64,000 nucleotides of DNA from Candidatus Omnitrophota bacterium (GCA_031423615.1 JANPFV010000015.1:14666-78665), one strand, 5' to 3'. Shown: positions 1 through 64,000, counted from the first letter of the stretch. Made by a program: numbers and translations. Notes: generated by a model not told the origin, from the letters alone.

Positions 1-33
1 TTATCAGGAGCTACTAGTCCGGTTGCCGTTTAT

Positions 34-450
34 GTGGAAGAGATTCAAAAGGACAGTAGAGAATCGCTGGTAAATTCTGCGATTTTTGGGACGAGAGGAA
101 TTTTAGAGCAACTCGATGCTGTTTATGAAGATTGTTTTTTGCCTGGCTGGGATGGGAATGGCGCAAAGGCGATTTCGCATGACGTTTTGCGTAATGCCCG
201 TCATTTTTTGGGATCGCTTCCGTTTGGAATGGAATTGCCAGAGATTGGCGCGGAGCCCGACGGGGCGATTACCTTTGAGTGGTATCGTTCTCCCAAAAGG
301 ACATTATCTGTCAGCATTAATTCCGATGGTTATGTGTATTATGCTTCTTTAACGGGGACTAGTCGCAGGCATGGCGTCGATCCTGTGCAGGGAGGTATTT
401 CCAAAGATTTGATTGTGCTTATTAATCAAGTGTTAGGAATAAGGGTATAA
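34..450 (+). CDS. hypothetical protein (138 aa); the reading frame is open back to base 1, so the 5' end may lie outside the window
   Basis: ORF track; no stop in-frame between base 1 and 34; no recognisable motif. Confidence 0.4.
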   Translation: MEEIQKDSRESLVNSAIFGTRGILEQLDAVYEDCFLPGWDGNGAKAISHDVLRNARHFLGSLPFGMELPEIGAEPDGAITFEWYRSPKRTLSVSINSDGYVYYASLTGTSRRHGVDPVQGGISKDLIVLINQVLGIRV

Positions 451-453
451 AGG

Positions 454-840
454 ATGCAAAGTGTTGTCTTGGACACTGAGTCGTTAGCGCGTTTTATTTT
501 GTTTGGCCGATGGATCCGGGCAGATGGTACGGTCAGGCAGGATGCATTTATTCCGGACGAGCGTTTGGAGTTGTCTGTCACCCGATGTTCAGGTGTTTCG
601 GACAGGGAAATTTGGAACATCGCGGAAGGAATTGCCAGGGTAAGTGGTCGTAATCTTCACGGAAGGGCGGATGTAGTTGTTGCGGTTGTCAGATCCAACA
701 ATCTTGATGTCAAATCGACTCCCCAGGATGGAAATCCACATCACGCGGATGTTGTCAATTGGCCTATCAGAAAAGATGAGCAGAAAATGGTAGCGATGGC
801 TTTAGCAGCCAGCTCACGGTTCCATCCTCCCGCCGTTTGA
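454..840 (+). CDS. hypothetical protein (128 aa), begins 4 nt after the previous ORF ends
   Basis: ORF track; tight spacing suggests co-transcription with 34..450. Confidence 0.4.
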   Translation: MQSVVLDTESLARFILFGRWIRADGTVRQDAFIPDERLELSVTRCSGVSDREIWNIAEGIARVSGRNLHGRADVVVAVVRSNNLDVKSTPQDGNPHHADVVNWPIRKDEQKMVAMALAASSRFHPPAV

Positions 841-873
841 AAATCTTCTTTTAGGATCCTCACTGTTTAATTT

Positions 874-1326
874 ATGCAAAAAATAATGACCAGATGGAAT
901 TTATTGCAAGAATTAATGATGTCTAAAGAATCGTGGGAAGCAGTTGGTAAAGCCTGGCCGCTTTTTCTTTTTTTGATTTTTAATACCAATAAATCGAATA
1001 AGTTTATTACGAACTATGCGGAATTAAAAGAGAAGCTACACGAAAGTCCGAACACCATTAAAAACTGGCGTGAATATTTAGTTAAGAATAAGGTGGTTGA
1101 GGTTTTTAAGGGAAGCGCATCAATGAGTTTTATTTTCTTGCCTCCTTATGATTCGTTGGTCACTTGTGAGCAAGATGACTGGGCCGGAATAAAAATTAAA
1201 TCAGATCCTGGAATCAAAAAAATATTGGATAAAGTTTCAAAACGCGATAATATGTCTTTGCTTCCATTAATTGTGGAGCTTTACACCAAGATTGAAAAGC
1301 TTGAGAAGAAGACAAATTCAATGTAA
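874..1326 (+). CDS. hypothetical protein (150 aa), K/N-rich, visibly AT-richer than its neighbours
   Basis: ORF track; no motif recognised. Confidence 0.35.
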   Translation: MQKIMTRWNLLQELMMSKESWEAVGKAWPLFLFLIFNTNKSNKFITNYAELKEKLHESPNTIKNWREYLVKNKVVEVFKGSASMSFIFLPPYDSLVTCEQDDWAGIKIKSDPGIKKILDKVSKRDNMSLLPLIVELYTKIEKLEKKTNSM

Positions 1327-1361
1327 GAGTCCTGAAAATTGAATTTACCAGACGGTAATAA

Positions 1362-1499
1362 ATGAATGGTAATAAAACATTGGAACAGTTAATAAATACC
1401 AAACAGAGTCATTTCGATGAGAAATTTTGGTATGATAATGAATGGGGATACTCCAAGAAAGTGATCGATCTGATTTCTTACGTTGATTCTGTCAAGTAA
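1362..1499 (+). CDS. possible small protein (45 aa, MNGNKTLEQLINTKQSHFDEKFWYDNEWGYSKKVIDLISYVDSVK)
   Basis: ATG at 1362, TAA at 1497-1499, read directly from sequence; lies just upstream of a terminator hairpin; too short for the ORF track. Confidence 0.2.
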   Translation: MNGNKTLEQLINTKQSHFDEKFWYDNEWGYSKKVIDLISYVDSVK

Positions 1500-1520
1500 A
1501 AGCGGGAACAAAGATAAAAT

Positions 1521-1553
1521 AACCAGTTATCGAAAGGTAGCTGGTTATTTTTT
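1521..1553 (+). terminator. rho-independent terminator
   Basis: 10-bp stem aaccagttat/gtagctggtt with loop cgaaag, followed by attttttt. Confidence 0.55.
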
Positions 1554-1561
1554 ACAATTCT

Positions 1562-1614
1562 TTGACAATCATTTTACTTGTCTTTGACAACACTTTTTTT
1601 GTTCCTGTCATACT
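1562..1614 (+). promoter_or_regulatory. candidate sigma70-type promoter for the rhodanese/two-component operon
   Basis: two TTGACA hexamers (1562-1567, 1584-1589) and a TGTCATACT -10-like element about 18 nt downstream of the second. Confidence 0.35.
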
Positions 1615-1660
1615 TTGATTGTGGCAAATCCAATCACCCACAACGAAAAGGAGACAGGAA

Positions 1661-2233
1661 ATGAAGAATCATTTAGTGGTCCCAGTTATTCTGTCAGTAC
1701 TGTTGTTTGTTGCAATGTTTTATGCCGGCTTGGCCTCTTCTTCCAGCGGCCGGGAAAAGATCTATAATCCTTTAATCGATTATCGAGGATTTAAAAAGCA
1801 GGTTTTAGGGGTCGAAAGTAGCAGAGAAAAAAACAAGCTCACTCTCGACGAATTCTTAAAAATTGCGAAACAAGCGGGGACCATCGTTCTCGATGCGCGC
1901 AGCAAGGATAAATTTGACATGAAACACATTGCCGGCGCAGTCCATTTGGCGTTCACCGATTTTACGCAGAAGACTTTGGCGCGAGTAATCCCGTCTAAGA
2001 ACACCAAAGTCTTAATCTATTGCAATAATAATTTTACCAATGATTCAGAAGAATTTATGACCAAGTCTGCCCCGACGGCATTGAATGTCCATACGACGGT
2101 TTCATTGGCAATATATGGTTATAAAAATGTCTCTGAGTTGGGTCCGGCGCTGGATGAAAACAATCCTAAATTAACGTTTGAATCTTCTCCTAAAGGGGAC
2201 GCTAGCATTACGGTCGAGAGTTCTGAAAGATAA
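1661..2233 (+). CDS. rhodanese-domain protein with N-terminal signal/TM segment
   Basis: the ORF track start at 1619 is a TTG; an AAGGAG RBS precedes the ATG at 1661 (MKNHLVVPVILSVLLFVAMF); rhodanese-like segment VLDARSKDKFDMKHIAGAVHL...IYCNNN. Confidence 0.7.
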   Translation: MKNHLVVPVILSVLLFVAMFYAGLASSSSGREKIYNPLIDYRGFKKQVLGVESSREKNKLTLDEFLKIAKQAGTIVLDARSKDKFDMKHIAGAVHLAFTDFTQKTLARVIPSKNTKVLIYCNNNFTNDSEEFMTKSAPTALNVHTTVSLAIYGYKNVSELGPALDENNPKLTFESSPKGDASITVESSER

Positions 2234-2270
2234 ATAATTTTGTAACTTTAAGAAGAGAGAATGTGGCATA

Positions 2271-3932
2271 ATGAAATCGTTTCTCTTTGGGAATCATTTT
2301 TTCGCCATGCCCATACTCTCTTCTGCCAGATTCGGCGTCGTTTTTATTTTGCTCATTATTGTTCCAGCAACCGTACTGTCTTTCTTTTCCCTTCATTCGC
2401 TGACGAAAGAATCGGCATACCTTGAACAGCAAGTCCAGTCTGGGTTGAAAGAGGAAGTTCGGCATGGGCATTCTTCCGTTAATCAGCTGCTTAAGCGGAT
2501 GCACCATGAATTGGACGGGTACTTTTCGGAGGAAGCCGGAGGGGAACATTTAAAGGAAAAATCGCCTTATGCTGGCATTATCTTTAAGTTGAGCAAGGAC
2601 CGCCAATTCCTTCTTCCTGATCCCGCTGCTTTGTCTTCCCCGGAGCAAGAATTTGTGTCCTCGACAAAGAATTTTTTTAATGATACGGTTCCTGTGCCCG
2701 TCTACTCCGGCCGCTATCAGGCCGATACCAGTCCCACCCAGGAAGCTTACAACGTGAATACTGACCCGCAGCCCAGCGGAAAGATTTTCTTTTCTCAAAT
2801 CATCGCCGGCCACACCAGCGGGACAATACCGTTGATTTTGAATGGCGAAAACCAGCTTTTGTTTTGGAAAGCTTGGAGTGATGGGCAGATCGTGGGATGC
2901 TTGATTGATAAGGGTCATTTTAAAAAAGAAATGAGTGATATTCTACCTCAGGCCGTGACGGAGTCCCGCATTTTGACGGTTCTTGATGACACCGCCCGGC
3001 CTATTGTTCTCGTCGATGGAATGGGATATAGGGATTGGCGGCAAACGTATCTTTCCAAAGAAATAAGCCGCGCCTTGCCCAATTGGAAAATTGCCGTTTA
3101 TTTGATAAATCCACAAGCCATATCCCTTCAGGCCAATCGCTTTTCAAAAATCATCCAGTTTATTATCCTCATGATGTTTTTAGTTATCGCTTTAGGCTGT
3201 TTGCTTGTTTATAATTTCTTGACTGAGAAAATGCGTCTCGCTCAACAAAGAATTGCCTTTGCGATCAATGTTTCTCATGAATTACGAACGCCATTGACTT
3301 CGATCCAAATGTTTGCTCAGATGCTTGTGGAGAAGAAAGGCGAGTCACACAAGAAGCAGGAACAATATTTGCAGTTTATTTTGTCGGAAACGGGGCGACT
3401 CAAACACTTAGTCAATCATCTGCTGGATTTTTCTTCTCTCGAGAATAAGCATCACCGTTATCAAAAGGAATCGATAGATATCATAAAGCTTTGCCGGGAT
3501 TTGGTTGAGTCGCAAAGGCTAAGATTAGAAACGCTCGGGTTTACTGTGCAATTTTATTCCGTGGCAGAGTCTGTTCTTGTTTGGGCAGATCAAGAGGCCA
3601 TAAAACAGTCTTTGTTGAATTTATTAACCAATGCCGAAAAATATTCCTTGGAACAAAAGGAAATGAGTTTATACATTCATGTTGTCGGGAAATTTGTTAT
3701 GATCGATGTGAAAGATGAAGGGGTTGGCATCACAAAGGAAGAACGGGAAAGAATTTTTGAAGAATTTTATCGTATTGACGCTCCGGTTAATACAAAAATA
3801 CAAGGCACGGGGCTGGGGCTTACCATGGCGCGAAAAATAATCCGCGACCATAAGGGAGATTTGCTTTGTCTCGCGGCGGTTAAAGGGGCCTTTTTTCGAA
3901 TTCAATTGCCAATCCAGAAATTTCTAAAATGA
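2271..3932 (+). CDS. sensor histidine kinase (two TM segments around a periplasmic domain, HisKA, HATPase_c)
   Basis: H-box INVSHELRTPLTSI; G-box GTGLGLTMARKII; N-box LLTNAEKYS. Confidence 0.85.
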   Translation: MKSFLFGNHFFAMPILSSARFGVVFILLIIVPATVLSFFSLHSLTKESAYLEQQVQSGLKEEVRHGHSSVNQLLKRMHHELDGYFSEEAGGEHLKEKSPYAGIIFKLSKDRQFLLPDPAALSSPEQEFVSSTKNFFNDTVPVPVYSGRYQADTSPTQEAYNVNTDPQPSGKIFFSQIIAGHTSGTIPLILNGENQLLFWKAWSDGQIVGCLIDKGHFKKEMSDILPQAVTESRILTVLDDTARPIVLVDGMGYRDWRQTYLSKEISRALPNWKIAVYLINPQAISLQANRFSKIIQFIILMMFLVIALGCLLVYNFLTEKMRLAQQRIAFAINVSHELRTPLTSIQMFAQMLVEKKGESHKKQEQYLQFILSETGRLKHLVNHLLDFSSLENKHHRYQKESIDIIKLCRDLVESQRLRLETLGFTVQFYSVAESVLVWADQEAIKQSLLNLLTNAEKYSLEQKEMSLYIHVVGKFVMIDVKDEGVGITKEERERIFEEFYRIDAPVNTKIQGTGLGLTMARKIIRDHKGDLLCLAAVKGAFFRIQLPIQKFLK

Positions 3933-4630
3933 AAAAATCAAAGATTCTTATTGTGGAAGATGACGTCGCTATATTAACCGGCCTGACCGATCTGTTAAGG
4001 GGCGAAGGTTTCGAAGTTTTTTCTGCCACCGACGGAAAGAAAGCCTTAAGCCTTTACAACCAAGAACACCCGGATGTGATGATTGTCGATATTATGATCC
4101 CTGAGAAAAATGGTTTAGAAGTTTGCAAGGAAATTCGCAAGGTAGACCCCGTGGTTTCCCTGTTGATATTGACCGCCAAAAACCAGGAAATTGATAAAGT
4201 TGTTGGTCTGCAATTGGGCGCAGATGATTACCTTGCAAAACCTTTTGGCATTCATGAATTATTAGCCAGAGTTCAAGCGCTATTAAGAAGAAAGCAAATT
4301 CGGCCGAATTTAATGAAAAATAAAGATCCCCTTACGTTTGGCCCTATTCGCATTGATGCCAGAAAGATGGAAGGTTATAAAGGGAAAAAGGTTTTTTCTC
4401 TTTCCGAGCGCGAAATCCAGCTTTTGCGACTATTTACGGCCCATGCGAATGAGGTCTTAGAAAGGGACATGATTTTAAATGTTGTTTGGGGAATTTCCTA
4501 CGTTGGGACAACGCGGACCTTAGACCAGCACATTGTCAAATTGAGGCAAAAGATTGAGGATGACCCTTCTTCTCCTAAATATATTAGGACCGTTCATGGT
4601 GTCGGTTACCGGTTCTGCCCGCCCACATGA
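3929..4630 (+). CDS. OmpR/PhoB-family response regulator (REC plus winged helix)
   Basis: ILIVEDDVAIL...VMIVDIMIPEKNG...LILTAK; C-terminal IRTVHGVGYRF; ATGA overlap with the kinase. Confidence 0.9.
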   Translation: MKKSKILIVEDDVAILTGLTDLLRGEGFEVFSATDGKKALSLYNQEHPDVMIVDIMIPEKNGLEVCKEIRKVDPVVSLLILTAKNQEIDKVVGLQLGADDYLAKPFGIHELLARVQALLRRKQIRPNLMKNKDPLTFGPIRIDARKMEGYKGKKVFSLSEREIQLLRLFTAHANEVLERDMILNVVWGISYVGTTRTLDQHIVKLRQKIEDDPSSPKYIRTVHGVGYRFCPPT

Positions 4631-5151
4631 GAAAATTGACCCATAAAGAAATTGTCAGCCGGCAGAATGAGTTGCAAAGAGAATCGGTTACCACGATTCC
4701 TTTGACTGTTGTGGTCAACAACATCCGCAGTTTACATAATGTCGGATCGATTTTCCGCACGGCCGACGGAGTCGGTGTAGAAAAGATTTGGCTTTGCGGC
4801 ATCACCGGTTATCCTCCCCATTCTCAGATTGCCAAGACGGCCCTCGGCGCGGAAACGCGCGTCAAGTGGGACCATGCCTATGACGCCCAAGATGTGATTG
4901 GTGATCTTAAGAAAAAAGGCTACCAGATTGTGCTGCTCGAGCAGACGGACAAAAGTATTTCTTATCATCGCTTTGTTCCCGCGTCTTTAGTTTGTTTAGT
5001 GGTCGGTAATGAAATCCAAGGCGTTTGCGATGAATTGGTCGCATTATCGGACGCGTCGGTTGAGATTGAAATGGCTGGCCACAAAAATTCTTTAAATGTC
5101 GGTGTGGCCTTTGGGATTGTCGCTTATCATTTTCGAAACTGTTTAAAGTGA
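4627..5151 (+). CDS. SpoU/TrmH-family RNA 2'-O-methyltransferase (minimal, 174 aa)
   Basis: SpoU_methylase motifs VVGNEIQGV and EIEMAGHKNSLNVGVAFGIVAYHF; ATGA overlap with the response regulator. Confidence 0.8.
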   Translation: MRKLTHKEIVSRQNELQRESVTTIPLTVVVNNIRSLHNVGSIFRTADGVGVEKIWLCGITGYPPHSQIAKTALGAETRVKWDHAYDAQDVIGDLKKKGYQIVLLEQTDKSISYHRFVPASLVCLVVGNEIQGVCDELVALSDASVEIEMAGHKNSLNVGVAFGIVAYHFRNCLK

Positions 5152-5519
5152 TTCTTAAAGAAAAGAATATTTGCGGCTGGGATGGGTCTCATTGCGAAAG
5201 TGGGGACGTCGCCGTCTAATCAGAAAAACTTGCCCAGCGCGTTAATCAGCCTTTTTATAACTCTTGCGAAATAGGAATTCTCTCGCTCCCTCTTACCCGG
5301 AATCCTGGACTGGCTTTATCTTAGGCCTCAGAATGGCCTTTGGCTCGGTTTCCCGCTGGAATTATTTCAGGTGATATTTTGTAAGAAAAGCGCCTGAGGG
5401 TTTTATTTTCCATAAATACTGTTATAATAATTTTGGATTTTTAATTTTTTAAGGAAAGAAATCTCGATCAATTCCGATTTTTATAAAATCAATCCTATTG
5501 GAAAGATGAAAAGGTTCTT

Positions 5520-6533
5520 TTGCCGCGCATGAAATTTATTTTTTATTTATTTGCTGGCCTATGGATCTTGATGGTCGCAGGTTGTGAAACGCTTCCTCCC
5601 GCGCCCGGGGCTTCGCGCGACCTTAAAGTCCTCTGTGAGCAATATCATGTTCAATGGTATTTAGACAGCGTTTCTCAGGTTGTTAATTTACGGGCCGCTG
5701 GACGAGAAGCAAAGGCCTTGCTGGGCAGTAATGTGGTTATTGTCGACGGCGAGAAGGTCTTTTTGAGCGATTCTTTGAGCCGGGAACGCGGCACCGTGAT
5801 TGTTCCGCCGGATTTCTTAGCAAAAGTCATCTTGCGTATTGTCGGGACGGGTCCGAGTAGCAGGATGGGGTATCATATTGTGGTGGATGCCGGTCATGGG
5901 GGAAAAGATCCCGGTTGTAAGGGTCGCAGCGGAACAGAAGAAAAGGACATTGTTTTAGATATCGCTCGGCGCTTAAAACAGGACTTGCAAGCCAAGGGTT
6001 TTAAAGTGACAATGACCCGCGACCGCGATGTTTTCATTTCGCTGGAAGAACGGACCGAAATAGCGACACGCGCGAAAGCTGACCTTTTTGTCAGCATCCA
6101 TGCCAATTCCAGTCCTTCCCGGACCGTGGATGGAATTGAGGTGTATGCGTTGCGAGATCTTAATAGTCAGGAAAAGCATGATCCCCAGCGATTGAAGAAT
6201 CAGCGTTTGTTGTGCAAGAGTTTGACGATGAAAAGCGGAGACGGGAATCTGGAATCGATCGTGAGCGATATGCTTTACAATTATAAACTTTCAGAGTCTC
6301 AGCTTTTGGCGTCTTATGTGAACAAGGGAACGAGCCTCGGTGCAAAAGTCAACAGCCGCGGCGTTAAGCGCGCTGGTTTCCATGTTTTGCGCAACACATT
6401 GATTCCCGCGGTTCTGGTTGAGGTGGGATTTCTGACGAATTCCCAGGAGGAAGGGCAATTGCGTCAGCCAAACTACCGTCAAGAAATTGCGGATGGAGTG
6501 GCGTCCAGCCTGATCAGCTTTTCAGCGAAATAA
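5520..6533 (+). CDS. N-acetylmuramoyl-L-alanine amidase (Amidase_3), probable lipoprotein
   Basis: VVDAGHGGKDPG...ADLFVSIHANS...GFLTN; lipobox LMVAGC; the ORF track start at 5520 is a TTG, so the true start may be the ATG at 5529. Confidence 0.85.
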   Translation: MPRMKFIFYLFAGLWILMVAGCETLPPAPGASRDLKVLCEQYHVQWYLDSVSQVVNLRAAGREAKALLGSNVVIVDGEKVFLSDSLSRERGTVIVPPDFLAKVILRIVGTGPSSRMGYHIVVDAGHGGKDPGCKGRSGTEEKDIVLDIARRLKQDLQAKGFKVTMTRDRDVFISLEERTEIATRAKADLFVSIHANSSPSRTVDGIEVYALRDLNSQEKHDPQRLKNQRLLCKSLTMKSGDGNLESIVSDMLYNYKLSESQLLASYVNKGTSLGAKVNSRGVKRAGFHVLRNTLIPAVLVEVGFLTNSQEEGQLRQPNYRQEIADGVASSLISFSAK

Positions 6534-6535
6534 GT

Positions 6536-7348
6536 ATGTTAAACACAAATCAAAGAAATCAACCTATCGGGGTATTTGATTCCGGACTCGGCGGATTGAC
6601 CGTCGTGAAAGCCTTGATGCGGCGTCTTCCGCATGAAGACATTGTTTATTTCGGCGATACCGCGCGTGTTCCTTACGGCACAAAATCCCGGGAGTCGATC
6701 ATTCGCTTTTCCAAGGAAAATGTTGCGTTCCTTTTAAAACAGCAGGTCAAAATGATTGTGGTGGCGTGTAATTCATCGTCGAGCCATGCTTTGGCCGCTT
6801 TGCATGAAACATTTGATTTACCGATTTTAGGCGTCATTGAACCGGGGTGCCGCGCTGCGGCTAAAGCGACCAAAAATAAAAAAGTCGGGATCATCGCCAC
6901 TCCCGCTACGATTAACAGTTATGCTTATCCACAGGAAATCGCGCGTTTGGATTCGACGATCAAGGTTTTGAGTCAGGCTTGTCCGCTTTTTGTTCCGCTG
7001 ATTGAAGAGGGCTGGTCCACAAAGCCGGTTACCGTTTCCGTCGCAAAGGAATATTTAAAGAAATTGTGTCATTCGCAAATCGATACGCTGATTTTAGGCT
7101 GTACGCATTATCCTTTGCTTAAAGCGACTCTGCGAAAAGTTTTGGGGAAAAAGGTAGGTCTGGTCGATTCCGCTGAAGAAGTCGTGCAAGATGTGCGCGA
7201 CACGCTAGAAAATAAAAACGCTTTCAATGTCCAGTCGGGGAAAGCCCGGTATAAATTCTTAGTCAGCGATGAGCCGGCCCATTTTCAAAAACTGGCGCGC
7301 CGTTTTTTAGGGTTCGACATCAAAGACGTGGAGCGGTGTCATGTTTGA
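6536..7348 (+). CDS. murI: glutamate racemase
   Basis: VFDSGLGGLTV, VVACNSSSS and ILGCTHYP motifs. Confidence 0.9.
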   Translation: MLNTNQRNQPIGVFDSGLGGLTVVKALMRRLPHEDIVYFGDTARVPYGTKSRESIIRFSKENVAFLLKQQVKMIVVACNSSSSHALAALHETFDLPILGVIEPGCRAAAKATKNKKVGIIATPATINSYAYPQEIARLDSTIKVLSQACPLFVPLIEEGWSTKPVTVSVAKEYLKKLCHSQIDTLILGCTHYPLLKATLRKVLGKKVGLVDSAEEVVQDVRDTLENKNAFNVQSGKARYKFLVSDEPAHFQKLARRFLGFDIKDVERCHV

Positions 7349-7703
7349 ATTATCCATCACCGGTGATTTTGCATCCGCGCATTTTTTAAGGGATTATGAA
7401 GGTCCCTGTAAAAATCTGCACGGTCATAGTTGGAAAGTGGAAGTCACGATCCAGTCTGATAAGCTCAACACTATCGGGCTGGTGGTCGATTTTCGCGACA
7501 TGAAACAACGCCTCAAAGAAGTTCTTTTGCCCCTGGATCATATTTGCCTCAATGACCTGCCTTATTTTCAGAAAGTCAATCCCTCGACGGAAAATTTGGC
7601 GCAGTATATTTATCGGGAATTGGCCCGTGTGGTCCATCCTTTTGTTTTAAGGCGTGTCCGCGTTTGGGAAAGTGAAACTTCGAGTATAACCTATTTTGAA
7701 TGA
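7341..7703 (+). CDS. queD: 6-carboxy-5,6,7,8-tetrahydropterin synthase
   Basis: CxxxHGH zinc motif (CKNLHGHSWKVEVT); 120 aa; overlaps the end of murI by 8 nt. Confidence 0.85.
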   Translation: MFELSITGDFASAHFLRDYEGPCKNLHGHSWKVEVTIQSDKLNTIGLVVDFRDMKQRLKEVLLPLDHICLNDLPYFQKVNPSTENLAQYIYRELARVVHPFVLRRVRVWESETSSITYFE

Positions 7704-8353
7704 TGAAAAAAAAAGCTGTTGTCCTTTTATCCGGCGGTTTAGATTCCGCGACGACACTTTTTGCCAGCCAAGCGAAAGGTTATCAAACGTTCTGTCTGAT
7801 TTTTGACTATGGTCAGCGGCACCGCAAAGAAATCCTTTGCGCTAAAAAGTTGGCGCAAGCGACCCAAAGCGATTATAAAATTGTTAAAATTGGATTGCCG
7901 TGGGGAGGATCAGCCTTAACGGACAAAAAAATCGCTTTACCAAAAAATCGCAAGAATATTCCGAATGAAATTCCCGTCACCTATGTTCCGGCGAGGAATA
8001 TTATCTTTTTGAGTTTTGCCGCCTCTTATGCTGAAGCACTCGGAGCGCAAGCGATCTTTATCGGGGCCAATGCTGTGGATTATTCAGGTTATCCCGATTG
8101 CCGGCCGTCTTTTTATAAGGCCTTTGCCCGGGTTATGAAATGCGGTTTAAAGACGGGGGTTTCCGGGCAAGTGATCAAAATTCATACCCCTCTTATCCGT
8201 AAGACCAAGGCGGAAATTATTCGGATCGGCCGCAAACTCAACGTTCCTTATGATTTGACATGGTCATGCTACGCCGGCGGGAAAAATCCTTGCGGGGTAT
8301 GCGACAGTTGTCTTTTGCGTACCAAAGGTTTCCGCGAAGCCATAAATTCATAA
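7700..8353 (+). CDS. queC: 7-cyano-7-deazaguanine synthase
   Basis: PP-loop VVLLSGGLDSATT; C-terminal Cys cluster CYAGGKNPCGVCDSC. Confidence 0.9.
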   Translation: MMKKKAVVLLSGGLDSATTLFASQAKGYQTFCLIFDYGQRHRKEILCAKKLAQATQSDYKIVKIGLPWGGSALTDKKIALPKNRKNIPNEIPVTYVPARNIIFLSFAASYAEALGAQAIFIGANAVDYSGYPDCRPSFYKAFARVMKCGLKTGVSGQVIKIHTPLIRKTKAEIIRIGRKLNVPYDLTWSCYAGGKNPCGVCDSCLLRTKGFREAINS

Positions 8354-8404
8354 TAAAATCCATACTGTTTTTAAAGACTATGTTTTGCTGCTAAAGGTTT
8401 TTCA

Positions 8405-9103
8405 ATGACGACCGCAAAAATCTCAGAAATTTTTCAATCCATTCAAGGCGAGGGCAAATATGCCGGCTTCCGCCAAGTCTTTGTGCGCTTTTTTGGTTGC
8501 CATATGCATTGCTCCTGGTGCGATACGCCCGAGTCCATTGGTGACACTACGCGCAATTATCACGAAATGACCTTGTCTGCGGTTTTTGCCAGGATTAAAG
8601 AACTTTGGCCGGATTGTCATTCGGTGAGTTTAACCGGAGGGGAACCGTTATTGCAGGCAGAATTTATAACCCAGCTTTTACCGCTTTTAAAAAAAGCCCG
8701 CATGCCGGTGCATTTGGAAACCAGCGGCGTTCTTTATAGGAATTTAGCACAAGTCATCAAGAATATCGATACCATCGCCATGGATATCAAGTTGCCAAGC
8801 TCGACGGGAGAACGGGCTTTTTGGAAAGAGCACGAGCAGTTTTTAAGGCTGGCCCGTAAGGGCAAAAAGGATGTTTTTGTTAAAGCCATTATCAGCCGTC
8901 ACACTTCCCCAAAAGATTTACTGCGAGCCGTCAAAATTTTAAAAGACGTGGATCCCAATATGCTTTTTATACTGCAACCCAATACGTTTGATTTGAATAA
9001 TGGGGTCGTACAAAAATGCCAAGATTTTCAGAGACGGTGTTTTAAAATTTTGCCCAACACGCGTGTGCTGCCGCAAATGCATAAATTTATGAAAATCCGC
9101 TAA
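8405..9103 (+). CDS. queE: 7-carboxy-7-deazaguanine synthase (radical SAM)
   Basis: Cx3Cx2C motif (FGCHMHCSWCDT) near the N-terminus; lies in the que cluster. Confidence 0.85.
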   Translation: MTTAKISEIFQSIQGEGKYAGFRQVFVRFFGCHMHCSWCDTPESIGDTTRNYHEMTLSAVFARIKELWPDCHSVSLTGGEPLLQAEFITQLLPLLKKARMPVHLETSGVLYRNLAQVIKNIDTIAMDIKLPSSTGERAFWKEHEQFLRLARKGKKDVFVKAIISRHTSPKDLLRAVKILKDVDPNMLFILQPNTFDLNNGVVQKCQDFQRRCFKILPNTRVLPQMHKFMKIR

Positions 9104-9114
9104 GGAGAGTTGCA

Positions 9115-9516
9115 ATGAAAAAAAATAAAAGTTCATACGAAGGATTGCAATCGCATGTGCGCGACTTGAAAACGCCTCCGATTGAGGTTTGGAAAAATCA
9201 GTATGCGAGCCGGGACTATACGGTGGAAATAGAAATTCCCGAGTTCACATGCATTTGCCCTAAAACCGGACTTCCGGATTTTGCCACGATCAAAATTGAT
9301 TACATCCCGGGGCAAACATGTCTAGAATTAAAGTCTTTGAAAATGTACATCGTTTTCTTTAGGGAGATTGGGATTTTTCATGAGCATTTAACAAACAAAG
9401 TTCTCGACGACATTGTTAAGGCTTGCGCTCCCCGGTGGGCCCGGGTCACGGCCGTGATGAACCCCCGCGGAGGCCTGGCGACAGCGGTCAGCGCGGAATA
9501 TGAAGGGAGGAAATAA
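9115..9516 (+). CDS. queF: NADPH-dependent 7-cyano-7-deazaguanine reductase
   Basis: [17 protein letters not shown] with catalytic Cys; ELKSLKMYI QueF motif; AAGGAG RBS. Confidence 0.85.
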
Positions 9517-10223
9517 TGATCAGGGCCGACGGAAGAAAGTTCAATCAATTGCGTAAGATTACGGTCACGTGCCCTTTTAATAAGCATGCGGAGGGTTCGT
9601 GTTTGATCGAATTCGGCGATACCAAGGTCGCTTGTACTGCGACGGTGGAAGACAGTGTCCCGCCGTTTTTACGGAATTCCGGCAAAGGCTGGGTCACGGC
9701 CGAGTATGGCATGCTGCCCCGTTCGACCCATACGCGGATGAACCGCGACAAAACATTGACGACGGGACGGACCCTGGAAATCCAGCGTTTGATCGGGCGT
9801 TCTCTGCGGGCCATTCTTGATACCAGTAAGATGGGAGAGAGGACCATTAAAATCGATTGCGATGTTTTACAAGCTGACGGCGGAACACGTACGGCGTCGG
9901 TGACCGGCGGGTATATCGCCTTGGTTTTAGCGGTTAAAAAATTATTAAAGACCGGAATCCTGACCGTTAATCCCTTGACGGATTCCGTTGCGGCCGTTAG
10001 CGTCGGGATTTATAAAGGGCAGCCGGTTTTAGATTTGCCGTATGAGGAGGATTCTGCGGCCGACATGGACATGAATGTGGTCATGGTCGGCAAAGGACAA
10101 TTTGTCGAAGTGCAAGGCACAGCCGAGAAAAATTCTTTTTCCAAGAAAGACATGGATCAGCTTTTAAAATTAGCGGAAACGGGAATTAAAAAACTAAAAA
10201 CCATCCAGAAAAAATATGCGTGA
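9516..10223 (+). CDS. rph: ribonuclease PH
   Basis: [18 protein letters not shown]... plus full-length RNase PH-like sequence; 1-nt TAATG overlap with queF. Confidence 0.9.
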
Positions 10224-10827
10224 ACTGCTCGTCGCCACCAAGAATCAGGGCAAGATGCGGGAAATCCGTGAACTTCTCAAGGAGTTTGATGTTAAAGTGA
10301 CTTCATTGGCGGATTATCCGGATTGCCCTGCGATTGTTGAAGACGGAAAGACTTTCAAAGCCAATGCGATCAAGAAAGCGATGGTCATTGGCCAGCATAC
10401 CGGAAAATTGACCTTGGGCGAAGATTCCGGTTTACAAGTCAAGGCCTTGAAAAACCAGCCGGGCATTTATTCCGCGCGTTTTTCTGGCCCGGACGCGACG
10501 GACGAAAAAAACAACAATAAATTGTTGGCCTCGTTGAAAAATGTTTCTTTGACCCATCGCCAAGCCCGCTATCGCTGTGTCGCCGCTTTATGTGAAGGAG
10601 AAAAGCTTGTCGGAGTCGTTGAGGGCAGCTGTGCGGGGATGATCATCGATAAACGTCGAGGGAAAAACGGGTTTGGTTACGATCCGCTTTTTTTAATTCC
10701 CCGTTATCAACGAACATTTGGCGAACTTGATCCGGCCATTAAAGCGCAAATCAGCCATCGCGCCCGCGCCTTAAAGAAGCTCAAAATTTTTCTGGCGCAA
10801 TATTTTAAATCCCACGGACAAAAATGA
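10216..10827 (+). CDS. rdgB: dITP/XTP pyrophosphatase (Ham1/RdgB)
   Basis: [17 protein letters not shown]...FGYDPLF; the conserved rph-rdgB pairing. Confidence 0.85.
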
Positions 10828-10921
10828 TTATTTGGATGAACTTCTCCTGAAAAGAAAAATCTCTATTAAAGCAAGACTGTTTCCCCCCCAAAGTAGAATT
10901 CTCTTTTATGTGTCGGGTCAA

Positions 10922-13768
10922 TTAATGGTCGAGAATATCTTCCATCATGCCGGTGATTCCCTGAAAGATTGATCCTGTGGTTTTTTCCAGCATTTTCAAG
11001 GGAAGGATTTTGTATTTGATCTGGGGTTCAGAAAATGTTCCGGTGAGTTTGATTCCGATGATATTCTTTACCACTTGCGAAATGATGGTGGTGGGTACCG
11101 CTTGGATAACCGAAGCCCCGACAAGCGGTGCTTCGCGAACTTTCGCAATCACGTCAAAATTGATATTACGGTCTAGGTCTATCCAGCCTCGCGCTGAAAG
11201 ATCGGCGGGAACGCTCTTTAAAATCAAATCTTCCGTGGAAAGCCGTCCCCCCGCTATTTTGAAAGACGCTTTTCCTTCGGCAAATTCAATTCTTTTATAA
11301 TCCTCCACGATCAAGCTGTTAAACAAGATCTTCCATATCCCTTTGAGCACTTCAAATTCAAGCAGTTTCCCGTTATTGACAAGGATTGCGCCGGTGCCCT
11401 TTAAATTCTTAGGGTTGAAAAAAGGTCCGCTCATTTTCAAGTTAGCTGATAAAGTCCCGGAAAAATCTTTTTTTTCTAAAGAAGGAAAATTCTTTTTCAG
11501 TTGGGATAAATCAAATCCGGAAATTTCTGCCGAGATATCCACGGGGACATTCTCCGCCGTCAGTGCTAACTTTGCATCGACAGAAAGACGGCCGTCATAA
11601 ATGACCGTGGTGAGTTTTATATCTTTCACATTTTCTTCGCGCGTCGAGCAATCCGCCGCTATATTTTGAAAATTATATCCATAAAGGGTGACAGAAGGGG
11701 AGGTGATTTTTGCCGAGAGATTCAGTTTCTGTAAAGACATGGCCGGTAAAATATATTCCCCTTTAAAGGTGACAACCCCCGCGGGAGAAATCGCTTCCAA
11801 ATTCTCCGGCGGATCTTTCAATAAGGCGAGATCGGTAAGATCGAGTTGAATCATGCCCTTGAGGTGAGCATTGGGAGGGGTGCTGCGGATTTCGATGTCG
11901 CCTGTGAGATCAAATGAGGATTTGTAATATTGCCCGCGAAGGGAGGAAAATGAAATGATGTTTTCATCTGCCGTGCCAGTTAAGGACACTTTTAAATTTT
12001 CTTTTGAAAGAGTCGCCTGGATTTGCGGGGCCTTGAAATTTTTTATTGTTCCGGATAAAGAAATGGGCTTATGCTGGAACACAAAATTTAAGTTTTCACT
12101 GGAAGCTTGGTCGCGGCTGAAAGAAAGTTTGCCTTTGAGATTTTTTATCCCCCCGATTTTTGGAAGACCCAGTAAAGTATCATCGGCGAAGAAAATGGCG
12201 CCGCTGTAATTGAGACGTCCGGAGTCGATCTGAGGGTCGCGGTTTAAGACAAGGTCAAAAGCGGGATGGCCTTCGAATTTTATTTGCGGGGACGTTGTGA
12301 TGCTCAGGTTCTGTGTCTTAAAATGCCCTTGCCCGGTAAGGACGGAATGATCATCGGTTATATTGATATTTTCTCCGTCGATATTTCCGCTGATCATTTT
12401 GTCCAGAAAAAAACCGGTCACGCTTTGAGAGGAAAAGTTCGGAACCTTTAAAACGATGTCTGCGTCCTTCTTCAGGATTTTTATTGCGGCGGTGCTGAGA
12501 CCAGCCGTGATGTCCCAAACCTCATCTTTGAAAGTCCCCTTGGTGATTTTAACAAGGCCGGAAAGGTCAAGCGCGGAACCTTGTTTGTTAAAGCGGACAC
12601 TTTTAACCTCGGTATCGCCGGTCAAGGTCTGGCCCGCAAAAATCATTTTTGCTTCCCGGTCGAATACATCCCCTGTCATGTGAAACTGATCCCCTCTTTT
12701 TTGAAAATCAATATTTGTGCCGGAGAAATTCCCCGCAAATGTTTTGTCATTATTAATGGTGATCGCTGTATTCGGGGCCAAGAACTTGCCTCGCACATCG
12801 AAATCACGGCCTTTTTTACGGTAGATAAAATTTTCCGAAATCACGGTCCCCTTCGTCCGTACCGCGGGAGAGGTCTTCGTCGTAATATCGACGGTGCCGG
12901 CCATGGAACCGGCCAGCAGAAATTCTCCATCCTTAAATTTGAAATTCAGTTCGGCTGTTGTGATCAGCCATTGATCAAAAACAACATACAGGGGGACTCC
13001 CGTCAAGCTGATAAAGGCCGGAGGGTTCAAATTTTTTATGTCAATCACCGCCTTCAATTCTTTATTCGCAGTGATAAATTCTCCGTTGGCCTTGAATGTG
13101 GAATGGCTGACCGGGACCCCAAACGCCACGGTCAAATGAACACGGTCAGGCAGAAGCGTATGGACGCTGGCTTCCAGGTCCGTGATGGTTTGCGTGGCGT
13201 GCGGGTCGGAAATGATGATCTGACCATTTTCGATATTGACTCCACCGAGGGAAAAGCGGGATTCTTGCGGTTTAATTTTGGCGGCGCCTTGGGGTGATGT
13301 TTTACTGTCGGTCTTGGGCGTTAAGAGATCGGAAAAATTCCATTGGTTGTCGGTGATACGATTGATGTGAATAAGGGGTTTCTGCAAGGTGATGGCCGGG
13401 ATAAAGACTCGTCCGGTCCGCAAAAGGTCAGGCAAAGGAACACTAAAACGGACTTCTTCGACCATGACAAAAGGCAAAGGGCTGTTTCCTTTTTCTCCCA
13501 CACGGACCCCTTGGAGTACAAAACCTTTGGCCAGATGAAAACTCATTTTATCGATCGTGACCTCACGTTTGAAAAAAATCTTGGCTTTCGTCGTAATAAA
13601 ATTCTTGGCTTGAATGGGAAGAAAAACAGTGTTGAGATAGAAGAGGGCTGTCTCTGCCAATAAAAGAAGAAGACAGAGAATGAAGATGGTCTTTTTCAAA
13701 CGGTGCATGACGGCATTATATAGAAAGTGTCCCTGCTGTTCAAGGTTCGCCCAAAATGTTCTTAACAA
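10922..13768 (-). CDS. AsmA/TamB-like large envelope protein (948 aa), N-terminal membrane anchor
   Basis: N-terminal hydrophobic segment IFILCLLLLLAETALFYL followed by a long beta-rich, repeat-like body typical of AsmA-family proteins; start is ambiguous between 13768 and the internal ATG at 13708. Confidence 0.55.
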   Translation of the reverse strand: MLRTFWANLEQQGHFLYNAVMHRLKKTIFILCLLLLLAETALFYLNTVFLPIQAKNFITTKAKIFFKREVTIDKMSFHLAKGFVLQGVRVGEKGNSPLPFVMVEEVRFSVPLPDLLRTGRVFIPAITLQKPLIHINRITDNQWNFSDLLTPKTDSKTSPQGAAKIKPQESRFSLGGVNIENGQIIISDPHATQTITDLEASVHTLLPDRVHLTVAFGVPVSHSTFKANGEFITANKELKAVIDIKNLNPPAFISLTGVPLYVVFDQWLITTAELNFKFKDGEFLLAGSMAGTVDITTKTSPAVRTKGTVISENFIYRKKGRDFDVRGKFLAPNTAITINNDKTFAGNFSGTNIDFQKRGDQFHMTGDVFDREAKMIFAGQTLTGDTEVKSVRFNKQGSALDLSGLVKITKGTFKDEVWDITAGLSTAAIKILKKDADIVLKVPNFSSQSVTGFFLDKMISGNIDGENINITDDHSVLTGQGHFKTQNLSITTSPQIKFEGHPAFDLVLNRDPQIDSGRLNYSGAIFFADDTLLGLPKIGGIKNLKGKLSFSRDQASSENLNFVFQHKPISLSGTIKNFKAPQIQATLSKENLKVSLTGTADENIISFSSLRGQYYKSSFDLTGDIEIRSTPPNAHLKGMIQLDLTDLALLKDPPENLEAISPAGVVTFKGEYILPAMSLQKLNLSAKITSPSVTLYGYNFQNIAADCSTREENVKDIKLTTVIYDGRLSVDAKLALTAENVPVDISAEISGFDLSQLKKNFPSLEKKDFSGTLSANLKMSGPFFNPKNLKGTGAILVNNGKLLEFEVLKGIWKILFNSLIVEDYKRIEFAEGKASFKIAGGRLSTEDLILKSVPADLSARGWIDLDRNINFDVIAKVREAPLVGASVIQAVPTTIISQVVKNIIGIKLTGTFSEPQIKYKILPLKMLEKTTGSIFQGITGMMEDILDH

Positions 13769-13868
13769 GAATAATCGGTGATTTTATTGATTTTGGAAGA
13801 TGGTTATAGTAAATTAAAGGCATTCAAAGAACGATCCGCGCGTCCCGTTTTTAAAAAGCCAGAGGTCT

Positions 13869-14765
13869 ATGGTTCCAAGTTCTGCACAATTATTATCGCA
13901 AGTTGCTGTTCCGCTGGACACCGATTACATCGGCATTTATCTGACCAATCGCTGCTTTTTATCCTGTCCTTATTGCATTACCAATTACAATGAACAATTT
14001 ATCAATTTAAAAATTTTTCGCGAGTTAGAACCCGACGAATGGATCGAGGCGTTGAACCGTTTGGTTCTGCCGCCGGGTGTGCCGTTGACATTTCAAGGAG
14101 GGGAACCTTTTATTTACAAAGGCATTTGGGAAATTTTAGAAAATATTCATCATAAGGTCGATATTCTGACCGCGCTTCCGCCGCAAGTCACCGTCGAAAA
14201 ATTTAAACAGCTCAAGAAGATGAACTGGCACCGCCGGGACGCCCCTTACCCAGCGATCCGGGTGAGTTATCATAAAGGCCAGAACGACTATAAGCAGCTC
14301 GTCGCTCGCATTAAGGAATTGCAGGAATTTTTAAGTATCGGTCTTTTTACCGTTGAACACCCGGCGTACCCGGAATTAATCGAAGAGGTTCGCGCTTATG
14401 CCAATGAGCATGGTGTAGAGTTTCGCACCAAATCTTTTTTAGGCGAATGGGAAGGAAAAACATACAGCCGTTACAAATATCCCGATGCCTGCGGCAGCCG
14501 TCCTATAAAAAAAAATGTCAGGTGTAAAAATACAGTCTTCCCGATCGGGCCCGATGGAAATATTTACCGCTGCCATTCGGATTTATATGGCCGCCGACAG
14601 GACATGGTCATTGGAAATCTAATGGATCCGGAATTAAAAATGGAGCACCGTCATCGCCATTGTGCTTTTTACGGGACGTGTATCCCCTGTGATGTCAAAA
14701 TCAAGACCAACCACCTTCAGCAAGACGGTTATACGTCGATTGATATTCTCTTCGAGGATGAGTAA
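13869..14765 (+). CDS. radical SAM protein
   Basis: Cx3Cx2C motif (CFLSCPYC) near the N-terminus; additional C-terminal cysteines (CHSD...HRHCAFYGTCIPCD). Confidence 0.6.
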   Translation: MVPSSAQLLSQVAVPLDTDYIGIYLTNRCFLSCPYCITNYNEQFINLKIFRELEPDEWIEALNRLVLPPGVPLTFQGGEPFIYKGIWEILENIHHKVDILTALPPQVTVEKFKQLKKMNWHRRDAPYPAIRVSYHKGQNDYKQLVARIKELQEFLSIGLFTVEHPAYPELIEEVRAYANEHGVEFRTKSFLGEWEGKTYSRYKYPDACGSRPIKKNVRCKNTVFPIGPDGNIYRCHSDLYGRRQDMVIGNLMDPELKMEHRHRHCAFYGTCIPCDVKIKTNHLQQDGYTSIDILFEDE

Positions 14766-15687
14766 TCCCAAAAGAATTCTCATAATCAAGACCGGATTTT
14801 CCGAGTTTCTTGATCGCGGCATCTCGACGACCGTGAGTCTGGGCGATGTGCTCTTTTGCACGGCGCTTTTGCATGTGTATAAGGATGACCATGTCACTTG
14901 GATGACGGCGTGGCCGGTCCGGGAGTTGTTGACGGCAAATCCTTTGATTGATGAGCTTTTGATTTTTGGTCCTAAAGTTTTCGAGGAAATCAAGAATCGT
15001 GAATTTGATATTCTGGTTAATTTGGAAAAAGACATCGGCATCTGCACCTATCTGAGCCAGATCAAAGCCAAGAAACGCTATGGATTTTATTTTAATGAAC
15101 GTCTGCACGATATCTCGACGTATAAACCATCCACGCGTTATCTGCTGGCTGGCCAGGAAAACCACCGTGGGGTGGACAAGAATTTTTTTGAGATTTTGTA
15201 TGAGACGGTCGGTCACAAGTGGCGGGGCCAAGGCGCTTGTTTGCCGGCGAGAAAAGTGCGCAAGGAAAGATTTGATTTTGGCTTTAATCACGCGGTCGGA
15301 TCCAAATGGCCGACCAAGGCGTGGTCGCAAGGGCAATGGAAAAAGTTGGAACACATTTTAGAAAAAAATTATACCATCAGTTGGCAGGAAGGATTTTCAA
15401 ACCTCAAGAAATATCAGGATTGGCTAAGTTCCTGCCGGGTCATTGTAACGTCCGATTCGTTGGGGCAAGTGCTGGGGCAGGCCTTGGGAAGAAAAGTCGT
15501 CAGTCTTTACGGTCCGACGGATTTCCGCCGGGTGAAAGGCATTCCCAATATTTTTCCGATCCCGGCGAAGATGGCGTGTCCGCATATGCCTTGCTATTTG
15601 TTAACCTGTAAACATCATCAATTTTGCATGGACACGATCATGCCGGAAGAAGTGGCCGAGGAGTGTCAAAGGGTCTTATCATCATGA
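14758..15687 (+). CDS. glycosyltransferase family 9 (heptosyltransferase-like)
   Basis: start set at the ATG at 14758 (MSNPKRILIIKTGFSEFLD..SLGDVLFCTALLHVYK), resembling the GT9 N-terminus; overlaps the previous gene by 8 nt. Confidence 0.6.
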   Translation: MSNPKRILIIKTGFSEFLDRGISTTVSLGDVLFCTALLHVYKDDHVTWMTAWPVRELLTANPLIDELLIFGPKVFEEIKNREFDILVNLEKDIGICTYLSQIKAKKRYGFYFNERLHDISTYKPSTRYLLAGQENHRGVDKNFFEILYETVGHKWRGQGACLPARKVRKERFDFGFNHAVGSKWPTKAWSQGQWKKLEHILEKNYTISWQEGFSNLKKYQDWLSSCRVIVTSDSLGQVLGQALGRKVVSLYGPTDFRRVKGIPNIFPIPAKMACPHMPCYLLTCKHHQFCMDTIMPEEVAEECQRVLSS

Positions 15688-16676
15688 AAAAAGTTTTCGT
15701 CACGGGTGGGGCCGGTTATGTCGGCGCGGTGCTGGTCCCTAAATTACTCAAGGCGGGTTATGAGGTCAAAGTGCTTGACCTTTATCTATATGGTGAGGAT
15801 GTTTTTCACGAATACAAATCCCACCCGCATCTTATCGAGATCAAAGGAGATCTTCGTGATGTCGCCTTGTTGGAAAGGGAAATCGCCGGCATGGATGCGG
15901 TCATTCATCTGGCCTGCATTTCTAATGACCCCAGTTACGAACTCAATCCCGCGCTCGGAAAGTCTATCAATTACGACGCTTTTCTGCCTTTGGTTGCCAT
16001 CGCCAAACAACACAAAGTGTCCCGTTTTATTTTTGCTTCCTCGTCGAGCGTTTATGGATTAAAAGATGATCCTCATGTCACGGAAGATCTTCCTTTGGCT
16101 CCCTTAACCGATTATTCCAAATACAAGGCGATGTGCGAGAAACATTTATTGGCAGAACAGGCTAAAGATTTTATCGTGGTCATTTTGCGTCCGGCCACGG
16201 TGTGCGGATATTCCCCGCGCCTGCGTTTGGATTTGACCGTCAATATTTTGACCAATCACGCTATCAACAAAGGACTGATCACCGTTTTCGGCGGAAAGCA
16301 AAAACGCCCCAATATTCACATTGAGGACGTCACGGATTTGTACGTGCAGACTTTGGAACTCCCCCCAGAGAAAATTGCCGGTCAGATTTTTAATGCCGGA
16401 TATGAAAATCATACCTTAGATGAGATTGCGGATATGGTCCGTCAGGTCATTAAAAATCCTCATCTTAAGATTGTCCATCAAACGACCGACGACAATCGGT
16501 CCTATCATATTTCATCAGAAAAAATCGGCCAGGCTTTGGGATTCCGTCCCCGCCATACAATTGAGCATGCGGTGGCCGATTTAAAGCAAGCCTTTGCGGA
16601 AGGTAAAATTCCGGATGCCATGACAGATTCGAAATATTACAATATTAAGACCATGCAGAAGATGGAATTGCAATGA
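15684..16676 (+). CDS. NAD-dependent nucleotide-sugar epimerase/dehydratase (extended SDR)
   Basis: start at MKKVFVTGGAGYVGAVLV (Gly-rich NAD site); YSKYKAMCE YxxxK motif; ATGA overlap. Confidence 0.8.
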   Translation: MKKVFVTGGAGYVGAVLVPKLLKAGYEVKVLDLYLYGEDVFHEYKSHPHLIEIKGDLRDVALLEREIAGMDAVIHLACISNDPSYELNPALGKSINYDAFLPLVAIAKQHKVSRFIFASSSSVYGLKDDPHVTEDLPLAPLTDYSKYKAMCEKHLLAEQAKDFIVVILRPATVCGYSPRLRLDLTVNILTNHAINKGLITVFGGKQKRPNIHIEDVTDLYVQTLELPPEKIAGQIFNAGYENHTLDEIADMVRQVIKNPHLKIVHQTTDDNRSYHISSEKIGQALGFRPRHTIEHAVADLKQAFAEGKIPDAMTDSKYYNIKTMQKMELQ

Positions 16677-18763
16677 ATTTGAAAGCCGCTCCGCGGGAGG
16701 ATATAAAGCAAAAAGATATCGTTTCGTTGTGGCGTTCCATGCTGCGGATCCGCCGGGTTGAGGAAAGGATCATTCTTCTTTATCCTCAGCAGGACATGCG
16801 CTGTCCGGTGCATTTGTGCATTGGCCAAGAGGCTGTGCCCGCTGGGATTTGTCATGTTTTATCGCCGGAAGATTTGGTGTTAAGCAATCATCGCGCCCAC
16901 GGTCACTACTTGGCCAAAGGCGGAAATTTAAAAGCGATGTTTGCAGAAATGTATGGCAAAGCCGGCGGCTGTTGTCTGGGTCGCGGCGGATCGATGCATT
17001 TGCTTGATTTGAAAGCCAACTTTTTAGGTTCAACGCCCATAGTGGGGGGCTCCATTCCTGTTGCGACCGGAGTGGCTTTCGCCGAGAAAATGCAGGCTAC
17101 CGGTAAAACCACCGTTGCCTTCTTTGGTGATGCCGCTGTCGAAGAAGGCGTCTTTCATGAAAGCCTGAATTTTGCCGCTTTAAAAAATTTATCCATTCTT
17201 TTTGTCTGTGAAAATAATTTGTATTCCGTTTATACGCCGCTCAATCAGCGTCAACCTCGTCGAGATATTGCCCAATTGGCCGCAGGACATGGTATCAAAA
17301 CCATCCGGGCTGATGGGAATGATATTTTTGCGGTTGTCGCGGCGGCGCAAAAGGCGCAAGAATATTTAGCCGCAGGCTGCGGGCCCGTCTTTTTGGAGTT
17401 TGCCACCTACCGCTGGCGGGAGCACTGCGGACCTAATGATGACAATGATTTAGGTTATCGCACTCCGGAAGAATTTTTAATTAAAAAAATGGAATGCCCT
17501 CTGGAGCGTTTAAAAGAATATATCGTTAAAGAAGACATTTTAAACGCAGCGCAGATCCAAGCCATGGAAGAAGACATCGCCGTTGAAATCGATGAGGCTG
17601 TTGCGTTTGCCAAGGACAGCGCTTATCCTGCGCAAGATGTTTCCTTAGAAGATGTTTATAGCCCATCGTTACCGGCCATACATACGGAAAGTCCAACTCG
17701 TGAGTTGACCTATAGCGCCGCGATCCGCGAAGCCACCGATCTTTTGCTGGCTTCTGATCCGAACATTTTTTTGATAGGCGAAGGTGTTCCCGACCCCAAA
17801 GGGATTTTTGGCACCACCGTCGGCTTGCAGAAAAAATATGGAGCCCAGCGGGTCATGGACATGCCGGTTTCCGAAAGCGGCATGACCGGCATTTGCATCG
17901 GCGCCGCCCTGCGCGGAATGAGGCCTTTGATGACCCATCAGCGTGTGGATTTTTCTCTGTTCGCTCTCGATCAAATTATTAACAATGCTGCAAAATGGTA
18001 TTTTATGTTTGGCAAAAAAGCTTCGGTACCGCTGGTGATCCGCATGATCATTGGTCGCGGGTGGGGACAGGGGGCGCAACATTCGCAGAATTTGGCTTCG
18101 CTTTTTGCCCACATTCCGGGATTAAAAGTCATCATGCCTGCGTTTGCCTGCGACGCAAAAGGAATGCTGATTGCGGCCGTGCGAGACAATAATCCGGTGC
18201 TGTGTTTGGAACACCGCTGGTTATACAATTTAAAATCCTTCGTTCCGACGGAAAGTTACACGATTCCTCTGGGGCAGGCGCAGGTGATCCGCCGTGGGGA
18301 TGACGCGACGGTTGTGGCCAGTTCCCATATGGTTATCGAGGCTCTCAAGGCCAGCCAAATTTTGGAAAAAGAAAATATTCATTTCGATGTGGTGGATTTA
18401 AGGACAATCAAGCCGCTGGATTATGAAACGATACGCGTTTCGCTTAAAAAAACCGGAAGGTTGATCGTTTTGGATTCCGGTTGGCCTTTTGCCGGTATCG
18501 GTTCTGAGATCATGGCCCGCGCCACCGAAGAGAATTTTAGCGACATGAAAACCGCTCCGCGCCGCGTGACCTTACCGGACATTCCGGTCCCGTCGGCAGC
18601 GGCTTTAACCAAGAATTTTTATCCCGGATTCCGGCAGATCGTAGAAAATATTTTATTGAGTTTGGGAAAAGAAATGACCGACATTGAGCAGATAGTGTCA
18701 CGCATTCCCGTCGAGCAAACACCGCACGACGTTCCTGACCCGACCTTTACCGGACCGTTCTAA
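16673..18763 (+). CDS. ThDP-dependent 2-oxoacid dehydrogenase E1 component, alpha and beta subunits fused in one polypeptide (696 aa)
   Basis: N-terminal half carries the E1 alpha ThDP-binding region (GQEAVPAGICHVL...NFLGSTPIVGGSIPVATGVAFAE); C-terminal half carries the E1 beta/transketolase-like region (VMDMPVSESGMTGICIGAALRGMRPL). Confidence 0.8.
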   Translation: MNLKAAPREDIKQKDIVSLWRSMLRIRRVEERIILLYPQQDMRCPVHLCIGQEAVPAGICHVLSPEDLVLSNHRAHGHYLAKGGNLKAMFAEMYGKAGGCCLGRGGSMHLLDLKANFLGSTPIVGGSIPVATGVAFAEKMQATGKTTVAFFGDAAVEEGVFHESLNFAALKNLSILFVCENNLYSVYTPLNQRQPRRDIAQLAAGHGIKTIRADGNDIFAVVAAAQKAQEYLAAGCGPVFLEFATYRWREHCGPNDDNDLGYRTPEEFLIKKMECPLERLKEYIVKEDILNAAQIQAMEEDIAVEIDEAVAFAKDSAYPAQDVSLEDVYSPSLPAIHTESPTRELTYSAAIREATDLLLASDPNIFLIGEGVPDPKGIFGTTVGLQKKYGAQRVMDMPVSESGMTGICIGAALRGMRPLMTHQRVDFSLFALDQIINNAAKWYFMFGKKASVPLVIRMIIGRGWGQGAQHSQNLASLFAHIPGLKVIMPAFACDAKGMLIAAVRDNNPVLCLEHRWLYNLKSFVPTESYTIPLGQAQVIRRGDDATVVASSHMVIEALKASQILEKENIHFDVVDLRTIKPLDYETIRVSLKKTGRLIVLDSGWPFAGIGSEIMARATEENFSDMKTAPRRVTLPDIPVPSAAALTKNFYPGFRQIVENILLSLGKEMTDIEQIVSRIPVEQTPHDVPDPTFTGPF

Positions 18764-19983
18764 TGAGCCCGTTGACGAAAATAGATTTTGATCAGTTTAC
18801 TGATATCGCCTTTACGACGAGAGCAGCGTGCGTGGTTTGCGACTCGCCTTGTGAGGAAGCGGTGATTGATTTGCCCCGTTTTCCTTTGACAGAAATTTTT
18901 GTCGAAGAAAAGATCGACTACGGTCTGGGTCTCGTAGACCAGAAATTCCACCTTTGCAACATTTGCGGGCATGGACAGCTGGCCCATCTCATTGATAAAA
19001 ATATTCTCTACGGGCATTGTTACCGGACACGCACTTCCGTAAGTCCCTCGGCGATCGGAGCGCTGGATGTTTTTAGGATTTTCATCGATAAAATTCTTGG
19101 AAACCATAAGGTCAAAACACTTTTGGAGATCGGTTGCAATGACCTTTATTTTCTTCAGAAGTTAAGGGACAAGGCGGACATTTTATATGGTATTGATCCG
19201 ATTCTTAAAGATCAAGATCAGACTGATGATAAAATCAAATTGATCGGCGATTTTTTTGAAAATGTAGACTTGCAGGCGGCGGGCATCCGGGCTGATATTA
19301 TTTTATCGAGCCACACCTTTGAGCATGTGGAGCGTCCGGCAGAGTTGTTGGAAAAATTGCTGGCCAGCGCCAGCGACGACGCCTTATTTTTTTTCCAGTT
19401 CCCGGGATTGGAGTCATTGGTCCGTGACGCCCGCTTTGACCAGATGTTTCATCAGCACCTGAATTACTTTTCTGAAAGTTCGATAGGATATCTTTTGAAG
19501 AAATTGGGTGCCGAGGTGATTGACATTCAAGTCAACCCGTATCACTGGGGGGCCTTGATGATTGCGTTTCGTAAAAAAAAGAATCCGGTAAATTCCGTCG
19601 GCGCCCCTGCGGTCAGCGCTAACTCAGTCAAACGCCAATATCAGGTTTTTAAAAACGGAATGACGGTGACGTCGGACAGACTGGCGGCTCTGGATAATGA
19701 ATCGCTTTATGGTTTTGGCGCCGCTCTGATGATGCCGGTTTTGGATTATTATCTTAACGGTTTGCGGCGGATCAAATACATCATTGACGATGACAAGCAC
19801 AAAGAAAATTTATTTTATTTGAATTTTCCCGTACAAATTAAAGGAACACAACAGATCAAAAATATAAAGGACGCCGTGATTGTGCTGACAGCAATATATT
19901 CTTTGACGGCCCAGCGCGCGATTCTAAAGAAATTGATCGATATGAAAATCAAGCAGATCATTCTCCCTATCAATCTCGTTTAA
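18763..19983 (+). CDS. NDP-hexose C-methyltransferase-like protein (N-terminal zinc ribbon plus class I methyltransferase)
   Basis: CVVCDSPCEE...CNICGHG zinc-ribbon-like N-terminus; about 410 aa, as in TylC3/EryBIII-type sugar C-methyltransferases; LLEIGCNDLYFLQKL SAM motif. Confidence 0.55.
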   Translation: MSPLTKIDFDQFTDIAFTTRAACVVCDSPCEEAVIDLPRFPLTEIFVEEKIDYGLGLVDQKFHLCNICGHGQLAHLIDKNILYGHCYRTRTSVSPSAIGALDVFRIFIDKILGNHKVKTLLEIGCNDLYFLQKLRDKADILYGIDPILKDQDQTDDKIKLIGDFFENVDLQAAGIRADIILSSHTFEHVERPAELLEKLLASASDDALFFFQFPGLESLVRDARFDQMFHQHLNYFSESSIGYLLKKLGAEVIDIQVNPYHWGALMIAFRKKKNPVNSVGAPAVSANSVKRQYQVFKNGMTVTSDRLAALDNESLYGFGAALMMPVLDYYLNGLRRIKYIIDDDKHKENLFYLNFPVQIKGTQQIKNIKDAVIVLTAIYSLTAQRAILKKLIDMKIKQIILPINLV

Positions 19984-20011
19984 GAAAATAAAGAAGGCAT
20001 GAGGTAGGCCC

Positions 20012-20806
20012 ATGGACTTAGGGATAAAAGGCAAAAAAGCTTTGGTCACGGGTGGTGCGTCGGGGATAGGACAGGCTATTGCCATGGATTTGGCCAAGGA
20101 AGGCGTGAAAGTTTTCATAACGTCCCGTGAGGATGCGAAATTGAAAAAGGCCATGACAATGTTAGGCGGTAAAAAGGCAGGGCACAGTTTCTTGAAATGT
20201 GACATTGCCGATGACCAGGGTCCTGAGAAACTAATCCAAGTCCTGCACAAAGATTTTGGCCATCCGGATATTGTCGTTAATAATGTGGGCAGCGCCTTTG
20301 GCATCACGGACCCTTATTGTCCGACGAGCGATTGGAGAAAGTTTTTCCGTTTGAATTTTGAAGTGGCTGTTGAGATCAATAATCTTTTGCTCCCGCACAT
20401 GAAAAAACAAAACTGGGGTAGGATTGTGACAATCACATCCGGCGCGGCGTTAGAAAACAGCGGGCCGGTGCCGTATTGCGCGGCCAAGGCGGCTTTGGGC
20501 GCTTATACCCGTTCCATGGGCCGCGTTCTCGCAACAGAAGCTCAGAATGTTGTCATGACCGCCGTCATGCCCGGCGTTGTTTTAACGGAAGGCGGACATT
20601 GGGAACATGTTTTAAAGGAGCGTCCTGAGCATGCAGAAAAGTATTTACGGGAAAGATCTCCTCTGGGCCGTTTTGGAAAAACCAGCGAGATCAGTCCCAT
20701 GGTTATTTTTTTATGTTCAAAAATGGCGAGTTTTTGTCACGGGGCGATTGTTCCTGTCGATGCTGGCCAAGCCAAACATTTTATGTCTTTTAATTATTTG
20801 TCTTAA
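20012..20806 (+). CDS. short-chain dehydrogenase/reductase (classical SDR)
   Basis: ALVTGGASGIGQAIA; YCAAKAALGAY (YxxxK). Confidence 0.85.
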   Translation: MDLGIKGKKALVTGGASGIGQAIAMDLAKEGVKVFITSREDAKLKKAMTMLGGKKAGHSFLKCDIADDQGPEKLIQVLHKDFGHPDIVVNNVGSAFGITDPYCPTSDWRKFFRLNFEVAVEINNLLLPHMKKQNWGRIVTITSGAALENSGPVPYCAAKAALGAYTRSMGRVLATEAQNVVMTAVMPGVVLTEGGHWEHVLKERPEHAEKYLRERSPLGRFGKTSEISPMVIFLCSKMASFCHGAIVPVDAGQAKHFMSFNYLS

Positions 20807-20814
20807 GGACTGTC

Positions 20815-22614
20815 ATGAAGTTAACGGACTACGTCATCGATTTTTTGGCTGCACAAGGAATCGATTGTGTTTTTGGGGTCACCGGTGGTTCGGTTGTGCA
20901 TTTGTTTGACTCCGCCGACCGAAGCGAAAAAATGCGGCCGATTTTTTGTCATCATGAACAGGCCGCGGCTTTAGCCGCAGTTTCCTACGCCCGGATCAAA
21001 AATGCTCTGGGGCTGGTCATTGTTACGACGGGGCCGGGGGGAACAAACGCCATAACGGGTTTATGTTCGGCATGGTTGGACTCCATACCTTGTATTTTTA
21101 TTTCCGGCCAAGCGCGATACGAACACACGACAAGACATAAACCCATTCGTCAGGTTGGGTCCCAGCAGATCGATATCGTTTCTATCGTAAAGCCCATGAC
21201 CAAATATGCGGCCATGGTCGAAGACAGCGCTAAGATCAAATATCATTTGCAAAAAGCCATTTATCACGCCAAGAACGGCAGGCCGGGACCCGTTTGGATT
21301 GACCTACCTTTGAACTTTCAATGGGCTGATGTAGAGCCTGAACAATTGGAAAGTTTTGAAATTCCGCAAGAGTCTTCCCAGCCACGGTCAGCTTGCGAAA
21401 ATCTCTACGGCGACGTTGCCGGCTTGCTGAAAGCGGCTGCGCGTCCATTGATCGTCGCCGGATACGGGATCCGTTTGGCGAACGCCGTAAATTCTTTCGA
21501 AAAGTTTATTGAAAAAACACAAATTCCTTTCGTCTGCACATGGGGCACCAGCGACATTATTCCGACGGACTATCCTCTTTATCTGGGCCGCATGGGCGTC
21601 TCGGGGCAACGGGGAGCTAATTTCGCAGTGCAGAATTGTGATCTACTGCTCAGTATTGGGTCGCATTTGTGCATGACATTGACCGGGGGTCGCTTTGAGG
21701 CTTTCGCCCGTGAGGCCAAAAAGATCGTTGTTGATATTGATCCTGTGGAAATGAAGCACGCGAATGTGAATATCGATTTATGCGTTCCTTGCGATGCTAA
21801 GAATTTTTTGGACGAAATGCAAAACCTTTTAACAAAAAATAATGATTTGACCTCTTGGCGCGACATCTGTGCGAAATATAAAACTTACAACGCCATCCCG
21901 CTGGAATGGCGCAACAAAAAAGATTTTATGGACCCGTATGTTTTTATGGATATCTTATCCGATGAGCTCGACTCGGATGATACCATGGTTGTAGACGGAG
22001 GCGGGACCGCGCTGTATATTCCTTTTCAAGCTTTGCGGTTGAAAAAGGGACAGCGCATGGTCGTTTCCGGCGGGATTTCGGCCATGGGCACGGGTTTGCC
22101 CGAAAGCATCGGCGCTTGTTTTGCCAATGGGCGTCGCCGGACGATTTGTTTTATTGGTGACGGGAGCATGCAGTTTAATATTCATGAATTGCAGACCATT
22201 GTTCATCATCATCTCCCCATTAAAATGATTGTTTTTAATAATCAAGGTTACCTGGCCATGCGTCACACTCAAGATGGCTTTTTGAAAAGCCGTTACGTGG
22301 GTGCGGATGCGCGCGGCGGTTTGAGTCTGCCCGATTACCAAAAAGTTTCCGCGGCTTACGGCATCAAAGCCGTGCGGGTGCAAAATTATTCTGAAGCGGC
22401 GAAAAAAATAAAATTTATGTTGGCTGAGCCAGGCCCGGTCGTTTGCGAGATCATGATTCCGCCTGATCAACAGCTCATTCCCACGGTGGGATTTAAAAAG
22501 AATATCGATGGTACGGCGACGGGCTTGCCCCTGGAGGACATGTTTCCGTATTTGAGCCGTCAAGAATTTTTGGAAAATATGATCGTGACGCCTTTGAAGG
22601 AGTGTCTGGAGTGA
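20815..22614 (+). CDS. ThDP-dependent acetolactate-synthase-like enzyme (YerE-like branched-sugar synthase candidate)
   Basis: three-domain TPP_enzyme layout: N-terminal GIDCVFGVTGGSVVHLFD, central domain, C-terminal GDGSMQFNIHELQT. Confidence 0.8.
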   Translation: MKLTDYVIDFLAAQGIDCVFGVTGGSVVHLFDSADRSEKMRPIFCHHEQAAALAAVSYARIKNALGLVIVTTGPGGTNAITGLCSAWLDSIPCIFISGQARYEHTTRHKPIRQVGSQQIDIVSIVKPMTKYAAMVEDSAKIKYHLQKAIYHAKNGRPGPVWIDLPLNFQWADVEPEQLESFEIPQESSQPRSACENLYGDVAGLLKAAARPLIVAGYGIRLANAVNSFEKFIEKTQIPFVCTWGTSDIIPTDYPLYLGRMGVSGQRGANFAVQNCDLLLSIGSHLCMTLTGGRFEAFAREAKKIVVDIDPVEMKHANVNIDLCVPCDAKNFLDEMQNLLTKNNDLTSWRDICAKYKTYNAIPLEWRNKKDFMDPYVFMDILSDELDSDDTMVVDGGGTALYIPFQALRLKKGQRMVVSGGISAMGTGLPESIGACFANGRRRTICFIGDGSMQFNIHELQTIVHHHLPIKMIVFNNQGYLAMRHTQDGFLKSRYVGADARGGLSLPDYQKVSAAYGIKAVRVQNYSEAAKKIKFMLAEPGPVVCEIMIPPDQQLIPTVGFKKNIDGTATGLPLEDMFPYLSRQEFLENMIVTPLKECLE

Positions 22615-23840
22615 AAAATCTGTCTGTGGCCGCCAGTCGGCTCGAAGGTCAAAAAATGTTTCAAGTCCTTGCGAAAGCCCAGGAACTCGAGAGGCAAGGC
22701 AAGAACATCATTCATTTTGAAATCGGGGACCCGGATTTTGACACTCCGGCAAATATTGTCGATGCCGCCTGTACGGCTTTAAAGCAAGGGGACACGCATT
22801 ACGTGAATTCGTCGGGGTTAAGCGAATTTAAAATAGTATCTGCGGATGTCACACAACGTTCGCGGGGTTTCAAACCCGATCCCGAGCAGATTTTAGTGAC
22901 GGCGGGGGGGAATGTGCAAATTTATTATGCGGTCTCTTGCCTCGTCAATCCCGGCGAGGAAGTGATCATTTCCGACCCCGGATTTGTCTCGTACAATTCG
23001 ATCATTAACTTTGTCGGTGCTAAAGCGGTCAAAGTGGCACTGCGTGAAGAAAATCAATTCCGTTTAAATCCCGATGAGGTGAAAAAAGCGATCACCGGCA
23101 AAACGCGCATGATTATTATCAATTCGCCTCATAATCCGACGGGTTCGGTGATGACTGAGGACGAAATCAAAAGGATTTATGACATTGCACAAGAGCACGA
23201 CGTCTATCTGGTCAGTGACGAGGTTTATGCGCGCATGATTTATAAAGACAGTGATGTGAAATTCAGTTCGCCAAGTCAATATGACGCTTGCAAAAAGAGA
23301 ACGATTGTCATTCACGCTTTTAGCAAGTCCTATGCCATGACCGGCTGGCGGCTGGGAGCGATGACCGGACCCGCGGAGATCATTTCTAAAATGGCTCTTT
23401 TGTTGGAAACGACCAGTTCTTGTGTGTCGCCCTTTATTCAAAGAGCGGGTATTGCCGCTTTGACGGGCAGTCAGGAACCGATCAATGCCATGATTCAAGA
23501 ACTTCGTTCTCGTCGGGATATCATGGTTGAGGCGCTTAACAAAATTCCCGGAATCCAATGTCTTAAACCGCAGGGAGCGTTTTATGTGTTTCCCAATATC
23601 CGCAATACGGGAATGACCAGTGAGGAATTCAGTGACATGATGCTTCAACAGGCCGGGGTGGCCGTTTGCCCGGGAAATTATTTTGGTGAACATGGCGAAG
23701 GGCATGTCCGTTTATGCTATGCCAATTCCGCCAAAAATATTAAACAAGGATTAGAGAGAATAGAGCAATGTTTGACCATGCAAAAGAAAAAAGTTTCGCC
23801 AGCTTTTACGGATGGAAGGCCATCGCTATGGAATTTCTAG
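22602..23840 (+). CDS. class I/II (aspartate-family) PLP aminotransferase
   Basis: PLP-lysine motif SKSYAMTGWRLG; GTG at 22602, with an alternative ATG at 22656. Confidence 0.8.
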   Translation: MSGVKNLSVAASRLEGQKMFQVLAKAQELERQGKNIIHFEIGDPDFDTPANIVDAACTALKQGDTHYVNSSGLSEFKIVSADVTQRSRGFKPDPEQILVTAGGNVQIYYAVSCLVNPGEEVIISDPGFVSYNSIINFVGAKAVKVALREENQFRLNPDEVKKAITGKTRMIIINSPHNPTGSVMTEDEIKRIYDIAQEHDVYLVSDEVYARMIYKDSDVKFSSPSQYDACKKRTIVIHAFSKSYAMTGWRLGAMTGPAEIISKMALLLETTSSCVSPFIQRAGIAALTGSQEPINAMIQELRSRRDIMVEALNKIPGIQCLKPQGAFYVFPNIRNTGMTSEEFSDMMLQQAGVAVCPGNYFGEHGEGHVRLCYANSAKNIKQGLERIEQCLTMQKKKVSPAFTDGRPSLWNF

Positions 23841-23964
23841 ATAATTTCTTTCAGGTTTTAGACGAACATCCTCGTGTTAAATTTAAATTTCTTGTGGGCT
23901 TTATTGTTTGAGTGGGTGTTGTATGGGTGGCTTTATAAAAGAATAATACGGATGCGTATTTATT

Positions 23965-24957
23965 ATGCAGCGAAAAATTTTAGTCATCGGCAGCAATTCT
24001 TTTTCCGGCAGTGATTTTATTGATCTTTTGCTGGAAAATAAAAATAATCACGTCATTGGCGTGAGCCGCTCGCCGGAAAAATCCTCGTTATTTCTTGCCT
24101 ATAAACAGAAGCCAAGTCCAAACTTTTTTTTCCAGCAGATCGACATGAATAAAGACATGGCCCGCTTTAAAACCTTGCTCACCACATTTGAACCGGAATA
24201 TATCGTTAATTTTGCGGCGCAAAGTGAAGTCGGCCCCAGCTGGGATACTCCGTGGGACTGGTTTCAAACCAATGCCGTGGCTTTGACGCATCTTTTGGAC
24301 CATTTGAAAACAGCGAAATATCTTAAGCGCTATGTGCATATTTCCAGCCCGGAAGTTTATGGGTCTTGCCAAGGAATTGTTCGTGAAGACGCCGCGCTTA
24401 ATCCCAGCACACCCTACGCCGCGTCTAAAGCGGCGGCTGATCTTTTGCTGTCGACCTATATGAAGAATTTTTCTTTTCCGCTTTCTACAGTACGATCCAC
24501 AAATGTTTATGGCGCCCATCAACAGCTTTTTAAAATTGTCCCGCGCACGATCATTAATCTTATGTCCGGCAAGATTCAGGAATTGCACGGGGGCGGCAAA
24601 GCTGTCAAGTCCTACATTCATATTCGTGATATTTCTCGAGGAGAGTTGCTGGTCATGGAGCAGGGAAAGACCGGAGAAATTTATCATTTTTCTCCCGACT
24701 GCGGTATTGCAGTGCGCGATGTCGTAGAAAAGATTTGTCAGCGTCTGGGCAAAGATTTCGAATCCGTGACCCGTGAGGTCGGGGAACGGCTGGGCCAGGA
24801 CCGGGCTTATGTGATAGATTCCAGTAAAGCCCGTCGAGAATTGTGTTGGACTCCGCAAGTGTCTTTGGACCAAGGTTTAGAAGAAGTGGTGGATTGGATT
24901 GAGCAGAACTGGGAAAAGATCAAACCTTTACCGGCGGGATATATTCATCAGGCATGA
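23965..24957 (+). CDS. NDP-sugar 4,6-dehydratase/epimerase-type extended SDR
   Basis: ILVIGSNSFSGSDFI (GxxGxxG); YAASKAAADLL (YxxxK). Confidence 0.7.
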   Translation: MQRKILVIGSNSFSGSDFIDLLLENKNNHVIGVSRSPEKSSLFLAYKQKPSPNFFFQQIDMNKDMARFKTLLTTFEPEYIVNFAAQSEVGPSWDTPWDWFQTNAVALTHLLDHLKTAKYLKRYVHISSPEVYGSCQGIVREDAALNPSTPYAASKAAADLLLSTYMKNFSFPLSTVRSTNVYGAHQQLFKIVPRTIINLMSGKIQELHGGGKAVKSYIHIRDISRGELLVMEQGKTGEIYHFSPDCGIAVRDVVEKICQRLGKDFESVTREVGERLGQDRAYVIDSSKARRELCWTPQVSLDQGLEEVVDWIEQNWEKIKPLPAGYIHQA

Positions 24958-25874
24958 AACCCTTTTTACCTAAACGTATTCTTGTCGTTGGTGCCGACGG
25001 GTTGATCGGGCGGACTTTGGTGTCTGCTCTCGATAAGACAGGCCATAAGGTGTTCGCCACGAGCCGTGGTGAGAAATTGTCAGCGGAGCGTATTCGTTTA
25101 GATTTAGAAGATAAGACGGACGCATGGTCCTTGCCGGAAAATGTTGATGTGGCATTTTTGTGTGCGGCGTATAATTCTTTAGACCTATGTCGTCGAGAGC
25201 CGATCAAGACCCGCTGGGTTAACGTGGAGCAGACCGTGAAATTGGCCAGACATTTAGCCCGGATTGGCAGTCGAGTGATTTTTCTTTCCACCAATTTGGT
25301 TTATGATGGGGCAACCGCCTTTGCAAGAGCAGGGCAACCAACCTGTCCGCAAACGGAACATGGCCGTCAAAAGGCCGCAGCGGAAAAGCAATTGTTAAAA
25401 CTGGGCAATGTCTCAGCGGTCCTTCGTCTTACAAAAGTGTTTGGGCCGGACATGCCCTTGCTCCAGGAATGGGCGACAGCTTTACGGCAAAATAAAGCAA
25501 TCCATCCGTTTAATGACAAAGTGGTAAGTCCCTTGTCGCTGGGCTTTGTCACTCAAATTTTGTTAAGTCTTTCGGAAAAAAGCGTTTCGGGAGTTTTGCA
25601 GGTTTCCGGAGAGAAAGATATTACGTATGCAGATGTGGCGTATCGCTTGGCCCATCGCTTAGGAATGAAGGAAATTCTTGTTCAGCCGATTTCTGCTAAA
25701 AAGTCAGAAATATCCTTGGAGCATTTACCGGCCCATACAACCCTGGCCACGACAGACTCAATTGTGGACAGGGGCATGGACGTGCCTGCGATGGGGGAAA
25801 CGGTAGATGAGATCATTGACCAAAATATCGCGACTCTTCAGAAAAAAAGTCTTCCGGAAATGATGATGTTCTAA
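24954..25874 (+). CDS. RmlD-like (dTDP-4-dehydrorhamnose reductase family) NAD(P)-dependent reductase
   Basis: RILVVGADGLIGRTL N-terminus; about 300 aa; ATGA overlap with the dehydratase. Confidence 0.6.
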   Translation: MKPFLPKRILVVGADGLIGRTLVSALDKTGHKVFATSRGEKLSAERIRLDLEDKTDAWSLPENVDVAFLCAAYNSLDLCRREPIKTRWVNVEQTVKLARHLARIGSRVIFLSTNLVYDGATAFARAGQPTCPQTEHGRQKAAAEKQLLKLGNVSAVLRLTKVFGPDMPLLQEWATALRQNKAIHPFNDKVVSPLSLGFVTQILLSLSEKSVSGVLQVSGEKDITYADVAYRLAHRLGMKEILVQPISAKKSEISLEHLPAHTTLATTDSIVDRGMDVPAMGETVDEIIDQNIATLQKKSLPEMMMF

Positions 25875-25875
25875 A

Positions 25876-26652
25876 ATGGGAAACGTGACCGATTTGACAT
25901 TGATAGAACTGGACGAAAAGAAAAGATTCTTAGAAAATCTCGTCGATATCACCTTTTTTATTCCCTGCCTTAATGAAGAGCATAGCATTGTTCCTACCCT
26001 CGACAAGTTAGGCAAAGTGGCCAGGGAATTGCAGTTGATATTTGAACTTCTGATTTATAATGACGGTTCAACGGACAAGACGCAAGTTTTGGTAGAGCAA
26101 TACGCCAAAGACCATCCCGGCATCCTATTACAGTTGATCAATCGCAAGAAGCGAAAAGGTCTCGGCTACAATTATATTGATGGGGCTTTCACGGGTTTCG
26201 GGAAATATTACATGATGATCTGCGGGGACAATTCAGAAACTGAAGAAAGTTTACGTGCGATTCTTGCCCAAAAAGGCAGGGCCGACATTGTAGTCCCGTA
26301 CTTCGCGGATCAGGACATGCGTAATTTTTTTCGTCGGAAATTATCGCGGGTGTTTACTTTCCTTGTCAATGTGCTCAACGGGTATAGACTGAAATATTAT
26401 AACGGCACGGTCTTGCATCAGCGCAGCAATATTATGCGCTGGCATCCGTCGAGCAGCGGATTTGCCTATCAGGCGGAAATGTTGACGATCATGCTGGATG
26501 AGCACAAAACATACTGCGAAGTTAAGGTGGCCAATCGTGACCGCGAAAAAGGTTTTTCTCGGGCGTTTCATTTGCAGAATATGTTTTCGGTGGCTCATAG
26601 CTTATTGCAGATCATATTTCGGCGTATACGTCGGACCATTTGGCCTTTGTAA
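25876..26652 (+). CDS. glycosyltransferase family 2
   Basis: FFIPCLNEEHSI...YNDGSTDKT (GT-A DxD region). Confidence 0.75.
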   Translation: MGNVTDLTLIELDEKKRFLENLVDITFFIPCLNEEHSIVPTLDKLGKVARELQLIFELLIYNDGSTDKTQVLVEQYAKDHPGILLQLINRKKRKGLGYNYIDGAFTGFGKYYMMICGDNSETEESLRAILAQKGRADIVVPYFADQDMRNFFRRKLSRVFTFLVNVLNGYRLKYYNGTVLHQRSNIMRWHPSSSGFAYQAEMLTIMLDEHKTYCEVKVANRDREKGFSRAFHLQNMFSVAHSLLQIIFRRIRRTIWPL

Positions 26653-27377
26653 TGGAAAATATTTTAAAAAGCTCCGGTTTGGTTTTAGTCGATGCCGTCA
26701 ACTATAATCGTTGGCAGTATGATCAGTTGCGTCCGCATGTTGGGAAAAAAGTTTTAGAAATCGGCTGTGGTCTGGGAAATCTGACGCAATATCTGAGAGA
26801 AGACGCAGAATTCCTTTTTTCAACGGATACGCGACCGGAAGCCGTAGAGTTTATGCGGGAACGTTGTCCTGCGACGGAAGAATTTGAGGTTCGGTGCGCG
26901 GATATTTTTAACGAGACGTCGGTGTTGCCCCACCCGCCTTTTTTTGACACCATTGTTTTTTCTAATGTGCTCGAGCACATCGAAGATGATGTTAAGGCCA
27001 TGAAGATGTGCGCAGACATCTTGCGGCCGACCCAAGGCAAACTTTTATTACTGGTGCCGGCCCATCCGTTTTTGTACGGTACACTGGATGCCGAAAGCGG
27101 ACATTACCGCCGTTATTCCAAAAAAGAAATCATCCGGTTGGCCGGGCTCGCCCATTTTAAAATCATTGATCTTTATGCTTTTAATATGACCGGCGCCTTG
27201 GGATGGTTTTTGAATTATTGTGTTTTGCGACGCAAAGGAAGCCATAATTCAACGCAAGATACCCAAGTGAGTTTTTTTGACCGTTATTGTGTGCGACCCT
27301 GCCGGTTTATAGAAGAAAAAATCCGGCCGCCCGTGGGGATTTCTTATATCGCCATTATGCAAGCCAAGGAGTTTTAA
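26652..27377 (+). CDS. class I SAM-dependent methyltransferase
   Basis: VLEIGCGLGNLTQYL motif I; start moved from the TTG at 26640 to the ATG at 26652. Confidence 0.75.
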   Translation: MENILKSSGLVLVDAVNYNRWQYDQLRPHVGKKVLEIGCGLGNLTQYLREDAEFLFSTDTRPEAVEFMRERCPATEEFEVRCADIFNETSVLPHPPFFDTIVFSNVLEHIEDDVKAMKMCADILRPTQGKLLLLVPAHPFLYGTLDAESGHYRRYSKKEIIRLAGLAHFKIIDLYAFNMTGALGWFLNYCVLRRKGSHNSTQDTQVSFFDRYCVRPCRFIEEKIRPPVGISYIAIMQAKEF

Positions 27378-28790
27378 ATGAAAAGGTTCGTCATCGTCGG
27401 GGCGGGGATTTCGGGATTGGCTTTTGCCTATGAATGTTTGTTGCGGGGGCATGAGGTTTTGCTTGTCGAGAATACCGGAGAGGTCGGCGGTCTGGCGCGG
27501 TCGGTCACCCATAATGATTGTCGTTTGGATATTGGGGTCCACGTTCTTTATCTCAAAGATCCGCAAGTCCGCGCTAAAATCGCTGAGCTCATTCCCTCTG
27601 ATCAATGGCTGCGCGTGCGGCGAAATGGGAAACTTTTTATCAAAAACCGGTACATGGATTGGCCGCCGACCCCGCGATCTTTGTTTCAGCTTCCGTTAAG
27701 TTTCAGCATTCGTGTCCTTTGCGACCAGATCTTTAAAAAGGCAAAACAAGAGGGCACGGAAAACTTTGAGAAGGAAGTCCTCGGCCTTTACGGCCCGACG
27801 CTGTACAATTCTTTCTTTCATCCTTTGACCAAAAAGTTTTTGCGCACCGATCCGCAAAAAGTGCACGCGGATTGGGCTTTTTCGAGTTTGCGGGCCGCCA
27901 CTAAAATTGAGGATAAATCTTTTAATGAGACCAATAAATATCTAACGCAGAACACGGATGCCAAGGCCAAAAAAGATTTTAATATTCTCAAATTTTTGCT
28001 CCAGTCTCTTAAGACCGACCGGAATAATGAACCCTTTTATTATTTTCACGATGGATTTGGGGCGATGGTGGATGCTTATAAGACAAAAATCCTTCAGCTC
28101 GGCGGACATATTGTCTTAAACCAAACAGTTTCGGCTTTGACGGTGCAGGACAATAAATTGACCCAATGCATCGTCAATGGCCACGCAAAGGACATTGATG
28201 AATTGGTGTGGACCGGCAGCCCCTTTGCTTTGTGCCAACTTTTAGGCATTGATTGTCCCCGCTTGGAATTTTTACATTCGCGGTTTGTTTTTGTTTTTCT
28301 TAAGAAATGCTTGAAGGACCATCAGGTGTGTTATTACGCAGATGCCGATGTTTCCTTCGTGCGCGGGACAATTCTCTCCAATCATTCCAAGACTATTATT
28401 CGTAATAAAAATGTCAGCGATGTCCTTTGCCTTGAATACACTTTTAAATCGCCGGACGAAATGAACACCCCTCTGTCTGATATGGCGCCTTCGCTCACCA
28501 GAGAATTGATTAAGGTCAAGATGATAGAGAAAGCGGATGATATCGAGAGCCTTTATGAGATCAAGGCCCCCTATTCGTACCCTATCCTCACTCCGGATTA
28601 CCGGGAAAAAGCCGCCGAGTTGCAGGAAAAATTGGCCTGTTTTGGTCAACTGACGGTTCTCGGCCGGCAGGCCACATTCAATTATGAGAACAGTGATATT
28701 ATTATCAAAAATGTTTTGCGCCACCCCCTGTTTCAGGACGCGCCGTTAGGCGAGAAAGATTTGCAAGATGCCGGGACTCATGGAAAATAA
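27378..28790 (+). CDS. FAD-dependent oxidoreductase (amine-oxidase / UDP-galactopyranose-mutase-like fold)
   Basis: FVIVGAGISGLAFAYE dinucleotide-binding motif followed by E at the end of beta2. Confidence 0.65.
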   Translation: MKRFVIVGAGISGLAFAYECLLRGHEVLLVENTGEVGGLARSVTHNDCRLDIGVHVLYLKDPQVRAKIAELIPSDQWLRVRRNGKLFIKNRYMDWPPTPRSLFQLPLSFSIRVLCDQIFKKAKQEGTENFEKEVLGLYGPTLYNSFFHPLTKKFLRTDPQKVHADWAFSSLRAATKIEDKSFNETNKYLTQNTDAKAKKDFNILKFLLQSLKTDRNNEPFYYFHDGFGAMVDAYKTKILQLGGHIVLNQTVSALTVQDNKLTQCIVNGHAKDIDELVWTGSPFALCQLLGIDCPRLEFLHSRFVFVFLKKCLKDHQVCYYADADVSFVRGTILSNHSKTIIRNKNVSDVLCLEYTFKSPDEMNTPLSDMAPSLTRELIKVKMIEKADDIESLYEIKAPYSYPILTPDYREKAAELQEKLACFGQLTVLGRQATFNYENSDIIIKNVLRHPLFQDAPLGEKDLQDAGTHGK

Positions 28791-30411
28791 AAACAAGATC
28801 ATCGGGGCTCTTTTTTTGGCCTTAGCCCTGTTTATAAATCCTTTGATTTTAAAACAGCTGTACCAGCACAATATTATTTTCGGTGAACTTTTTTTGGCCC
28901 TGGCCTTTTGTTTTTATTTTCGTCTTCCTCCGGTCAACAAAAAGTCGGTGGGGTTTTTTGAATATCTGGTCAATCGACACGGTTGGGTTTTGTTATTGAT
29001 CCAGGCCGTTTTATTTGTGGTTTATCTTGTGTTGAAAAAGGACTTCTTAACATATTCCCTGCATGCGGGATGGGGTGATGAACCCAGTTATACGGGATTT
29101 GATTTTTCGTCTTGGAAATCTGTCCTGGGGAACCACCGTACAGCAGGCTTGCCACTTATTATTCAGATGTATCACCTCCTATTCAAGGACTTTACGCTCT
29201 GGCCTTATCTGCAAATGGTTTGTTATATTTTATCGGTTTGTTATCTTTATTGGAGCTTTTTGAAATTTGGACTTAACCGGATTTTGGCGTTATTCGTCGT
29301 GTCGTTCTTGCTTTGGGATCCGACCATTTACCGGGAATTCTTGAATGTGCAGACGGAAGTTTTTGCAGCGGTTTTTGTTAATGTTGCGATCGGTAGTTTT
29401 TTTTGGGCGATGCGGGAATGGAATTGGAAATCAATCTTTGCGTTGACGTTCGGAGTGTTCTTTCTTTATCAAATACGCCCGAATTTTTCTTTTATGACCT
29501 TATTGATTCCTTTATGGGCCGCAGCCATTTTAGTCCTTACACAAAAATCCGCTGGACCGACGACACGAGGAACGATTCTAAAACTTTCGGCCTGCACAAT
29601 TTTGCCTTTGATATTATTCTGTGGCCTTCGTCTGGCGGTGGTGGGGCAATTCGGAGTTGTGTCTATGAGCGGAGGGTGTCTCTCTGGCCATGCGGTTCAT
29701 TATTTGAATGAGCAAAATGTCCAACAATTGTCCGGCGATGTTCGGGTCTTGGCGGATGAAATTTTGCTTCGTAAACGTCAATTAACGCCCCCGCATAATC
29801 TTTCACCATTCGACTGGATTCAGCCGCTTTCTGATCATAAAAAAATTGAAATGGAAGCGCAGGCGTTTGGTCCCGACTTGATGACGGCCTGGAATGTGGG
29901 AATCAAACAGCTCCGGGGGCTTGAGCCGACGAATGATCCCCAAAAAAATATTGAACCGGAAAAATATACATTGACCTTGTCGGGATTTTACGGACGCAAT
30001 TATAATTTTGAAACCGACCGTTTATTATCCCGGTTTTCTGTGGCGATTTTAAGCCGGGAATGGAAGCGCTATGTCCATTGGTTGGTGGGAGGGAGCTTTT
30101 ATGCTCTGAGGCTTTATCTGGACTCGCAAGCCTTCAGCCTCACTTGCCTCGGGCTTTTGGTTATTGCAAAATTAATTTTTCTTTTGTTCGGGGACATTGA
30201 TGCGGCGCAGTTGAAACGCTGGCACCGTGATACAGGAATTCTCTTTATGATCGGCTTCAGCCTTTTTGTCGGCGGTTTGGTCCCTATTATTGTTTTTAAT
30301 TTTCCTTTTGCCCGTCTGATGAATGTGATCAGTTTTTATTTGGTGCCGGTTCTATTTTGTTTGGCCCTTCCACCATTTTGGTTAACAAAGAAAAGTCTGC
30401 CCCATGCCTGA
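28768..30411 (+). CDS. polytopic membrane protein (547 aa), candidate glycan polymerase or GT-C-type transferase
   Basis: more than ten hydrophobic segments; no soluble catalytic motif recognised. Confidence 0.5.
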   Translation: MPGLMENKNKIIGALFLALALFINPLILKQLYQHNIIFGELFLALAFCFYFRLPPVNKKSVGFFEYLVNRHGWVLLLIQAVLFVVYLVLKKDFLTYSLHAGWGDEPSYTGFDFSSWKSVLGNHRTAGLPLIIQMYHLLFKDFTLWPYLQMVCYILSVCYLYWSFLKFGLNRILALFVVSFLLWDPTIYREFLNVQTEVFAAVFVNVAIGSFFWAMREWNWKSIFALTFGVFFLYQIRPNFSFMTLLIPLWAAAILVLTQKSAGPTTRGTILKLSACTILPLILFCGLRLAVVGQFGVVSMSGGCLSGHAVHYLNEQNVQQLSGDVRVLADEILLRKRQLTPPHNLSPFDWIQPLSDHKKIEMEAQAFGPDLMTAWNVGIKQLRGLEPTNDPQKNIEPEKYTLTLSGFYGRNYNFETDRLLSRFSVAILSREWKRYVHWLVGGSFYALRLYLDSQAFSLTCLGLLVIAKLIFLLFGDIDAAQLKRWHRDTGILFMIGFSLFVGGLVPIIVFNFPFARLMNVISFYLVPVLFCLALPPFWLTKKSLPHA

Positions 30412-31060
30412 GATGGATCTGTTAAAACATTACCCGCGCACTCATCGTAATCTGGAAGAACGTTTGCAACAGAAGACGGCAGAAGCCCGCCGTGTAGCTC
30501 GGGAGTTTGGAAAGGATTTCTTTGATGGAGACCGCAAATATGGTTATGGCGGGTTTTCTTACCATCCGAGATTCTGGCAGCCCGTCGTGCCGGATTTTCA
30601 AAAATATTATGGACTGACCAGCAAAACTTTTCTTCTCGACGTGGGTTGTGCTAAAGGATTCATGCTCCATGATTTTAGACAAATGATCCCGGGAATCAAT
30701 GTTTGCGGAATCGATGTTTCGCCTTACGCCATCGAAAATGCTCTCGGCGATATTAAACCCTTTGTGAAAGTCGCCAGTGCCGAGACCCTGCCTTTTGCCG
30801 ACAAATCTTTTGATCTGGTCATTTCGATTAATACGATTCATAATCTTCCAAAGAAAGCTTGTCTGCGGGCCCTGGGCGAAATTCAACGGGTGAGCCGCGG
30901 GCGGGCGTTTATTACCGTCGATGCGTATCGCACGCCGGAAGAGAAAAAACGGATGGAAGCCTGGAACCTTACCGCTAAAACCTATATGCATGTCGAGGAA
31001 TGGAAAATATTTTTTAAAAAAGCCGGATACACGGGTGATTACTTTTGGTTTATCCCTTAA
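30404..31060 (+). CDS. class I SAM-dependent methyltransferase
   Basis: LLDVGCAKGFMLHDF motif I; FDLVISINTIHNL. Confidence 0.75.
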   Translation: MPEMDLLKHYPRTHRNLEERLQQKTAEARRVAREFGKDFFDGDRKYGYGGFSYHPRFWQPVVPDFQKYYGLTSKTFLLDVGCAKGFMLHDFRQMIPGINVCGIDVSPYAIENALGDIKPFVKVASAETLPFADKSFDLVISINTIHNLPKKACLRALGEIQRVSRGRAFITVDAYRTPEEKKRMEAWNLTAKTYMHVEEWKIFFKKAGYTGDYFWFIP

Positions 31061-31061
31061 C

Positions 31062-32081
31062 ATGAAAACAAAAGCCGCGATTTTGGTTGAGTTGAATAAA
31101 CCGCTTGTCGTTGAGGACATTGACATCCCGGTTCTTTACGACGGACAGGTTTTGGTGCGCGTTTTAGCGAGCGGCATCTGCCGCAGTCAATTGAATGAAT
31201 ATGGGGGTTTGAAAGGTCCCGACCCGTATTTGCCGCACCTGTTGGGCCATGAAGGCGCGGGGATTGTCGAGGCGACAACATCGTCGGTGAAGAAAGTGAA
31301 GGCCGGAGATTATGTGGTCATGACATGGATCAAAGGCCAGGGCCAAGATGTGGCCGGATCGCAATACCGCTGGGGAAAGAAAACCGTCAATTCAGGTGCG
31401 ATCGCAACCTTGACCGAATACGCCGTTGTTGCGGAAAACAGGGTGGTCAAGATTTCTAAAGCTGTGCCGCCGGCGGAAGCGAGTCTTTTGGGATGCGCGG
31501 TCCCGACGGGTAGCGGGATGGTTTTAAACACATTGAATGTTAAGAAAGGAACCTCCCTCGCGGTGTTCGGGGTGGGAGGAATTGGGGCCGCCGCGATTTT
31601 AGCGGCTAAATTTTCCGGCTGTTCGACGATTGTGGGTGTCGATGTTTCTGAACGGAAATTGGAATTCGCCTCCGAATTAGGGGCGACCCACGGGTGCAAG
31701 AGCGGCCAGAGTGCAAAGGAATTTATAAAAAGGGTCGGGAAAATGGATTATGTCATTGAGTCGTCCGGCCGTAAAGAAGCCATGGAGCTGGCCTACACTT
31801 GGGTCAAGGATACGGGCACGCTCGTCATTGCGGGGAATTTATCTAAAGGACAAAAGGTGGCGATTGATCCTTTTGATTTGATCAAAGGCAAAAGAATCGT
31901 CGGAACATGGGGAGGGGAGACCGTCCCCGACCGTGATATTCCGCAATACAGCCGCGCCTATTTGCGGGGAGATATTCCCTTAACGAAATTGATCACCCAC
32001 CGTTTTGCGTTAAAGGACATTAATCCAGCTTTTGCCATGTTGAATTCCGGACGGGCCGGACGCGTGATTATTGAATTTTGA
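31062..32081 (+). CDS. zinc-type (MDR) alcohol dehydrogenase
   Basis: GHEGAGIVEA zinc/substrate motif; GVGGIGAAAILAAK Rossmann motif; start set at MKTKAAIL. Confidence 0.8.
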   Translation: MKTKAAILVELNKPLVVEDIDIPVLYDGQVLVRVLASGICRSQLNEYGGLKGPDPYLPHLLGHEGAGIVEATTSSVKKVKAGDYVVMTWIKGQGQDVAGSQYRWGKKTVNSGAIATLTEYAVVAENRVVKISKAVPPAEASLLGCAVPTGSGMVLNTLNVKKGTSLAVFGVGGIGAAAILAAKFSGCSTIVGVDVSERKLEFASELGATHGCKSGQSAKEFIKRVGKMDYVIESSGRKEAMELAYTWVKDTGTLVIAGNLSKGQKVAIDPFDLIKGKRIVGTWGGETVPDRDIPQYSRAYLRGDIPLTKLITHRFALKDINPAFAMLNSGRAGRVIIEF

Positions 32082-32094
32082 AAAAGGAGCTAAA

Positions 32095-32844
32095 GTGAGC
32101 CAAGGGATTACCGTTGTTGTTGCGGCATTTAATGAAGAAGAAAATATCGCTGCGGCGATTGACAGTGTGCATGAAGGATTTAAGGGGTACGCACAGGATT
32201 ATGAAATTTTGGTGGTCAATGACGGGAGTGAGGATGACACCGGCGCCATTGCCGAAGCGCAGGCCCAAAAGGATCCCCGTCGCGTTCGCGTTGTGCATAA
32301 TGACCGCAATCGAGGCAATGCCTACAGTCTTTATCGCGGTTATCAGCTGGCCGCGCAAGAATATGTTACGGTTTTCCCCGGGGATAATGATCTCTCGCCT
32401 TTTTATCTTCGGGATTTTTTGGCCCATAGGGGCAGCGCTGACATTCTTATGACCTACATGTTAAGCATGCAAAACCGTCCTTGGCACCGCCGCGCTCTTT
32501 CGCGGTCGTTTGTTGTTCTTCTTAATACCCTTTTTGGTCTGAAACTGAGAAATTATAATGGGGCGCCGCTTTATCGCAGCACCGATATTCGCGCCCTTAA
32601 GGTGAGATCCTCGCAAGGCATGACTCTTCTCGCCGAGTGCCTTGTCCGTTTGATCAAGTCCGGCGCAACATATAAAGAAATTCCCAGCGATTTCATCGGG
32701 CGCAAGGGCGGTCAATCCCGCGCTTTACGTTTTAGAAATTTTATCGAATGCTTCCAGGTCATCAGTTGCCTCATCTGGGATGTGTGCATCCGCAGAAAAC
32801 CACGAGGGGAACTCGCGTTTGTGGATAATCCTCTGAAATCTTAA
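32095..32844 (+). CDS. GT2 polyprenyl-phosphate sugar synthase-like glycosyltransferase (DPM1/GtrB-like)
   Basis: GTG start 5 nt after an AAGGAG RBS; VVVAAFNEEENI...VVNDGSEDDT. Confidence 0.7.
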   Translation: MSQGITVVVAAFNEEENIAAAIDSVHEGFKGYAQDYEILVVNDGSEDDTGAIAEAQAQKDPRRVRVVHNDRNRGNAYSLYRGYQLAAQEYVTVFPGDNDLSPFYLRDFLAHRGSADILMTYMLSMQNRPWHRRALSRSFVVLLNTLFGLKLRNYNGAPLYRSTDIRALKVRSSQGMTLLAECLVRLIKSGATYKEIPSDFIGRKGGQSRALRFRNFIECFQVISCLIWDVCIRRKPRGELAFVDNPLKS

Positions 32845-32847
32845 CTC

Positions 32848-35040
32848 ATGTTCTTACATTTTCTAAAATTCTTTATCCCGATTGGACTTTGGCTTTATCT
32901 TTTCCGTGACCTGTTGAGCGGGGCCGCGCCTCTGCAAACCGAGCCCTTTGCCGATCTCGCCATTTTAAATTTTTATCTCACTCATTTGCGATTGGGAATT
33001 GTCCCGTTATGGAATCCCTTTCTCTTTTGGGGTTTCCCGTGGGAAATTCTTTTGACCTATGTGGGTTTTGCCAATCCCATCTGGCTTCTGACGGTTTTTC
33101 TTAATGCATTCGGAATAAAGTTCTATTTTGCCTTCGTTTATACGATTGTGGCTTATTTTCTCATCGGGCAAGCCGGATTTTACTTTCTGGCCCACGCCCT
33201 TTTTAAAGAAACCAAAACGGCCTACATTGCCTTTTTATTTTTATTATTTTCTTCGGTGGGCCTGGTGAGCTTAGTCCAGCTCAATATGCTTTTGATTTTT
33301 GTGCCGGCGGTGTGGTTTTTTTATTTTGCGCTGCGATGGACCCGGCGTTGGGACATCACGTCCTGGCTAGGAATTGTTTTTACCCTGATGCTGGTGAACC
33401 AGGCGTATTTGCCTTTTTACTTTGTGACTTTAGCCGGATTGGCGGCCCTGTTTTGGGGAATTGTTTATGCTCGGGCGGCCTTAAATATTTTCATTGCGGC
33501 TTTGCAATTCGGTAAAAGAAATATTTTTATTGTCATTTTAAGTTTGATAGTTTTGGGTGTGACCTTTATTCCTTCCTATTTCGCGTACCGGAATACGGCG
33601 ACCCACGAAGTGGTACTGCCGTGGCGCCAAAAGGGAATGGATGTGTGGACCAAGGGATCGCATTTTGGGGATTATGATAAAACCACAGAGGGAAGCTTGA
33701 GCAGCCGCATGTCGATCGACGATCTTTATTCAAATGTCGACCAACTGCTTTATGCGAATGATGGATTTGTTTATCTTTCGGGATTTGCTTTCTTGATTCT
33801 GCTTCTGGGAGCGTTTAACCGGCTTAACCGGCGGGTGACATTTTTGGGATTACTTTTTTTAAGTCTCTTCTTTCTTAGTCTGGGGAACGCCACACCGGTG
33901 CACAGATTTTTTTATGAACATGTTTTTTATTTTAAGATGATGCGCAATATGCATTTCTTTCTTCCTTTCTTTTTGGCGGTGTTGGTGTTGTTGACGGCTG
34001 AACAAGCCCGAGGCTTGCTACAGCTTCCGGAGCAAATGAATCGACGACAAAAGTGGCTCGCCTGCGGGATCATCCTGCTCATTCATGGCGGATGCTGGAT
34101 ATTTCTCTCCAGCAAAAAGAATGTCAGCCCCGTGGCTTATGAAACGATCAGTTTGAGTTTTATTTTTGGGATCTTCACCGTATGGTCGGTTTTAAAAAAG
34201 AATGGATATGGACAAGCCTTATTTTTATTCGGCTGTATTGTTTTTCATCCGATTTATGTGCTCAATGGACACAATCAATTAGCCGCAGAAAAGCCGGCTC
34301 CAACGATTACAAAAGGAATGCAGGCCAGAGTCAGCGTTCCGCAATTTTCGTTTACGCGTAATTCTCCGGTGCTGCCGCAAAAGGCAACCGGGGAAGATAA
34401 CTTGAACCCTTTTTATTTTGACTATTTTTTCATGACCGATGTGCTTCCTCATTCCCGGACGTGGCCGTTGTGTTCGCCGGCATTCTGGTCCTATTATCTT
34501 TCTCGAAACGTCCCCGAAAATATTTTGCAGGACTATGCCCGCTATAAATTTGTTGTTTATGATTCCGTGAAGGTGGTCCCGGATGATAAGGAAAATATTT
34601 TGCCACTGATCAAGGGCTTGGAAGGAAAAATCAATATGGCTTTTGTTGCCGAAGACCGGCCGGAAACAAAAAAGGAGCTGGACGCTTTCATAAAGAATCG
34701 GGTCGTATCATCGCAGGCTATATTCATCAGCGCGGCTTCCCCGGAATTGGCCGTAAAACATTTCACTCCCAACGTTGTCCGCTTGACGACAAATTTTAAG
34801 AATGAAAAGTTTTTGGTTTATAACGACAGCTATATGAAAGCCTGGCAGGCGAAGTGTGACGGAGTACGGATTCCTCTCTATCGCGCGAATGGGGCATTCA
34901 AAGGCGTGATTTTAGCGGCGGGACATCATGAAATAGAGTTTGCGTATCGTCCTCTGGGATGGAGCAGGCTGGCAGGGATTATTTTGATTTTGTATTGGAG
35001 TATGTTTGTTATTTTATTAATCAGATTGCGAAAATCATGA
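32848..35040 (+). CDS. large polytopic membrane protein (730 aa) with a C-terminal extracytoplasmic domain; GT-C/YfhO-like candidate
   Basis: N-terminal region of about 450 aa with many TM segments, then a soluble region of about 280 aa; its position right after a DPM1-like GT2 matches the lipid-linked sugar synthase plus GT-C pairing. Confidence 0.5.
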   Translation: MFLHFLKFFIPIGLWLYLFRDLLSGAAPLQTEPFADLAILNFYLTHLRLGIVPLWNPFLFWGFPWEILLTYVGFANPIWLLTVFLNAFGIKFYFAFVYTIVAYFLIGQAGFYFLAHALFKETKTAYIAFLFLLFSSVGLVSLVQLNMLLIFVPAVWFFYFALRWTRRWDITSWLGIVFTLMLVNQAYLPFYFVTLAGLAALFWGIVYARAALNIFIAALQFGKRNIFIVILSLIVLGVTFIPSYFAYRNTATHEVVLPWRQKGMDVWTKGSHFGDYDKTTEGSLSSRMSIDDLYSNVDQLLYANDGFVYLSGFAFLILLLGAFNRLNRRVTFLGLLFLSLFFLSLGNATPVHRFFYEHVFYFKMMRNMHFFLPFFLAVLVLLTAEQARGLLQLPEQMNRRQKWLACGIILLIHGGCWIFLSSKKNVSPVAYETISLSFIFGIFTVWSVLKKNGYGQALFLFGCIVFHPIYVLNGHNQLAAEKPAPTITKGMQARVSVPQFSFTRNSPVLPQKATGEDNLNPFYFDYFFMTDVLPHSRTWPLCSPAFWSYYLSRNVPENILQDYARYKFVVYDSVKVVPDDKENILPLIKGLEGKINMAFVAEDRPETKKELDAFIKNRVVSSQAIFISAASPELAVKHFTPNVVRLTTNFKNEKFLVYNDSYMKAWQAKCDGVRIPLYRANGAFKGVILAAGHHEIEFAYRPLGWSRLAGIILILYWSMFVILLIRLRKS

Positions 35041-36026
35041 ATAGAAAAAAATCTAGCCTGTGGATCAAGCTCGTTGAGTGGACCCTGGGCCGGTGTCTGT
35101 TTTTGTACATGCTCTTGATCGGGGCGAGTCTCGTTTTAATCGACCGTCATACGGTGTTGAACAACCGGATGAATTTTTTGCTCCAGAATGAAGCCAGCGT
35201 CAAGGCTTTTTCCGTCGGGAGAGTACCGATCGACTATAGTGCTTTTAAAATGGCGGTCCGTTATTATACTGAGTTGCGAAGATTTGCTCCTAGAGATGGG
35301 CTACTCTGTGGCAATCAAGGTTTTTGCTATTACCATTTAGGCCAGAAGCAGCAGGCCTTGGAAATGTATCAAAAGGCCCTTATGCTGGAGCCTACTTGCG
35401 GCCCTTTGCAGCTGGATTTAGCGACGATGTTTTTTGAAATAGGGTGGCAGGAAAAGGCCGCGGTCATTTGGAGTAATTATTTAGAGAATAAAGAATCTAT
35501 AAAAAGATATTGCGAGGCTTTAAGAGGCCAGTTGCGGCTCATAAAAAGGGAGGATGTTCTTTTTCTTATCGACGATATGGAAAAAAGTTTTGTCGTCGAT
35601 GAGCGAGAGACGTATATCAAATTGAGCGAAGCGTATTTTTTACTGCAAAAATATTCGCTGGCTGCCGAAACCGCACTGGCGGGTCTGAAGCGTTTTCCTC
35701 AAAACCGCTGGTTGAATTTTGTCGCCGGGTTTTCACGCTACAAAGAAAGCCGTTGGACAGAAGCGGCCGGCTATTTTAGTGAAGCGATCAAAAGTGAGCC
35801 GCACGACATCAATTCTTATTATTATCGTTCTTTGTGCATGCAAAGTTTAGGAGAACCGCAAAAATTTCTGCAAGATCTTAGCCACGTCAAACAATTGCAC
35901 GCCCGCGGAGTTAGCCCTTTCCCTTTTCCTAAAGGGGATGCGGCTTTGCACTTTGATACTGAAGTCTTATTTATTCGGTATCATTTGCAAGATGCAGGAA
36001 AGCTGGAGCGTAACCGTTCGCAATAA
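35037..36026 (+). CDS. TPR-repeat protein with N-terminal TM anchor
   Basis: start at MNRKKSSLWIKL; N-terminal hydrophobic segment CLFLYMLLIGASLVLI; repeated A/Y/L spacing (MYQKALMLEP, YFSEAIKSEP). Confidence 0.6.
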   Translation: MNRKKSSLWIKLVEWTLGRCLFLYMLLIGASLVLIDRHTVLNNRMNFLLQNEASVKAFSVGRVPIDYSAFKMAVRYYTELRRFAPRDGLLCGNQGFCYYHLGQKQQALEMYQKALMLEPTCGPLQLDLATMFFEIGWQEKAAVIWSNYLENKESIKRYCEALRGQLRLIKREDVLFLIDDMEKSFVVDERETYIKLSEAYFLLQKYSLAAETALAGLKRFPQNRWLNFVAGFSRYKESRWTEAAGYFSEAIKSEPHDINSYYYRSLCMQSLGEPQKFLQDLSHVKQLHARGVSPFPFPKGDAALHFDTEVLFIRYHLQDAGKLERNRSQ

Positions 36027-36161
36027 GCTTTTCTGAAATGAGCGATAATATTTTCGCGGACCGCAGGCCAGCGCGATGCAATATATGCCTAGCTATTTGA
36101 CAGGGAATTACTTATCTGTTAAATTTTTTACAGTAACAATTATTACAGCCCATAGGAGATT

Positions 36162-39100
36162 ATGAGCGAAAAATTATTTAGGAGACTAGAAAGATTTCGC
36201 CTACGCAACACATTATCCATATTAGCTTTTTGTAAACAATTAGACACTTCCCCCGTTAATTATCACCGCTGGAAAAAAGCCCGCCACATCGTTGGCCCTT
36301 ACAAAAAAATTCTTGAGGATTTCTTAGATCGCAACGACAACCCTCAAGGCTTTCCACAATCTTCGTATAAAGTCGCGTCCAATATCGCCGTTATCGGTAT
36401 TGCTTGCTATTACCCCGGCGCTAACAATTTGAAAGATTTGTGGGGAAATATCTTAGCCCGGCGGGTTCAATTCCGTCGGATGTTGGACCAAAGACTTCCT
36501 TTGAGTCAATATTACGACGCAGATATTAAGTCCCCCGAAAAAACTTACCTCACAAAAGCCGCTTTCATAGAGAATTTCAAATTTGATTGGGATAGACTCC
36601 GTATTCCCAGAAAAACCGTTGAATCAACCGATATAGCCCACTGGCTGGCTTTAGACACAGCGTTAAAAACGTTTGAAGATGCTGGCTATAAACTCCGCGA
36701 TATTCCTCTCCAAAACACGGGAGTTATCGTTGGCAATACTTTGACTGGTGAACAAACACGATCACAATCTTTGCGTTTGCGCTGGCCATATGTTAATAAA
36801 GTTTTGAAAACGACAATGACTCATTTATCCATGGGTCAAGAGAACCAAAACCGACTTGCCCATGAGATGGAAAAGATTTATAAGTCGGCTTTTTATCCTA
36901 TTACAGAAGATTCTTTGTCAGGCGGTCTAGCCAATACGATTGCTGGCCGGATTTGTAATTATTTAAATTTAAAAGGTGGTGGCTACATTGTTGATGGCGC
37001 TTGTTCGTCGTCCTTGTTGTCTGTTGCGACGGCTGCGGATGCTTTAAAAATGGGAAATATGGATTTGGCTTTAGCTGGAGGAGTTGATGTCAGTCTTGAT
37101 CCATTCGAGTTAGTTGGTTTTGCCAAGGCAGGCGCGTTGGCAAAAGATCAGATGCGTGTTTATGATCAGCATGCCAATGGATTTCTGCCGGGGGAAGGGT
37201 GCGGGTTTGTTCTTTTAAAAAGATTGGAAGATGCGATTAAAGACAAGAATTATATTTATGCAGTAATTAAAGGTTGGGGAATTTCCTCTGATGGCAAAGG
37301 TGGGATTATGGAGCCCTCTTCAAGCGGACAATCATTTGCGATTGAACGGGCTTACAAAGATTTAGAATATAAAATATCCGATGTTGATTTTGTTGAAGGG
37401 CATGGCACGGGGACCGCGAAAGGCGATAGAGTCGAACTCGAAGGAATTGCAACAGCCATTGCCAAAGCGGCACAAAAAAATAATTCGCGCCTCTGTGGTG
37501 TTACATCGTTTAAGTCCATCGTTGGTCACACAAAAGCGGCCGCTGGTGTAGGTGGACTTATTAAAGCCATTTGTGCTGTTAATCAGCGCATTTTACCTCC
37601 TACCGCCAATTGTAGTGAACCCAATGATGTTTTTCAGGATAAAGCAAAAGGTTTATATCCGATTATGCAGGGAAGCATTTTGCTGCAAGGCACAAAAGCA
37701 AAGGCGGGCATTTCTTCGGCGGGATTCGGCGGAATTAATTGTCATATCACGGTTGAATCTAAAGATCTTCCAAAACAAACGTTAAAATCAGAAATAGAAG
37801 AACGCGCTTTATTCGTTAGCAATCAAAAGACGGAAGTTTTTGTTTTTGCTGCGAGGACGACGATTCATTTACAAAAAGTTATTCAAAAGTTTAAGGAAGA
37901 CTTAAGAAACATTAGTATTGCGGAAATGGCCGATTTGGCGGCTTTGTTGAATAAGAAAGCAAGAAATCGCCTGCCTATTAAAGCCTCTATTGTTGCAGAC
38001 TCCCCCGAGAATTTATATGAAGCTTTGAAGTCCCTTGAGAAAGAGATAACTGCAACTCCTGTGGAGGAAGGGCAAATTTATAGAATACAAGCCAATGATA
38101 GCAATACGCATATCATTTTGAGCCATACCGTCAAAACAAAACGTATAGGATTTATATATCCGGGACAGGGATCACAGCGCCTGAATATGACCAGGACTTT
38201 AGTCGAGCGTTATAAATGGGCGAGAGATCTTTTGAATTTATCAAAATTACCGCTTTATGATTTGATTTATAAATCAACAGATAAATTCTCAACCAAAGAA
38301 GATCAACAGGAATTCGAGAAGCAAATAGCGGATACCAAAATTACTCAGCCAGCGATTATTGCCAGTTCATTAATTTGGACAGAATTTCTATCTCGTCTTG
38401 GGATCGATCCTGAATGCGTGGCTGGCCATAGCTTGGGAGAATTGATTGCCTTTTATAGAGCAGGAGCTTTTAGTAAGGAGACATTAATAAAGTTTGCTGA
38501 ATTGCGAGGAAGATTGATGGCTTCCCGGGGTCGCTTTTCGGGAAGTATGGTCAGTTTATTTTGTTCAAAAAACCAAGCCGAAGAATTGATCGGTAAAGTT
38601 ACTGGCAACATTGTTATCGCCAATATCAACAGCCCTACCCAAGTCATTGTTTCTGGTGGTCATAAAGAAATCGAAAGGACAGTAGTATTGGCAGAGAAGG
38701 AAGGAATATCGTTATACCGATTGAATGTCTCCAATGCTTTCCATTCCTCGTTTATGAAAGAGGCTTCAGAAAAAATTCAATCAAGCAAAATATTACCAGA
38801 CAGTTTTAAAGTTGGGGACATTAAAGTTTACTCGGGCATGAGTGCGACTGCGCTGAGCAGTAAGGTTAATTTAAAGGAATATTTTTCAAAGCAAGTCATT
38901 TCACCGGTGAGCTTTGTCGATACGATTGAGGCAATATCGAAAAACTGTGACGTTTTAATCGAAGTCGGGCCGGGGCGGGTGGCAACGGATTTGATAAAGG
39001 CTATTAATAAACAGCAAGCCCCCCTATGTTTGCCTATTGAATCAACCTCACAAAATGATAAGGATTTGAACATTGTTTTAGCAGAATTATTTGTCCGTAA

Positions 39101-42100
39101 CATTGTGATCAAATGGGAAGAATTGTACACAAATAGGTTGATTAAAACGTTTGTCCCGGTTTCGCGAAAGACATTCATCAGGAATCAATGTGAGCATCCT
39201 TTAAAAATTGGTAGTCAAGTTCTTAGGACAGAGATTTCGTCAAATATTGAACTTAAACAAGAAGTTGAAGAAATTAAGCCGCAATCTAGGCCTGTTGCAC
39301 ACGGTCAAGATAACATTGCCGACTTGTTGGTGGACTTGATACAGGCGATGACGGGTTTTGATCGAGGATCAATTTCTTTAAAATCAAGACTTTTAGATGA
39401 TTTAAATTTGGATTCAATTAAAGCGGCTGAATTAATTGGTCAGGCGGCAAAAGTTCTTGGGATCGCCGGACAATTAGATCCTTCGCGGTTTTCCAATCAT
39501 ACTGTGGAACAAATCCGGGATCATTTATATAAATTAGTGGGTGAGACTAAGAGTAGCCAGATTGAGGAGACTACAGCGAGTCTTTTAAAACGTTATCATG
39601 ACAAAAATTGGGTTAGAAATTTTGTTGTTGATTTTAAACAAGAGGAAATAATCAGCCGTAATGTTAATCAATTAAAGAATTTAAAGAGTATCGTCATTCT
39701 GTCTGGTAAAGGTGAAGACGCATTAGTAAATTCGATTAAAAAAGAATTTAGTAATTCCAAAGCCAAATTTCAAAAGATTTATTTTGGCGACAGTCAGCAA
39801 AAATTAGAGAAGTTTGGCACAATAGACTGTCTGATTGTTGTTTTGCCTAAAGCTCCTCAGAATAAAGATTTTGATAAGAATTCTTTCCAAGAAATAGTCG
39901 AACGGCTCCATCAATCTATTAAATTAGCTAATTCAAAGCAAGTCCACAAGGATTCTTTTGTTGTTCTAGTACAGTTTAAAAATATTACATCCAGCTGTTC
40001 AAAATCTATAGCCTCGACACTTTATCTTGAAAGACCGGATTTAAAGGTTCGCATTCTTGATTTCGATGCATCCGCTTCCGAAAAACAAATCTCCCCAAGA
40101 ATTATCGACGAACTTCAAACATACGAGCGTTTTAATACCGTCGAGTATGACCTTAAATTTAGAAGAAGTGTTGGCTATTATCAAAATTCAGAACCGGCAA
40201 CATACAAGAAAAGAAACAGCTCTTGGACTTCCAAAGATGTTGTTTTGGTGACAGGCGGGGCAAAAGGTGTCACCGCGCAATGCGCTTTAGAGTTTGCCCG
40301 CAGTACTAAGGCGCGAATGGTTTTGGTCGGTCGCTCGCTGCTCCCTGGGAATCAGAAAGATGAAAACAATGAGATATTGCAGACCCTGCGTCAATTCGAC
40401 AAAGAAGGCCTAAAGGCTTATTACTATCCATGCGATGTAACTAATGAGAAACAGGTTAGCAAAACGATTCAGGAGATTGAAAAAAAACTTGGCAAGATCA
40501 CTGGATTTGTCCATGGATCTGGTTTAAATAGTCTAAAGCGATTGCAACAAGTTGCTTCTGAGGATGCTTTTGAGGAATCCCTTCCAAAAGTCATGGGTGC
40601 CGTCAATGTTTGTAAGGCCATGTCGCAACCGCCAAAGTTAATTGCTGGGATTACCTCTATTATTGGTTTGACTGGAATGGAAGGAAGCGGTTGGTATGGA
40701 CTGGCCAATGAGGTTTTAAATCTTTATCTTCATCAGTTTAAAAATCAAAATCCACAAACTGATGTTGTAACGATTGCTTACAGCGTTTGGGACGAAATCG
40801 GTATGGGGGCTAAATTAGGTAGTATTGACCGCCTTGCCGAAAAGGGCATTGGCGCTATTCCAGTCGCAGAAGGAGTAAAGCGATTTAAACAATTGATCGA
40901 AAACGATCCGGGCACTCAACAGGTCATTGTAGCAGGCAGACTCGCGGGAATAGATACTTGGAAATCGGCCACTTTAAAAATTAATTATTTTAGATTTATT
41001 GAAAAAGTCGAGTATATTCTGCCCGAGGTAGAACTCATTGCTCGAGTGCACCTTAATATCAAGGATGATGTTTATTTATTAGATCACAACTGGAAAGGTT
41101 CTTTATTGTTTCCGTTTGTATTTGGCTTTGAAGCTATGGCGCAGGGGGTCGCTTATGTCTTAGGGATTGAGAAATTCGATTACATTAAAGCTAAGAATAT
41201 TAATCTTGAACGGCCGATCTCTGTGCCGCAGGAATCAGGAACTACGATAGAGATTCATGCGCAAGTTTTAGAACGCAAGAAAAATGACGATAGCAGAGAA
41301 GTTAAAGTGGAAATTTATTCACAAGAGACAGGCTACAAAGAACCGCATTTTTCAGCAGTTTTTGAGGTTGATAAAAAGCCAAAGACTTTTGTAAAACCAG
41401 AGCATTCTTTGATGAAAAAAGCAAAAAAAGTCATTGATCTAGATATGCAGACCGATATTTATGGACCTATTTTATTCCAAGGAAAATTGTTCCAATGCAT
41501 CGAAAAAATTCACCAACTTCATTACGATAAGGACGATAAAAAAGGACAATGTGTTTTCACGGCCAGCTATAACAAATCAACCCGTATTTTTTTAAAGGAA
41601 AACAAAAAATTTAAAGGCGATTTCTTAATCGGCGACCCCTTTTTTATTGACTCAGTTTTGCAATCGATGCAACTTATTATTCCGCAGGATTTATCGTTAC
41701 CCAGGAAGATAAGATCAATAGAATTAACTCCCTTGAGCAGGAAATTTCACTCTGAAATGATATCCCAGTCTTACATAAAAAAGGTAAATAGTGAATATTA
41801 TAGTGGCGATGCCGAAGTTGCTCTGGGCGGTTTTGTTTTGAAGATTAAGAATTGCCATCTCATAATACTGGAGACCTTGAGCAATAACCTCCCTACTAAT
41901 GATCTTGTAAATCCAGCCTTAAGAGATCAAAAGATAATTCAGACTAGAGTAGACGAGTTTAGTAAAGAATTAAACTTTATTTCTCCCATTATTTGTTGTT
42001 TATATGATGAGCGATTGAAGAATACCAATAAGGATTTGCGGCGTAAAATTGAAGCACCTCTTGTTAAGGTTGCGGTAGAGAAATTATTTGAGAGAAGTAA

Positions 42101-43592
42101 GAAGCCTGTCAAAAGTTTTACACTTAGTTGGCTTAACTCAGGAAAACCAGTTATTGGAGGTAAAAATGTTCAAGACATTGGAGTATCTATTTCACATTAT
42201 GGGGCGTTTCTTATGGTGATCGTTGGTTATGGAGAGCAAGGGTGTGATGTAGAAAATATACAAGAAAGAAACATGGGCCAATGGTTGGGCTTACTGGGAA
42301 AAAACAAATATAAACTTCTAGAACAGATGATTGCTCAAGGTAATAATTTAAATGTAGCAGGCACCTCTATATGGGGTGCAACTGAAGCAATAAAGAAATT
42401 TCATGGTAAATCCGAGAATTCAGTACAGTTTGTTAATGTGAACAGCAAGTATTCCACATTTAAATCGGCAGATTTGAATGAAAATAAACAAGTGATAACT
42501 TTTGTGATTCGACAAAAGATAATTATTTCTTTAATTGTTAATTTTGTAATTTCAAAAGAAATTGGCAGGGAAGCAATAAGGCTCGGATATAACGCTAATG
42601 TTTTTAGGATAGATCTTCAGTTAACTGGATCGCAAGAACAGCCGGTTTATATCCAAAGATTTCCTATAACATTTAAGAATGTAAAAGACTTAGGTAAAAG
42701 AGTTTATTTTGCTGATTATTTTGACTGGATTGGTGAAGTAAGAGAATATGGTTTATATCCAATCAAACACGAGTTGATTAGTCTATTCGAAACCGGCAAA
42801 TGGGGAATGGCAACAAATCATGTTAAGTTGAGAATATTAGGTGCGCTGAGGATAGATGATATTGTCGAGGCGAGGTTATGGCTGAATCGTGTTTCTGGAG
42901 AAAAGAACTCTGTATTAGATTTAATGTTTGAATGGTTTAGAGTAACATCCAATGACGAATATGAAAAAGTAGCGCTTAGCGAGCAACGTGTTTCATGGAT
43001 TCAGATAACTGGCCATGGAGAAGGGAAGATTGAGTCTTTCCCAAAATCTATAAATGAATTTATTGACATGTTGGGACCGCGAAAAAAGCATGTAGATAGG
43101 GATGAGAATCAAGCGAGGTATAGAGAATTAAATCTGGGAGAACAAAGATATCTTTTAGAAAGCACGAAGAATCTTCTTTTAACAGAAGAGATTTTCTCAA
43201 CGAGCCTTGAAGAATCGAATCTGGTAGGCAATATTTATTTTTCAAATTATGCTAAATGGCTAGGAAAAACCAGAGATAATTACTTCAGGGATTTGTTACC
43301 GAGTTATTATTTAGGCAAAGGAGAAAAGGGAGAATTTATTTGTTTAGATTGTGAAATATTTCATTTAATGGAGGCTATGCCTTTCGATAAGATAAGAGTC
43401 AAAATGTTTTTAAAGAAAGCTTTTCAGTATGGACTCGATTTTTATTTCGAGTTTTTAAAATATAAGGATGGCCAGGAGTCGAAACGATTGGCTTATGGCA
43501 CTCATAGGGTAGTATTTGGTAAAAGCGATAAAGGTAAAATTGTTCGGTATGATTTGCCAGTAGAAATTTTAAAAGTAGTAAATAATACTTAA
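36162..43592 (+). CDS. iterative type I polyketide synthase with enediyne-PKSE-like architecture (KS-AT-ACP-KR-DH-PPTase) and a C-terminal tandem hotdog thioesterase-like extension (2476 aa)
   Basis: KS active site VDGACSSSL with HGTGT and GH motifs; AT GHSLGE; ACP LNLDSIKAAEL; KR VVLVTGGAKGVTAQCA; DH HNWKGSLLFP (HxxxGxxxxP); PPTase VSISHYG, GCDVENI, WGATEAIKK; two C-terminal 4HBT-like segments; GGAG RBS 6 nt upstream of the ATG. Confidence 0.85.
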   Translation: MSEKLFRRLERFRLRNTLSILAFCKQLDTSPVNYHRWKKARHIVGPYKKILEDFLDRNDNPQGFPQSSYKVASNIAVIGIACYYPGANNLKDLWGNILARRVQFRRMLDQRLPLSQYYDADIKSPEKTYLTKAAFIENFKFDWDRLRIPRKTVESTDIAHWLALDTALKTFEDAGYKLRDIPLQNTGVIVGNTLTGEQTRSQSLRLRWPYVNKVLKTTMTHLSMGQENQNRLAHEMEKIYKSAFYPITEDSLSGGLANTIAGRICNYLNLKGGGYIVDGACSSSLLSVATAADALKMGNMDLALAGGVDVSLDPFELVGFAKAGALAKDQMRVYDQHANGFLPGEGCGFVLLKRLEDAIKDKNYIYAVIKGWGISSDGKGGIMEPSSSGQSFAIERAYKDLEYKISDVDFVEGHGTGTAKGDRVELEGIATAIAKAAQKNNSRLCGVTSFKSIVGHTKAAAGVGGLIKAICAVNQRILPPTANCSEPNDVFQDKAKGLYPIMQGSILLQGTKAKAGISSAGFGGINCHITVESKDLPKQTLKSEIEERALFVSNQKTEVFVFAARTTIHLQKVIQKFKEDLRNISIAEMADLAALLNKKARNRLPIKASIVADSPENLYEALKSLEKEITATPVEEGQIYRIQANDSNTHIILSHTVKTKRIGFIYPGQGSQRLNMTRTLVERYKWARDLLNLSKLPLYDLIYKSTDKFSTKEDQQEFEKQIADTKITQPAIIASSLIWTEFLSRLGIDPECVAGHSLGELIAFYRAGAFSKETLIKFAELRGRLMASRGRFSGSMVSLFCSKNQAEELIGKVTGNIVIANINSPTQVIVSGGHKEIERTVVLAEKEGISLYRLNVSNAFHSSFMKEASEKIQSSKILPDSFKVGDIKVYSGMSATALSSKVNLKEYFSKQVISPVSFVDTIEAISKNCDVLIEVGPGRVATDLIKAINKQQAPLCLPIESTSQNDKDLNIVLAELFVRNIVIKWEELYTNRLIKTFVPVSRKTFIRNQCEHPLKIGSQVLRTEISSNIELKQEVEEIKPQSRPVAHGQDNIADLLVDLIQAMTGFDRGSISLKSRLLDDLNLDSIKAAELIGQAAKVLGIAGQLDPSRFSNHTVEQIRDHLYKLVGETKSSQIEETTASLLKRYHDKNWVRNFVVDFKQEEIISRNVNQLKNLKSIVILSGKGEDALVNSIKKEFSNSKAKFQKIYFGDSQQKLEKFGTIDCLIVVLPKAPQNKDFDKNSFQEIVERLHQSIKLANSKQVHKDSFVVLVQFKNITSSCSKSIASTLYLERPDLKVRILDFDASASEKQISPRIIDELQTYERFNTVEYDLKFRRSVGYYQNSEPATYKKRNSSWTSKDVVLVTGGAKGVTAQCALEFARSTKARMVLVGRSLLPGNQKDENNEILQTLRQFDKEGLKAYYYPCDVTNEKQVSKTIQEIEKKLGKITGFVHGSGLNSLKRLQQVASEDAFEESLPKVMGAVNVCKAMSQPPKLIAGITSIIGLTGMEGSGWYGLANEVLNLYLHQFKNQNPQTDVVTIAYSVWDEIGMGAKLGSIDRLAEKGIGAIPVAEGVKRFKQLIENDPGTQQVIVAGRLAGIDTWKSATLKINYFRFIEKVEYILPEVELIARVHLNIKDDVYLLDHNWKGSLLFPFVFGFEAMAQGVAYVLGIEKFDYIKAKNINLERPISVPQESGTTIEIHAQVLERKKNDDSREVKVEIYSQETGYKEPHFSAVFEVDKKPKTFVKPEHSLMKKAKKVIDLDMQTDIYGPILFQGKLFQCIEKIHQLHYDKDDKKGQCVFTASYNKSTRIFLKENKKFKGDFLIGDPFFIDSVLQSMQLIIPQDLSLPRKIRSIELTPLSRKFHSEMISQSYIKKVNSEYYSGDAEVALGGFVLKIKNCHLIILETLSNNLPTNDLVNPALRDQKIIQTRVDEFSKELNFISPIICCLYDERLKNTNKDLRRKIEAPLVKVAVEKLFERSKKPVKSFTLSWLNSGKPVIGGKNVQDIGVSISHYGAFLMVIVGYGEQGCDVENIQERNMGQWLGLLGKNKYKLLEQMIAQGNNLNVAGTSIWGATEAIKKFHGKSENSVQFVNVNSKYSTFKSADLNENKQVITFVIRQKIIISLIVNFVISKEIGREAIRLGYNANVFRIDLQLTGSQEQPVYIQRFPITFKNVKDLGKRVYFADYFDWIGEVREYGLYPIKHELISLFETGKWGMATNHVKLRILGALRIDDIVEARLWLNRVSGEKNSVLDLMFEWFRVTSNDEYEKVALSEQRVSWIQITGHGEGKIESFPKSINEFIDMLGPRKKHVDRDENQARYRELNLGEQRYLLESTKNLLLTEEIFSTSLEESNLVGNIYFSNYAKWLGKTRDNYFRDLLPSYYLGKGEKGEFICLDCEIFHLMEAMPFDKIRVKMFLKKAFQYGLDFYFEFLKYKDGQESKRLAYGTHRVVFGKSDKGKIVRYDLPVEILKVVNNT

Positions 43593-43615
43593 GTTTTTAG
43601 GGGATTTATCTAAGC

Positions 43616-45796
43616 ATGAACTCAGTGGCACATTTACAGATTGTTTTATTTTCAGTTTCCGGGTTGATTGTTGGCCTGACGAGTATAATTTTAGCGTTAA
43701 TTTTAATTCTTTATGGAAAATCTAAACTTCATAGAATTTTTGCATTATTTAATTTTGCTGTTGCGTGGTGGGGTATTGCTGCATTCTTTATTGGTAAGTC
43801 AACCGATGCTGGTCAAACATTACTGCTTTTTAAAATAGCTCATATAGGAATTATTTTTATTGCAGTATTTTTTTATCATTTTTCCTGCATTTTTGCGGGT
43901 ATTAATCGAAAATTCTTAATTTCTTTCGCATATTATCAAGGCATCTTTTTTAGTCTACTGGCAATCTTTGATTTGGTCCCTTTTATTTCTAAAGTGGAAA
44001 AGATCAAAGACTCTCTTTTTTACCTACAATCTTCAGGTGTTTATCCTATTTTCTTCTCTCTATGGATTTTCTTGGTTTTTGTTGCTTTAGTTGAGACATT
44101 TCTTCAGTTTCGAATAGAAAAGAATGCTATTAAAAGAAATCAAGAACTATATCTTTTATTTTGGTTTTGTGTAGGGTTTTCCGGTGGTATTAGTAACTTC
44201 TTGCCTGCTTTTCAAATAAATATTATTCCTTTCGGAAATTTTACTATTCCAATTTATTGTGGCGTTGCCTCATACGCTATTTTAAAGCATAGCCTTTTGG
44301 ATATAAAAATTGTTGTTACTCGATTTGGTGTTTTCTTTTTGGTTTATTTTTTTGTCTTGGGTATCCCATTTGGTTTAGAAGCATGGGGACAGGAATGGTT
44401 AAAAGGGATATTGGGAGCGTTTGGAAGTTGGATTCCTATGCTGGTCCTTTTGGGGTTTGCTACTATAGGCCCATTTATTTATCTTTATCTCCAACGGAAA
44501 GCCGAAGAAAATATTCTGCAAGTCGAACAGGGGACTCAGGATTCCCTGAAGCAGGCTTCCTATGGCATGAACACCATCCATCATCTCGACAAATTATTAA
44601 ATCTTATCGTTAATGTTGTCGTTAGAACACTGCGCTTAGATTCGGCAAAGATTTTTTTGTTAGACCGTGATGCACAGAGCTATATTTTAAAAGCCTCGGA
44701 AGGTCAGCAAGAAAAAGTATTGCTGGTGGGGGACCCGTTAATTTTGGAGTTAAAGAGAAAGCAATATCCCTTAGTCTATGATGAAATTAAAATGCTGACC
44801 GATGGAGGAGACAAAACTTTATTAACTGTTGAATCGCAAATGCGAGATTTATCAATCAGTGTCATCGTTCCCATCGTGCTTAACAATAGTTTATTGGGCT
44901 TTTTGACTTTAGGGGAGCGCAAATCAAAAGCCATGTATACAAGAGGTCTATTAAATACATTATCAATTCTTGGGAATCAGGCTGGCCTTGCTATCGATCG
45001 ATGCAATTATATCGACGCTGAAGCAAAACGCCTCGAAGCGGAAGGACTAAAAGAAAGAATGGTCTCTTTAGACCATATGGCCAGTTCAATGGCTCATGAA
45101 ATCGACAATCCGATGCATATTATTCGCTCCTCTTTGTCTTTCCTCAAAGATTTTGTTTTAAAAGATGCTCGCGTTTCCGTTTTGCCCCAGGAAATAAAGA
45201 ATGATTTCCAGGAAGCCATTGTGCGCAGCCTTCACGCCGGAGATAGAGTGTCGGGTATGATCAAAGCCATTTTGGATTATTCGCGGATGGGAACAGGAAA
45301 GTTGGAGTCGGTGCGGATTGGTGAAGCATGGGACGGCTTCCTCCAACTTATCCAGCCGCAGATTAGAGAAGAGAAAGTAATATTTATAAAAGAGATTGAG
45401 AATGATTTGCCGCCCGTCTTGGGGGATCGTGTTCAGTTGGAAGAAATTTTTATGAATTTTGTCCGGAATTCGCTTCACGCGATCAAACGGAATGCAGACA
45501 AGAAAATAACCCTTAAGATTTTTAAAAAAAGCAATGACATCGTCCGCATTGAATGTTCCGATAATGGTTATGGCATCCCAAAGGAAATCATTAATGATAT
45601 TTTTCTTTCTTCCATGACCACGAAGGGCTCAAGCGAAGGCACAGGGCTGGGTCTCTATCGGGTAAGAAAAATTGTCGATCTTTTTCGGGGAAAAGTATGG
45701 GCCGAATCGGAAGGCCAGGAAAAAGGTGCTACTTTCATCGTGGAATTACCCGTGTATGAGAATAGTAAAAGTGATAATGACGGAGAAGCCGTTTAA
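43616..45796 (+). CDS. sensor histidine kinase with N-terminal multi-TM sensor region, GAF-like domain, HisKA and HATPase_c
   Basis: about 8 hydrophobic segments in the first 300 aa; H-box MAHEIDNPMHII; N-box FVRNSLHAI; G-boxes DNGYGIP and GTGLGL. Confidence 0.85.
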   Translation: MNSVAHLQIVLFSVSGLIVGLTSIILALILILYGKSKLHRIFALFNFAVAWWGIAAFFIGKSTDAGQTLLLFKIAHIGIIFIAVFFYHFSCIFAGINRKFLISFAYYQGIFFSLLAIFDLVPFISKVEKIKDSLFYLQSSGVYPIFFSLWIFLVFVALVETFLQFRIEKNAIKRNQELYLLFWFCVGFSGGISNFLPAFQINIIPFGNFTIPIYCGVASYAILKHSLLDIKIVVTRFGVFFLVYFFVLGIPFGLEAWGQEWLKGILGAFGSWIPMLVLLGFATIGPFIYLYLQRKAEENILQVEQGTQDSLKQASYGMNTIHHLDKLLNLIVNVVVRTLRLDSAKIFLLDRDAQSYILKASEGQQEKVLLVGDPLILELKRKQYPLVYDEIKMLTDGGDKTLLTVESQMRDLSISVIVPIVLNNSLLGFLTLGERKSKAMYTRGLLNTLSILGNQAGLAIDRCNYIDAEAKRLEAEGLKERMVSLDHMASSMAHEIDNPMHIIRSSLSFLKDFVLKDARVSVLPQEIKNDFQEAIVRSLHAGDRVSGMIKAILDYSRMGTGKLESVRIGEAWDGFLQLIQPQIREEKVIFIKEIENDLPPVLGDRVQLEEIFMNFVRNSLHAIKRNADKKITLKIFKKSNDIVRIECSDNGYGIPKEIINDIFLSSMTTKGSSEGTGLGLYRVRKIVDLFRGKVWAESEGQEKGATFIVELPVYENSKSDNDGEAV

Positions 45797-45808
45797 AAGG
45801 AGCAAATT

Positions 45809-46213
45809 ATGGATCGGTCCAAAATAAAGATTTTGGTCGTCGATGATGAAGAGGATATTACATTTTTTACCGCCAAGATATTGCAGTACGATGGGTTTCA
45901 GGTTTATAAAGCCTTAGATGGAGCTTCGGCATTGGCAGTCTTTGAAAAGGAATGTCCGCATATTTGTCTCTTGGATGTTCACTTGGGATATTCCAAAATA
46001 GATGGAATGGAAGTTTTAGAAAAAATAAGGAAATCGGGCAGCGACACGGAATGTATTATGATTACTCGGATCACAGATCAAGAAACGATGGCAAAAGCAA
46101 AGACCCTAGGCGTAAAGGAATATTTATTAAAGCCATTGGCCATGGAGGATTGGTTAAAGAAGGTGCATGCTGTCGCAGAAAATATCGACGAGAGGAGTGC
46201 GCCCCATGGCTAA
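45809..46213 (+). CDS. single-domain response regulator (REC only)
   Basis: ILVVDDEEDI...CLLDVHLG...MITRITDQ...LLKP. Confidence 0.85.
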   Translation: MDRSKIKILVVDDEEDITFFTAKILQYDGFQVYKALDGASALAVFEKECPHICLLDVHLGYSKIDGMEVLEKIRKSGSDTECIMITRITDQETMAKAKTLGVKEYLLKPLAMEDWLKKVHAVAENIDERSAPHG

Positions 46214-46709
46214 TCCTCTTAACAATGAGCAGGCTTTGTATGACCAAATCAAGAATGAGAAAATCACCGTTCCATTGGTCATTTGGGATTTGATGTATCG
46301 CTATCTGGGTGATGAAATATCCGCGATGACGCAAATTACTTTGTCTTATTGGCGGTGCAATGAGCCGATCCCCGTCTCTGATGCCGGCAAGCTGCTTGAC
46401 CATTCCAAGAAGATCAACACCGTGATCAGAAAAATTATTTATCATGACGAGATTAAAGATGAAAATGAAAAAATTGGGGAATTAAGAAATATTAACACCA
46501 AACTTCACCCGATTCTTAATGAACTGTTCTTTCATTATATCGGTAATGATCTCTATGGAATTGACTTGATTGTCGCGTCCTATATTGATGAATCAGATCC
46601 GCAGCCGGTTCCGGTAGAAATGGCCCGTAAGATTTTAAATAAAACTGCCAGCATGAAATTGTTTATGGATAGATTAAGGGAAGCGACCAATCAGGAAGTA
46701 AGAATTTAG
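46206..46709 (+). CDS. hypothetical protein (167 aa) between two receiver genes
   Basis: start at the ATG at 46206 (MANPLNNEQ), overlapping the previous gene by 8 nt; no motif recognised. Confidence 0.45.
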   Translation: MANPLNNEQALYDQIKNEKITVPLVIWDLMYRYLGDEISAMTQITLSYWRCNEPIPVSDAGKLLDHSKKINTVIRKIIYHDEIKDENEKIGELRNINTKLHPILNELFFHYIGNDLYGIDLIVASYIDESDPQPVPVEMARKILNKTASMKLFMDRLREATNQEVRI

Positions 46710-46718
46710 GAGACAGGG

Positions 46719-47489
46719 ATGATTAAGATATTGATTGTCGACGACGAACCGGAAATTTGCGAATCGATTAAAAAACCTTTTGCTTACCTGGGGTTTACGG
46801 TGTTTACGGCGACCACAGCCAAGAAAGCCTTAAACATTTTTGAGAAGAATAAACCCAAGATTATTTTCTTGGATATTATTATGCCGGATAGGGATGGTTT
46901 GGAATTGCTTAAGAAGTTTAAAGAGCTGGATCCGAAAGTCATTGTCATCATGGTCACGGCTAAAGGCGGCGAGGAAACCCGTAAGAAAGCGATTGCGCTC
47001 GGCGCCGATGATTTTATGACCAAGGGCTTTAGTTTTGAGGATTTGCGGGATATTTCCCGGAAAAAAATTGAGATGCTTCTGGGAAAAGCCGGTCATATGC
47101 AAAAACCGCGCATTCTAATTGTCGACGATGAAGATCAGGCCCGCGATAATTTACGAAATTTTATAACTCCATTGTATGAATGCGATATTGAAGAAGCGCA
47201 GGATGGCGAATCGGCGATTGAAAAGGTCCAAAAGATGCAGCCGGATGTTGTTTTATTAGATGTGAGAATGCCCGGGGTGGATGGAATTAGGGCCATTGAA
47301 GAAATCAAGGAGATCAGTCCGGATTCGCGTATTATTGTGATCAGCGGTCACGGGACGCCCGATGTTGTTTCAAAAGCCATGGCTTTGGGAGCGTTTGATT
47401 ATTTGGTCAAGCCCATTGACTTTGAACTGTTTCCGGAAAGATTTGAACCGGCCCTGATTAGTATGGGAAAACTTATCAAAAAGACTTAG
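46719..47489 (+). CDS. tandem-receiver response regulator (REC-REC, no output domain)
   Basis: first REC ILIVDDEPEI...FLDIIMPDRDG...MVTAKG...DFMTKG; second REC ILIVDDEDQA...LLDVRMPGVDG...VISGHG...DYLVKP. Confidence 0.85.
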   Translation: MIKILIVDDEPEICESIKKPFAYLGFTVFTATTAKKALNIFEKNKPKIIFLDIIMPDRDGLELLKKFKELDPKVIVIMVTAKGGEETRKKAIALGADDFMTKGFSFEDLRDISRKKIEMLLGKAGHMQKPRILIVDDEDQARDNLRNFITPLYECDIEEAQDGESAIEKVQKMQPDVVLLDVRMPGVDGIRAIEEIKEISPDSRIIVISGHGTPDVVSKAMALGAFDYLVKPIDFELFPERFEPALISMGKLIKKT

Positions 47490-47537
47490 TCCCAATTTTT
47501 GTCAGAGGGTTTAATTTATAGAAAATTGGGATTACCT

Positions 47538-47577
47538 CGATAGACCGTTGGTCTATCGACTGTTCGGGCGGATTTTT
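47538..47577. terminator. candidate bidirectional terminator between convergent genes
   Basis: perfect 9-bp inverted repeat cgatagacc-gtt-ggtctatcg, followed 13 nt later by a T6 run. Confidence 0.35.
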
Positions 47578-47595
47578 TCTATTGAAAAATCCGGG

Positions 47596-48171
47596 TTAAT
47601 AGCGGCCGGGGTTTTCAATAGCTATAAATTTGCATTTGACTTTTGAAATATTTTTGAATTGATGTGATTTGGTGCTGTCAAAAGAAACGCTGTCCCCGCC
47701 TTTTAAAGTCATTTCTTTATCTGCAATGACGCAGACCAGTTGTCCCATGACGACATAAACCAATTTTTCATATTTCCCTCGGCCCTGAGGAGCGCGGTCT
47801 ATCGGAGTTTGCCCCGCTGGCTGAAGGACGAACTCTTGCGCTAAAAAACTGTGATTAGGGTTATTGATTATACTCGATGAAGCAGTCGGGCCGAAGATGT
47901 AGCCGCCGCTTTTTTCCCGTTCGCGCTTCCTTATTATGAGGCATTCTTCGAATTCGGTGTCCTTAAACAGTTCTTTGAGAGGAATATTTAAAAGGTAGCA
48001 AAGTGTGTTTAGTGATGAAAATTTATGGGTATGTCCGGCTTCGATCCTATTGATGGTAGGGATAGAGATACACTTCTGGGGACCTAAAATCACCAGTCCC
48101 CGCTCATAAACATCTCGCACGGTTAAGTTTAAATCCTTTCGGATTTTTTTAATCTTTTCGTAATATTTCAT
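47596..48171 (-). CDS. XRE-family HTH transcriptional regulator with C-terminal cupin domain
   Basis: start set at the internal ATG at 48171 (MKYYEKIKKIRKDLNLTVRDVYERG), where an RBS-like GAAGGG lies upstream (the track ORF runs to 48243); HTH_XRE segment at the N-terminus; cupin-like segment GQLVCVIADKEMTLKGGDSVSF. Confidence 0.7.
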   Translation of the reverse strand: MKYYEKIKKIRKDLNLTVRDVYERGLVILGPQKCISIPTINRIEAGHTHKFSSLNTLCYLLNIPLKELFKDTEFEECLIIRKREREKSGGYIFGPTASSSIINNPNHSFLAQEFVLQPAGQTPIDRAPQGRGKYEKLVYVVMGQLVCVIADKEMTLKGGDSVSFDSTKSHQFKNISKVKCKFIAIENPGRY

Positions 48172-48244
48172 CTTTTTCCCTTCACTACGTTTATACAATA
48201 ACCAAGCATTTATGTCAATCATAATTAGCACAAAAGTTCTCAAT

Positions 48245-48272
48245 TTTGATATATTTTATAAAATATATCAAA
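48245..48272. promoter_or_regulatory. perfect 28-bp palindrome TTTGATATATTTTATAAAATATATCAAA, candidate operator
   Basis: reverse-complement identity checked by hand; sits in an AT-rich divergent promoter region about 75 nt upstream of the XRE-cupin gene. Confidence 0.5.
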
Positions 48273-48323
48273 TATAAATTAGCATTAATAATTTAATTGT
48301 ATGCAATGTAATAACTTATGAGA

Positions 48324-48374
48324 TTTATAAAATATATCAAAATATGACATATAAATTTGCACTTTGATATATTG
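48324..48374. repeat. second, split copy of the operator motif (TTTATAAAATATATCAAA ... TTTGATATATT)
   Basis: the 18-mer at 48324-48341 is identical to 48255-48272; the 11-mer at 48364-48374 is identical to 48245-48255; it overlaps a candidate TTGCAC-N18-TATCTT promoter for the small ORF at 48410. Confidence 0.4.
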
Positions 48375-48409
48375 CATGTTATCTTTGAGATAAGGGAGGC
48401 GAGAATAAT

Positions 48410-48583
48410 ATGATTGAAGTCCTATTGAAATTCAGCGCAATGCTTAAAGTTCTCGGTTTGCCGTTCTTATTTCTCGTGACTTTAAATTCTAGAAAGCAGT
48501 TAAAGACACTGGAAAAATATTCTAATCATGACGATGACGTTCCTGGTGACAATTTTCCCCATGTCTTTATGAGCAAAAATTAA
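48410..48583 (+). CDS. small hydrophobic protein (57 aa, MIEVLLKFSAMLKVLGLPFLFLVTLNS...)
   Basis: strong RBS GGGAGG 8 nt upstream of the ATG; TAA at 48581-48583; below the ORF-track size cutoff. Confidence 0.4.
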   Translation: MIEVLLKFSAMLKVLGLPFLFLVTLNSRKQLKTLEKYSNHDDDVPGDNFPHVFMSKN

Positions 48584-48617
48584 TAATGCAAAGCACATTT
48601 TGAGAGGAGGTCCACGC

Positions 48618-48845
48618 ATGCACGCGCTATTGATATTGGAAAATGACAATGTTACAAATTTGCGAGTTCTTGTCACGGTAAGAAATAAGAAACTTAAAAA
48701 AGAAATTATTTTCTTACTTCAGGAAAATCGCGTGCGGGAGGCCTTTGAACTTTTAAAATCGCGCGCCGAAGTCAGGGCCTATCTTCCAAAGGGAAGTAAG
48801 CTACTGGTGACACCAGAAATTATTTTATTTGAAGATTTGTTGTAA
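48618..48845 (+). CDS. hypothetical small protein (75 aa)
   Basis: GAGGAGG RBS upstream of the ATG at 48618 (MHALLILENDN...); the track ORF starts at 48600. Confidence 0.4.
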   Translation: MHALLILENDNVTNLRVLVTVRNKKLKKEIIFLLQENRVREAFELLKSRAEVRAYLPKGSKLLVTPEIILFEDLL

Positions 48846-48969
48846 AAATTATTTCGTCTGTACAGACAAAACTCATTTCTCAAATCCCCCCTTTCCTATA
48901 AAATGAGTTGTAATAAATAAGTTTTGACATTTTTTAAGCGCTTTGTTTCTGTGGTATACTGTCAACGAT

Positions 48970-49608
48970 ATGGTCAAGAATCATCCTAAAATATTGGTGG
49001 TCGACGACGAGCCCGACGTGACAGCCTATTTTCAGAAGTTCTTTGGAAGAAAAGGATTCTTTGTCAACACGACGGCCAGCGGTAAAGATGCTTTAGGCAT
49101 GATCAAAGCATCCAAACCGGACCTGGTTTTTCTGGATTTAACTTTGGCGGAGATGACCGGACGGCAAGTGCTGCAAGCCTTGCGAAAATTTGATCGAGAA
49201 ACCAAGGTTATCGTGATTACCGGCCATACTCTGAATTCTGAAGCGGAGAGCGAAGAATTCAGGGCCTTAGGCATCAGTGCTTATTTAAATAAACCGCTGA
49301 GTTTGGATGAGGTTGATAAGATGGCCAAAATGATTTTGGGGGATAATTATCCGTTAGCGCAATTTGATCAAAATATTCCGACCCAGGAAATAAAACAAGC
49401 TTTATCGACGGCAACTCACAAATTGCGCAATCTCCTCGGCAATATTAAAGGGGAGTGTCAAGTTTATCTGATCCATAAAAAGTCGGGTAAGTACAAAAAC
49501 AAATCAAAAGATGATGTGCAGAAAATGTCTGATGTTATTATCGAAGATGTCGTGGTTACGATTAATAAGGTGATGGAAGTTCTTAATGGTGTTAAAAGCG
49601 AGAAATAG
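48970..49608 (+). CDS. response regulator receiver domain with C-terminal extension of about 90 aa (possible Hpt-like segment)
   Basis: REC ILVVDDEPDV...FLDLTLAEMTG...VITGH...AYLNKP; C-terminal STATHKLRNLLGNIKGE resembles an HxxKG Hpt motif (inference). Confidence 0.7.
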   Translation: MVKNHPKILVVDDEPDVTAYFQKFFGRKGFFVNTTASGKDALGMIKASKPDLVFLDLTLAEMTGRQVLQALRKFDRETKVIVITGHTLNSEAESEEFRALGISAYLNKPLSLDEVDKMAKMILGDNYPLAQFDQNIPTQEIKQALSTATHKLRNLLGNIKGECQVYLIHKKSGKYKNKSKDDVQKMSDVIIEDVVVTINKVMEVLNGVKSEK

Positions 49609-49610
49609 CA

Positions 49611-49985
49611 ATGCCAAAACTTTTAGTTGTCGATGATGAAATAGACATCGTTGAGGTCACAAAACGATTTTTTAAAAAGCGTGGCCTCGACGTTTTTACG
49701 GCGAGCGACGGGGAAGAAGCTCTCCGGGTGATTAAAGAGGAAAATCCAGATTTGGTTTTGCTGGATTTCAATCTGCCGATTTTAAGCGGGTTAGAAATTT
49801 TAAAAAAGTTAAGAAATGAACTGAAATTGAATACGAAAGTCATTATGGTCACAGGTTTTGAAACGGAAATGGTCATCAATGAAACCCAAGGCTTAGCTCT
49901 GGAGGGATGTATTCATAAGCCTCTGGATTTGGAAAAACTGGAAGAAGTTGTTATGTCCGCGTTAAGCAAGCCTAGCGATAAATGA
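49611..49985 (+). CDS. single-domain response regulator (REC only)
   Basis: LLVVDDEIDI...LLDFNLPILSG...MVTGF...CIHKP. Confidence 0.85.
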   Translation: MPKLLVVDDEIDIVEVTKRFFKKRGLDVFTASDGEEALRVIKEENPDLVLLDFNLPILSGLEILKKLRNELKLNTKVIMVTGFETEMVINETQGLALEGCIHKPLDLEKLEEVVMSALSKPSDK

Positions 49986-50082
49986 GCATCCTGGATCCCG
50001 CCTTTCCCGGCGATACTTTTTAAAAAGTGAGCCGGCTTAAGAATTCAAAATTGATGTAACCGATTTAATAAATAAAAAGAAA

Positions 50083-50111
50083 AGGCAACCTGATTAACAG
50101 ATTGCCTTTTC
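50083..50111. terminator. bidirectional rho-independent terminator
   Basis: aaaaag-AAGGCAACCTG-attaa-CAGATTGCCTT-ttct hairpin between convergent genes, flanked by A-run and T-run. Confidence 0.5.
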
Positions 50112-50125
50112 TATAGAGCGATGAT

Positions 50126-50641
50126 TTATTGACTCATGGCTTCTTCGTTGATTTGCGACTCTGCTAATTCGGTCAGAGTTTCATCGGTATTTTCTTCTTC
50201 TTCGATGGTCTCCTTTAATAAAGTTAGATCTTCCTGATAGCCGAGAGCGGCGGCAAATGTACATAAAGAACCATAGGCCGCGATTTCGTAATGCTCGACT
50301 TTTTGCGCCGCAACGATTATGCCGGCATCAAGTACGCTGGGAGCTGCATCTTCCTCAAGCATTTTTGCGCCTTCCTTCAACAGACCTTCCATGCCCTCAC
50401 ATTTCGGTCCGGTCGAACTTTCATCAAGGCGCTTGAAAATTTTCTCCAAGCGGACAATTTGGTTTTCTGTTTCTGCCAAATGTTTTTCAAATCCCCGTTT
50501 AAGTTCGGGATTATTTGCGGCTCTTGCCATTTTGGGCAAGGCCTTGGTGATTTGTTTTTCTGCACTCAGAATATCCTTGAGTTCATGGACATATAAATCA
50601 TGCAATGTTGCCAGTTCTTCTTTTTTCATGTCTTTTTTCAT
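50126..50641 (-). CDS. ferritin-like DUF892 (YciE/YciF family) protein
   Basis: LHDLYVHELKDILSAEKQITKALPKMA...LEKIFKRL four-helix-bundle pattern typical of YciE/YciF. Confidence 0.75.
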   Translation of the reverse strand: MKKDMKKEELATLHDLYVHELKDILSAEKQITKALPKMARAANNPELKRGFEKHLAETENQIVRLEKIFKRLDESSTGPKCEGMEGLLKEGAKMLEEDAAPSVLDAGIIVAAQKVEHYEIAAYGSLCTFAAALGYQEDLTLLKETIEEEENTDETLTELAESQINEEAMSQ

Positions 50642-50863
50642 TCCCGGCTCCTTTCGCCTGAATCAAAATCGTGGTTGACCTTGACTTACTGGAATATATT
50701 TTAGGCCATCCAGATTAAAAGACCGTTAATACAAAATTAATTTGGATTTGACGTACGAAAGAAAAGGACTCATTATCGAGATAACCTGCTATAATCAATT
50801 ATCTATTGGCCAACCGCAGGAGATACTCTAAACGAGCAAATCGCAGGATTGATTATTAAAAAA

Positions 50864-50980
50864 ATGCTAACTTCCCAAAAAGGCAGAAAATGCAAGTTTC
50901 CTCATTGTAAGCGGATATTGAGTATCTACAATCATGAAGCGTATTGCCATGTTCATGTGATGCAGATGCAAAATCGGTGA
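50864..50980 (+). CDS. possible small Cys/His-rich protein (38 aa, MLTSQKGRKCKFPHCKRILSIYNHEAYCHVHVMQMQNR)
   Basis: ATG at 50864, TGA at 50978-50980; followed by a terminator-like hairpin; below the ORF-track cutoff. Confidence 0.25.
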   Translation: MLTSQKGRKCKFPHCKRILSIYNHEAYCHVHVMQMQNR

Positions 50981-51006
50981 ATCCATAAAAAATGAGCCCT
51001 GAGCGA

Positions 51007-51037
51007 GTCCTGACAGGGTTATCTGGTCAGGTTTTTC
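51007..51037 (+). terminator. candidate rho-independent terminator
   Basis: CCTGAC-agggttatctg-GTCAGG followed by TTTTT. Confidence 0.4.
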
Positions 51038-51099
51038 CATTTTCGCCCTACCTTCAAAATTACAGTTAAAAATAATGAATTGCGTTTATAATACTCTCC

Positions 51100-54000
51100 A
51101 TGAGTTTGAACGCTTTTCATTCTGCCACATCCCGATGGTTCACAAAGACGTTTGGTCAGCCCACCGACGTGCAAGAAAAAGCTTGGCCGGCCATCCAAAG
51201 CGGCCGCCATACCCTCATTTCCGCACCGACGGGAAGCGGTAAAACCCTCGCCGCTTTTTATGCCATGATCGACGGACTTGTGCGCCGGAGTTTAGATGGC
51301 GGCCTGCCTGACGCCACCCAAATTGTTTATATTTCGCCTCTGAAAGCTTTGAGTAACGATATCCATCGCAATTTGGAAATTCCCCTTTTGGGGATAAAGG
51401 AAGAATTGGCGAAACAAGGCTACGCACCTGTTTCTATCTTAACCGCCGTGCGCACGGGCGACACCACCTCATTTGAGCGTCAGAAAATGTTGAAAAATCC
51501 TCCCCATATTCTTGTCACGACGCCCGAATCATTGTATTTGTTATTGACCAGCAAAAGCGGCCGCCAGATGCTTAAGACGGTGGGCACGATCATTATCGAT
51601 GAAATCCATGCGATGTTACAGGATAAACGCGGAGCGCACTTAGCGCTTTCTTTGGAAAGATTGGAGGCCTTGACCGGCCAGCGTTTGCAGCGGGTGGGAC
51701 TTTCCGCGACGCAAAAACCGGTGGAAATGGTCGCCCGTTTTCTCGTCGGGAATGCCAATATTGAGAAGGATGTCGCGGACTGCGTGATCATCAACACCGG
51801 TCACCGCCGGAAAATGGATTTAGCCATTGAAGTCCCCCAGGCCCCGCTGAGTGCGGTTATGAGCAATGACGTGTGGGGGGAACTTTACGATCGTCTGATT
51901 GAATTGATCAACGCGCATAAAACCACCCTAGTTTTCGTCAACACCCGGCGATTGGCGGAGCGCCTGGCCATGGCCCTGTCGCAACGTCTGGGTGAGGCCC
52001 AGGTGAGTTCCCACCACGGCAGTATGAGCAAAGAACACCGGCATTCTGCGGAGCAACGACTGAAGGCGGGACAGTTGAAAGTTTTGGTCGCGACCGCTTC
52101 CATGGAATTGGGTATTGATATCGGCTCCGTGGATCTTGTTGTGCAATTTTCTTGCCCTAAAAGTATTGCGGCTTTTTTACAGCGCGTCGGGCGAAGCGGT
52201 CATCAGGTCTTAGGAACTCCCAAAGGGATTCTTTTTCCTCTGACGCGAGAAGACTTGCTGGATTCGGTCGCTTTATTAGACAGTGTGCGCCGCGCCGAAC
52301 TTGATCATATTGTCATGCCGGAAATGCCGCTTGATGTTTTAAGTCAGCAGATCGTGGCGGAAGTCGCCAGTCAGGAATGGCCGGTTAACGAATTATATGA
52401 TGTGTTTCACCGGGCGTACTCTTTTCGCAACTTGACGAAAGAAAAATTTATGGAGATTGTTGTCATGGTTTCGGAAGGATTTACCACCCGCCGAGGACGC
52501 AAAGGCGCTTATCTGCACTACGACGCAGTCAACGGATTTTTGCGGGGACGGCGAAATGCCCGGCTTACGGCTTTGACCAACGGCGGAACGATTGCCGACA
52601 TGTTCGATTATGATGTTGTCTTGCAACCGGAAGGAATTACCGTCGGGACGCTCAACGAGGAATTTGCGTTGGAATCTTTGTCCGGCGACATTTTTAATTT
52701 AGGGACTCATGCGTGGCAGTTGATTCGGGTTGAAGGCCTTAAAGTGCTGGTTTATGATGCAGCGGGCAAACCGGCCACCGTGCCGTTTTGGAAAGGCGAA
52801 GGCGCAGGACGCAGCACGGAATTGAGTGAATCGGTGTCGCGATTGCGCGCGACAATGAGTGATCTTTTGGATAAAAACCCTCTTCCCAACATTTCTCTTG
52901 TCGATATTCCTGATGATATGACTTTGCGCTTTCATCCGGCTGTCCAATGGCTGGTCGATGAAATTGGGATCCTGCCGGATGCGGCCCAACAACTTGTCCT
53001 CTATTTAGGGATGGGGAAAGTCGGGCTGGGGATCATGCCGACTCGCCAGACGATTGTTTTGGAAAGATTTTTTGATGAAGCCGGAGATATGCATGTGGTG
53101 ATCCATTCGGTGTACGGCAGCCGGGTCAACCGGGGATGGGGACTGGCCTTGCGTAAAAAATTTTGCCGTAAATTTAATTTTGAATTACAGGCCGCGGCGA
53201 CAGAAAATTGCATTATCCTTTCTTTGAGTTCTTCCCATAGTTTTCCCGTCGATGAAGTTTTTCGCTACCTGAATACCAAAACCTTACGCGAGACCTTGAT
53301 CCAGGCCATGCTCGATGCCCCTTTGTTTGAAATCCGTTGGCGCACCAATGCCACACGGTCTTTGGCGATTTTGCGCAATCGCGCCGGACAGCGTGTGCCA
53401 CCGTATTTACAGCGCATGCAGGCTGAGGATTTGATCGCCCAGGTTTTTCCCGATCAGATCGCGTGCGCGGAAAACTTGACGGGAGAAAGAGAAATTCCCG
53501 ACCATCCTTTAGTAGAGCAAGTGATTCGAGATTGTTTAACGGAATCCATGGACATTGCGGAATTGGAAAAGCTGATCGGTCATATCCAGAATAAAGACCT
53601 GGAATTGATCGCAAAAGATTTACGCGAGCCTTCGGTTTTTGCGCAAGAAATTATCAATGCGCGGCCTTATGCTTTTCTTGACGATACAGAGTTTGCGGAG
53701 CGGCGGGTGAATGCGATCCGCAACCGTAGCTGGCTGGACCCTACGGAAGCTTCGGACTTGAGTCAATTGAGTATAGAAGCGATCGCGCGGGTTAAAGAAG
53801 AATCCTGGCCGCAGGCGCAAAATGCCGACGAGCTTCATGACATCTTGACTGTCCATTCTTTTATGACCGAAGAAGAGGGAAAGTCCAGCGGGTGGTTTCG
53901 TTTTTTTGAAGAGCTCATTGGGGCTGGGCGGGCAACGCGGATGATCATTCCCGGCGGGCGGGCTTTTTGGGTTGCTGCGGAAAGAATTTCTCACTTCAAA

Positions 54001-55494
54001 GGAGTTTACGAAAAAGCCCATTTTGATCCCGTCCTTCATTTGCCCGCCGCTTTCATCCAACCCTCTTTAGGGTTAGAAGACAGTGTCCGAGAAATTATGC
54101 GCGGCCGTTTGGAAGCCTTGGGTCCGGTGACGGAAGAGCAGTTGATAAATGATTTTCAATTATCGCCGGGCCTGATTCAGGGCGCATTGTTGGCGTTGGA
54201 AACCGAAGGTTTTGTTTTTCGGGGAAAATTTACCCCGGGATTGGGAAAACAGGAATGGTGCGAACGCCGGCTTTTGCGGCGTGTGCATAAATACAGCATT
54301 GAATCTTTGCGGCAAAGTATTCAGCCCGTGAGCGTGCAGGATTTTATGCGTTTTCTTTTTATTCATCAGGGGATGAATTCTTCCGACCAAAAAGAAGGAC
54401 CGGCGGCTTTAGAGCACGTTTTGGAAACCTTGGAAGGATATGAAGCCCCGGCCGCGGCTTGGGAGGCCGACCTCATTCCCGCCCGCATGGGTGATTATGA
54501 TCCAGCGTGGTTAGACGTTTTATGCATCAGCGGGAAAATTGTTTGGGGGCGCTATAATCTGCCAAAAGGTGATCCGTTGAAAAAAAAGTCCGGGCCATTA
54601 AAGAGCACACCCATTACTCTGGTGCGTCGCACTCAGGATCATATATGGCGAAGTCTGGCTCACAAAGGTCCCGACGGAGTTTTAAGCCATTGCGCGCAAA
54701 AGATCAGGGAGTTTTTAAAAATGAACGGCGCCAGTTTTTTTGATGACATGACGCGGCGTACCCAGCTTTTGAAAAGTGAAGTCGAGGAAGGCATCGGCGA
54801 ACTCGTTGCTAATGGCTTGGTCATCAGTGACAGTTATTCTGGGATGCGGGCGTTGTTGACTCCTCAGGCCAATAAGGTTGGGCACAATCGTCTGCGGGTG
54901 ACCCCGCGGGACCGGCAAAAGGTTTTCTTCGGCATTGAGCATGCCGGCCGTTGGACATTGATCGCAAATATTCCGTCGGAAGAAAGCAAAGAAATCCAAT
55001 ACGAAATTTTAGAACAGGTCATTTTTACCTATCTTAAGCGGTGGGGCGTTCTTTTTCGTTCGCTCTTGGAAAAGGAAGGTTTTGCTCCGCCCTGGCGGAT
55101 TCTTGTTCGTGTTTTGCGGCGGCTGGAATTAAGAGGACAGGTGCGCGGTGGTCGTTTTGTCGCCCAGGTCAGCGGAGAACAATTTGCTCTGCCCGAAACC
55201 GTCGATCGCTTGCGAAAAATCAGCAAACAACCCGGGGACAATGTGCTTATTTCTATTTCGGCCGTTGATCCTTTGAATTTATTGGGAGTGATTTTGCCCG
55301 GTCAACGCATTTCGCACTTGGCCTCTCACCGTATCGTTTTTCGTGATGGCGTTCCTTTAGCCATTTTAGAAGGAAAGGATGTCAAGTTTATGAGAAATTT
55401 TAGCCCGCAAGAAGAATGGGACATCCGCAAAGTTCTTGTCCGTCGGAGGTTTCCTTCCAAATTGCGGTATTACTTAGGTAAGAACTATGTCTGA
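51100..55494 (+). CDS. lhr: ATP-dependent helicase Lhr (full length, 1464 aa)
   Basis: Walker A APTGSGKT; DEIH box IIIDEIHAM; SAT-like motif VGLSATQKP; length and C-terminal extension typical of Lhr. Confidence 0.9.
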   Translation: MSLNAFHSATSRWFTKTFGQPTDVQEKAWPAIQSGRHTLISAPTGSGKTLAAFYAMIDGLVRRSLDGGLPDATQIVYISPLKALSNDIHRNLEIPLLGIKEELAKQGYAPVSILTAVRTGDTTSFERQKMLKNPPHILVTTPESLYLLLTSKSGRQMLKTVGTIIIDEIHAMLQDKRGAHLALSLERLEALTGQRLQRVGLSATQKPVEMVARFLVGNANIEKDVADCVIINTGHRRKMDLAIEVPQAPLSAVMSNDVWGELYDRLIELINAHKTTLVFVNTRRLAERLAMALSQRLGEAQVSSHHGSMSKEHRHSAEQRLKAGQLKVLVATASMELGIDIGSVDLVVQFSCPKSIAAFLQRVGRSGHQVLGTPKGILFPLTREDLLDSVALLDSVRRAELDHIVMPEMPLDVLSQQIVAEVASQEWPVNELYDVFHRAYSFRNLTKEKFMEIVVMVSEGFTTRRGRKGAYLHYDAVNGFLRGRRNARLTALTNGGTIADMFDYDVVLQPEGITVGTLNEEFALESLSGDIFNLGTHAWQLIRVEGLKVLVYDAAGKPATVPFWKGEGAGRSTELSESVSRLRATMSDLLDKNPLPNISLVDIPDDMTLRFHPAVQWLVDEIGILPDAAQQLVLYLGMGKVGLGIMPTRQTIVLERFFDEAGDMHVVIHSVYGSRVNRGWGLALRKKFCRKFNFELQAAATENCIILSLSSSHSFPVDEVFRYLNTKTLRETLIQAMLDAPLFEIRWRTNATRSLAILRNRAGQRVPPYLQRMQAEDLIAQVFPDQIACAENLTGEREIPDHPLVEQVIRDCLTESMDIAELEKLIGHIQNKDLELIAKDLREPSVFAQEIINARPYAFLDDTEFAERRVNAIRNRSWLDPTEASDLSQLSIEAIARVKEESWPQAQNADELHDILTVHSFMTEEEGKSSGWFRFFEELIGAGRATRMIIPGGRAFWVAAERISHFKGVYEKAHFDPVLHLPAAFIQPSLGLEDSVREIMRGRLEALGPVTEEQLINDFQLSPGLIQGALLALETEGFVFRGKFTPGLGKQEWCERRLLRRVHKYSIESLRQSIQPVSVQDFMRFLFIHQGMNSSDQKEGPAALEHVLETLEGYEAPAAAWEADLIPARMGDYDPAWLDVLCISGKIVWGRYNLPKGDPLKKKSGPLKSTPITLVRRTQDHIWRSLAHKGPDGVLSHCAQKIREFLKMNGASFFDDMTRRTQLLKSEVEEGIGELVANGLVISDSYSGMRALLTPQANKVGHNRLRVTPRDRQKVFFGIEHAGRWTLIANIPSEESKEIQYEILEQVIFTYLKRWGVLFRSLLEKEGFAPPWRILVRVLRRLELRGQVRGGRFVAQVSGEQFALPETVDRLRKISKQPGDNVLISISAVDPLNLLGVILPGQRISHLASHRIVFRDGVPLAILEGKDVKFMRNFSPQEEWDIRKVLVRRRFPSKLRYYLGKNYV

Positions 55495-56074
55495 AAAAGA
55501 AAAGGTTTTTAATAAATTGCGTGAAAAAATGCTAAACGCCAATTTGCCGTTAAAAAAGACCGCCAAGAATTTGGTTTTCGGCACAGGCAGTCTCGATCCT
55601 AAAGTTTTTTTTATCGGCGAAGCTCCGGGAGCAAAAGAAGATGTACAGGGTTTGCCCTTCGTGGGCGCGGCTGGAAAGCAGTTGGACCTTCTCCTTGAAT
55701 CAATTTCGCTTTCCCGGGAATCGGTCTATATCACCAGTATTCTGAAATACCGTCCGCCGGGAAACCGTCCACCCACCTTAGCCGAAATCCGGGCCCATAC
55801 CCCTTTTCTCGTCGAGCAAATCCGCATTCTTGCGCCGCCGGTGATTGTCACCTTGGGCAATTTCGCAACGCGATTTATTTTGGCCGGATTGAATATCGAA
55901 AATATGTCTAAGGTTCCCGGGATCACTCAAATTCACGGTCAACCGCATAAAATCCATTTTGAAGGAATGGATGTGAAGGTTGTTCCTGTTTTTCATCCCG
56001 CCGCCATCCTCTATCGACGGCCGTTAAAAGAAATCCTCCAGAACGATTTTCAGATAATCGCGCAAATTATTTAA
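55487..56074 (+). CDS. uracil-DNA glycosylase, family 4
   Basis: GEAPGAKEDVQGLPFVGAAG (GE[AG]PG motif); HPAAIL C-terminal motif; 8-nt overlap with lhr. Confidence 0.85.
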   Translation: MSEKEKVFNKLREKMLNANLPLKKTAKNLVFGTGSLDPKVFFIGEAPGAKEDVQGLPFVGAAGKQLDLLLESISLSRESVYITSILKYRPPGNRPPTLAEIRAHTPFLVEQIRILAPPVIVTLGNFATRFILAGLNIENMSKVPGITQIHGQPHKIHFEGMDVKVVPVFHPAAILYRRPLKEILQNDFQIIAQII

Positions 56075-56165
56075 ATTTCATCTGTTTTTAATCTTCCCTT
56101 AATTTTTTAGTTGTTAAGTTAAGGACAATCATTTAGCACTTATTTATCCTAAGGAGGAGAAAAAA

Positions 56166-56465
56166 ATGTCAAAGCTGAAGAAACAAAAACTCAATTCCCA
56201 AAATCAAAACTCTTTAGCGCATTATCAGGCAGATGAGCGCCCTGTCTCGGTCGGTTTACCATCGTCTGCAAATCAGCCTTCTTCGACGGTGGATTTTCAA
56301 ACGATCCAGAAGAAAGCGTATGAAATCTATGAGCGAAAAGGCGGACAGCCTTTGGATAATTGGCTGGAAGCGGAAGAATTTTTACGGCAAAACAGAAGCC
56401 GAGGAACCGCAGAGTCCGCTTCTCAGGCCGGAGAATTAGAGTCAGTCAAAAGCATGGCCAATTAA
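56166..56465 (+). CDS. DUF2934-family small protein
   Basis: IQKKAYEIYERKGGQPLDNWLEAEEFL signature; AAGGAGGAG RBS. Confidence 0.6.
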   Translation: MSKLKKQKLNSQNQNSLAHYQADERPVSVGLPSSANQPSSTVDFQTIQKKAYEIYERKGGQPLDNWLEAEEFLRQNRSRGTAESASQAGELESVKSMAN

Positions 56466-56507
56466 AGCGAACATCTTGGAATAGACTTCTTTAAACAAGG
56501 ATGGGGG

Positions 56508-57584
56508 ATGGATTTCTTACAAGTTTGGATGTCGGACGTTAATGTGGGTCGGTATCTGCAAGTTTTTATAGTTTTTGTCCTTTTGGTTTTTCTTTTTGTT
56601 TTAACCAAAAGATGGCTGGTCAATTATTTGCGCCGTATTGCAGAAAAGACACCCAATGATGTGGATGACTTAGCGGTGTCGCTTTTGTCCAAGATCACTT
56701 TGCCGGTTTTTTTGGTGATCGCTTTTTATCTGGCCTTATGGCCGCTGGATCTTTCGGTGACGGTGCGTACGCTTTTACATCATATGCTGGTCATCATTAT
56801 TACGATCAATATCGCCATGCTCATGCAGAGCGTTATTGAATATGGGTTAAGCAAGATGTATCGACGGCGCATGAAAGATGAACAATCGGTCAATTTGGTT
56901 GTCAAAAGTTTGGGCGGTATTTTGCAGTGGGGTGTGTGGATCCTGGGCTTTATTTTTGTCCTGGATAATATGGGCGTGAATGTGACGACCCTCGTTTCGG
57001 GAATTGGGATTGGCGGGATTGCCGTCGCTATTGCCGCGCAGGCCGTGCTGGGAGATGCTTTCAGCGCCTTTTCTATTTTTATGGACAAACCCTTCGAAAT
57101 CGGAGATTTTATTATCATCGATGACTATATGGGTTCAGTAGAAAATATCGGAATTAAAACGACACGTGTCCGCAGTCTGAGCGGTGAACTATTAATTTTT
57201 GCCAATTCCGATTTGACCAAAAGCCGGATCCGTAATTATCAGCATCTGCAGACCCGGCGGGTAGTTTTTACGGTGAAAATCCAGTATCAAACTCCGACAG
57301 AGAAAGTTAGAAAAATCCCATTGCTCATTAAAGAGATCATAGACCAGATGAAGGATGTGCGGCTGGACCGTGTTCATTTTCAAAGTTTGGGGGATTTTTC
57401 GCTGGTTTATGAAATTGTCTATTATGTCCTTTCCGCGGACTATAATCTTTATATGGATCGTCAACAGACCATCAACATCGCCATAATGGAAACTTTAGAA
57501 AAGCAAGCCATTCGTTTGGCTTACCCAACGCAGACCCTTAATTTAGAAAGAGTATCCTATGAATCATCTGGGCGCTTGGCCTGA
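56508..57584 (+). CDS. MscS-family mechanosensitive channel
   Basis: three N-terminal TM segments, the last being the pore helix GIGIGGIAVAIAAQAVLGDAFSAFSIF; beta domain DKPFEIGDFI. Confidence 0.85.
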   Translation: MDFLQVWMSDVNVGRYLQVFIVFVLLVFLFVLTKRWLVNYLRRIAEKTPNDVDDLAVSLLSKITLPVFLVIAFYLALWPLDLSVTVRTLLHHMLVIIITINIAMLMQSVIEYGLSKMYRRRMKDEQSVNLVVKSLGGILQWGVWILGFIFVLDNMGVNVTTLVSGIGIGGIAVAIAAQAVLGDAFSAFSIFMDKPFEIGDFIIIDDYMGSVENIGIKTTRVRSLSGELLIFANSDLTKSRIRNYQHLQTRRVVFTVKIQYQTPTEKVRKIPLLIKEIIDQMKDVRLDRVHFQSLGDFSLVYEIVYYVLSADYNLYMDRQQTINIAIMETLEKQAIRLAYPTQTLNLERVSYESSGRLA

Positions 57585-59403
57585 AGGACGGGGGTTCCAT
57601 TTTCGGGTCTGGGCTCCTCAATGCAAAAGCCTGGAAGTGGTCGTCGATGGCGGCCATATCCCGCCGATCACCTTAACTTTGCAAAAAGATGGATATTTTA
57701 CCGGAGAGGCCTCTTTAAAGCCGGGTGATTTGTATAAATTTCGCGTCGACGGCCATTCCTTGTATCCTGATCCCTGTTCACGTTTTCAGCCCCAAGGTCC
57801 ACATGGCCCGTCGATGATCGTCGACCCGCATTCTTTCAGATGGCAGGACCACGCCTGGCAGAAAAAGGGACTGCAAATGCTAGGTCAGATCATTTATGAA
57901 CTCCATGTCGGTTCGTTTTCACAGCAGGGAAATTATCAGGGAGTTGTCTCGGAATTAAAAGAGTTGAAGGACTTGGGGATCACTGTCCTGGAGATCATGC
58001 CGATTGCCGAATTTCCCGGTCGCTGGAATTGGGGCTATGACGGGGTTTCCCTTTTTGCCCCGGCCCATGTTTATGGTTCTCCTGACGATTTGCGTCACTT
58101 GATCAATGAAGCCCACAAAATAGAGATGGGAGTGATATTGGATGTCGTTTATAATCATCTAGGTCCCGACGGTAATTATTTAAAAGTTTTCAGCCCCGAT
58201 TATTTCTCGTCGCAGTATACAACGGACTGGGGTGAAGCCCTTAATTTCGACGGGAAGAATGCGCAGGGGGTAAGGGAATTCTTTATCCATAACGCCTGCT
58301 ACTGGATTGAAGAATTTCATTTTGATGGATTGCGTTTAGACGCCACCCAGAATATTTATGATAAAAGTTCTTGTCATATTCTGGCAGAAATGACGGCCGC
58401 GGCACGCCAGAGCGCTTCTCCCAAAAAAATAATTGTGGTGGCAGAAAATGAACCGCAAGAAATCATCCTTTGCCAATCTCCCGAAAAAGGGGGATATGGT
58501 ATGGACGGGATGTGGAATGATGACTTTCATCACAGCGCGCATGTAGCTCTGACCGGACACCGTGAAGCTTATTACACGGATTACTTCGGCCATTCTGAAG
58601 AATTTATTTCCATGATTCAGAAGGGGTTTCTTTATCAGGGACAGTTTTATTCATGGCAAAATAAAAAACGCGGTACTTTTGTCGGCGAAGAAATTAACGC
58701 CAGTCAGTTTATCATTTTCTTGGAGAACCACGACCAGGTGGCCAATAGTTTAGACGGACAGCGTATTACAAGCCAGCTGGATAGGGGGCTGGTCCGGGCC
58801 ATGACGGCTCTTCTTTTATTGTCCCCGCAAACGCCCATGCTTTTTATGGGACAGGAATTTGGAGCCTCCAACCCGTTTCTTTTTTTTGCTGACCATAATA
58901 AAGATTTAGCGCCTTTGGTTTTCAAAGGACGAAAAGAATTTTTATCGCAATTCCCCAGTATTCATAACACTCTGGAAACGATCGCTGATCCTAACGATGA
59001 ACAAACTTTTCAGCAATGCAAACTGAATTTTAAAGAACGACACACGCATAAAGAAATTTATCATTTGCATAAAGATCTCTTACGGTTGCGGCGGGAAGAT
59101 GATCTTTTTAATCAGCAGGACCGCACCAAAATAGACGGAGCGGCTTTAAGTGATTGCGCCTTTGTCTTGCGTTACCACGGGAAGGATTCCGACCGTCTTA
59201 TCGTCGTGAATATGGGAAATGATCTGGATTTCTCACCTTGCCCGCGGCCGATTTTAGCGCCGCGGCCCCATTCGTCGTGGGAGGGTGTGTGGTCAAGTAA
59301 CGATGTGCGTTATGGGGGAAAAGGCACGGCCTGGGCTTTTTCCGGCTACGGCTGGTATATCCCAGGTCGCTGTGCGCAAATTTTTACATCGGAGAAAAAA
59401 TGA
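57559..59403 (+). CDS. treZ: malto-oligosyltrehalose trehalohydrolase (GH13)
   Basis: N-terminal E-set segment WPEGRGFHFRVWAP; GH13 regions VILDVVYNH and GLRLDA; length of about 610 aa. Confidence 0.8.
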   Translation: MNHLGAWPEGRGFHFRVWAPQCKSLEVVVDGGHIPPITLTLQKDGYFTGEASLKPGDLYKFRVDGHSLYPDPCSRFQPQGPHGPSMIVDPHSFRWQDHAWQKKGLQMLGQIIYELHVGSFSQQGNYQGVVSELKELKDLGITVLEIMPIAEFPGRWNWGYDGVSLFAPAHVYGSPDDLRHLINEAHKIEMGVILDVVYNHLGPDGNYLKVFSPDYFSSQYTTDWGEALNFDGKNAQGVREFFIHNACYWIEEFHFDGLRLDATQNIYDKSSCHILAEMTAAARQSASPKKIIVVAENEPQEIILCQSPEKGGYGMDGMWNDDFHHSAHVALTGHREAYYTDYFGHSEEFISMIQKGFLYQGQFYSWQNKKRGTFVGEEINASQFIIFLENHDQVANSLDGQRITSQLDRGLVRAMTALLLLSPQTPMLFMGQEFGASNPFLFFADHNKDLAPLVFKGRKEFLSQFPSIHNTLETIADPNDEQTFQQCKLNFKERHTHKEIYHLHKDLLRLRREDDLFNQQDRTKIDGAALSDCAFVLRYHGKDSDRLIVVNMGNDLDFSPCPRPILAPRPHSSWEGVWSSNDVRYGGKGTAWAFSGYGWYIPGRCAQIFTSEKK

Positions 59404-61424
59404 TAGAACCCATTTTAAGAATTCCTCTGCAAACGCCAGAACATTTCCTTTCAAAAGAATGGCTGATTACAAATGGTCTCGGGGGGTATGCGTCCGGATC
59501 GCTGGCGGGGATCAATACCCGTCGCCATCACGGAATTTTTATTCCCAATTTGCCGGCCCCGCGGGGCCGTACCATGATGCTTCCTTATTTGGATGAAAAG
59601 GTCCGGATTGCGGATCATGATATTTCTTTGGGAGGAATTGAATTCGGCAATCATCAGGTTGAAGCCTCGGGTTATCCCTATTTAAAAGATTTTTGTTTAG
59701 ATTGGCAGACGCCGGTATGGACATTTGATATCAATGGTCAGATTTTAGAAAAAAAGATTTTTATGCCGTATGGACAGAATACCGTCTATGTGTCCTATCG
59801 TTTAATCCAGGGAAGCGTTCTCGATATGCGGTTAAGCCCTTATTGCGGCTGTCGTAAACACGACAGCACATTAGGTTATCCCCAGACATGGCCCTTTGCC
59901 GTGAGCCATCAAGACAACCATTATGAAGTGGCGGCTTTTGAAGGCGCCCCGCTTTTAAGGCTGACCTTAAAACCCTTTCACGGAAATTTTAAGTCCCAGA
60001 GCCAGGTCATTAAGGATGTTTTCTATCGTCGGGAATTTGAACGCGGCCTTGACCATACGGAAAATATTTTAAGTCCCGGCTCTTTCTCTTTTCAGATACA
60101 CGAAGGAGAAACGGTTTTTTTCCTGGCCAGCACGGAAGACTGGGAGTCTCTGCAAGACGATCCGTCCGGCATTTTTGAAACCGAATTTCAACGCCGGCAA
60201 AAATTATTGTCGCTGGCTACGGGGGCAGAAAATCATTTGGTCACGGCCCAGCTCACCTTGGCCGCCGATCAGTTTATTGTTTTGCCCCGCACCCGCAACC
60301 AAAAAGATGTGGTCATCGACTCGTCGGTGGAACGCGTGCGTACCGTCATTGCCGGTTATCACTGGTTTACGGACTGGGGCCGCGATACCATGATTAGCTT
60401 GGAGGGGCTGACCTTATGCACCGGCCGGCACGAAGAAGCCAAGGCGATTCTAAAAACATTCGGCCATTATGTGCGAAATGGACTTTTGCCCAATCATTTT
60501 CCCGAAGGAGAGCGCTACGCTATCTACAATACGGTTGATGCGACGTTCTGGTATTTCCACGCGATAGACCGGTATTTTCAAGTTACGGGAGACAAAGAAA
60601 CTTTGGAATCTCTTTTTCCGGTTCTTAAATTGATTATTGAATCGCATATGCGCGGGACCGATTTCGGGATTCATATGGATCCTGAAGACGGTTTGATCAG
60701 TGCGGCGGCGGAAGGTTTTCAGCTGACGTGGATGGACGCCAAAGTGGATGAGTGGGTGGTTACTCCCCGTCGGGGAAAACCGGTCGAAATCCAGGGCCTG
60801 TGGTTTAATGCGCTTAAGCTGATGGAAACCTGGAGTCAGCTTTTAGAAAAACCGGATGAGCTTTATTTCGATTTATCAAAAAAAGTTTTTGAGTCTTTCA
60901 ATCAACGCTTCTGGTATGAAAAAGGCGGGTATTTGTTTGATGTTGTGGATACCGAAAGGGGCTCTGATGATTCTTTGCGCCCGAATCAAATCATGGCCCT
61001 GTCTTTGCGTTTTCCTGTCTTGGATCAAAAATTCTGGAAACCTGTTATAGATGTCATCGAGAAAAAGTTGCTGACACCTTTGGGATTGCGAACACTTGAC
61101 CCGCTGGATAAACGATATCATGGTCGTTATACCGGAAGCCGCTGGGACCGCGACGCCGCGTATCATCAGGGTTTGGTCTGGACTTGGCTGATCGGTCCTT
61201 TTTTTGATGCGTATAAAAAGATTTACCAAGACCCGCATAAGATCGAAGACCTTTTAAAATATTTTTCCTTGCATTTGCAAGAAGCCGGGATTGGGACCAT
61301 CAACGAGATTTTTGACGGCGACGATCCTCACGCGCCGCGTGGATGTATCGCCCAGGCCTGGAGTGTCGCCGAAGTTTTACGCTGTTATATGAATCTTAAC
61401 AATGATCGAAAGAATGGAAAATAA
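59400..61424 (+). CDS. amylo-alpha-1,6-glucosidase / glycogen-debranching-enzyme family protein (GDE_C type)
   Basis: GYHWFTDWGRDTMISLEGL and NTVDATFWYF segments characteristic of the (alpha/alpha)6-barrel GDE family. Confidence 0.75.
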   Translation: MIEPILRIPLQTPEHFLSKEWLITNGLGGYASGSLAGINTRRHHGIFIPNLPAPRGRTMMLPYLDEKVRIADHDISLGGIEFGNHQVEASGYPYLKDFCLDWQTPVWTFDINGQILEKKIFMPYGQNTVYVSYRLIQGSVLDMRLSPYCGCRKHDSTLGYPQTWPFAVSHQDNHYEVAAFEGAPLLRLTLKPFHGNFKSQSQVIKDVFYRREFERGLDHTENILSPGSFSFQIHEGETVFFLASTEDWESLQDDPSGIFETEFQRRQKLLSLATGAENHLVTAQLTLAADQFIVLPRTRNQKDVVIDSSVERVRTVIAGYHWFTDWGRDTMISLEGLTLCTGRHEEAKAILKTFGHYVRNGLLPNHFPEGERYAIYNTVDATFWYFHAIDRYFQVTGDKETLESLFPVLKLIIESHMRGTDFGIHMDPEDGLISAAAEGFQLTWMDAKVDEWVVTPRRGKPVEIQGLWFNALKLMETWSQLLEKPDELYFDLSKKVFESFNQRFWYEKGGYLFDVVDTERGSDDSLRPNQIMALSLRFPVLDQKFWKPVIDVIEKKLLTPLGLRTLDPLDKRYHGRYTGSRWDRDAAYHQGLVWTWLIGPFFDAYKKIYQDPHKIEDLLKYFSLHLQEAGIGTINEIFDGDDPHAPRGCIAQAWSVAEVLRCYMNLNNDRKNGK

Positions 61425-63522
61425 TACAATGTCATCTAGGAGTAAGGAAATATCGAAAGGTTCCGCCGAGAAATTAGGAGCGGTGCTTACTCCACAAGGA
61501 GTCAATTTCGCTTTATATTCAAAGTATGCCAAAGAAGTTTTTCTATTATTGTTTGATAGGACAGACGGAGATCCAACCGATGTCATTCCGGTTGAAAATA
61601 AAACGGAAGATGTTTGGCATATTTTTATTCCGGGCCTTAAGGCCGGGCAGTTGTACGGTTATAAAGTTGGCGGTGACTACAATCCCAAAGAAGGATTGCG
61701 CTTTAATCCTCACAAACTTTTGGTTGACCCCTACGCTAGGGCTATAACACCGTTTCTTCATAAAGAGAACTTGCTGTATGCGTATGACGTGAATGCAGAA
61801 AATAAAGATCTGGTCATGGATACCCGCGACAACAGCCGTGTTGCGGCCAAATGTGTTGTGATCGACGACACTTTCGACTGGGGTGCTGACAAAAAGCCGG
61901 CCATTAAAAAAGAGGACCTCATTATTTATGAAATCCATTTGCGCGGCTTTACCGCCAGTCCTTCATCCGGCGTCAAGAAGGCCGGGACCTATCAGGGTTT
62001 TAGCGAAAAAATTTCCTATCTTAAAGATTTGGGAATTAACGCCGTTGAATTGTTGCCGATCCAGGAGTTTTATGTGCAGGATTATATAATTAAAAAGGGC
62101 TTAACGAATTATTGGGGTTATGACACAATTGGTTTTTTTACGCCCACTTCGCATTACAGCGCGGAGGAAAAACCCGGCTCGCAAGTTAACGAATTTAAAA
62201 ATCTCGTCAAGGAATTGCACAAATCCGGGATCGAAGTGATTTTGGATGTGGTTTACAATCATACGGCTGAAGGCAATGGTTTGGGTCCGACATTGTGTTT
62301 CAAGGGAATTGATAATCCGACGTATTATTATCTCGCTCGGGCAGGGGAAGACGAACCCTATCGGGCTTACCGCGATGATACGGGTTGCGGAAATACGTTT
62401 AATGTCGAGAATCCGGCCGTCATGAAACTGGTTCTGGATTCTCTTTCGTATTGGGTCGAAGAAATGCATGTCGACGGGTTCCGCTTTGATCTTGCGACCG
62501 TGTTGGGGCATAAAGAGGGAGAATTTAATAAGGAAGCGCCGTTTTTTAAAGCCATTGCCGACCATCCGGTTTTAAAGGAGGTCAAACTGATCGCCGAACC
62601 GTGGGATATTAAGACCTATCAAATCGGAAATTTTCCTAAAGGATGGATGGAGTGGAACGGAAAGTTTCGTGATACAGTGCGAAGATTTGTTAAAGGTGAT
62701 GAAGGCCAGGGGTCAGAGCTTCCCAAACGTTTTATGGGTTCTGACGATATTTATGGGGCCAAGGAACGCGATGTTTATGAGAGCATCAATTTTGTGACCT
62801 GCCACGACGGCTTTACGCTCCATGATCTATTTTCTTACAATCAGAAGCATAACGAAGGTAACCAGGAGGAAAACCGCGACGGGACCGATGACAATAGCTC
62901 CTGGAATTGCGGCGCGGAAGGGGAAGTGACAGATGAGGCCATTTTGAAACTGCGTCGACAAATGATCAAAAATGCTTTTTGCTATTTGTTTTTTTCGTTT
63001 GGAACGCCCATGGTTTTAGGCGGGGATGAGGTGATGCGCACACAAAAAGGAAACAATAATACGTGGTGTCAAGACAATGATTTGAATTGGTTTGATTGGG
63101 ACTTAGTCCAAAAGAACGCGGAGGTCCTTGAGTTTTTTAAGAAGGCCATTCTTTTTAGAAAACAATATCCTCTTTTAGGACGTCAAAAGCCAAATCCGCA
63201 GATTGAGTGGTTTGACATGAGTTTGAACACGCCTCCTAAATGGGATGACCCGACGCTGAAAACACTATGCTTTCACATGAAGTCGTCGGTGGAAGATCGA
63301 GAAGTTACTCCGAGTTTTTTCTTCATTTTCAATTCTCATTCTGAGGCGTGTCACGTACGTCTGCCTCAACATGAAAATATAACGTGGCATGAATGTGTGG
63401 ATACGTCGCGTTCGGCAAACGAGGATTTCTTTATCAATGGAGAAGAATCAGCGAGGAGCCCTCAGGACCAAAGGGAATGCCATGGCCGCAGTGTGGTCAT
63501 CCTTATGGGAAAGAAGAAATGA
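61402..63522 (+). CDS. treX: glycogen debranching enzyme / isoamylase (GH13_11, GlgX/TreX type)
   Basis: N-terminal CBM48-like region; VILDVVYNHTAEGN, GFRFDLA and EPWD catalytic regions; start ambiguous among 61402, 61414 and 61429. Confidence 0.85.
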   Translation: MIERMENNTMSSRSKEISKGSAEKLGAVLTPQGVNFALYSKYAKEVFLLLFDRTDGDPTDVIPVENKTEDVWHIFIPGLKAGQLYGYKVGGDYNPKEGLRFNPHKLLVDPYARAITPFLHKENLLYAYDVNAENKDLVMDTRDNSRVAAKCVVIDDTFDWGADKKPAIKKEDLIIYEIHLRGFTASPSSGVKKAGTYQGFSEKISYLKDLGINAVELLPIQEFYVQDYIIKKGLTNYWGYDTIGFFTPTSHYSAEEKPGSQVNEFKNLVKELHKSGIEVILDVVYNHTAEGNGLGPTLCFKGIDNPTYYYLARAGEDEPYRAYRDDTGCGNTFNVENPAVMKLVLDSLSYWVEEMHVDGFRFDLATVLGHKEGEFNKEAPFFKAIADHPVLKEVKLIAEPWDIKTYQIGNFPKGWMEWNGKFRDTVRRFVKGDEGQGSELPKRFMGSDDIYGAKERDVYESINFVTCHDGFTLHDLFSYNQKHNEGNQEENRDGTDDNSSWNCGAEGEVTDEAILKLRRQMIKNAFCYLFFSFGTPMVLGGDEVMRTQKGNNNTWCQDNDLNWFDWDLVQKNAEVLEFFKKAILFRKQYPLLGRQKPNPQIEWFDMSLNTPPKWDDPTLKTLCFHMKSSVEDREVTPSFFFIFNSHSEACHVRLPQHENITWHECVDTSRSANEDFFINGEESARSPQDQRECHGRSVVILMGKKK

Positions 63523-64000
63523 AAATTCCTTGGGCAACCTACCGGTTGCAATTGTGCCCGGCTTTTGGTTTTGGAGAAACGGAAAAAATCCTTGATTATT
63601 TATCTGATCTGGGCATTTCTGATATTTATGCCGCACCTATTTTAAAACCTGTCAAAGGATGCCCCCATGGATATGATGTCGTTGATCATTCCTTGATCAA
63701 TCCCGAATTGGGCGGATTGGAAGGCTTTGAGCGTTTGAGCCAAGCGGCCCAGAGGAAAGGTCTGGGATGGATTCAAGACATTGTCCCTAATCACATGGCT
63801 TACAGCAGTGAAAATAAAATGCTCATGGATGTTTTTGAGAACGGTCCTTTGTCGTCTTATGCCAAATATTTTGATTTTCAATTTGATCATCCCTGCGAAA
63901 ACTTAAAAAATAAAATTCTCGCTCCTTTCCTCGGAGAATTTTATGGTCATTGTCTGGAAGAGAACCAAATCCAGATCATTTATAACGAGAAAGGATTTTT
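63519..64000 (+). CDS. treY: malto-oligosyltrehalose synthase, N-terminal part (continues beyond the window)
   Basis: MKIPWATYRLQLCPAFGFGETEKILDYLSDLGISDIYAAPILK, a typical TreY N-terminus; ATGA overlap with treX. Confidence 0.8.
   Translation, partial: MKIPWATYRLQLCPAFGFGETEKILDYLSDLGISDIYAAPILKPVKGCPHGYDVVDHSLINPELGGLEGFERLSQAAQRKGLGWIQDIVPNHMAYSSENKMLMDVFENGPLSSYAKYFDFQFDHPCENLKNKILAPFLGEFYGHCLEENQIQIIYNEKGF

What the first reader, a model, noticed from the sequence alone, without database searches (positions are those of the whole stretch)
43616..49985. Dense phosphorelay-like island: one multi-TM GAF histidine kinase and five receiver domains in four proteins, none with a DNA-binding output
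A kinase (N-terminal sensor of about 8 TM segments, then GAF) is followed by a stand-alone REC, an unknown 167-aa protein translationally coupled to it, and a REC-REC protein. After a divergent XRE-cupin regulator come a REC with a C-terminal extension of about 90 aa and another stand-alone REC. In the extension, STATHKLRNLLGNIKGE resembles an Hpt phosphotransfer motif. None of the receiver proteins carries a DNA-binding output, suggesting a multi-step phosphorelay or phosphate-sink network whose output is unknown. Its position next to the PKS suggests it may regulate it.
Basis: partly seen in the sequence, partly recalled or inferred. Interest (0 to 1): 0.55.

Follow-up and report, generated by a model that had tools for sequence, protein, structure and literature searches.

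The report
Omnitrophota phosphorelay cassette tied to carrier-protein lipid synthesis
This is a real gene cassette, conserved across the uncultivated phylum Omnitrophota, in which a membrane sensor kinase signals through several receiver proteins and an undescribed four-helix protein with no DNA-binding response regulator, and it probably acts directly on neighbouring polyketide/lipid enzymes.

Summary
Window 43616-49985 holds a HisKA_7TM-GAF histidine kinase and five intact receiver (REC) domains in four proteins, none with a DNA-binding output. It also holds a 167-aa unknown protein ("X") whose start overlaps the stop of the first REC by 8 nt, and a divergent XRE-cupin regulator.

The Hpt reading is corrected. 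The C-terminal extension of the 48970 protein is a kinase-less DHp/HisKA-like helical hairpin with an invariant His, not an Hpt.

X is a new family with no Pfam, NCBIfam or PDB match (149 cluster representatives among 1.84 billion proteins). It is an internally duplicated four-helix bundle with one invariant, apparently surface-exposed His. A single-domain REC gene lies immediately upstream of X in all 23 distinct cassettes examined. In relatives X is fused at its C-terminus to an acyl carrier protein (24 of 65), to REC-REC, or to PAS-GGDEF-HD-GYP.

The invariant core is kinase-REC-X, and every named genome hit is Omnitrophota. Acyl or lipid enzymes usually lie just upstream of the kinase: PKS, ACP-KS, HMG-CoA reductase, 2-hydroxyacyl-CoA dehydratase, MBOAT. 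Two of these enzymes are themselves fused to a REC.

Best reading: a multi-step phosphorelay with a post-translational output onto carrier-protein-dependent lipid/polyketide synthesis. It is a new variant of a known kind. The mechanism is inferred, not shown.

The parts
36162..43592 (+). Type I PKS (KS-AT-ACP-KR-DH-hotdog thioesterase). It ends 23 nt upstream of the kinase and is the likely functional target or partner of the cassette.
   Evidence: Pfam, (PP-binding 26.5 bits at residues ~1055-1122; PKS_DH_N; 4HBT_2). PKS-kinase adjacency is conserved in L008 and L011.
43616..45796 (+). Sensor histidine kinase: polytopic HisKA_7TM sensor (~8-9 TM), GAF, HisKA (H-box AHEIDNPM), HATPase_c.
   Evidence: Pfam; hydropathy; orthologues lie upstream of X in 18 of 20 loci where this could be assessed.
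45809..46213 (+). Single-domain receiver REC1. All phospho-acceptor residues are intact, and its stop overlaps the start of X.
   Evidence: A REC lies immediately upstream of X in all 23 distinct cassettes, and also 3 nt upstream of an X-PAS-GGDEF-HD-GYP gene in L029.
46206..46709 (+). X: a new 167-aa family. It is an internally duplicated helical hairpin forming a four-helix bundle, with invariant His110, Asn114 and Asp115 and a conserved MANPL N-terminus. It is the proposed partner of REC1.
   Evidence: No Pfam, NCBIfam or PDB hits. AF2 pLDDT 86.8, pTM 0.82. No significant fold match. Duplication: hhalign 98.4%, E 4e-15. Invariant residues. Fusions.
46719..47489 (+). Dual-receiver protein REC-REC with both Asp sites intact. 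In relatives it is fused to X (P0209) or split into two single RECs.
47596..48243 (-). XRE-HTH + cupin regulator, divergent from the second operon. The ORF runs to the TTG at 48243, but the probable start is the ATG at 48171 (191 aa, matching 188-193-aa homologues).
   Evidence: Pfam (Cupin_2 38 bits; HTH_19 24 bits); conserved position in 12 loci.
48245..48372 (.). Probable operator: four copies of TTTGATATAT. One pair forms a perfect 28-bp palindrome at 48245-48272; the other pair lies at 48332-48372. They overlap promoter-like hexamers on both strands.
   Evidence: (4 matches, all here; expected 0.2).
48410..48583 (+). s57: a conserved 57-aa micro-protein with a hydrophobic N-terminus, a conserved PGDNFP motif and a hypervariable C-terminal tail.
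   Evidence: RBS visible; alignment of 6 loci; no family.
48618..48845 (+). s75: a conserved 75-aa protein of unknown function.
   Evidence: RBS visible; alignment of 9 loci; no family.
48970..49608 (+). REC-DHp: a receiver plus a kinase-less DHp/HisKA-like helical hairpin. His150 is invariant in H[KR]L[KR]NLLGN, and there is no ATPase domain.
49611..49985 (+). Single-domain receiver REC5, 2 nt after REC-DHp. The Asp site is intact, and Cys replaces the aromatic switch residue (CheY Y106 position).

Best explanation
The island is the long form of a conserved signalling cassette. All of its named genome hits are Omnitrophota.

Shown by the data:
- The invariant core is a 7TM-GAF histidine kinase, a single-domain receiver (REC1), and X.
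- X is a previously undescribed four-helix bundle built from a duplicated helical hairpin, with one invariant, surface-facing His.

Inferred mechanism:
1. The kinase autophosphorylates and phosphorylates REC1.
2. REC1~P engages X at the conserved stripe E106-H110-G113/N114-Y117, most likely transferring the phosphoryl group to His110. X would then act as a single-chain functional analogue of a DHp/Hpt four-helix bundle.
3. X passes the signal to the dual receiver REC-REC, to which it is fused in some relatives.
4. A second operon (s57, s75, REC-DHp, REC5) is controlled by the XRE-cupin regulator through the TTTGATATAT operators. It adds a kinase-less DHp that lacks the acidic H+1 residue needed for kinase activity but keeps the H+4 Asn needed for phosphatase activity. 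This DHp would act as a second His station or phosphatase, tuning receiver phosphorylation in a RedCDEF-like way.

The output is post-translational, not RR-driven transcription. It is aimed at carrier-protein-dependent acyl, polyketide or lipid synthesis, which here means the ACP-containing PKS directly upstream.
For: - Domain content and intact catalytic residues.
- Synteny across 23 distinct cassettes, with REC always directly upstream of X.
- REC-X coupling also holds outside the cassette, in L029.
- X always sits at the N-terminus and is fused to ACP (24/65), REC-REC, or PAS-GGDEF-HD-GYP/PilZ.
- X fold and duplication.
- His110 is invariant even in distant fusions.
- Helical-wheel analysis places His110 opposite the hydrophobic face.
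- The REC extension is DHp-like.
- Roles of the H+1 acidic residue and the H+4 Thr/Asn in HisKA: PMC3510030.
- Precedent for kinase + dual receiver + non-autophosphorylating kinase-like protein + single receiver with no DNA-binding output: PMC2755868.
- Enzymes next to the kinase are PKS, ACP-KS-FAD oxidase, HMG-CoA reductase (once REC-fused), REC-fused 2-hydroxyacyl-CoA dehydratase, MBOAT, and a NAD_binding_4 reductase-like protein.
- Operator repeats.
Against: - No phosphotransfer has been measured.
- X shows no detectable homology to Hpt or DHp (hhalign 1.8% against the cassette DHp; no Hpt Pfam hit; no Hpt among the top 50 Foldseek matches).
- Short-form cassettes (L014, L017) end at X-ACP with no downstream receiver, which fits a terminal effector better than a relay intermediate.
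- Fusion of a phospho-His module to ACP or GGDEF would be unusual.
- 3-4 of 24 fused ACPs lack the phosphopantetheine Ser, so acyl carriage is not universal.
- Two X-GGDEF genes have no REC immediately upstream.
- Exposure of His110 rests on a helical-wheel estimate, not on coordinates.
- The link to the PKS rests on adjacency and fusion only.
Confidence: 0.4

Rival explanations
1. X is not phosphorylated. It is a docking or adaptor domain that binds the phosphorylated single-domain receiver and allosterically controls whatever is attached to it (ACP, REC-REC, c-di-GMP enzymes) or, when free-standing, a carrier protein in trans. The extra receivers and the DHp-only protein act as phosphate sinks or phosphatases that shape REC1~P levels.
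For: - X is the N-terminal domain of otherwise unrelated output architectures.
- Short-form cassettes end at X-ACP with no further receiver.
- There is no homology to Hpt or DHp.
- From general knowledge, single-domain receivers commonly act by binding partner proteins (CheY-FliM, DivK, CpdR).
Against: The one residue invariant across the whole superfamily is a surface His flanked by invariant Asn and Asp. That pattern is more typical of a catalytic or phosphotransfer site than of a docking surface. The gene order kinase-REC-X-REC-REC also mirrors a His-Asp-His-Asp relay.
Confidence: 0.3
2. X is a cytoplasmic four-helix-bundle sensor domain that binds a small ligand, for example an acyl or pantetheine-linked intermediate, or a metal. 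It would feed metabolic state into the pathway, and REC adjacency would reflect joint regulation rather than direct contact.
For: - X has the N-terminal position typical of sensor domains, ahead of PAS-GGDEF-HD-GYP.
- Fusion to ACP and the acyl-thioester enzymes nearby would fit acyl sensing.
- Asp115 and Asp/Glu37 are predicted to face the core.
Against: His110 and the conserved stripe are predicted to be solvent-exposed. There is no match to known ligand-binding bundles such as hemerythrin, CZB or ACBP. The strict REC-X gene coupling, with overlapping or near-abutting reading frames, argues for direct partnership.
Confidence: 0.12
3. The island is a generic branched two-component network that happens to lie beside a PKS. 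Its true output is transcriptional, through the XRE-cupin regulator or a distant DNA-binding response regulator, and it has no special relation to lipid or polyketide synthesis.
For: The only DNA-binding protein in the island is the conserved XRE-cupin with clear operator repeats. In some loci the flanking genes are unrelated (T2SS/pilus genes, toxin-antitoxin inserts).
Against: - X-ACP fusions occur in 24 of 65 homologues.
- Extra ACP genes sit inside the cassette (L004, L008, L010).
- Receivers are fused directly to HMG-CoA reductase and to 2-hydroxyacyl-CoA dehydratase beside the kinase.
- PKS-kinase adjacency occurs in three lineages.
Confidence: 0.1
4. The island is a peptide-signalling (quorum-sensing-like) system. 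In this reading s57 is a secreted or processed peptide precursor, with a conserved leader ending in PGDNFP and a variable tail, and it is sensed by the polytopic kinase as in Agr-type systems.
For: s57 has a conserved leader-like region followed by a hypervariable 5-13-residue tail in six loci. The kinase has a polytopic membrane sensor.
Against: The island has no AgrB-like peptidase, no exporter and no LytTR regulator. s57 is absent from short-form cassettes. Its hydrophobic N-terminus fits a small membrane protein equally well.
Confidence: 0.05

Closest known systems
RedCDEF 'four-component' system of Myxococcus xanthus (PMC2755868)
   Same: Both have a membrane histidine kinase, a dual-receiver protein, a His-bearing kinase-like protein that cannot autophosphorylate and acts as phosphoacceptor and phosphatase, and single-domain receivers. 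Neither has a DNA-binding response regulator, and in both the output works through protein-level phospho-flow.
   Different: - Here the non-kinase His module is a receiver fused to a bare DHp hairpin with no ATPase domain at all.
- There is an extra obligatory partner, X, with no Red counterpart.
- The cassette is tied to ACP, PKS and lipid genes and to an XRE-cupin regulator.
- Homology to the Red proteins beyond the generic domains was not tested.
Classical His-Asp-His-Asp phosphorelays (KinA-Spo0F-Spo0B-Spo0A; ArcB; Sln1-Ypd1-Ssk1), from general knowledge
   Same: Both have a kinase, then a stand-alone receiver, then a four-helix-bundle protein with a single exposed His, then further receivers. 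The gene order here mirrors that flow.
   Different: X has no detectable homology to Hpt (PF01627) or to Spo0B/DHp. It is a single chain built by hairpin duplication. The terminal receivers have no output domain. In relatives X is fused to ACP or to c-di-GMP enzymes.
HisKA/DHp domain of histidine kinases (PF00512)
   Same: The extension of the 48970 protein is a two-helix hairpin with an H-box-like motif (H-x-L-x-N-L-L). It aligns to the cassette kinase DHp with His on His.
   Different: It falls below the Pfam threshold (13-15 bits against 26.9). It has no HATPase_c domain. H+1 is Lys or Arg rather than Glu or Asp, so autokinase chemistry is not expected (PMC3510030). It sits C-terminal to a receiver, not to a sensor.
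Hpt domain (PF01627)
   Same: For X only: a helical bundle of comparable topology class with one conserved exposed His.
   Different: Neither X nor the REC extension gives any sequence hit. No Hpt structure appears among the top 50 Foldseek matches. The H-x-x-K-G signature is absent.

Membership tests
Two-component histidine kinase (HisKA + HATPase_c) | DHp with a phospho-acceptor His, plus a GHKL ATPase domain | tested here: met
   43616-45796: HisKA 34.4 bits and HATPase_c 71.6 bits, both above cut-off; H-box AHEIDNPM.
Response-regulator receiver (PF00072) | (beta/alpha)5 fold with the acidic pocket, phospho-Asp, Thr/Ser and Lys | tested here: met
   Five domains score 79-207 bits. The equivalents of D12, D13, D57, T/S87 and K109 are present in all five.
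Hpt (PF01627) | Match to the Hpt profile, including the H-x-x-K-G motif on a four-helix bundle | tested here: not met
   No Hpt hit at E<=1 for the REC extension (18 members) or for X (65 members). No Hpt among the top 50 PDB fold matches of X.
HisKA/DHp (PF00512), for the REC extension | Helical hairpin with an H-box His that matches the HisKA profile | tested here: inconclusive
   15 of 18 members give sub-threshold HisKA hits (best E 1e-3). hhalign to the cassette kinase DHp gives 78.7% probability, E 1.7e-5, with His on His. AF2 gives a hairpin at residues 140-172 and 180-210. The profile finds no PDB chain with E below 0.26.
HisKA/DHp, for X | Detectable homology to a DHp hairpin | tested here: not met
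   hhalign of the X C-half against the cassette DHp gives 1.8% probability, and against the REC extension 0.6%. Only 3 of 65 members give weak HisKA hits.
Multi-step phosphorelay (His-Asp-His-Asp) | Demonstrated phosphotransfer from a receiver to a second His protein and on to a terminal receiver | not testable with these tools
   This needs in vitro phosphotransfer profiling. Only the parts list is consistent with it.
Multi-step phosphorelay (His-Asp-His-Asp) | Terminal response regulator with an effector (usually DNA-binding) domain | tested here: not met
   No REC protein of the island has an output domain other than the DHp-like hairpin.
RedCDEF-type four-component system | Kinase + dual receiver + non-autophosphorylating His protein + single-domain receiver encoded together | tested here: met
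   The architecture is present. This is an analogy of parts only; orthology and phospho-flow were not tested.
Chemotaxis-type CheY phosphate sink | CheA, CheW and MCP genes accompanying the CheY-like receivers | tested here: not met
   None of the Pfam-scanned genes between 27378 and 63522 is CheA, CheW or an MCP.
Agr-type peptide quorum sensing | AgrB-like processing protease and a LytTR response regulator alongside the peptide and the polytopic kinase | tested here: not met
   No such domains in the island.

The most novel reading that the evidence does not exclude
X is the founding member of a new class of monomeric histidine-phosphotransfer or receiver-coupling domains. It would have arisen independently of Hpt by duplication of a helical hairpin. 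It would let a single-domain receiver drive non-transcriptional outputs directly: an acyl carrier protein (and so polyketide or lipid assembly lines), c-di-GMP enzymes, or further receivers. Together with the receiver-fused HMG-CoA reductase and 2-hydroxyacyl-CoA dehydratase found in relatives, this would mean Omnitrophota control lipid and polyketide biosynthesis by direct phospho-signalling onto enzymes and carrier proteins.
Probability: 0.3. Interest if true: 0.8.

Novelty: new variant of a known kind. Interest (0 to 1): 0.58.

Why it matters
Two-component systems almost always end in a transcription factor. Direct phospho-control of carrier proteins or of lipid/polyketide enzymes is essentially undocumented.

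This cassette offers three things to work with:
- A compact parts list that can be expressed and tested: kinase, receiver, X, REC-REC, REC-DHp.
- A new domain family with a single invariant His, which is easy to test by mutation.
- Natural fusions (X-ACP, X-REC-REC, X-GGDEF, REC-HMG-CoA reductase) that say which proteins should touch each other.

It would also be a first functional handle on signalling and envelope-lipid or polyketide regulation in Omnitrophota, a widespread uncultivated phylum of very small cells.

If instead X proves to be a plain adaptor, the finding is still a well-defined lineage-specific signalling module, but not a surprising one.

Tried and rejected
- Hpt in the REC extension or in X: rejected by Pfam scans of whole families and by fold search.
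- X as a single-chain derivative of a DHp: hhalign does place His110 on the kinase phospho-His, but only over 14 columns at 1.8% probability. It remains an idea, not evidence.
- Fold search of the REC-DHp model: dominated by the receiver (PorX, EutV, Spo0F), so uninformative about the hairpin.
- Profile searches of X and of the extension against PDB sequences: nothing below E 0.26.
- A weak X-profile hit to a eukaryotic oxysterol-binding-like protein (P0279, seven repeated stretches): judged a short-motif or assembly-repeat artefact.
- Literature searches (Omnitrophota + polyketide synthase; HisKA_7TM; DHp-only receivers): nothing describes this cassette.
- Exact look-up of the window's own contig to name the organism: failed. 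Cluster look-up gave no names.
- Promoter and terminator scans: at background frequency overall. They were used only to note overlap with the operator repeats.
- Agr-like and chemotaxis-like readings: rejected because the defining partner genes are absent.

Full report
**1. Observation**

| Coordinates | Strand | Content |
|---|---|---|
| 43616-45796 | + | Kinase: HisKA_7TM (residues 19-230), GAF (about 323-462), HisKA, HATPase_c |
| 45809-46213 | + | Single-domain receiver, REC1 |
| 46206-46709 | + | 167-aa protein with no family ("X") |
| 46719-47489 | + | REC-REC |
| 47596-48243 | - | HTH + Cupin_2 regulator (probable ATG start at 48171) |
| 48970-49608 | + | REC with an extension of about 85 aa |
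| 49611-49985 | + | Single-domain receiver, REC5 |

- A hydropathy scan of the kinase gives about 8-9 membrane segments.
- The start of X overlaps the REC1 stop (cATGGCTAAt). The gaps between PKS, kinase, REC1, X and REC-REC are 23, 12, -8 and 9 nt.
- All five receiver domains keep the acidic pocket, the phospho-Asp, Thr/Ser and Lys (alignment with CheY).
- No receiver protein has a DNA-binding domain.
- The rest of the 64-kb window holds only one other receiver (3929-4627).

**2.

- The divergent intergenic region carries four exact copies of TTTGATATAT, found nowhere else in the window (0.2 expected). One pair forms a perfect 28-bp palindrome. The repeats overlap promoter-like hexamers on both strands. 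This is the expected look of an XRE-type operator controlling both the regulator and the second operon.
- Two small ORFs with good ribosome-binding sites lie here: 48410-48583 (57 aa) and 48618-48845 (75 aa). They are conserved in sequence and position in 6 and 9 other loci respectively, so they are real genes.

**3. The C-terminal extension is a kinase-less DHp, not an Hpt**

- About 49 full-length homologues exist. His150 is invariant within H[KR]L[KR]NLLGN.
- AlphaFold2 predicts a receiver followed by a two-helix hairpin at residues 140-172 and 180-210.
- Fifteen of 18 family members give weak HisKA hits, and none gives an Hpt hit.
- A profile-profile comparison with the DHp of the cassette kinases aligns both helices with His on the phospho-His (78.7% probability, E 1.7e-5).
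- There is no ATPase domain.
- In HisKA kinases, the acidic residue next to the His is needed for kinase activity, and the Thr/Asn four residues later is needed for phosphatase activity (PMC3510030). This family has Lys/Arg at H+1 and keeps Asn at H+4.
- I therefore infer a phosphoacceptor or phosphatase role rather than a kinase role.

**4. The unknown protein X**

- X has no Pfam, NCBIfam or PDB-sequence match.
- An exhaustive profile search finds only 149 cluster representatives among 1.84 billion proteins.
- AlphaFold2 gives a confident four-helix bundle (pLDDT 86.8, pTM 0.82). No PDB fold match has E below 0.1, and no Hpt appears among the top 50 matches.
- The two halves are homologous (hhalign 98.4%, E 4e-15), so the bundle arose by duplication of a helical hairpin.
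- Invariant residues are M1, A2, E8, I15, W27, H110, N114, D115, F153 and L157. His110 stays invariant even in distant multidomain relatives.
- A helical-wheel estimate puts His110 opposite the hydrophobic face, within a conserved stripe E106-H110-G113/N114-Y117. Asp115 faces the core.
- Homology of X to a DHp is not supported (1.8% probability).

**5. Comparative genomics**

Homologues of X come from Omnitrophota MAGs. Seventeen loci were found among GTDB species representatives, a few of them under other taxon labels (names also).

Across 23 distinct cassettes:
- A single-domain receiver lies immediately upstream of X in every case.
- A HisKA_7TM-GAF kinase lies upstream in 18 of the 20 loci where this could be assessed.

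Two forms exist:
- **Short form:** kinase-REC-X(-ACP), followed by unrelated genes (L014, L017).
- **Long form**, as in the window: adds REC-REC or two single receivers, the divergent XRE-cupin, s57, s75, REC-DHp and more receivers. Sometimes an extra ACP gene sits among them (L004, L008, L010).

X is always N-terminal. Its fusions are:
- A C-terminal ACP in 24 of 65 homologues. Twenty of these keep the phosphopantetheine Ser and 3-4 do not.
- REC-REC (P0209, in an otherwise identical cassette).
- PAS-GGDEF-HD-GYP or PAS-GGDEF-PilZ. One of these genes sits 3 nt after a receiver gene (L029). Two others do not.

**6. Link to acyl, polyketide and lipid chemistry**

The genes just upstream of the kinase are:

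| Upstream gene(s) | Loci |
|---|---|
| Large PKS | window, L008, L011 |
| ACP + ketosynthase + FAD oxidase | L001, L019 |
| Two FAD amine-oxidase-like enzymes | L022/L023 |
| HMG-CoA reductase | L027 |
| HMG-CoA reductase fused to a receiver | L006 |
| Receiver-fused 2-hydroxyacyl-CoA dehydratase with its partner and activase | L024 |
| MBOAT acyltransferase | L025 |
| NAD_binding_4 reductase-like protein | L003 |

The window's PKS is KS-AT-ACP-KR-DH-hotdog thioesterase. Its ACP domain is the only carrier protein detected in the region scanned. They point to post-translational control rather than transcriptional control.

**7. Mechanism**

*Shown:* the parts, their conservation, their fusions and their intact catalytic residues.

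*Inferred:*
- The kinase phosphorylates REC1.
- REC1~P engages X at the His110 stripe.
- I judge phosphotransfer to His110 somewhat more likely than pure docking. The only superfamily-wide invariant is an exposed His flanked by invariant polar residues. The gene order mirrors a His-Asp-His-Asp relay. X-REC-REC fusions exist.
- X signals to REC-REC and, by analogy with the X-ACP fusions, to a carrier protein, which here would be the PKS ACP.
- The XRE-cupin-controlled operon supplies REC-DHp and REC5 as a second His station, phosphatase or sink, comparable to RedD/RedE/RedF of Myxococcus (PMC2755868).

*Weak points:*
- X has no homology to known phosphotransfer domains.
- Short-form cassettes have no terminal receiver.
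- Some X fusions are not next to a receiver.
- Some fused ACPs lack the phosphopantetheine Ser.
- There is no experiment of any kind.

**8. Rival explanations**

- X as a non-phosphorylated adaptor for REC1~P: 0.30.
- X as a ligand- or acyl-sensing bundle: 0.12.
- A generic network with transcriptional output that is only coincidentally beside the PKS: 0.10.
- An s57-based peptide-signalling system: 0.05.

**9. Comparison with known systems, and novelty**

The island works like a multi-component phosphorelay of the RedCDEF or Spo0 type. It is not a member of the Hpt family (tested, not met). Its extension is only a sub-threshold HisKA relative. X belongs to no described family.

I found no paper describing this cassette. 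I rate it a new variant of a known kind. It is a branched two-component network with a new obligatory partner domain and an unusual, probably enzyme- or carrier-protein-directed, output.

Interest is moderate to high for signalling specialists. It is limited by the complete absence of experimental data and by the uncultivated host.

Noticed in passing
L006 2596-4179; L024 3495-5060: In relatives, receiver domains are fused directly to metabolic enzymes beside the cassette kinase. L006 has REC-HMG-CoA reductase. L024 has REC-2-hydroxyacyl-CoA dehydratase D-component, followed by a second HgdD and a BcrAD/BadFG activase. Direct phospho-control of these enzymes would be unusual.
   Followed up: partly
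window 48410-48583: s57 is a 57-aa ORF with a hydrophobic N-terminus, a conserved (D/E)xPGDNFP motif and a hypervariable tail of 5-13 residues in six loci. It could be a small membrane protein that modulates the kinase, or a peptide precursor.
   Followed up: partly
window 48618-48845: s75 is a 75-aa protein conserved in nine loci (MxALLVLxN...EAFxLLK...TLFEDML). It matches no family, and its function is unknown.
   Followed up: partly
window 36162-43592: The PKS is a single 2476-aa KS-AT-ACP-KR-DH protein ending in a 4HBT hotdog thioesterase. Its closest NCBIfam partial match is PfaA-like. By eye, the first ~55 residues resemble an HTH, and residues ~1950-2100 carry Sfp-like phosphopantetheinyl-transferase motifs that Pfam did not detect. 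From memory, the overall layout recalls iterative enediyne or PUFA-type synthases. This was not tested.
   Followed up: partly
X-ACP homologues P0062, P0068, P0081 (DA) and P0075 (DT): In three to four of 24 X-ACP fusions the phosphopantetheine-attachment Ser is replaced. This suggests the ACP domain can act as a pure interaction module in some lineages.
   Followed up: partly
L017/L023 (JACQXK) and L019/L022 (JACROS): Two Omnitrophota genomes each carry two paralogous kinase-REC-X-ACP cassettes. In L014 and L017, an AbiEii/AbiEi toxin-antitoxin pair is inserted between the kinase and the REC-X pair.
   Followed up: no
window 49611-49985: REC5 has Cys at the position of the CheY Tyr106 aromatic switch, and the N-terminal domain of REC-REC has Lys-Gly where Lys-Pro is usual. 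These may mark sink or intermediate receivers.
   Followed up: no
window 47537-47600: Two hairpin-forming inverted repeats (CGATAGACC-GTTG-GGTCTATCG and GGATTTTTTC-TATT-GAAAAAATCC) lie between the convergent REC-REC and XRE-cupin genes. They are probably a bidirectional terminator. This was seen by eye and was not picked up by the terminator scan.
   Followed up: no
window 50126-50641 (-) and 51100-55494 (+): The island ends at a DUF892 ferritin-like protein with a strong terminator hairpin (50078-50112), followed by an Lhr-type helicase. GC content rises from about 0.37-0.42 in the PKS and island to about 0.46-0.50 beyond, so the PKS plus cassette may be a compositionally distinct block.
   Followed up: no
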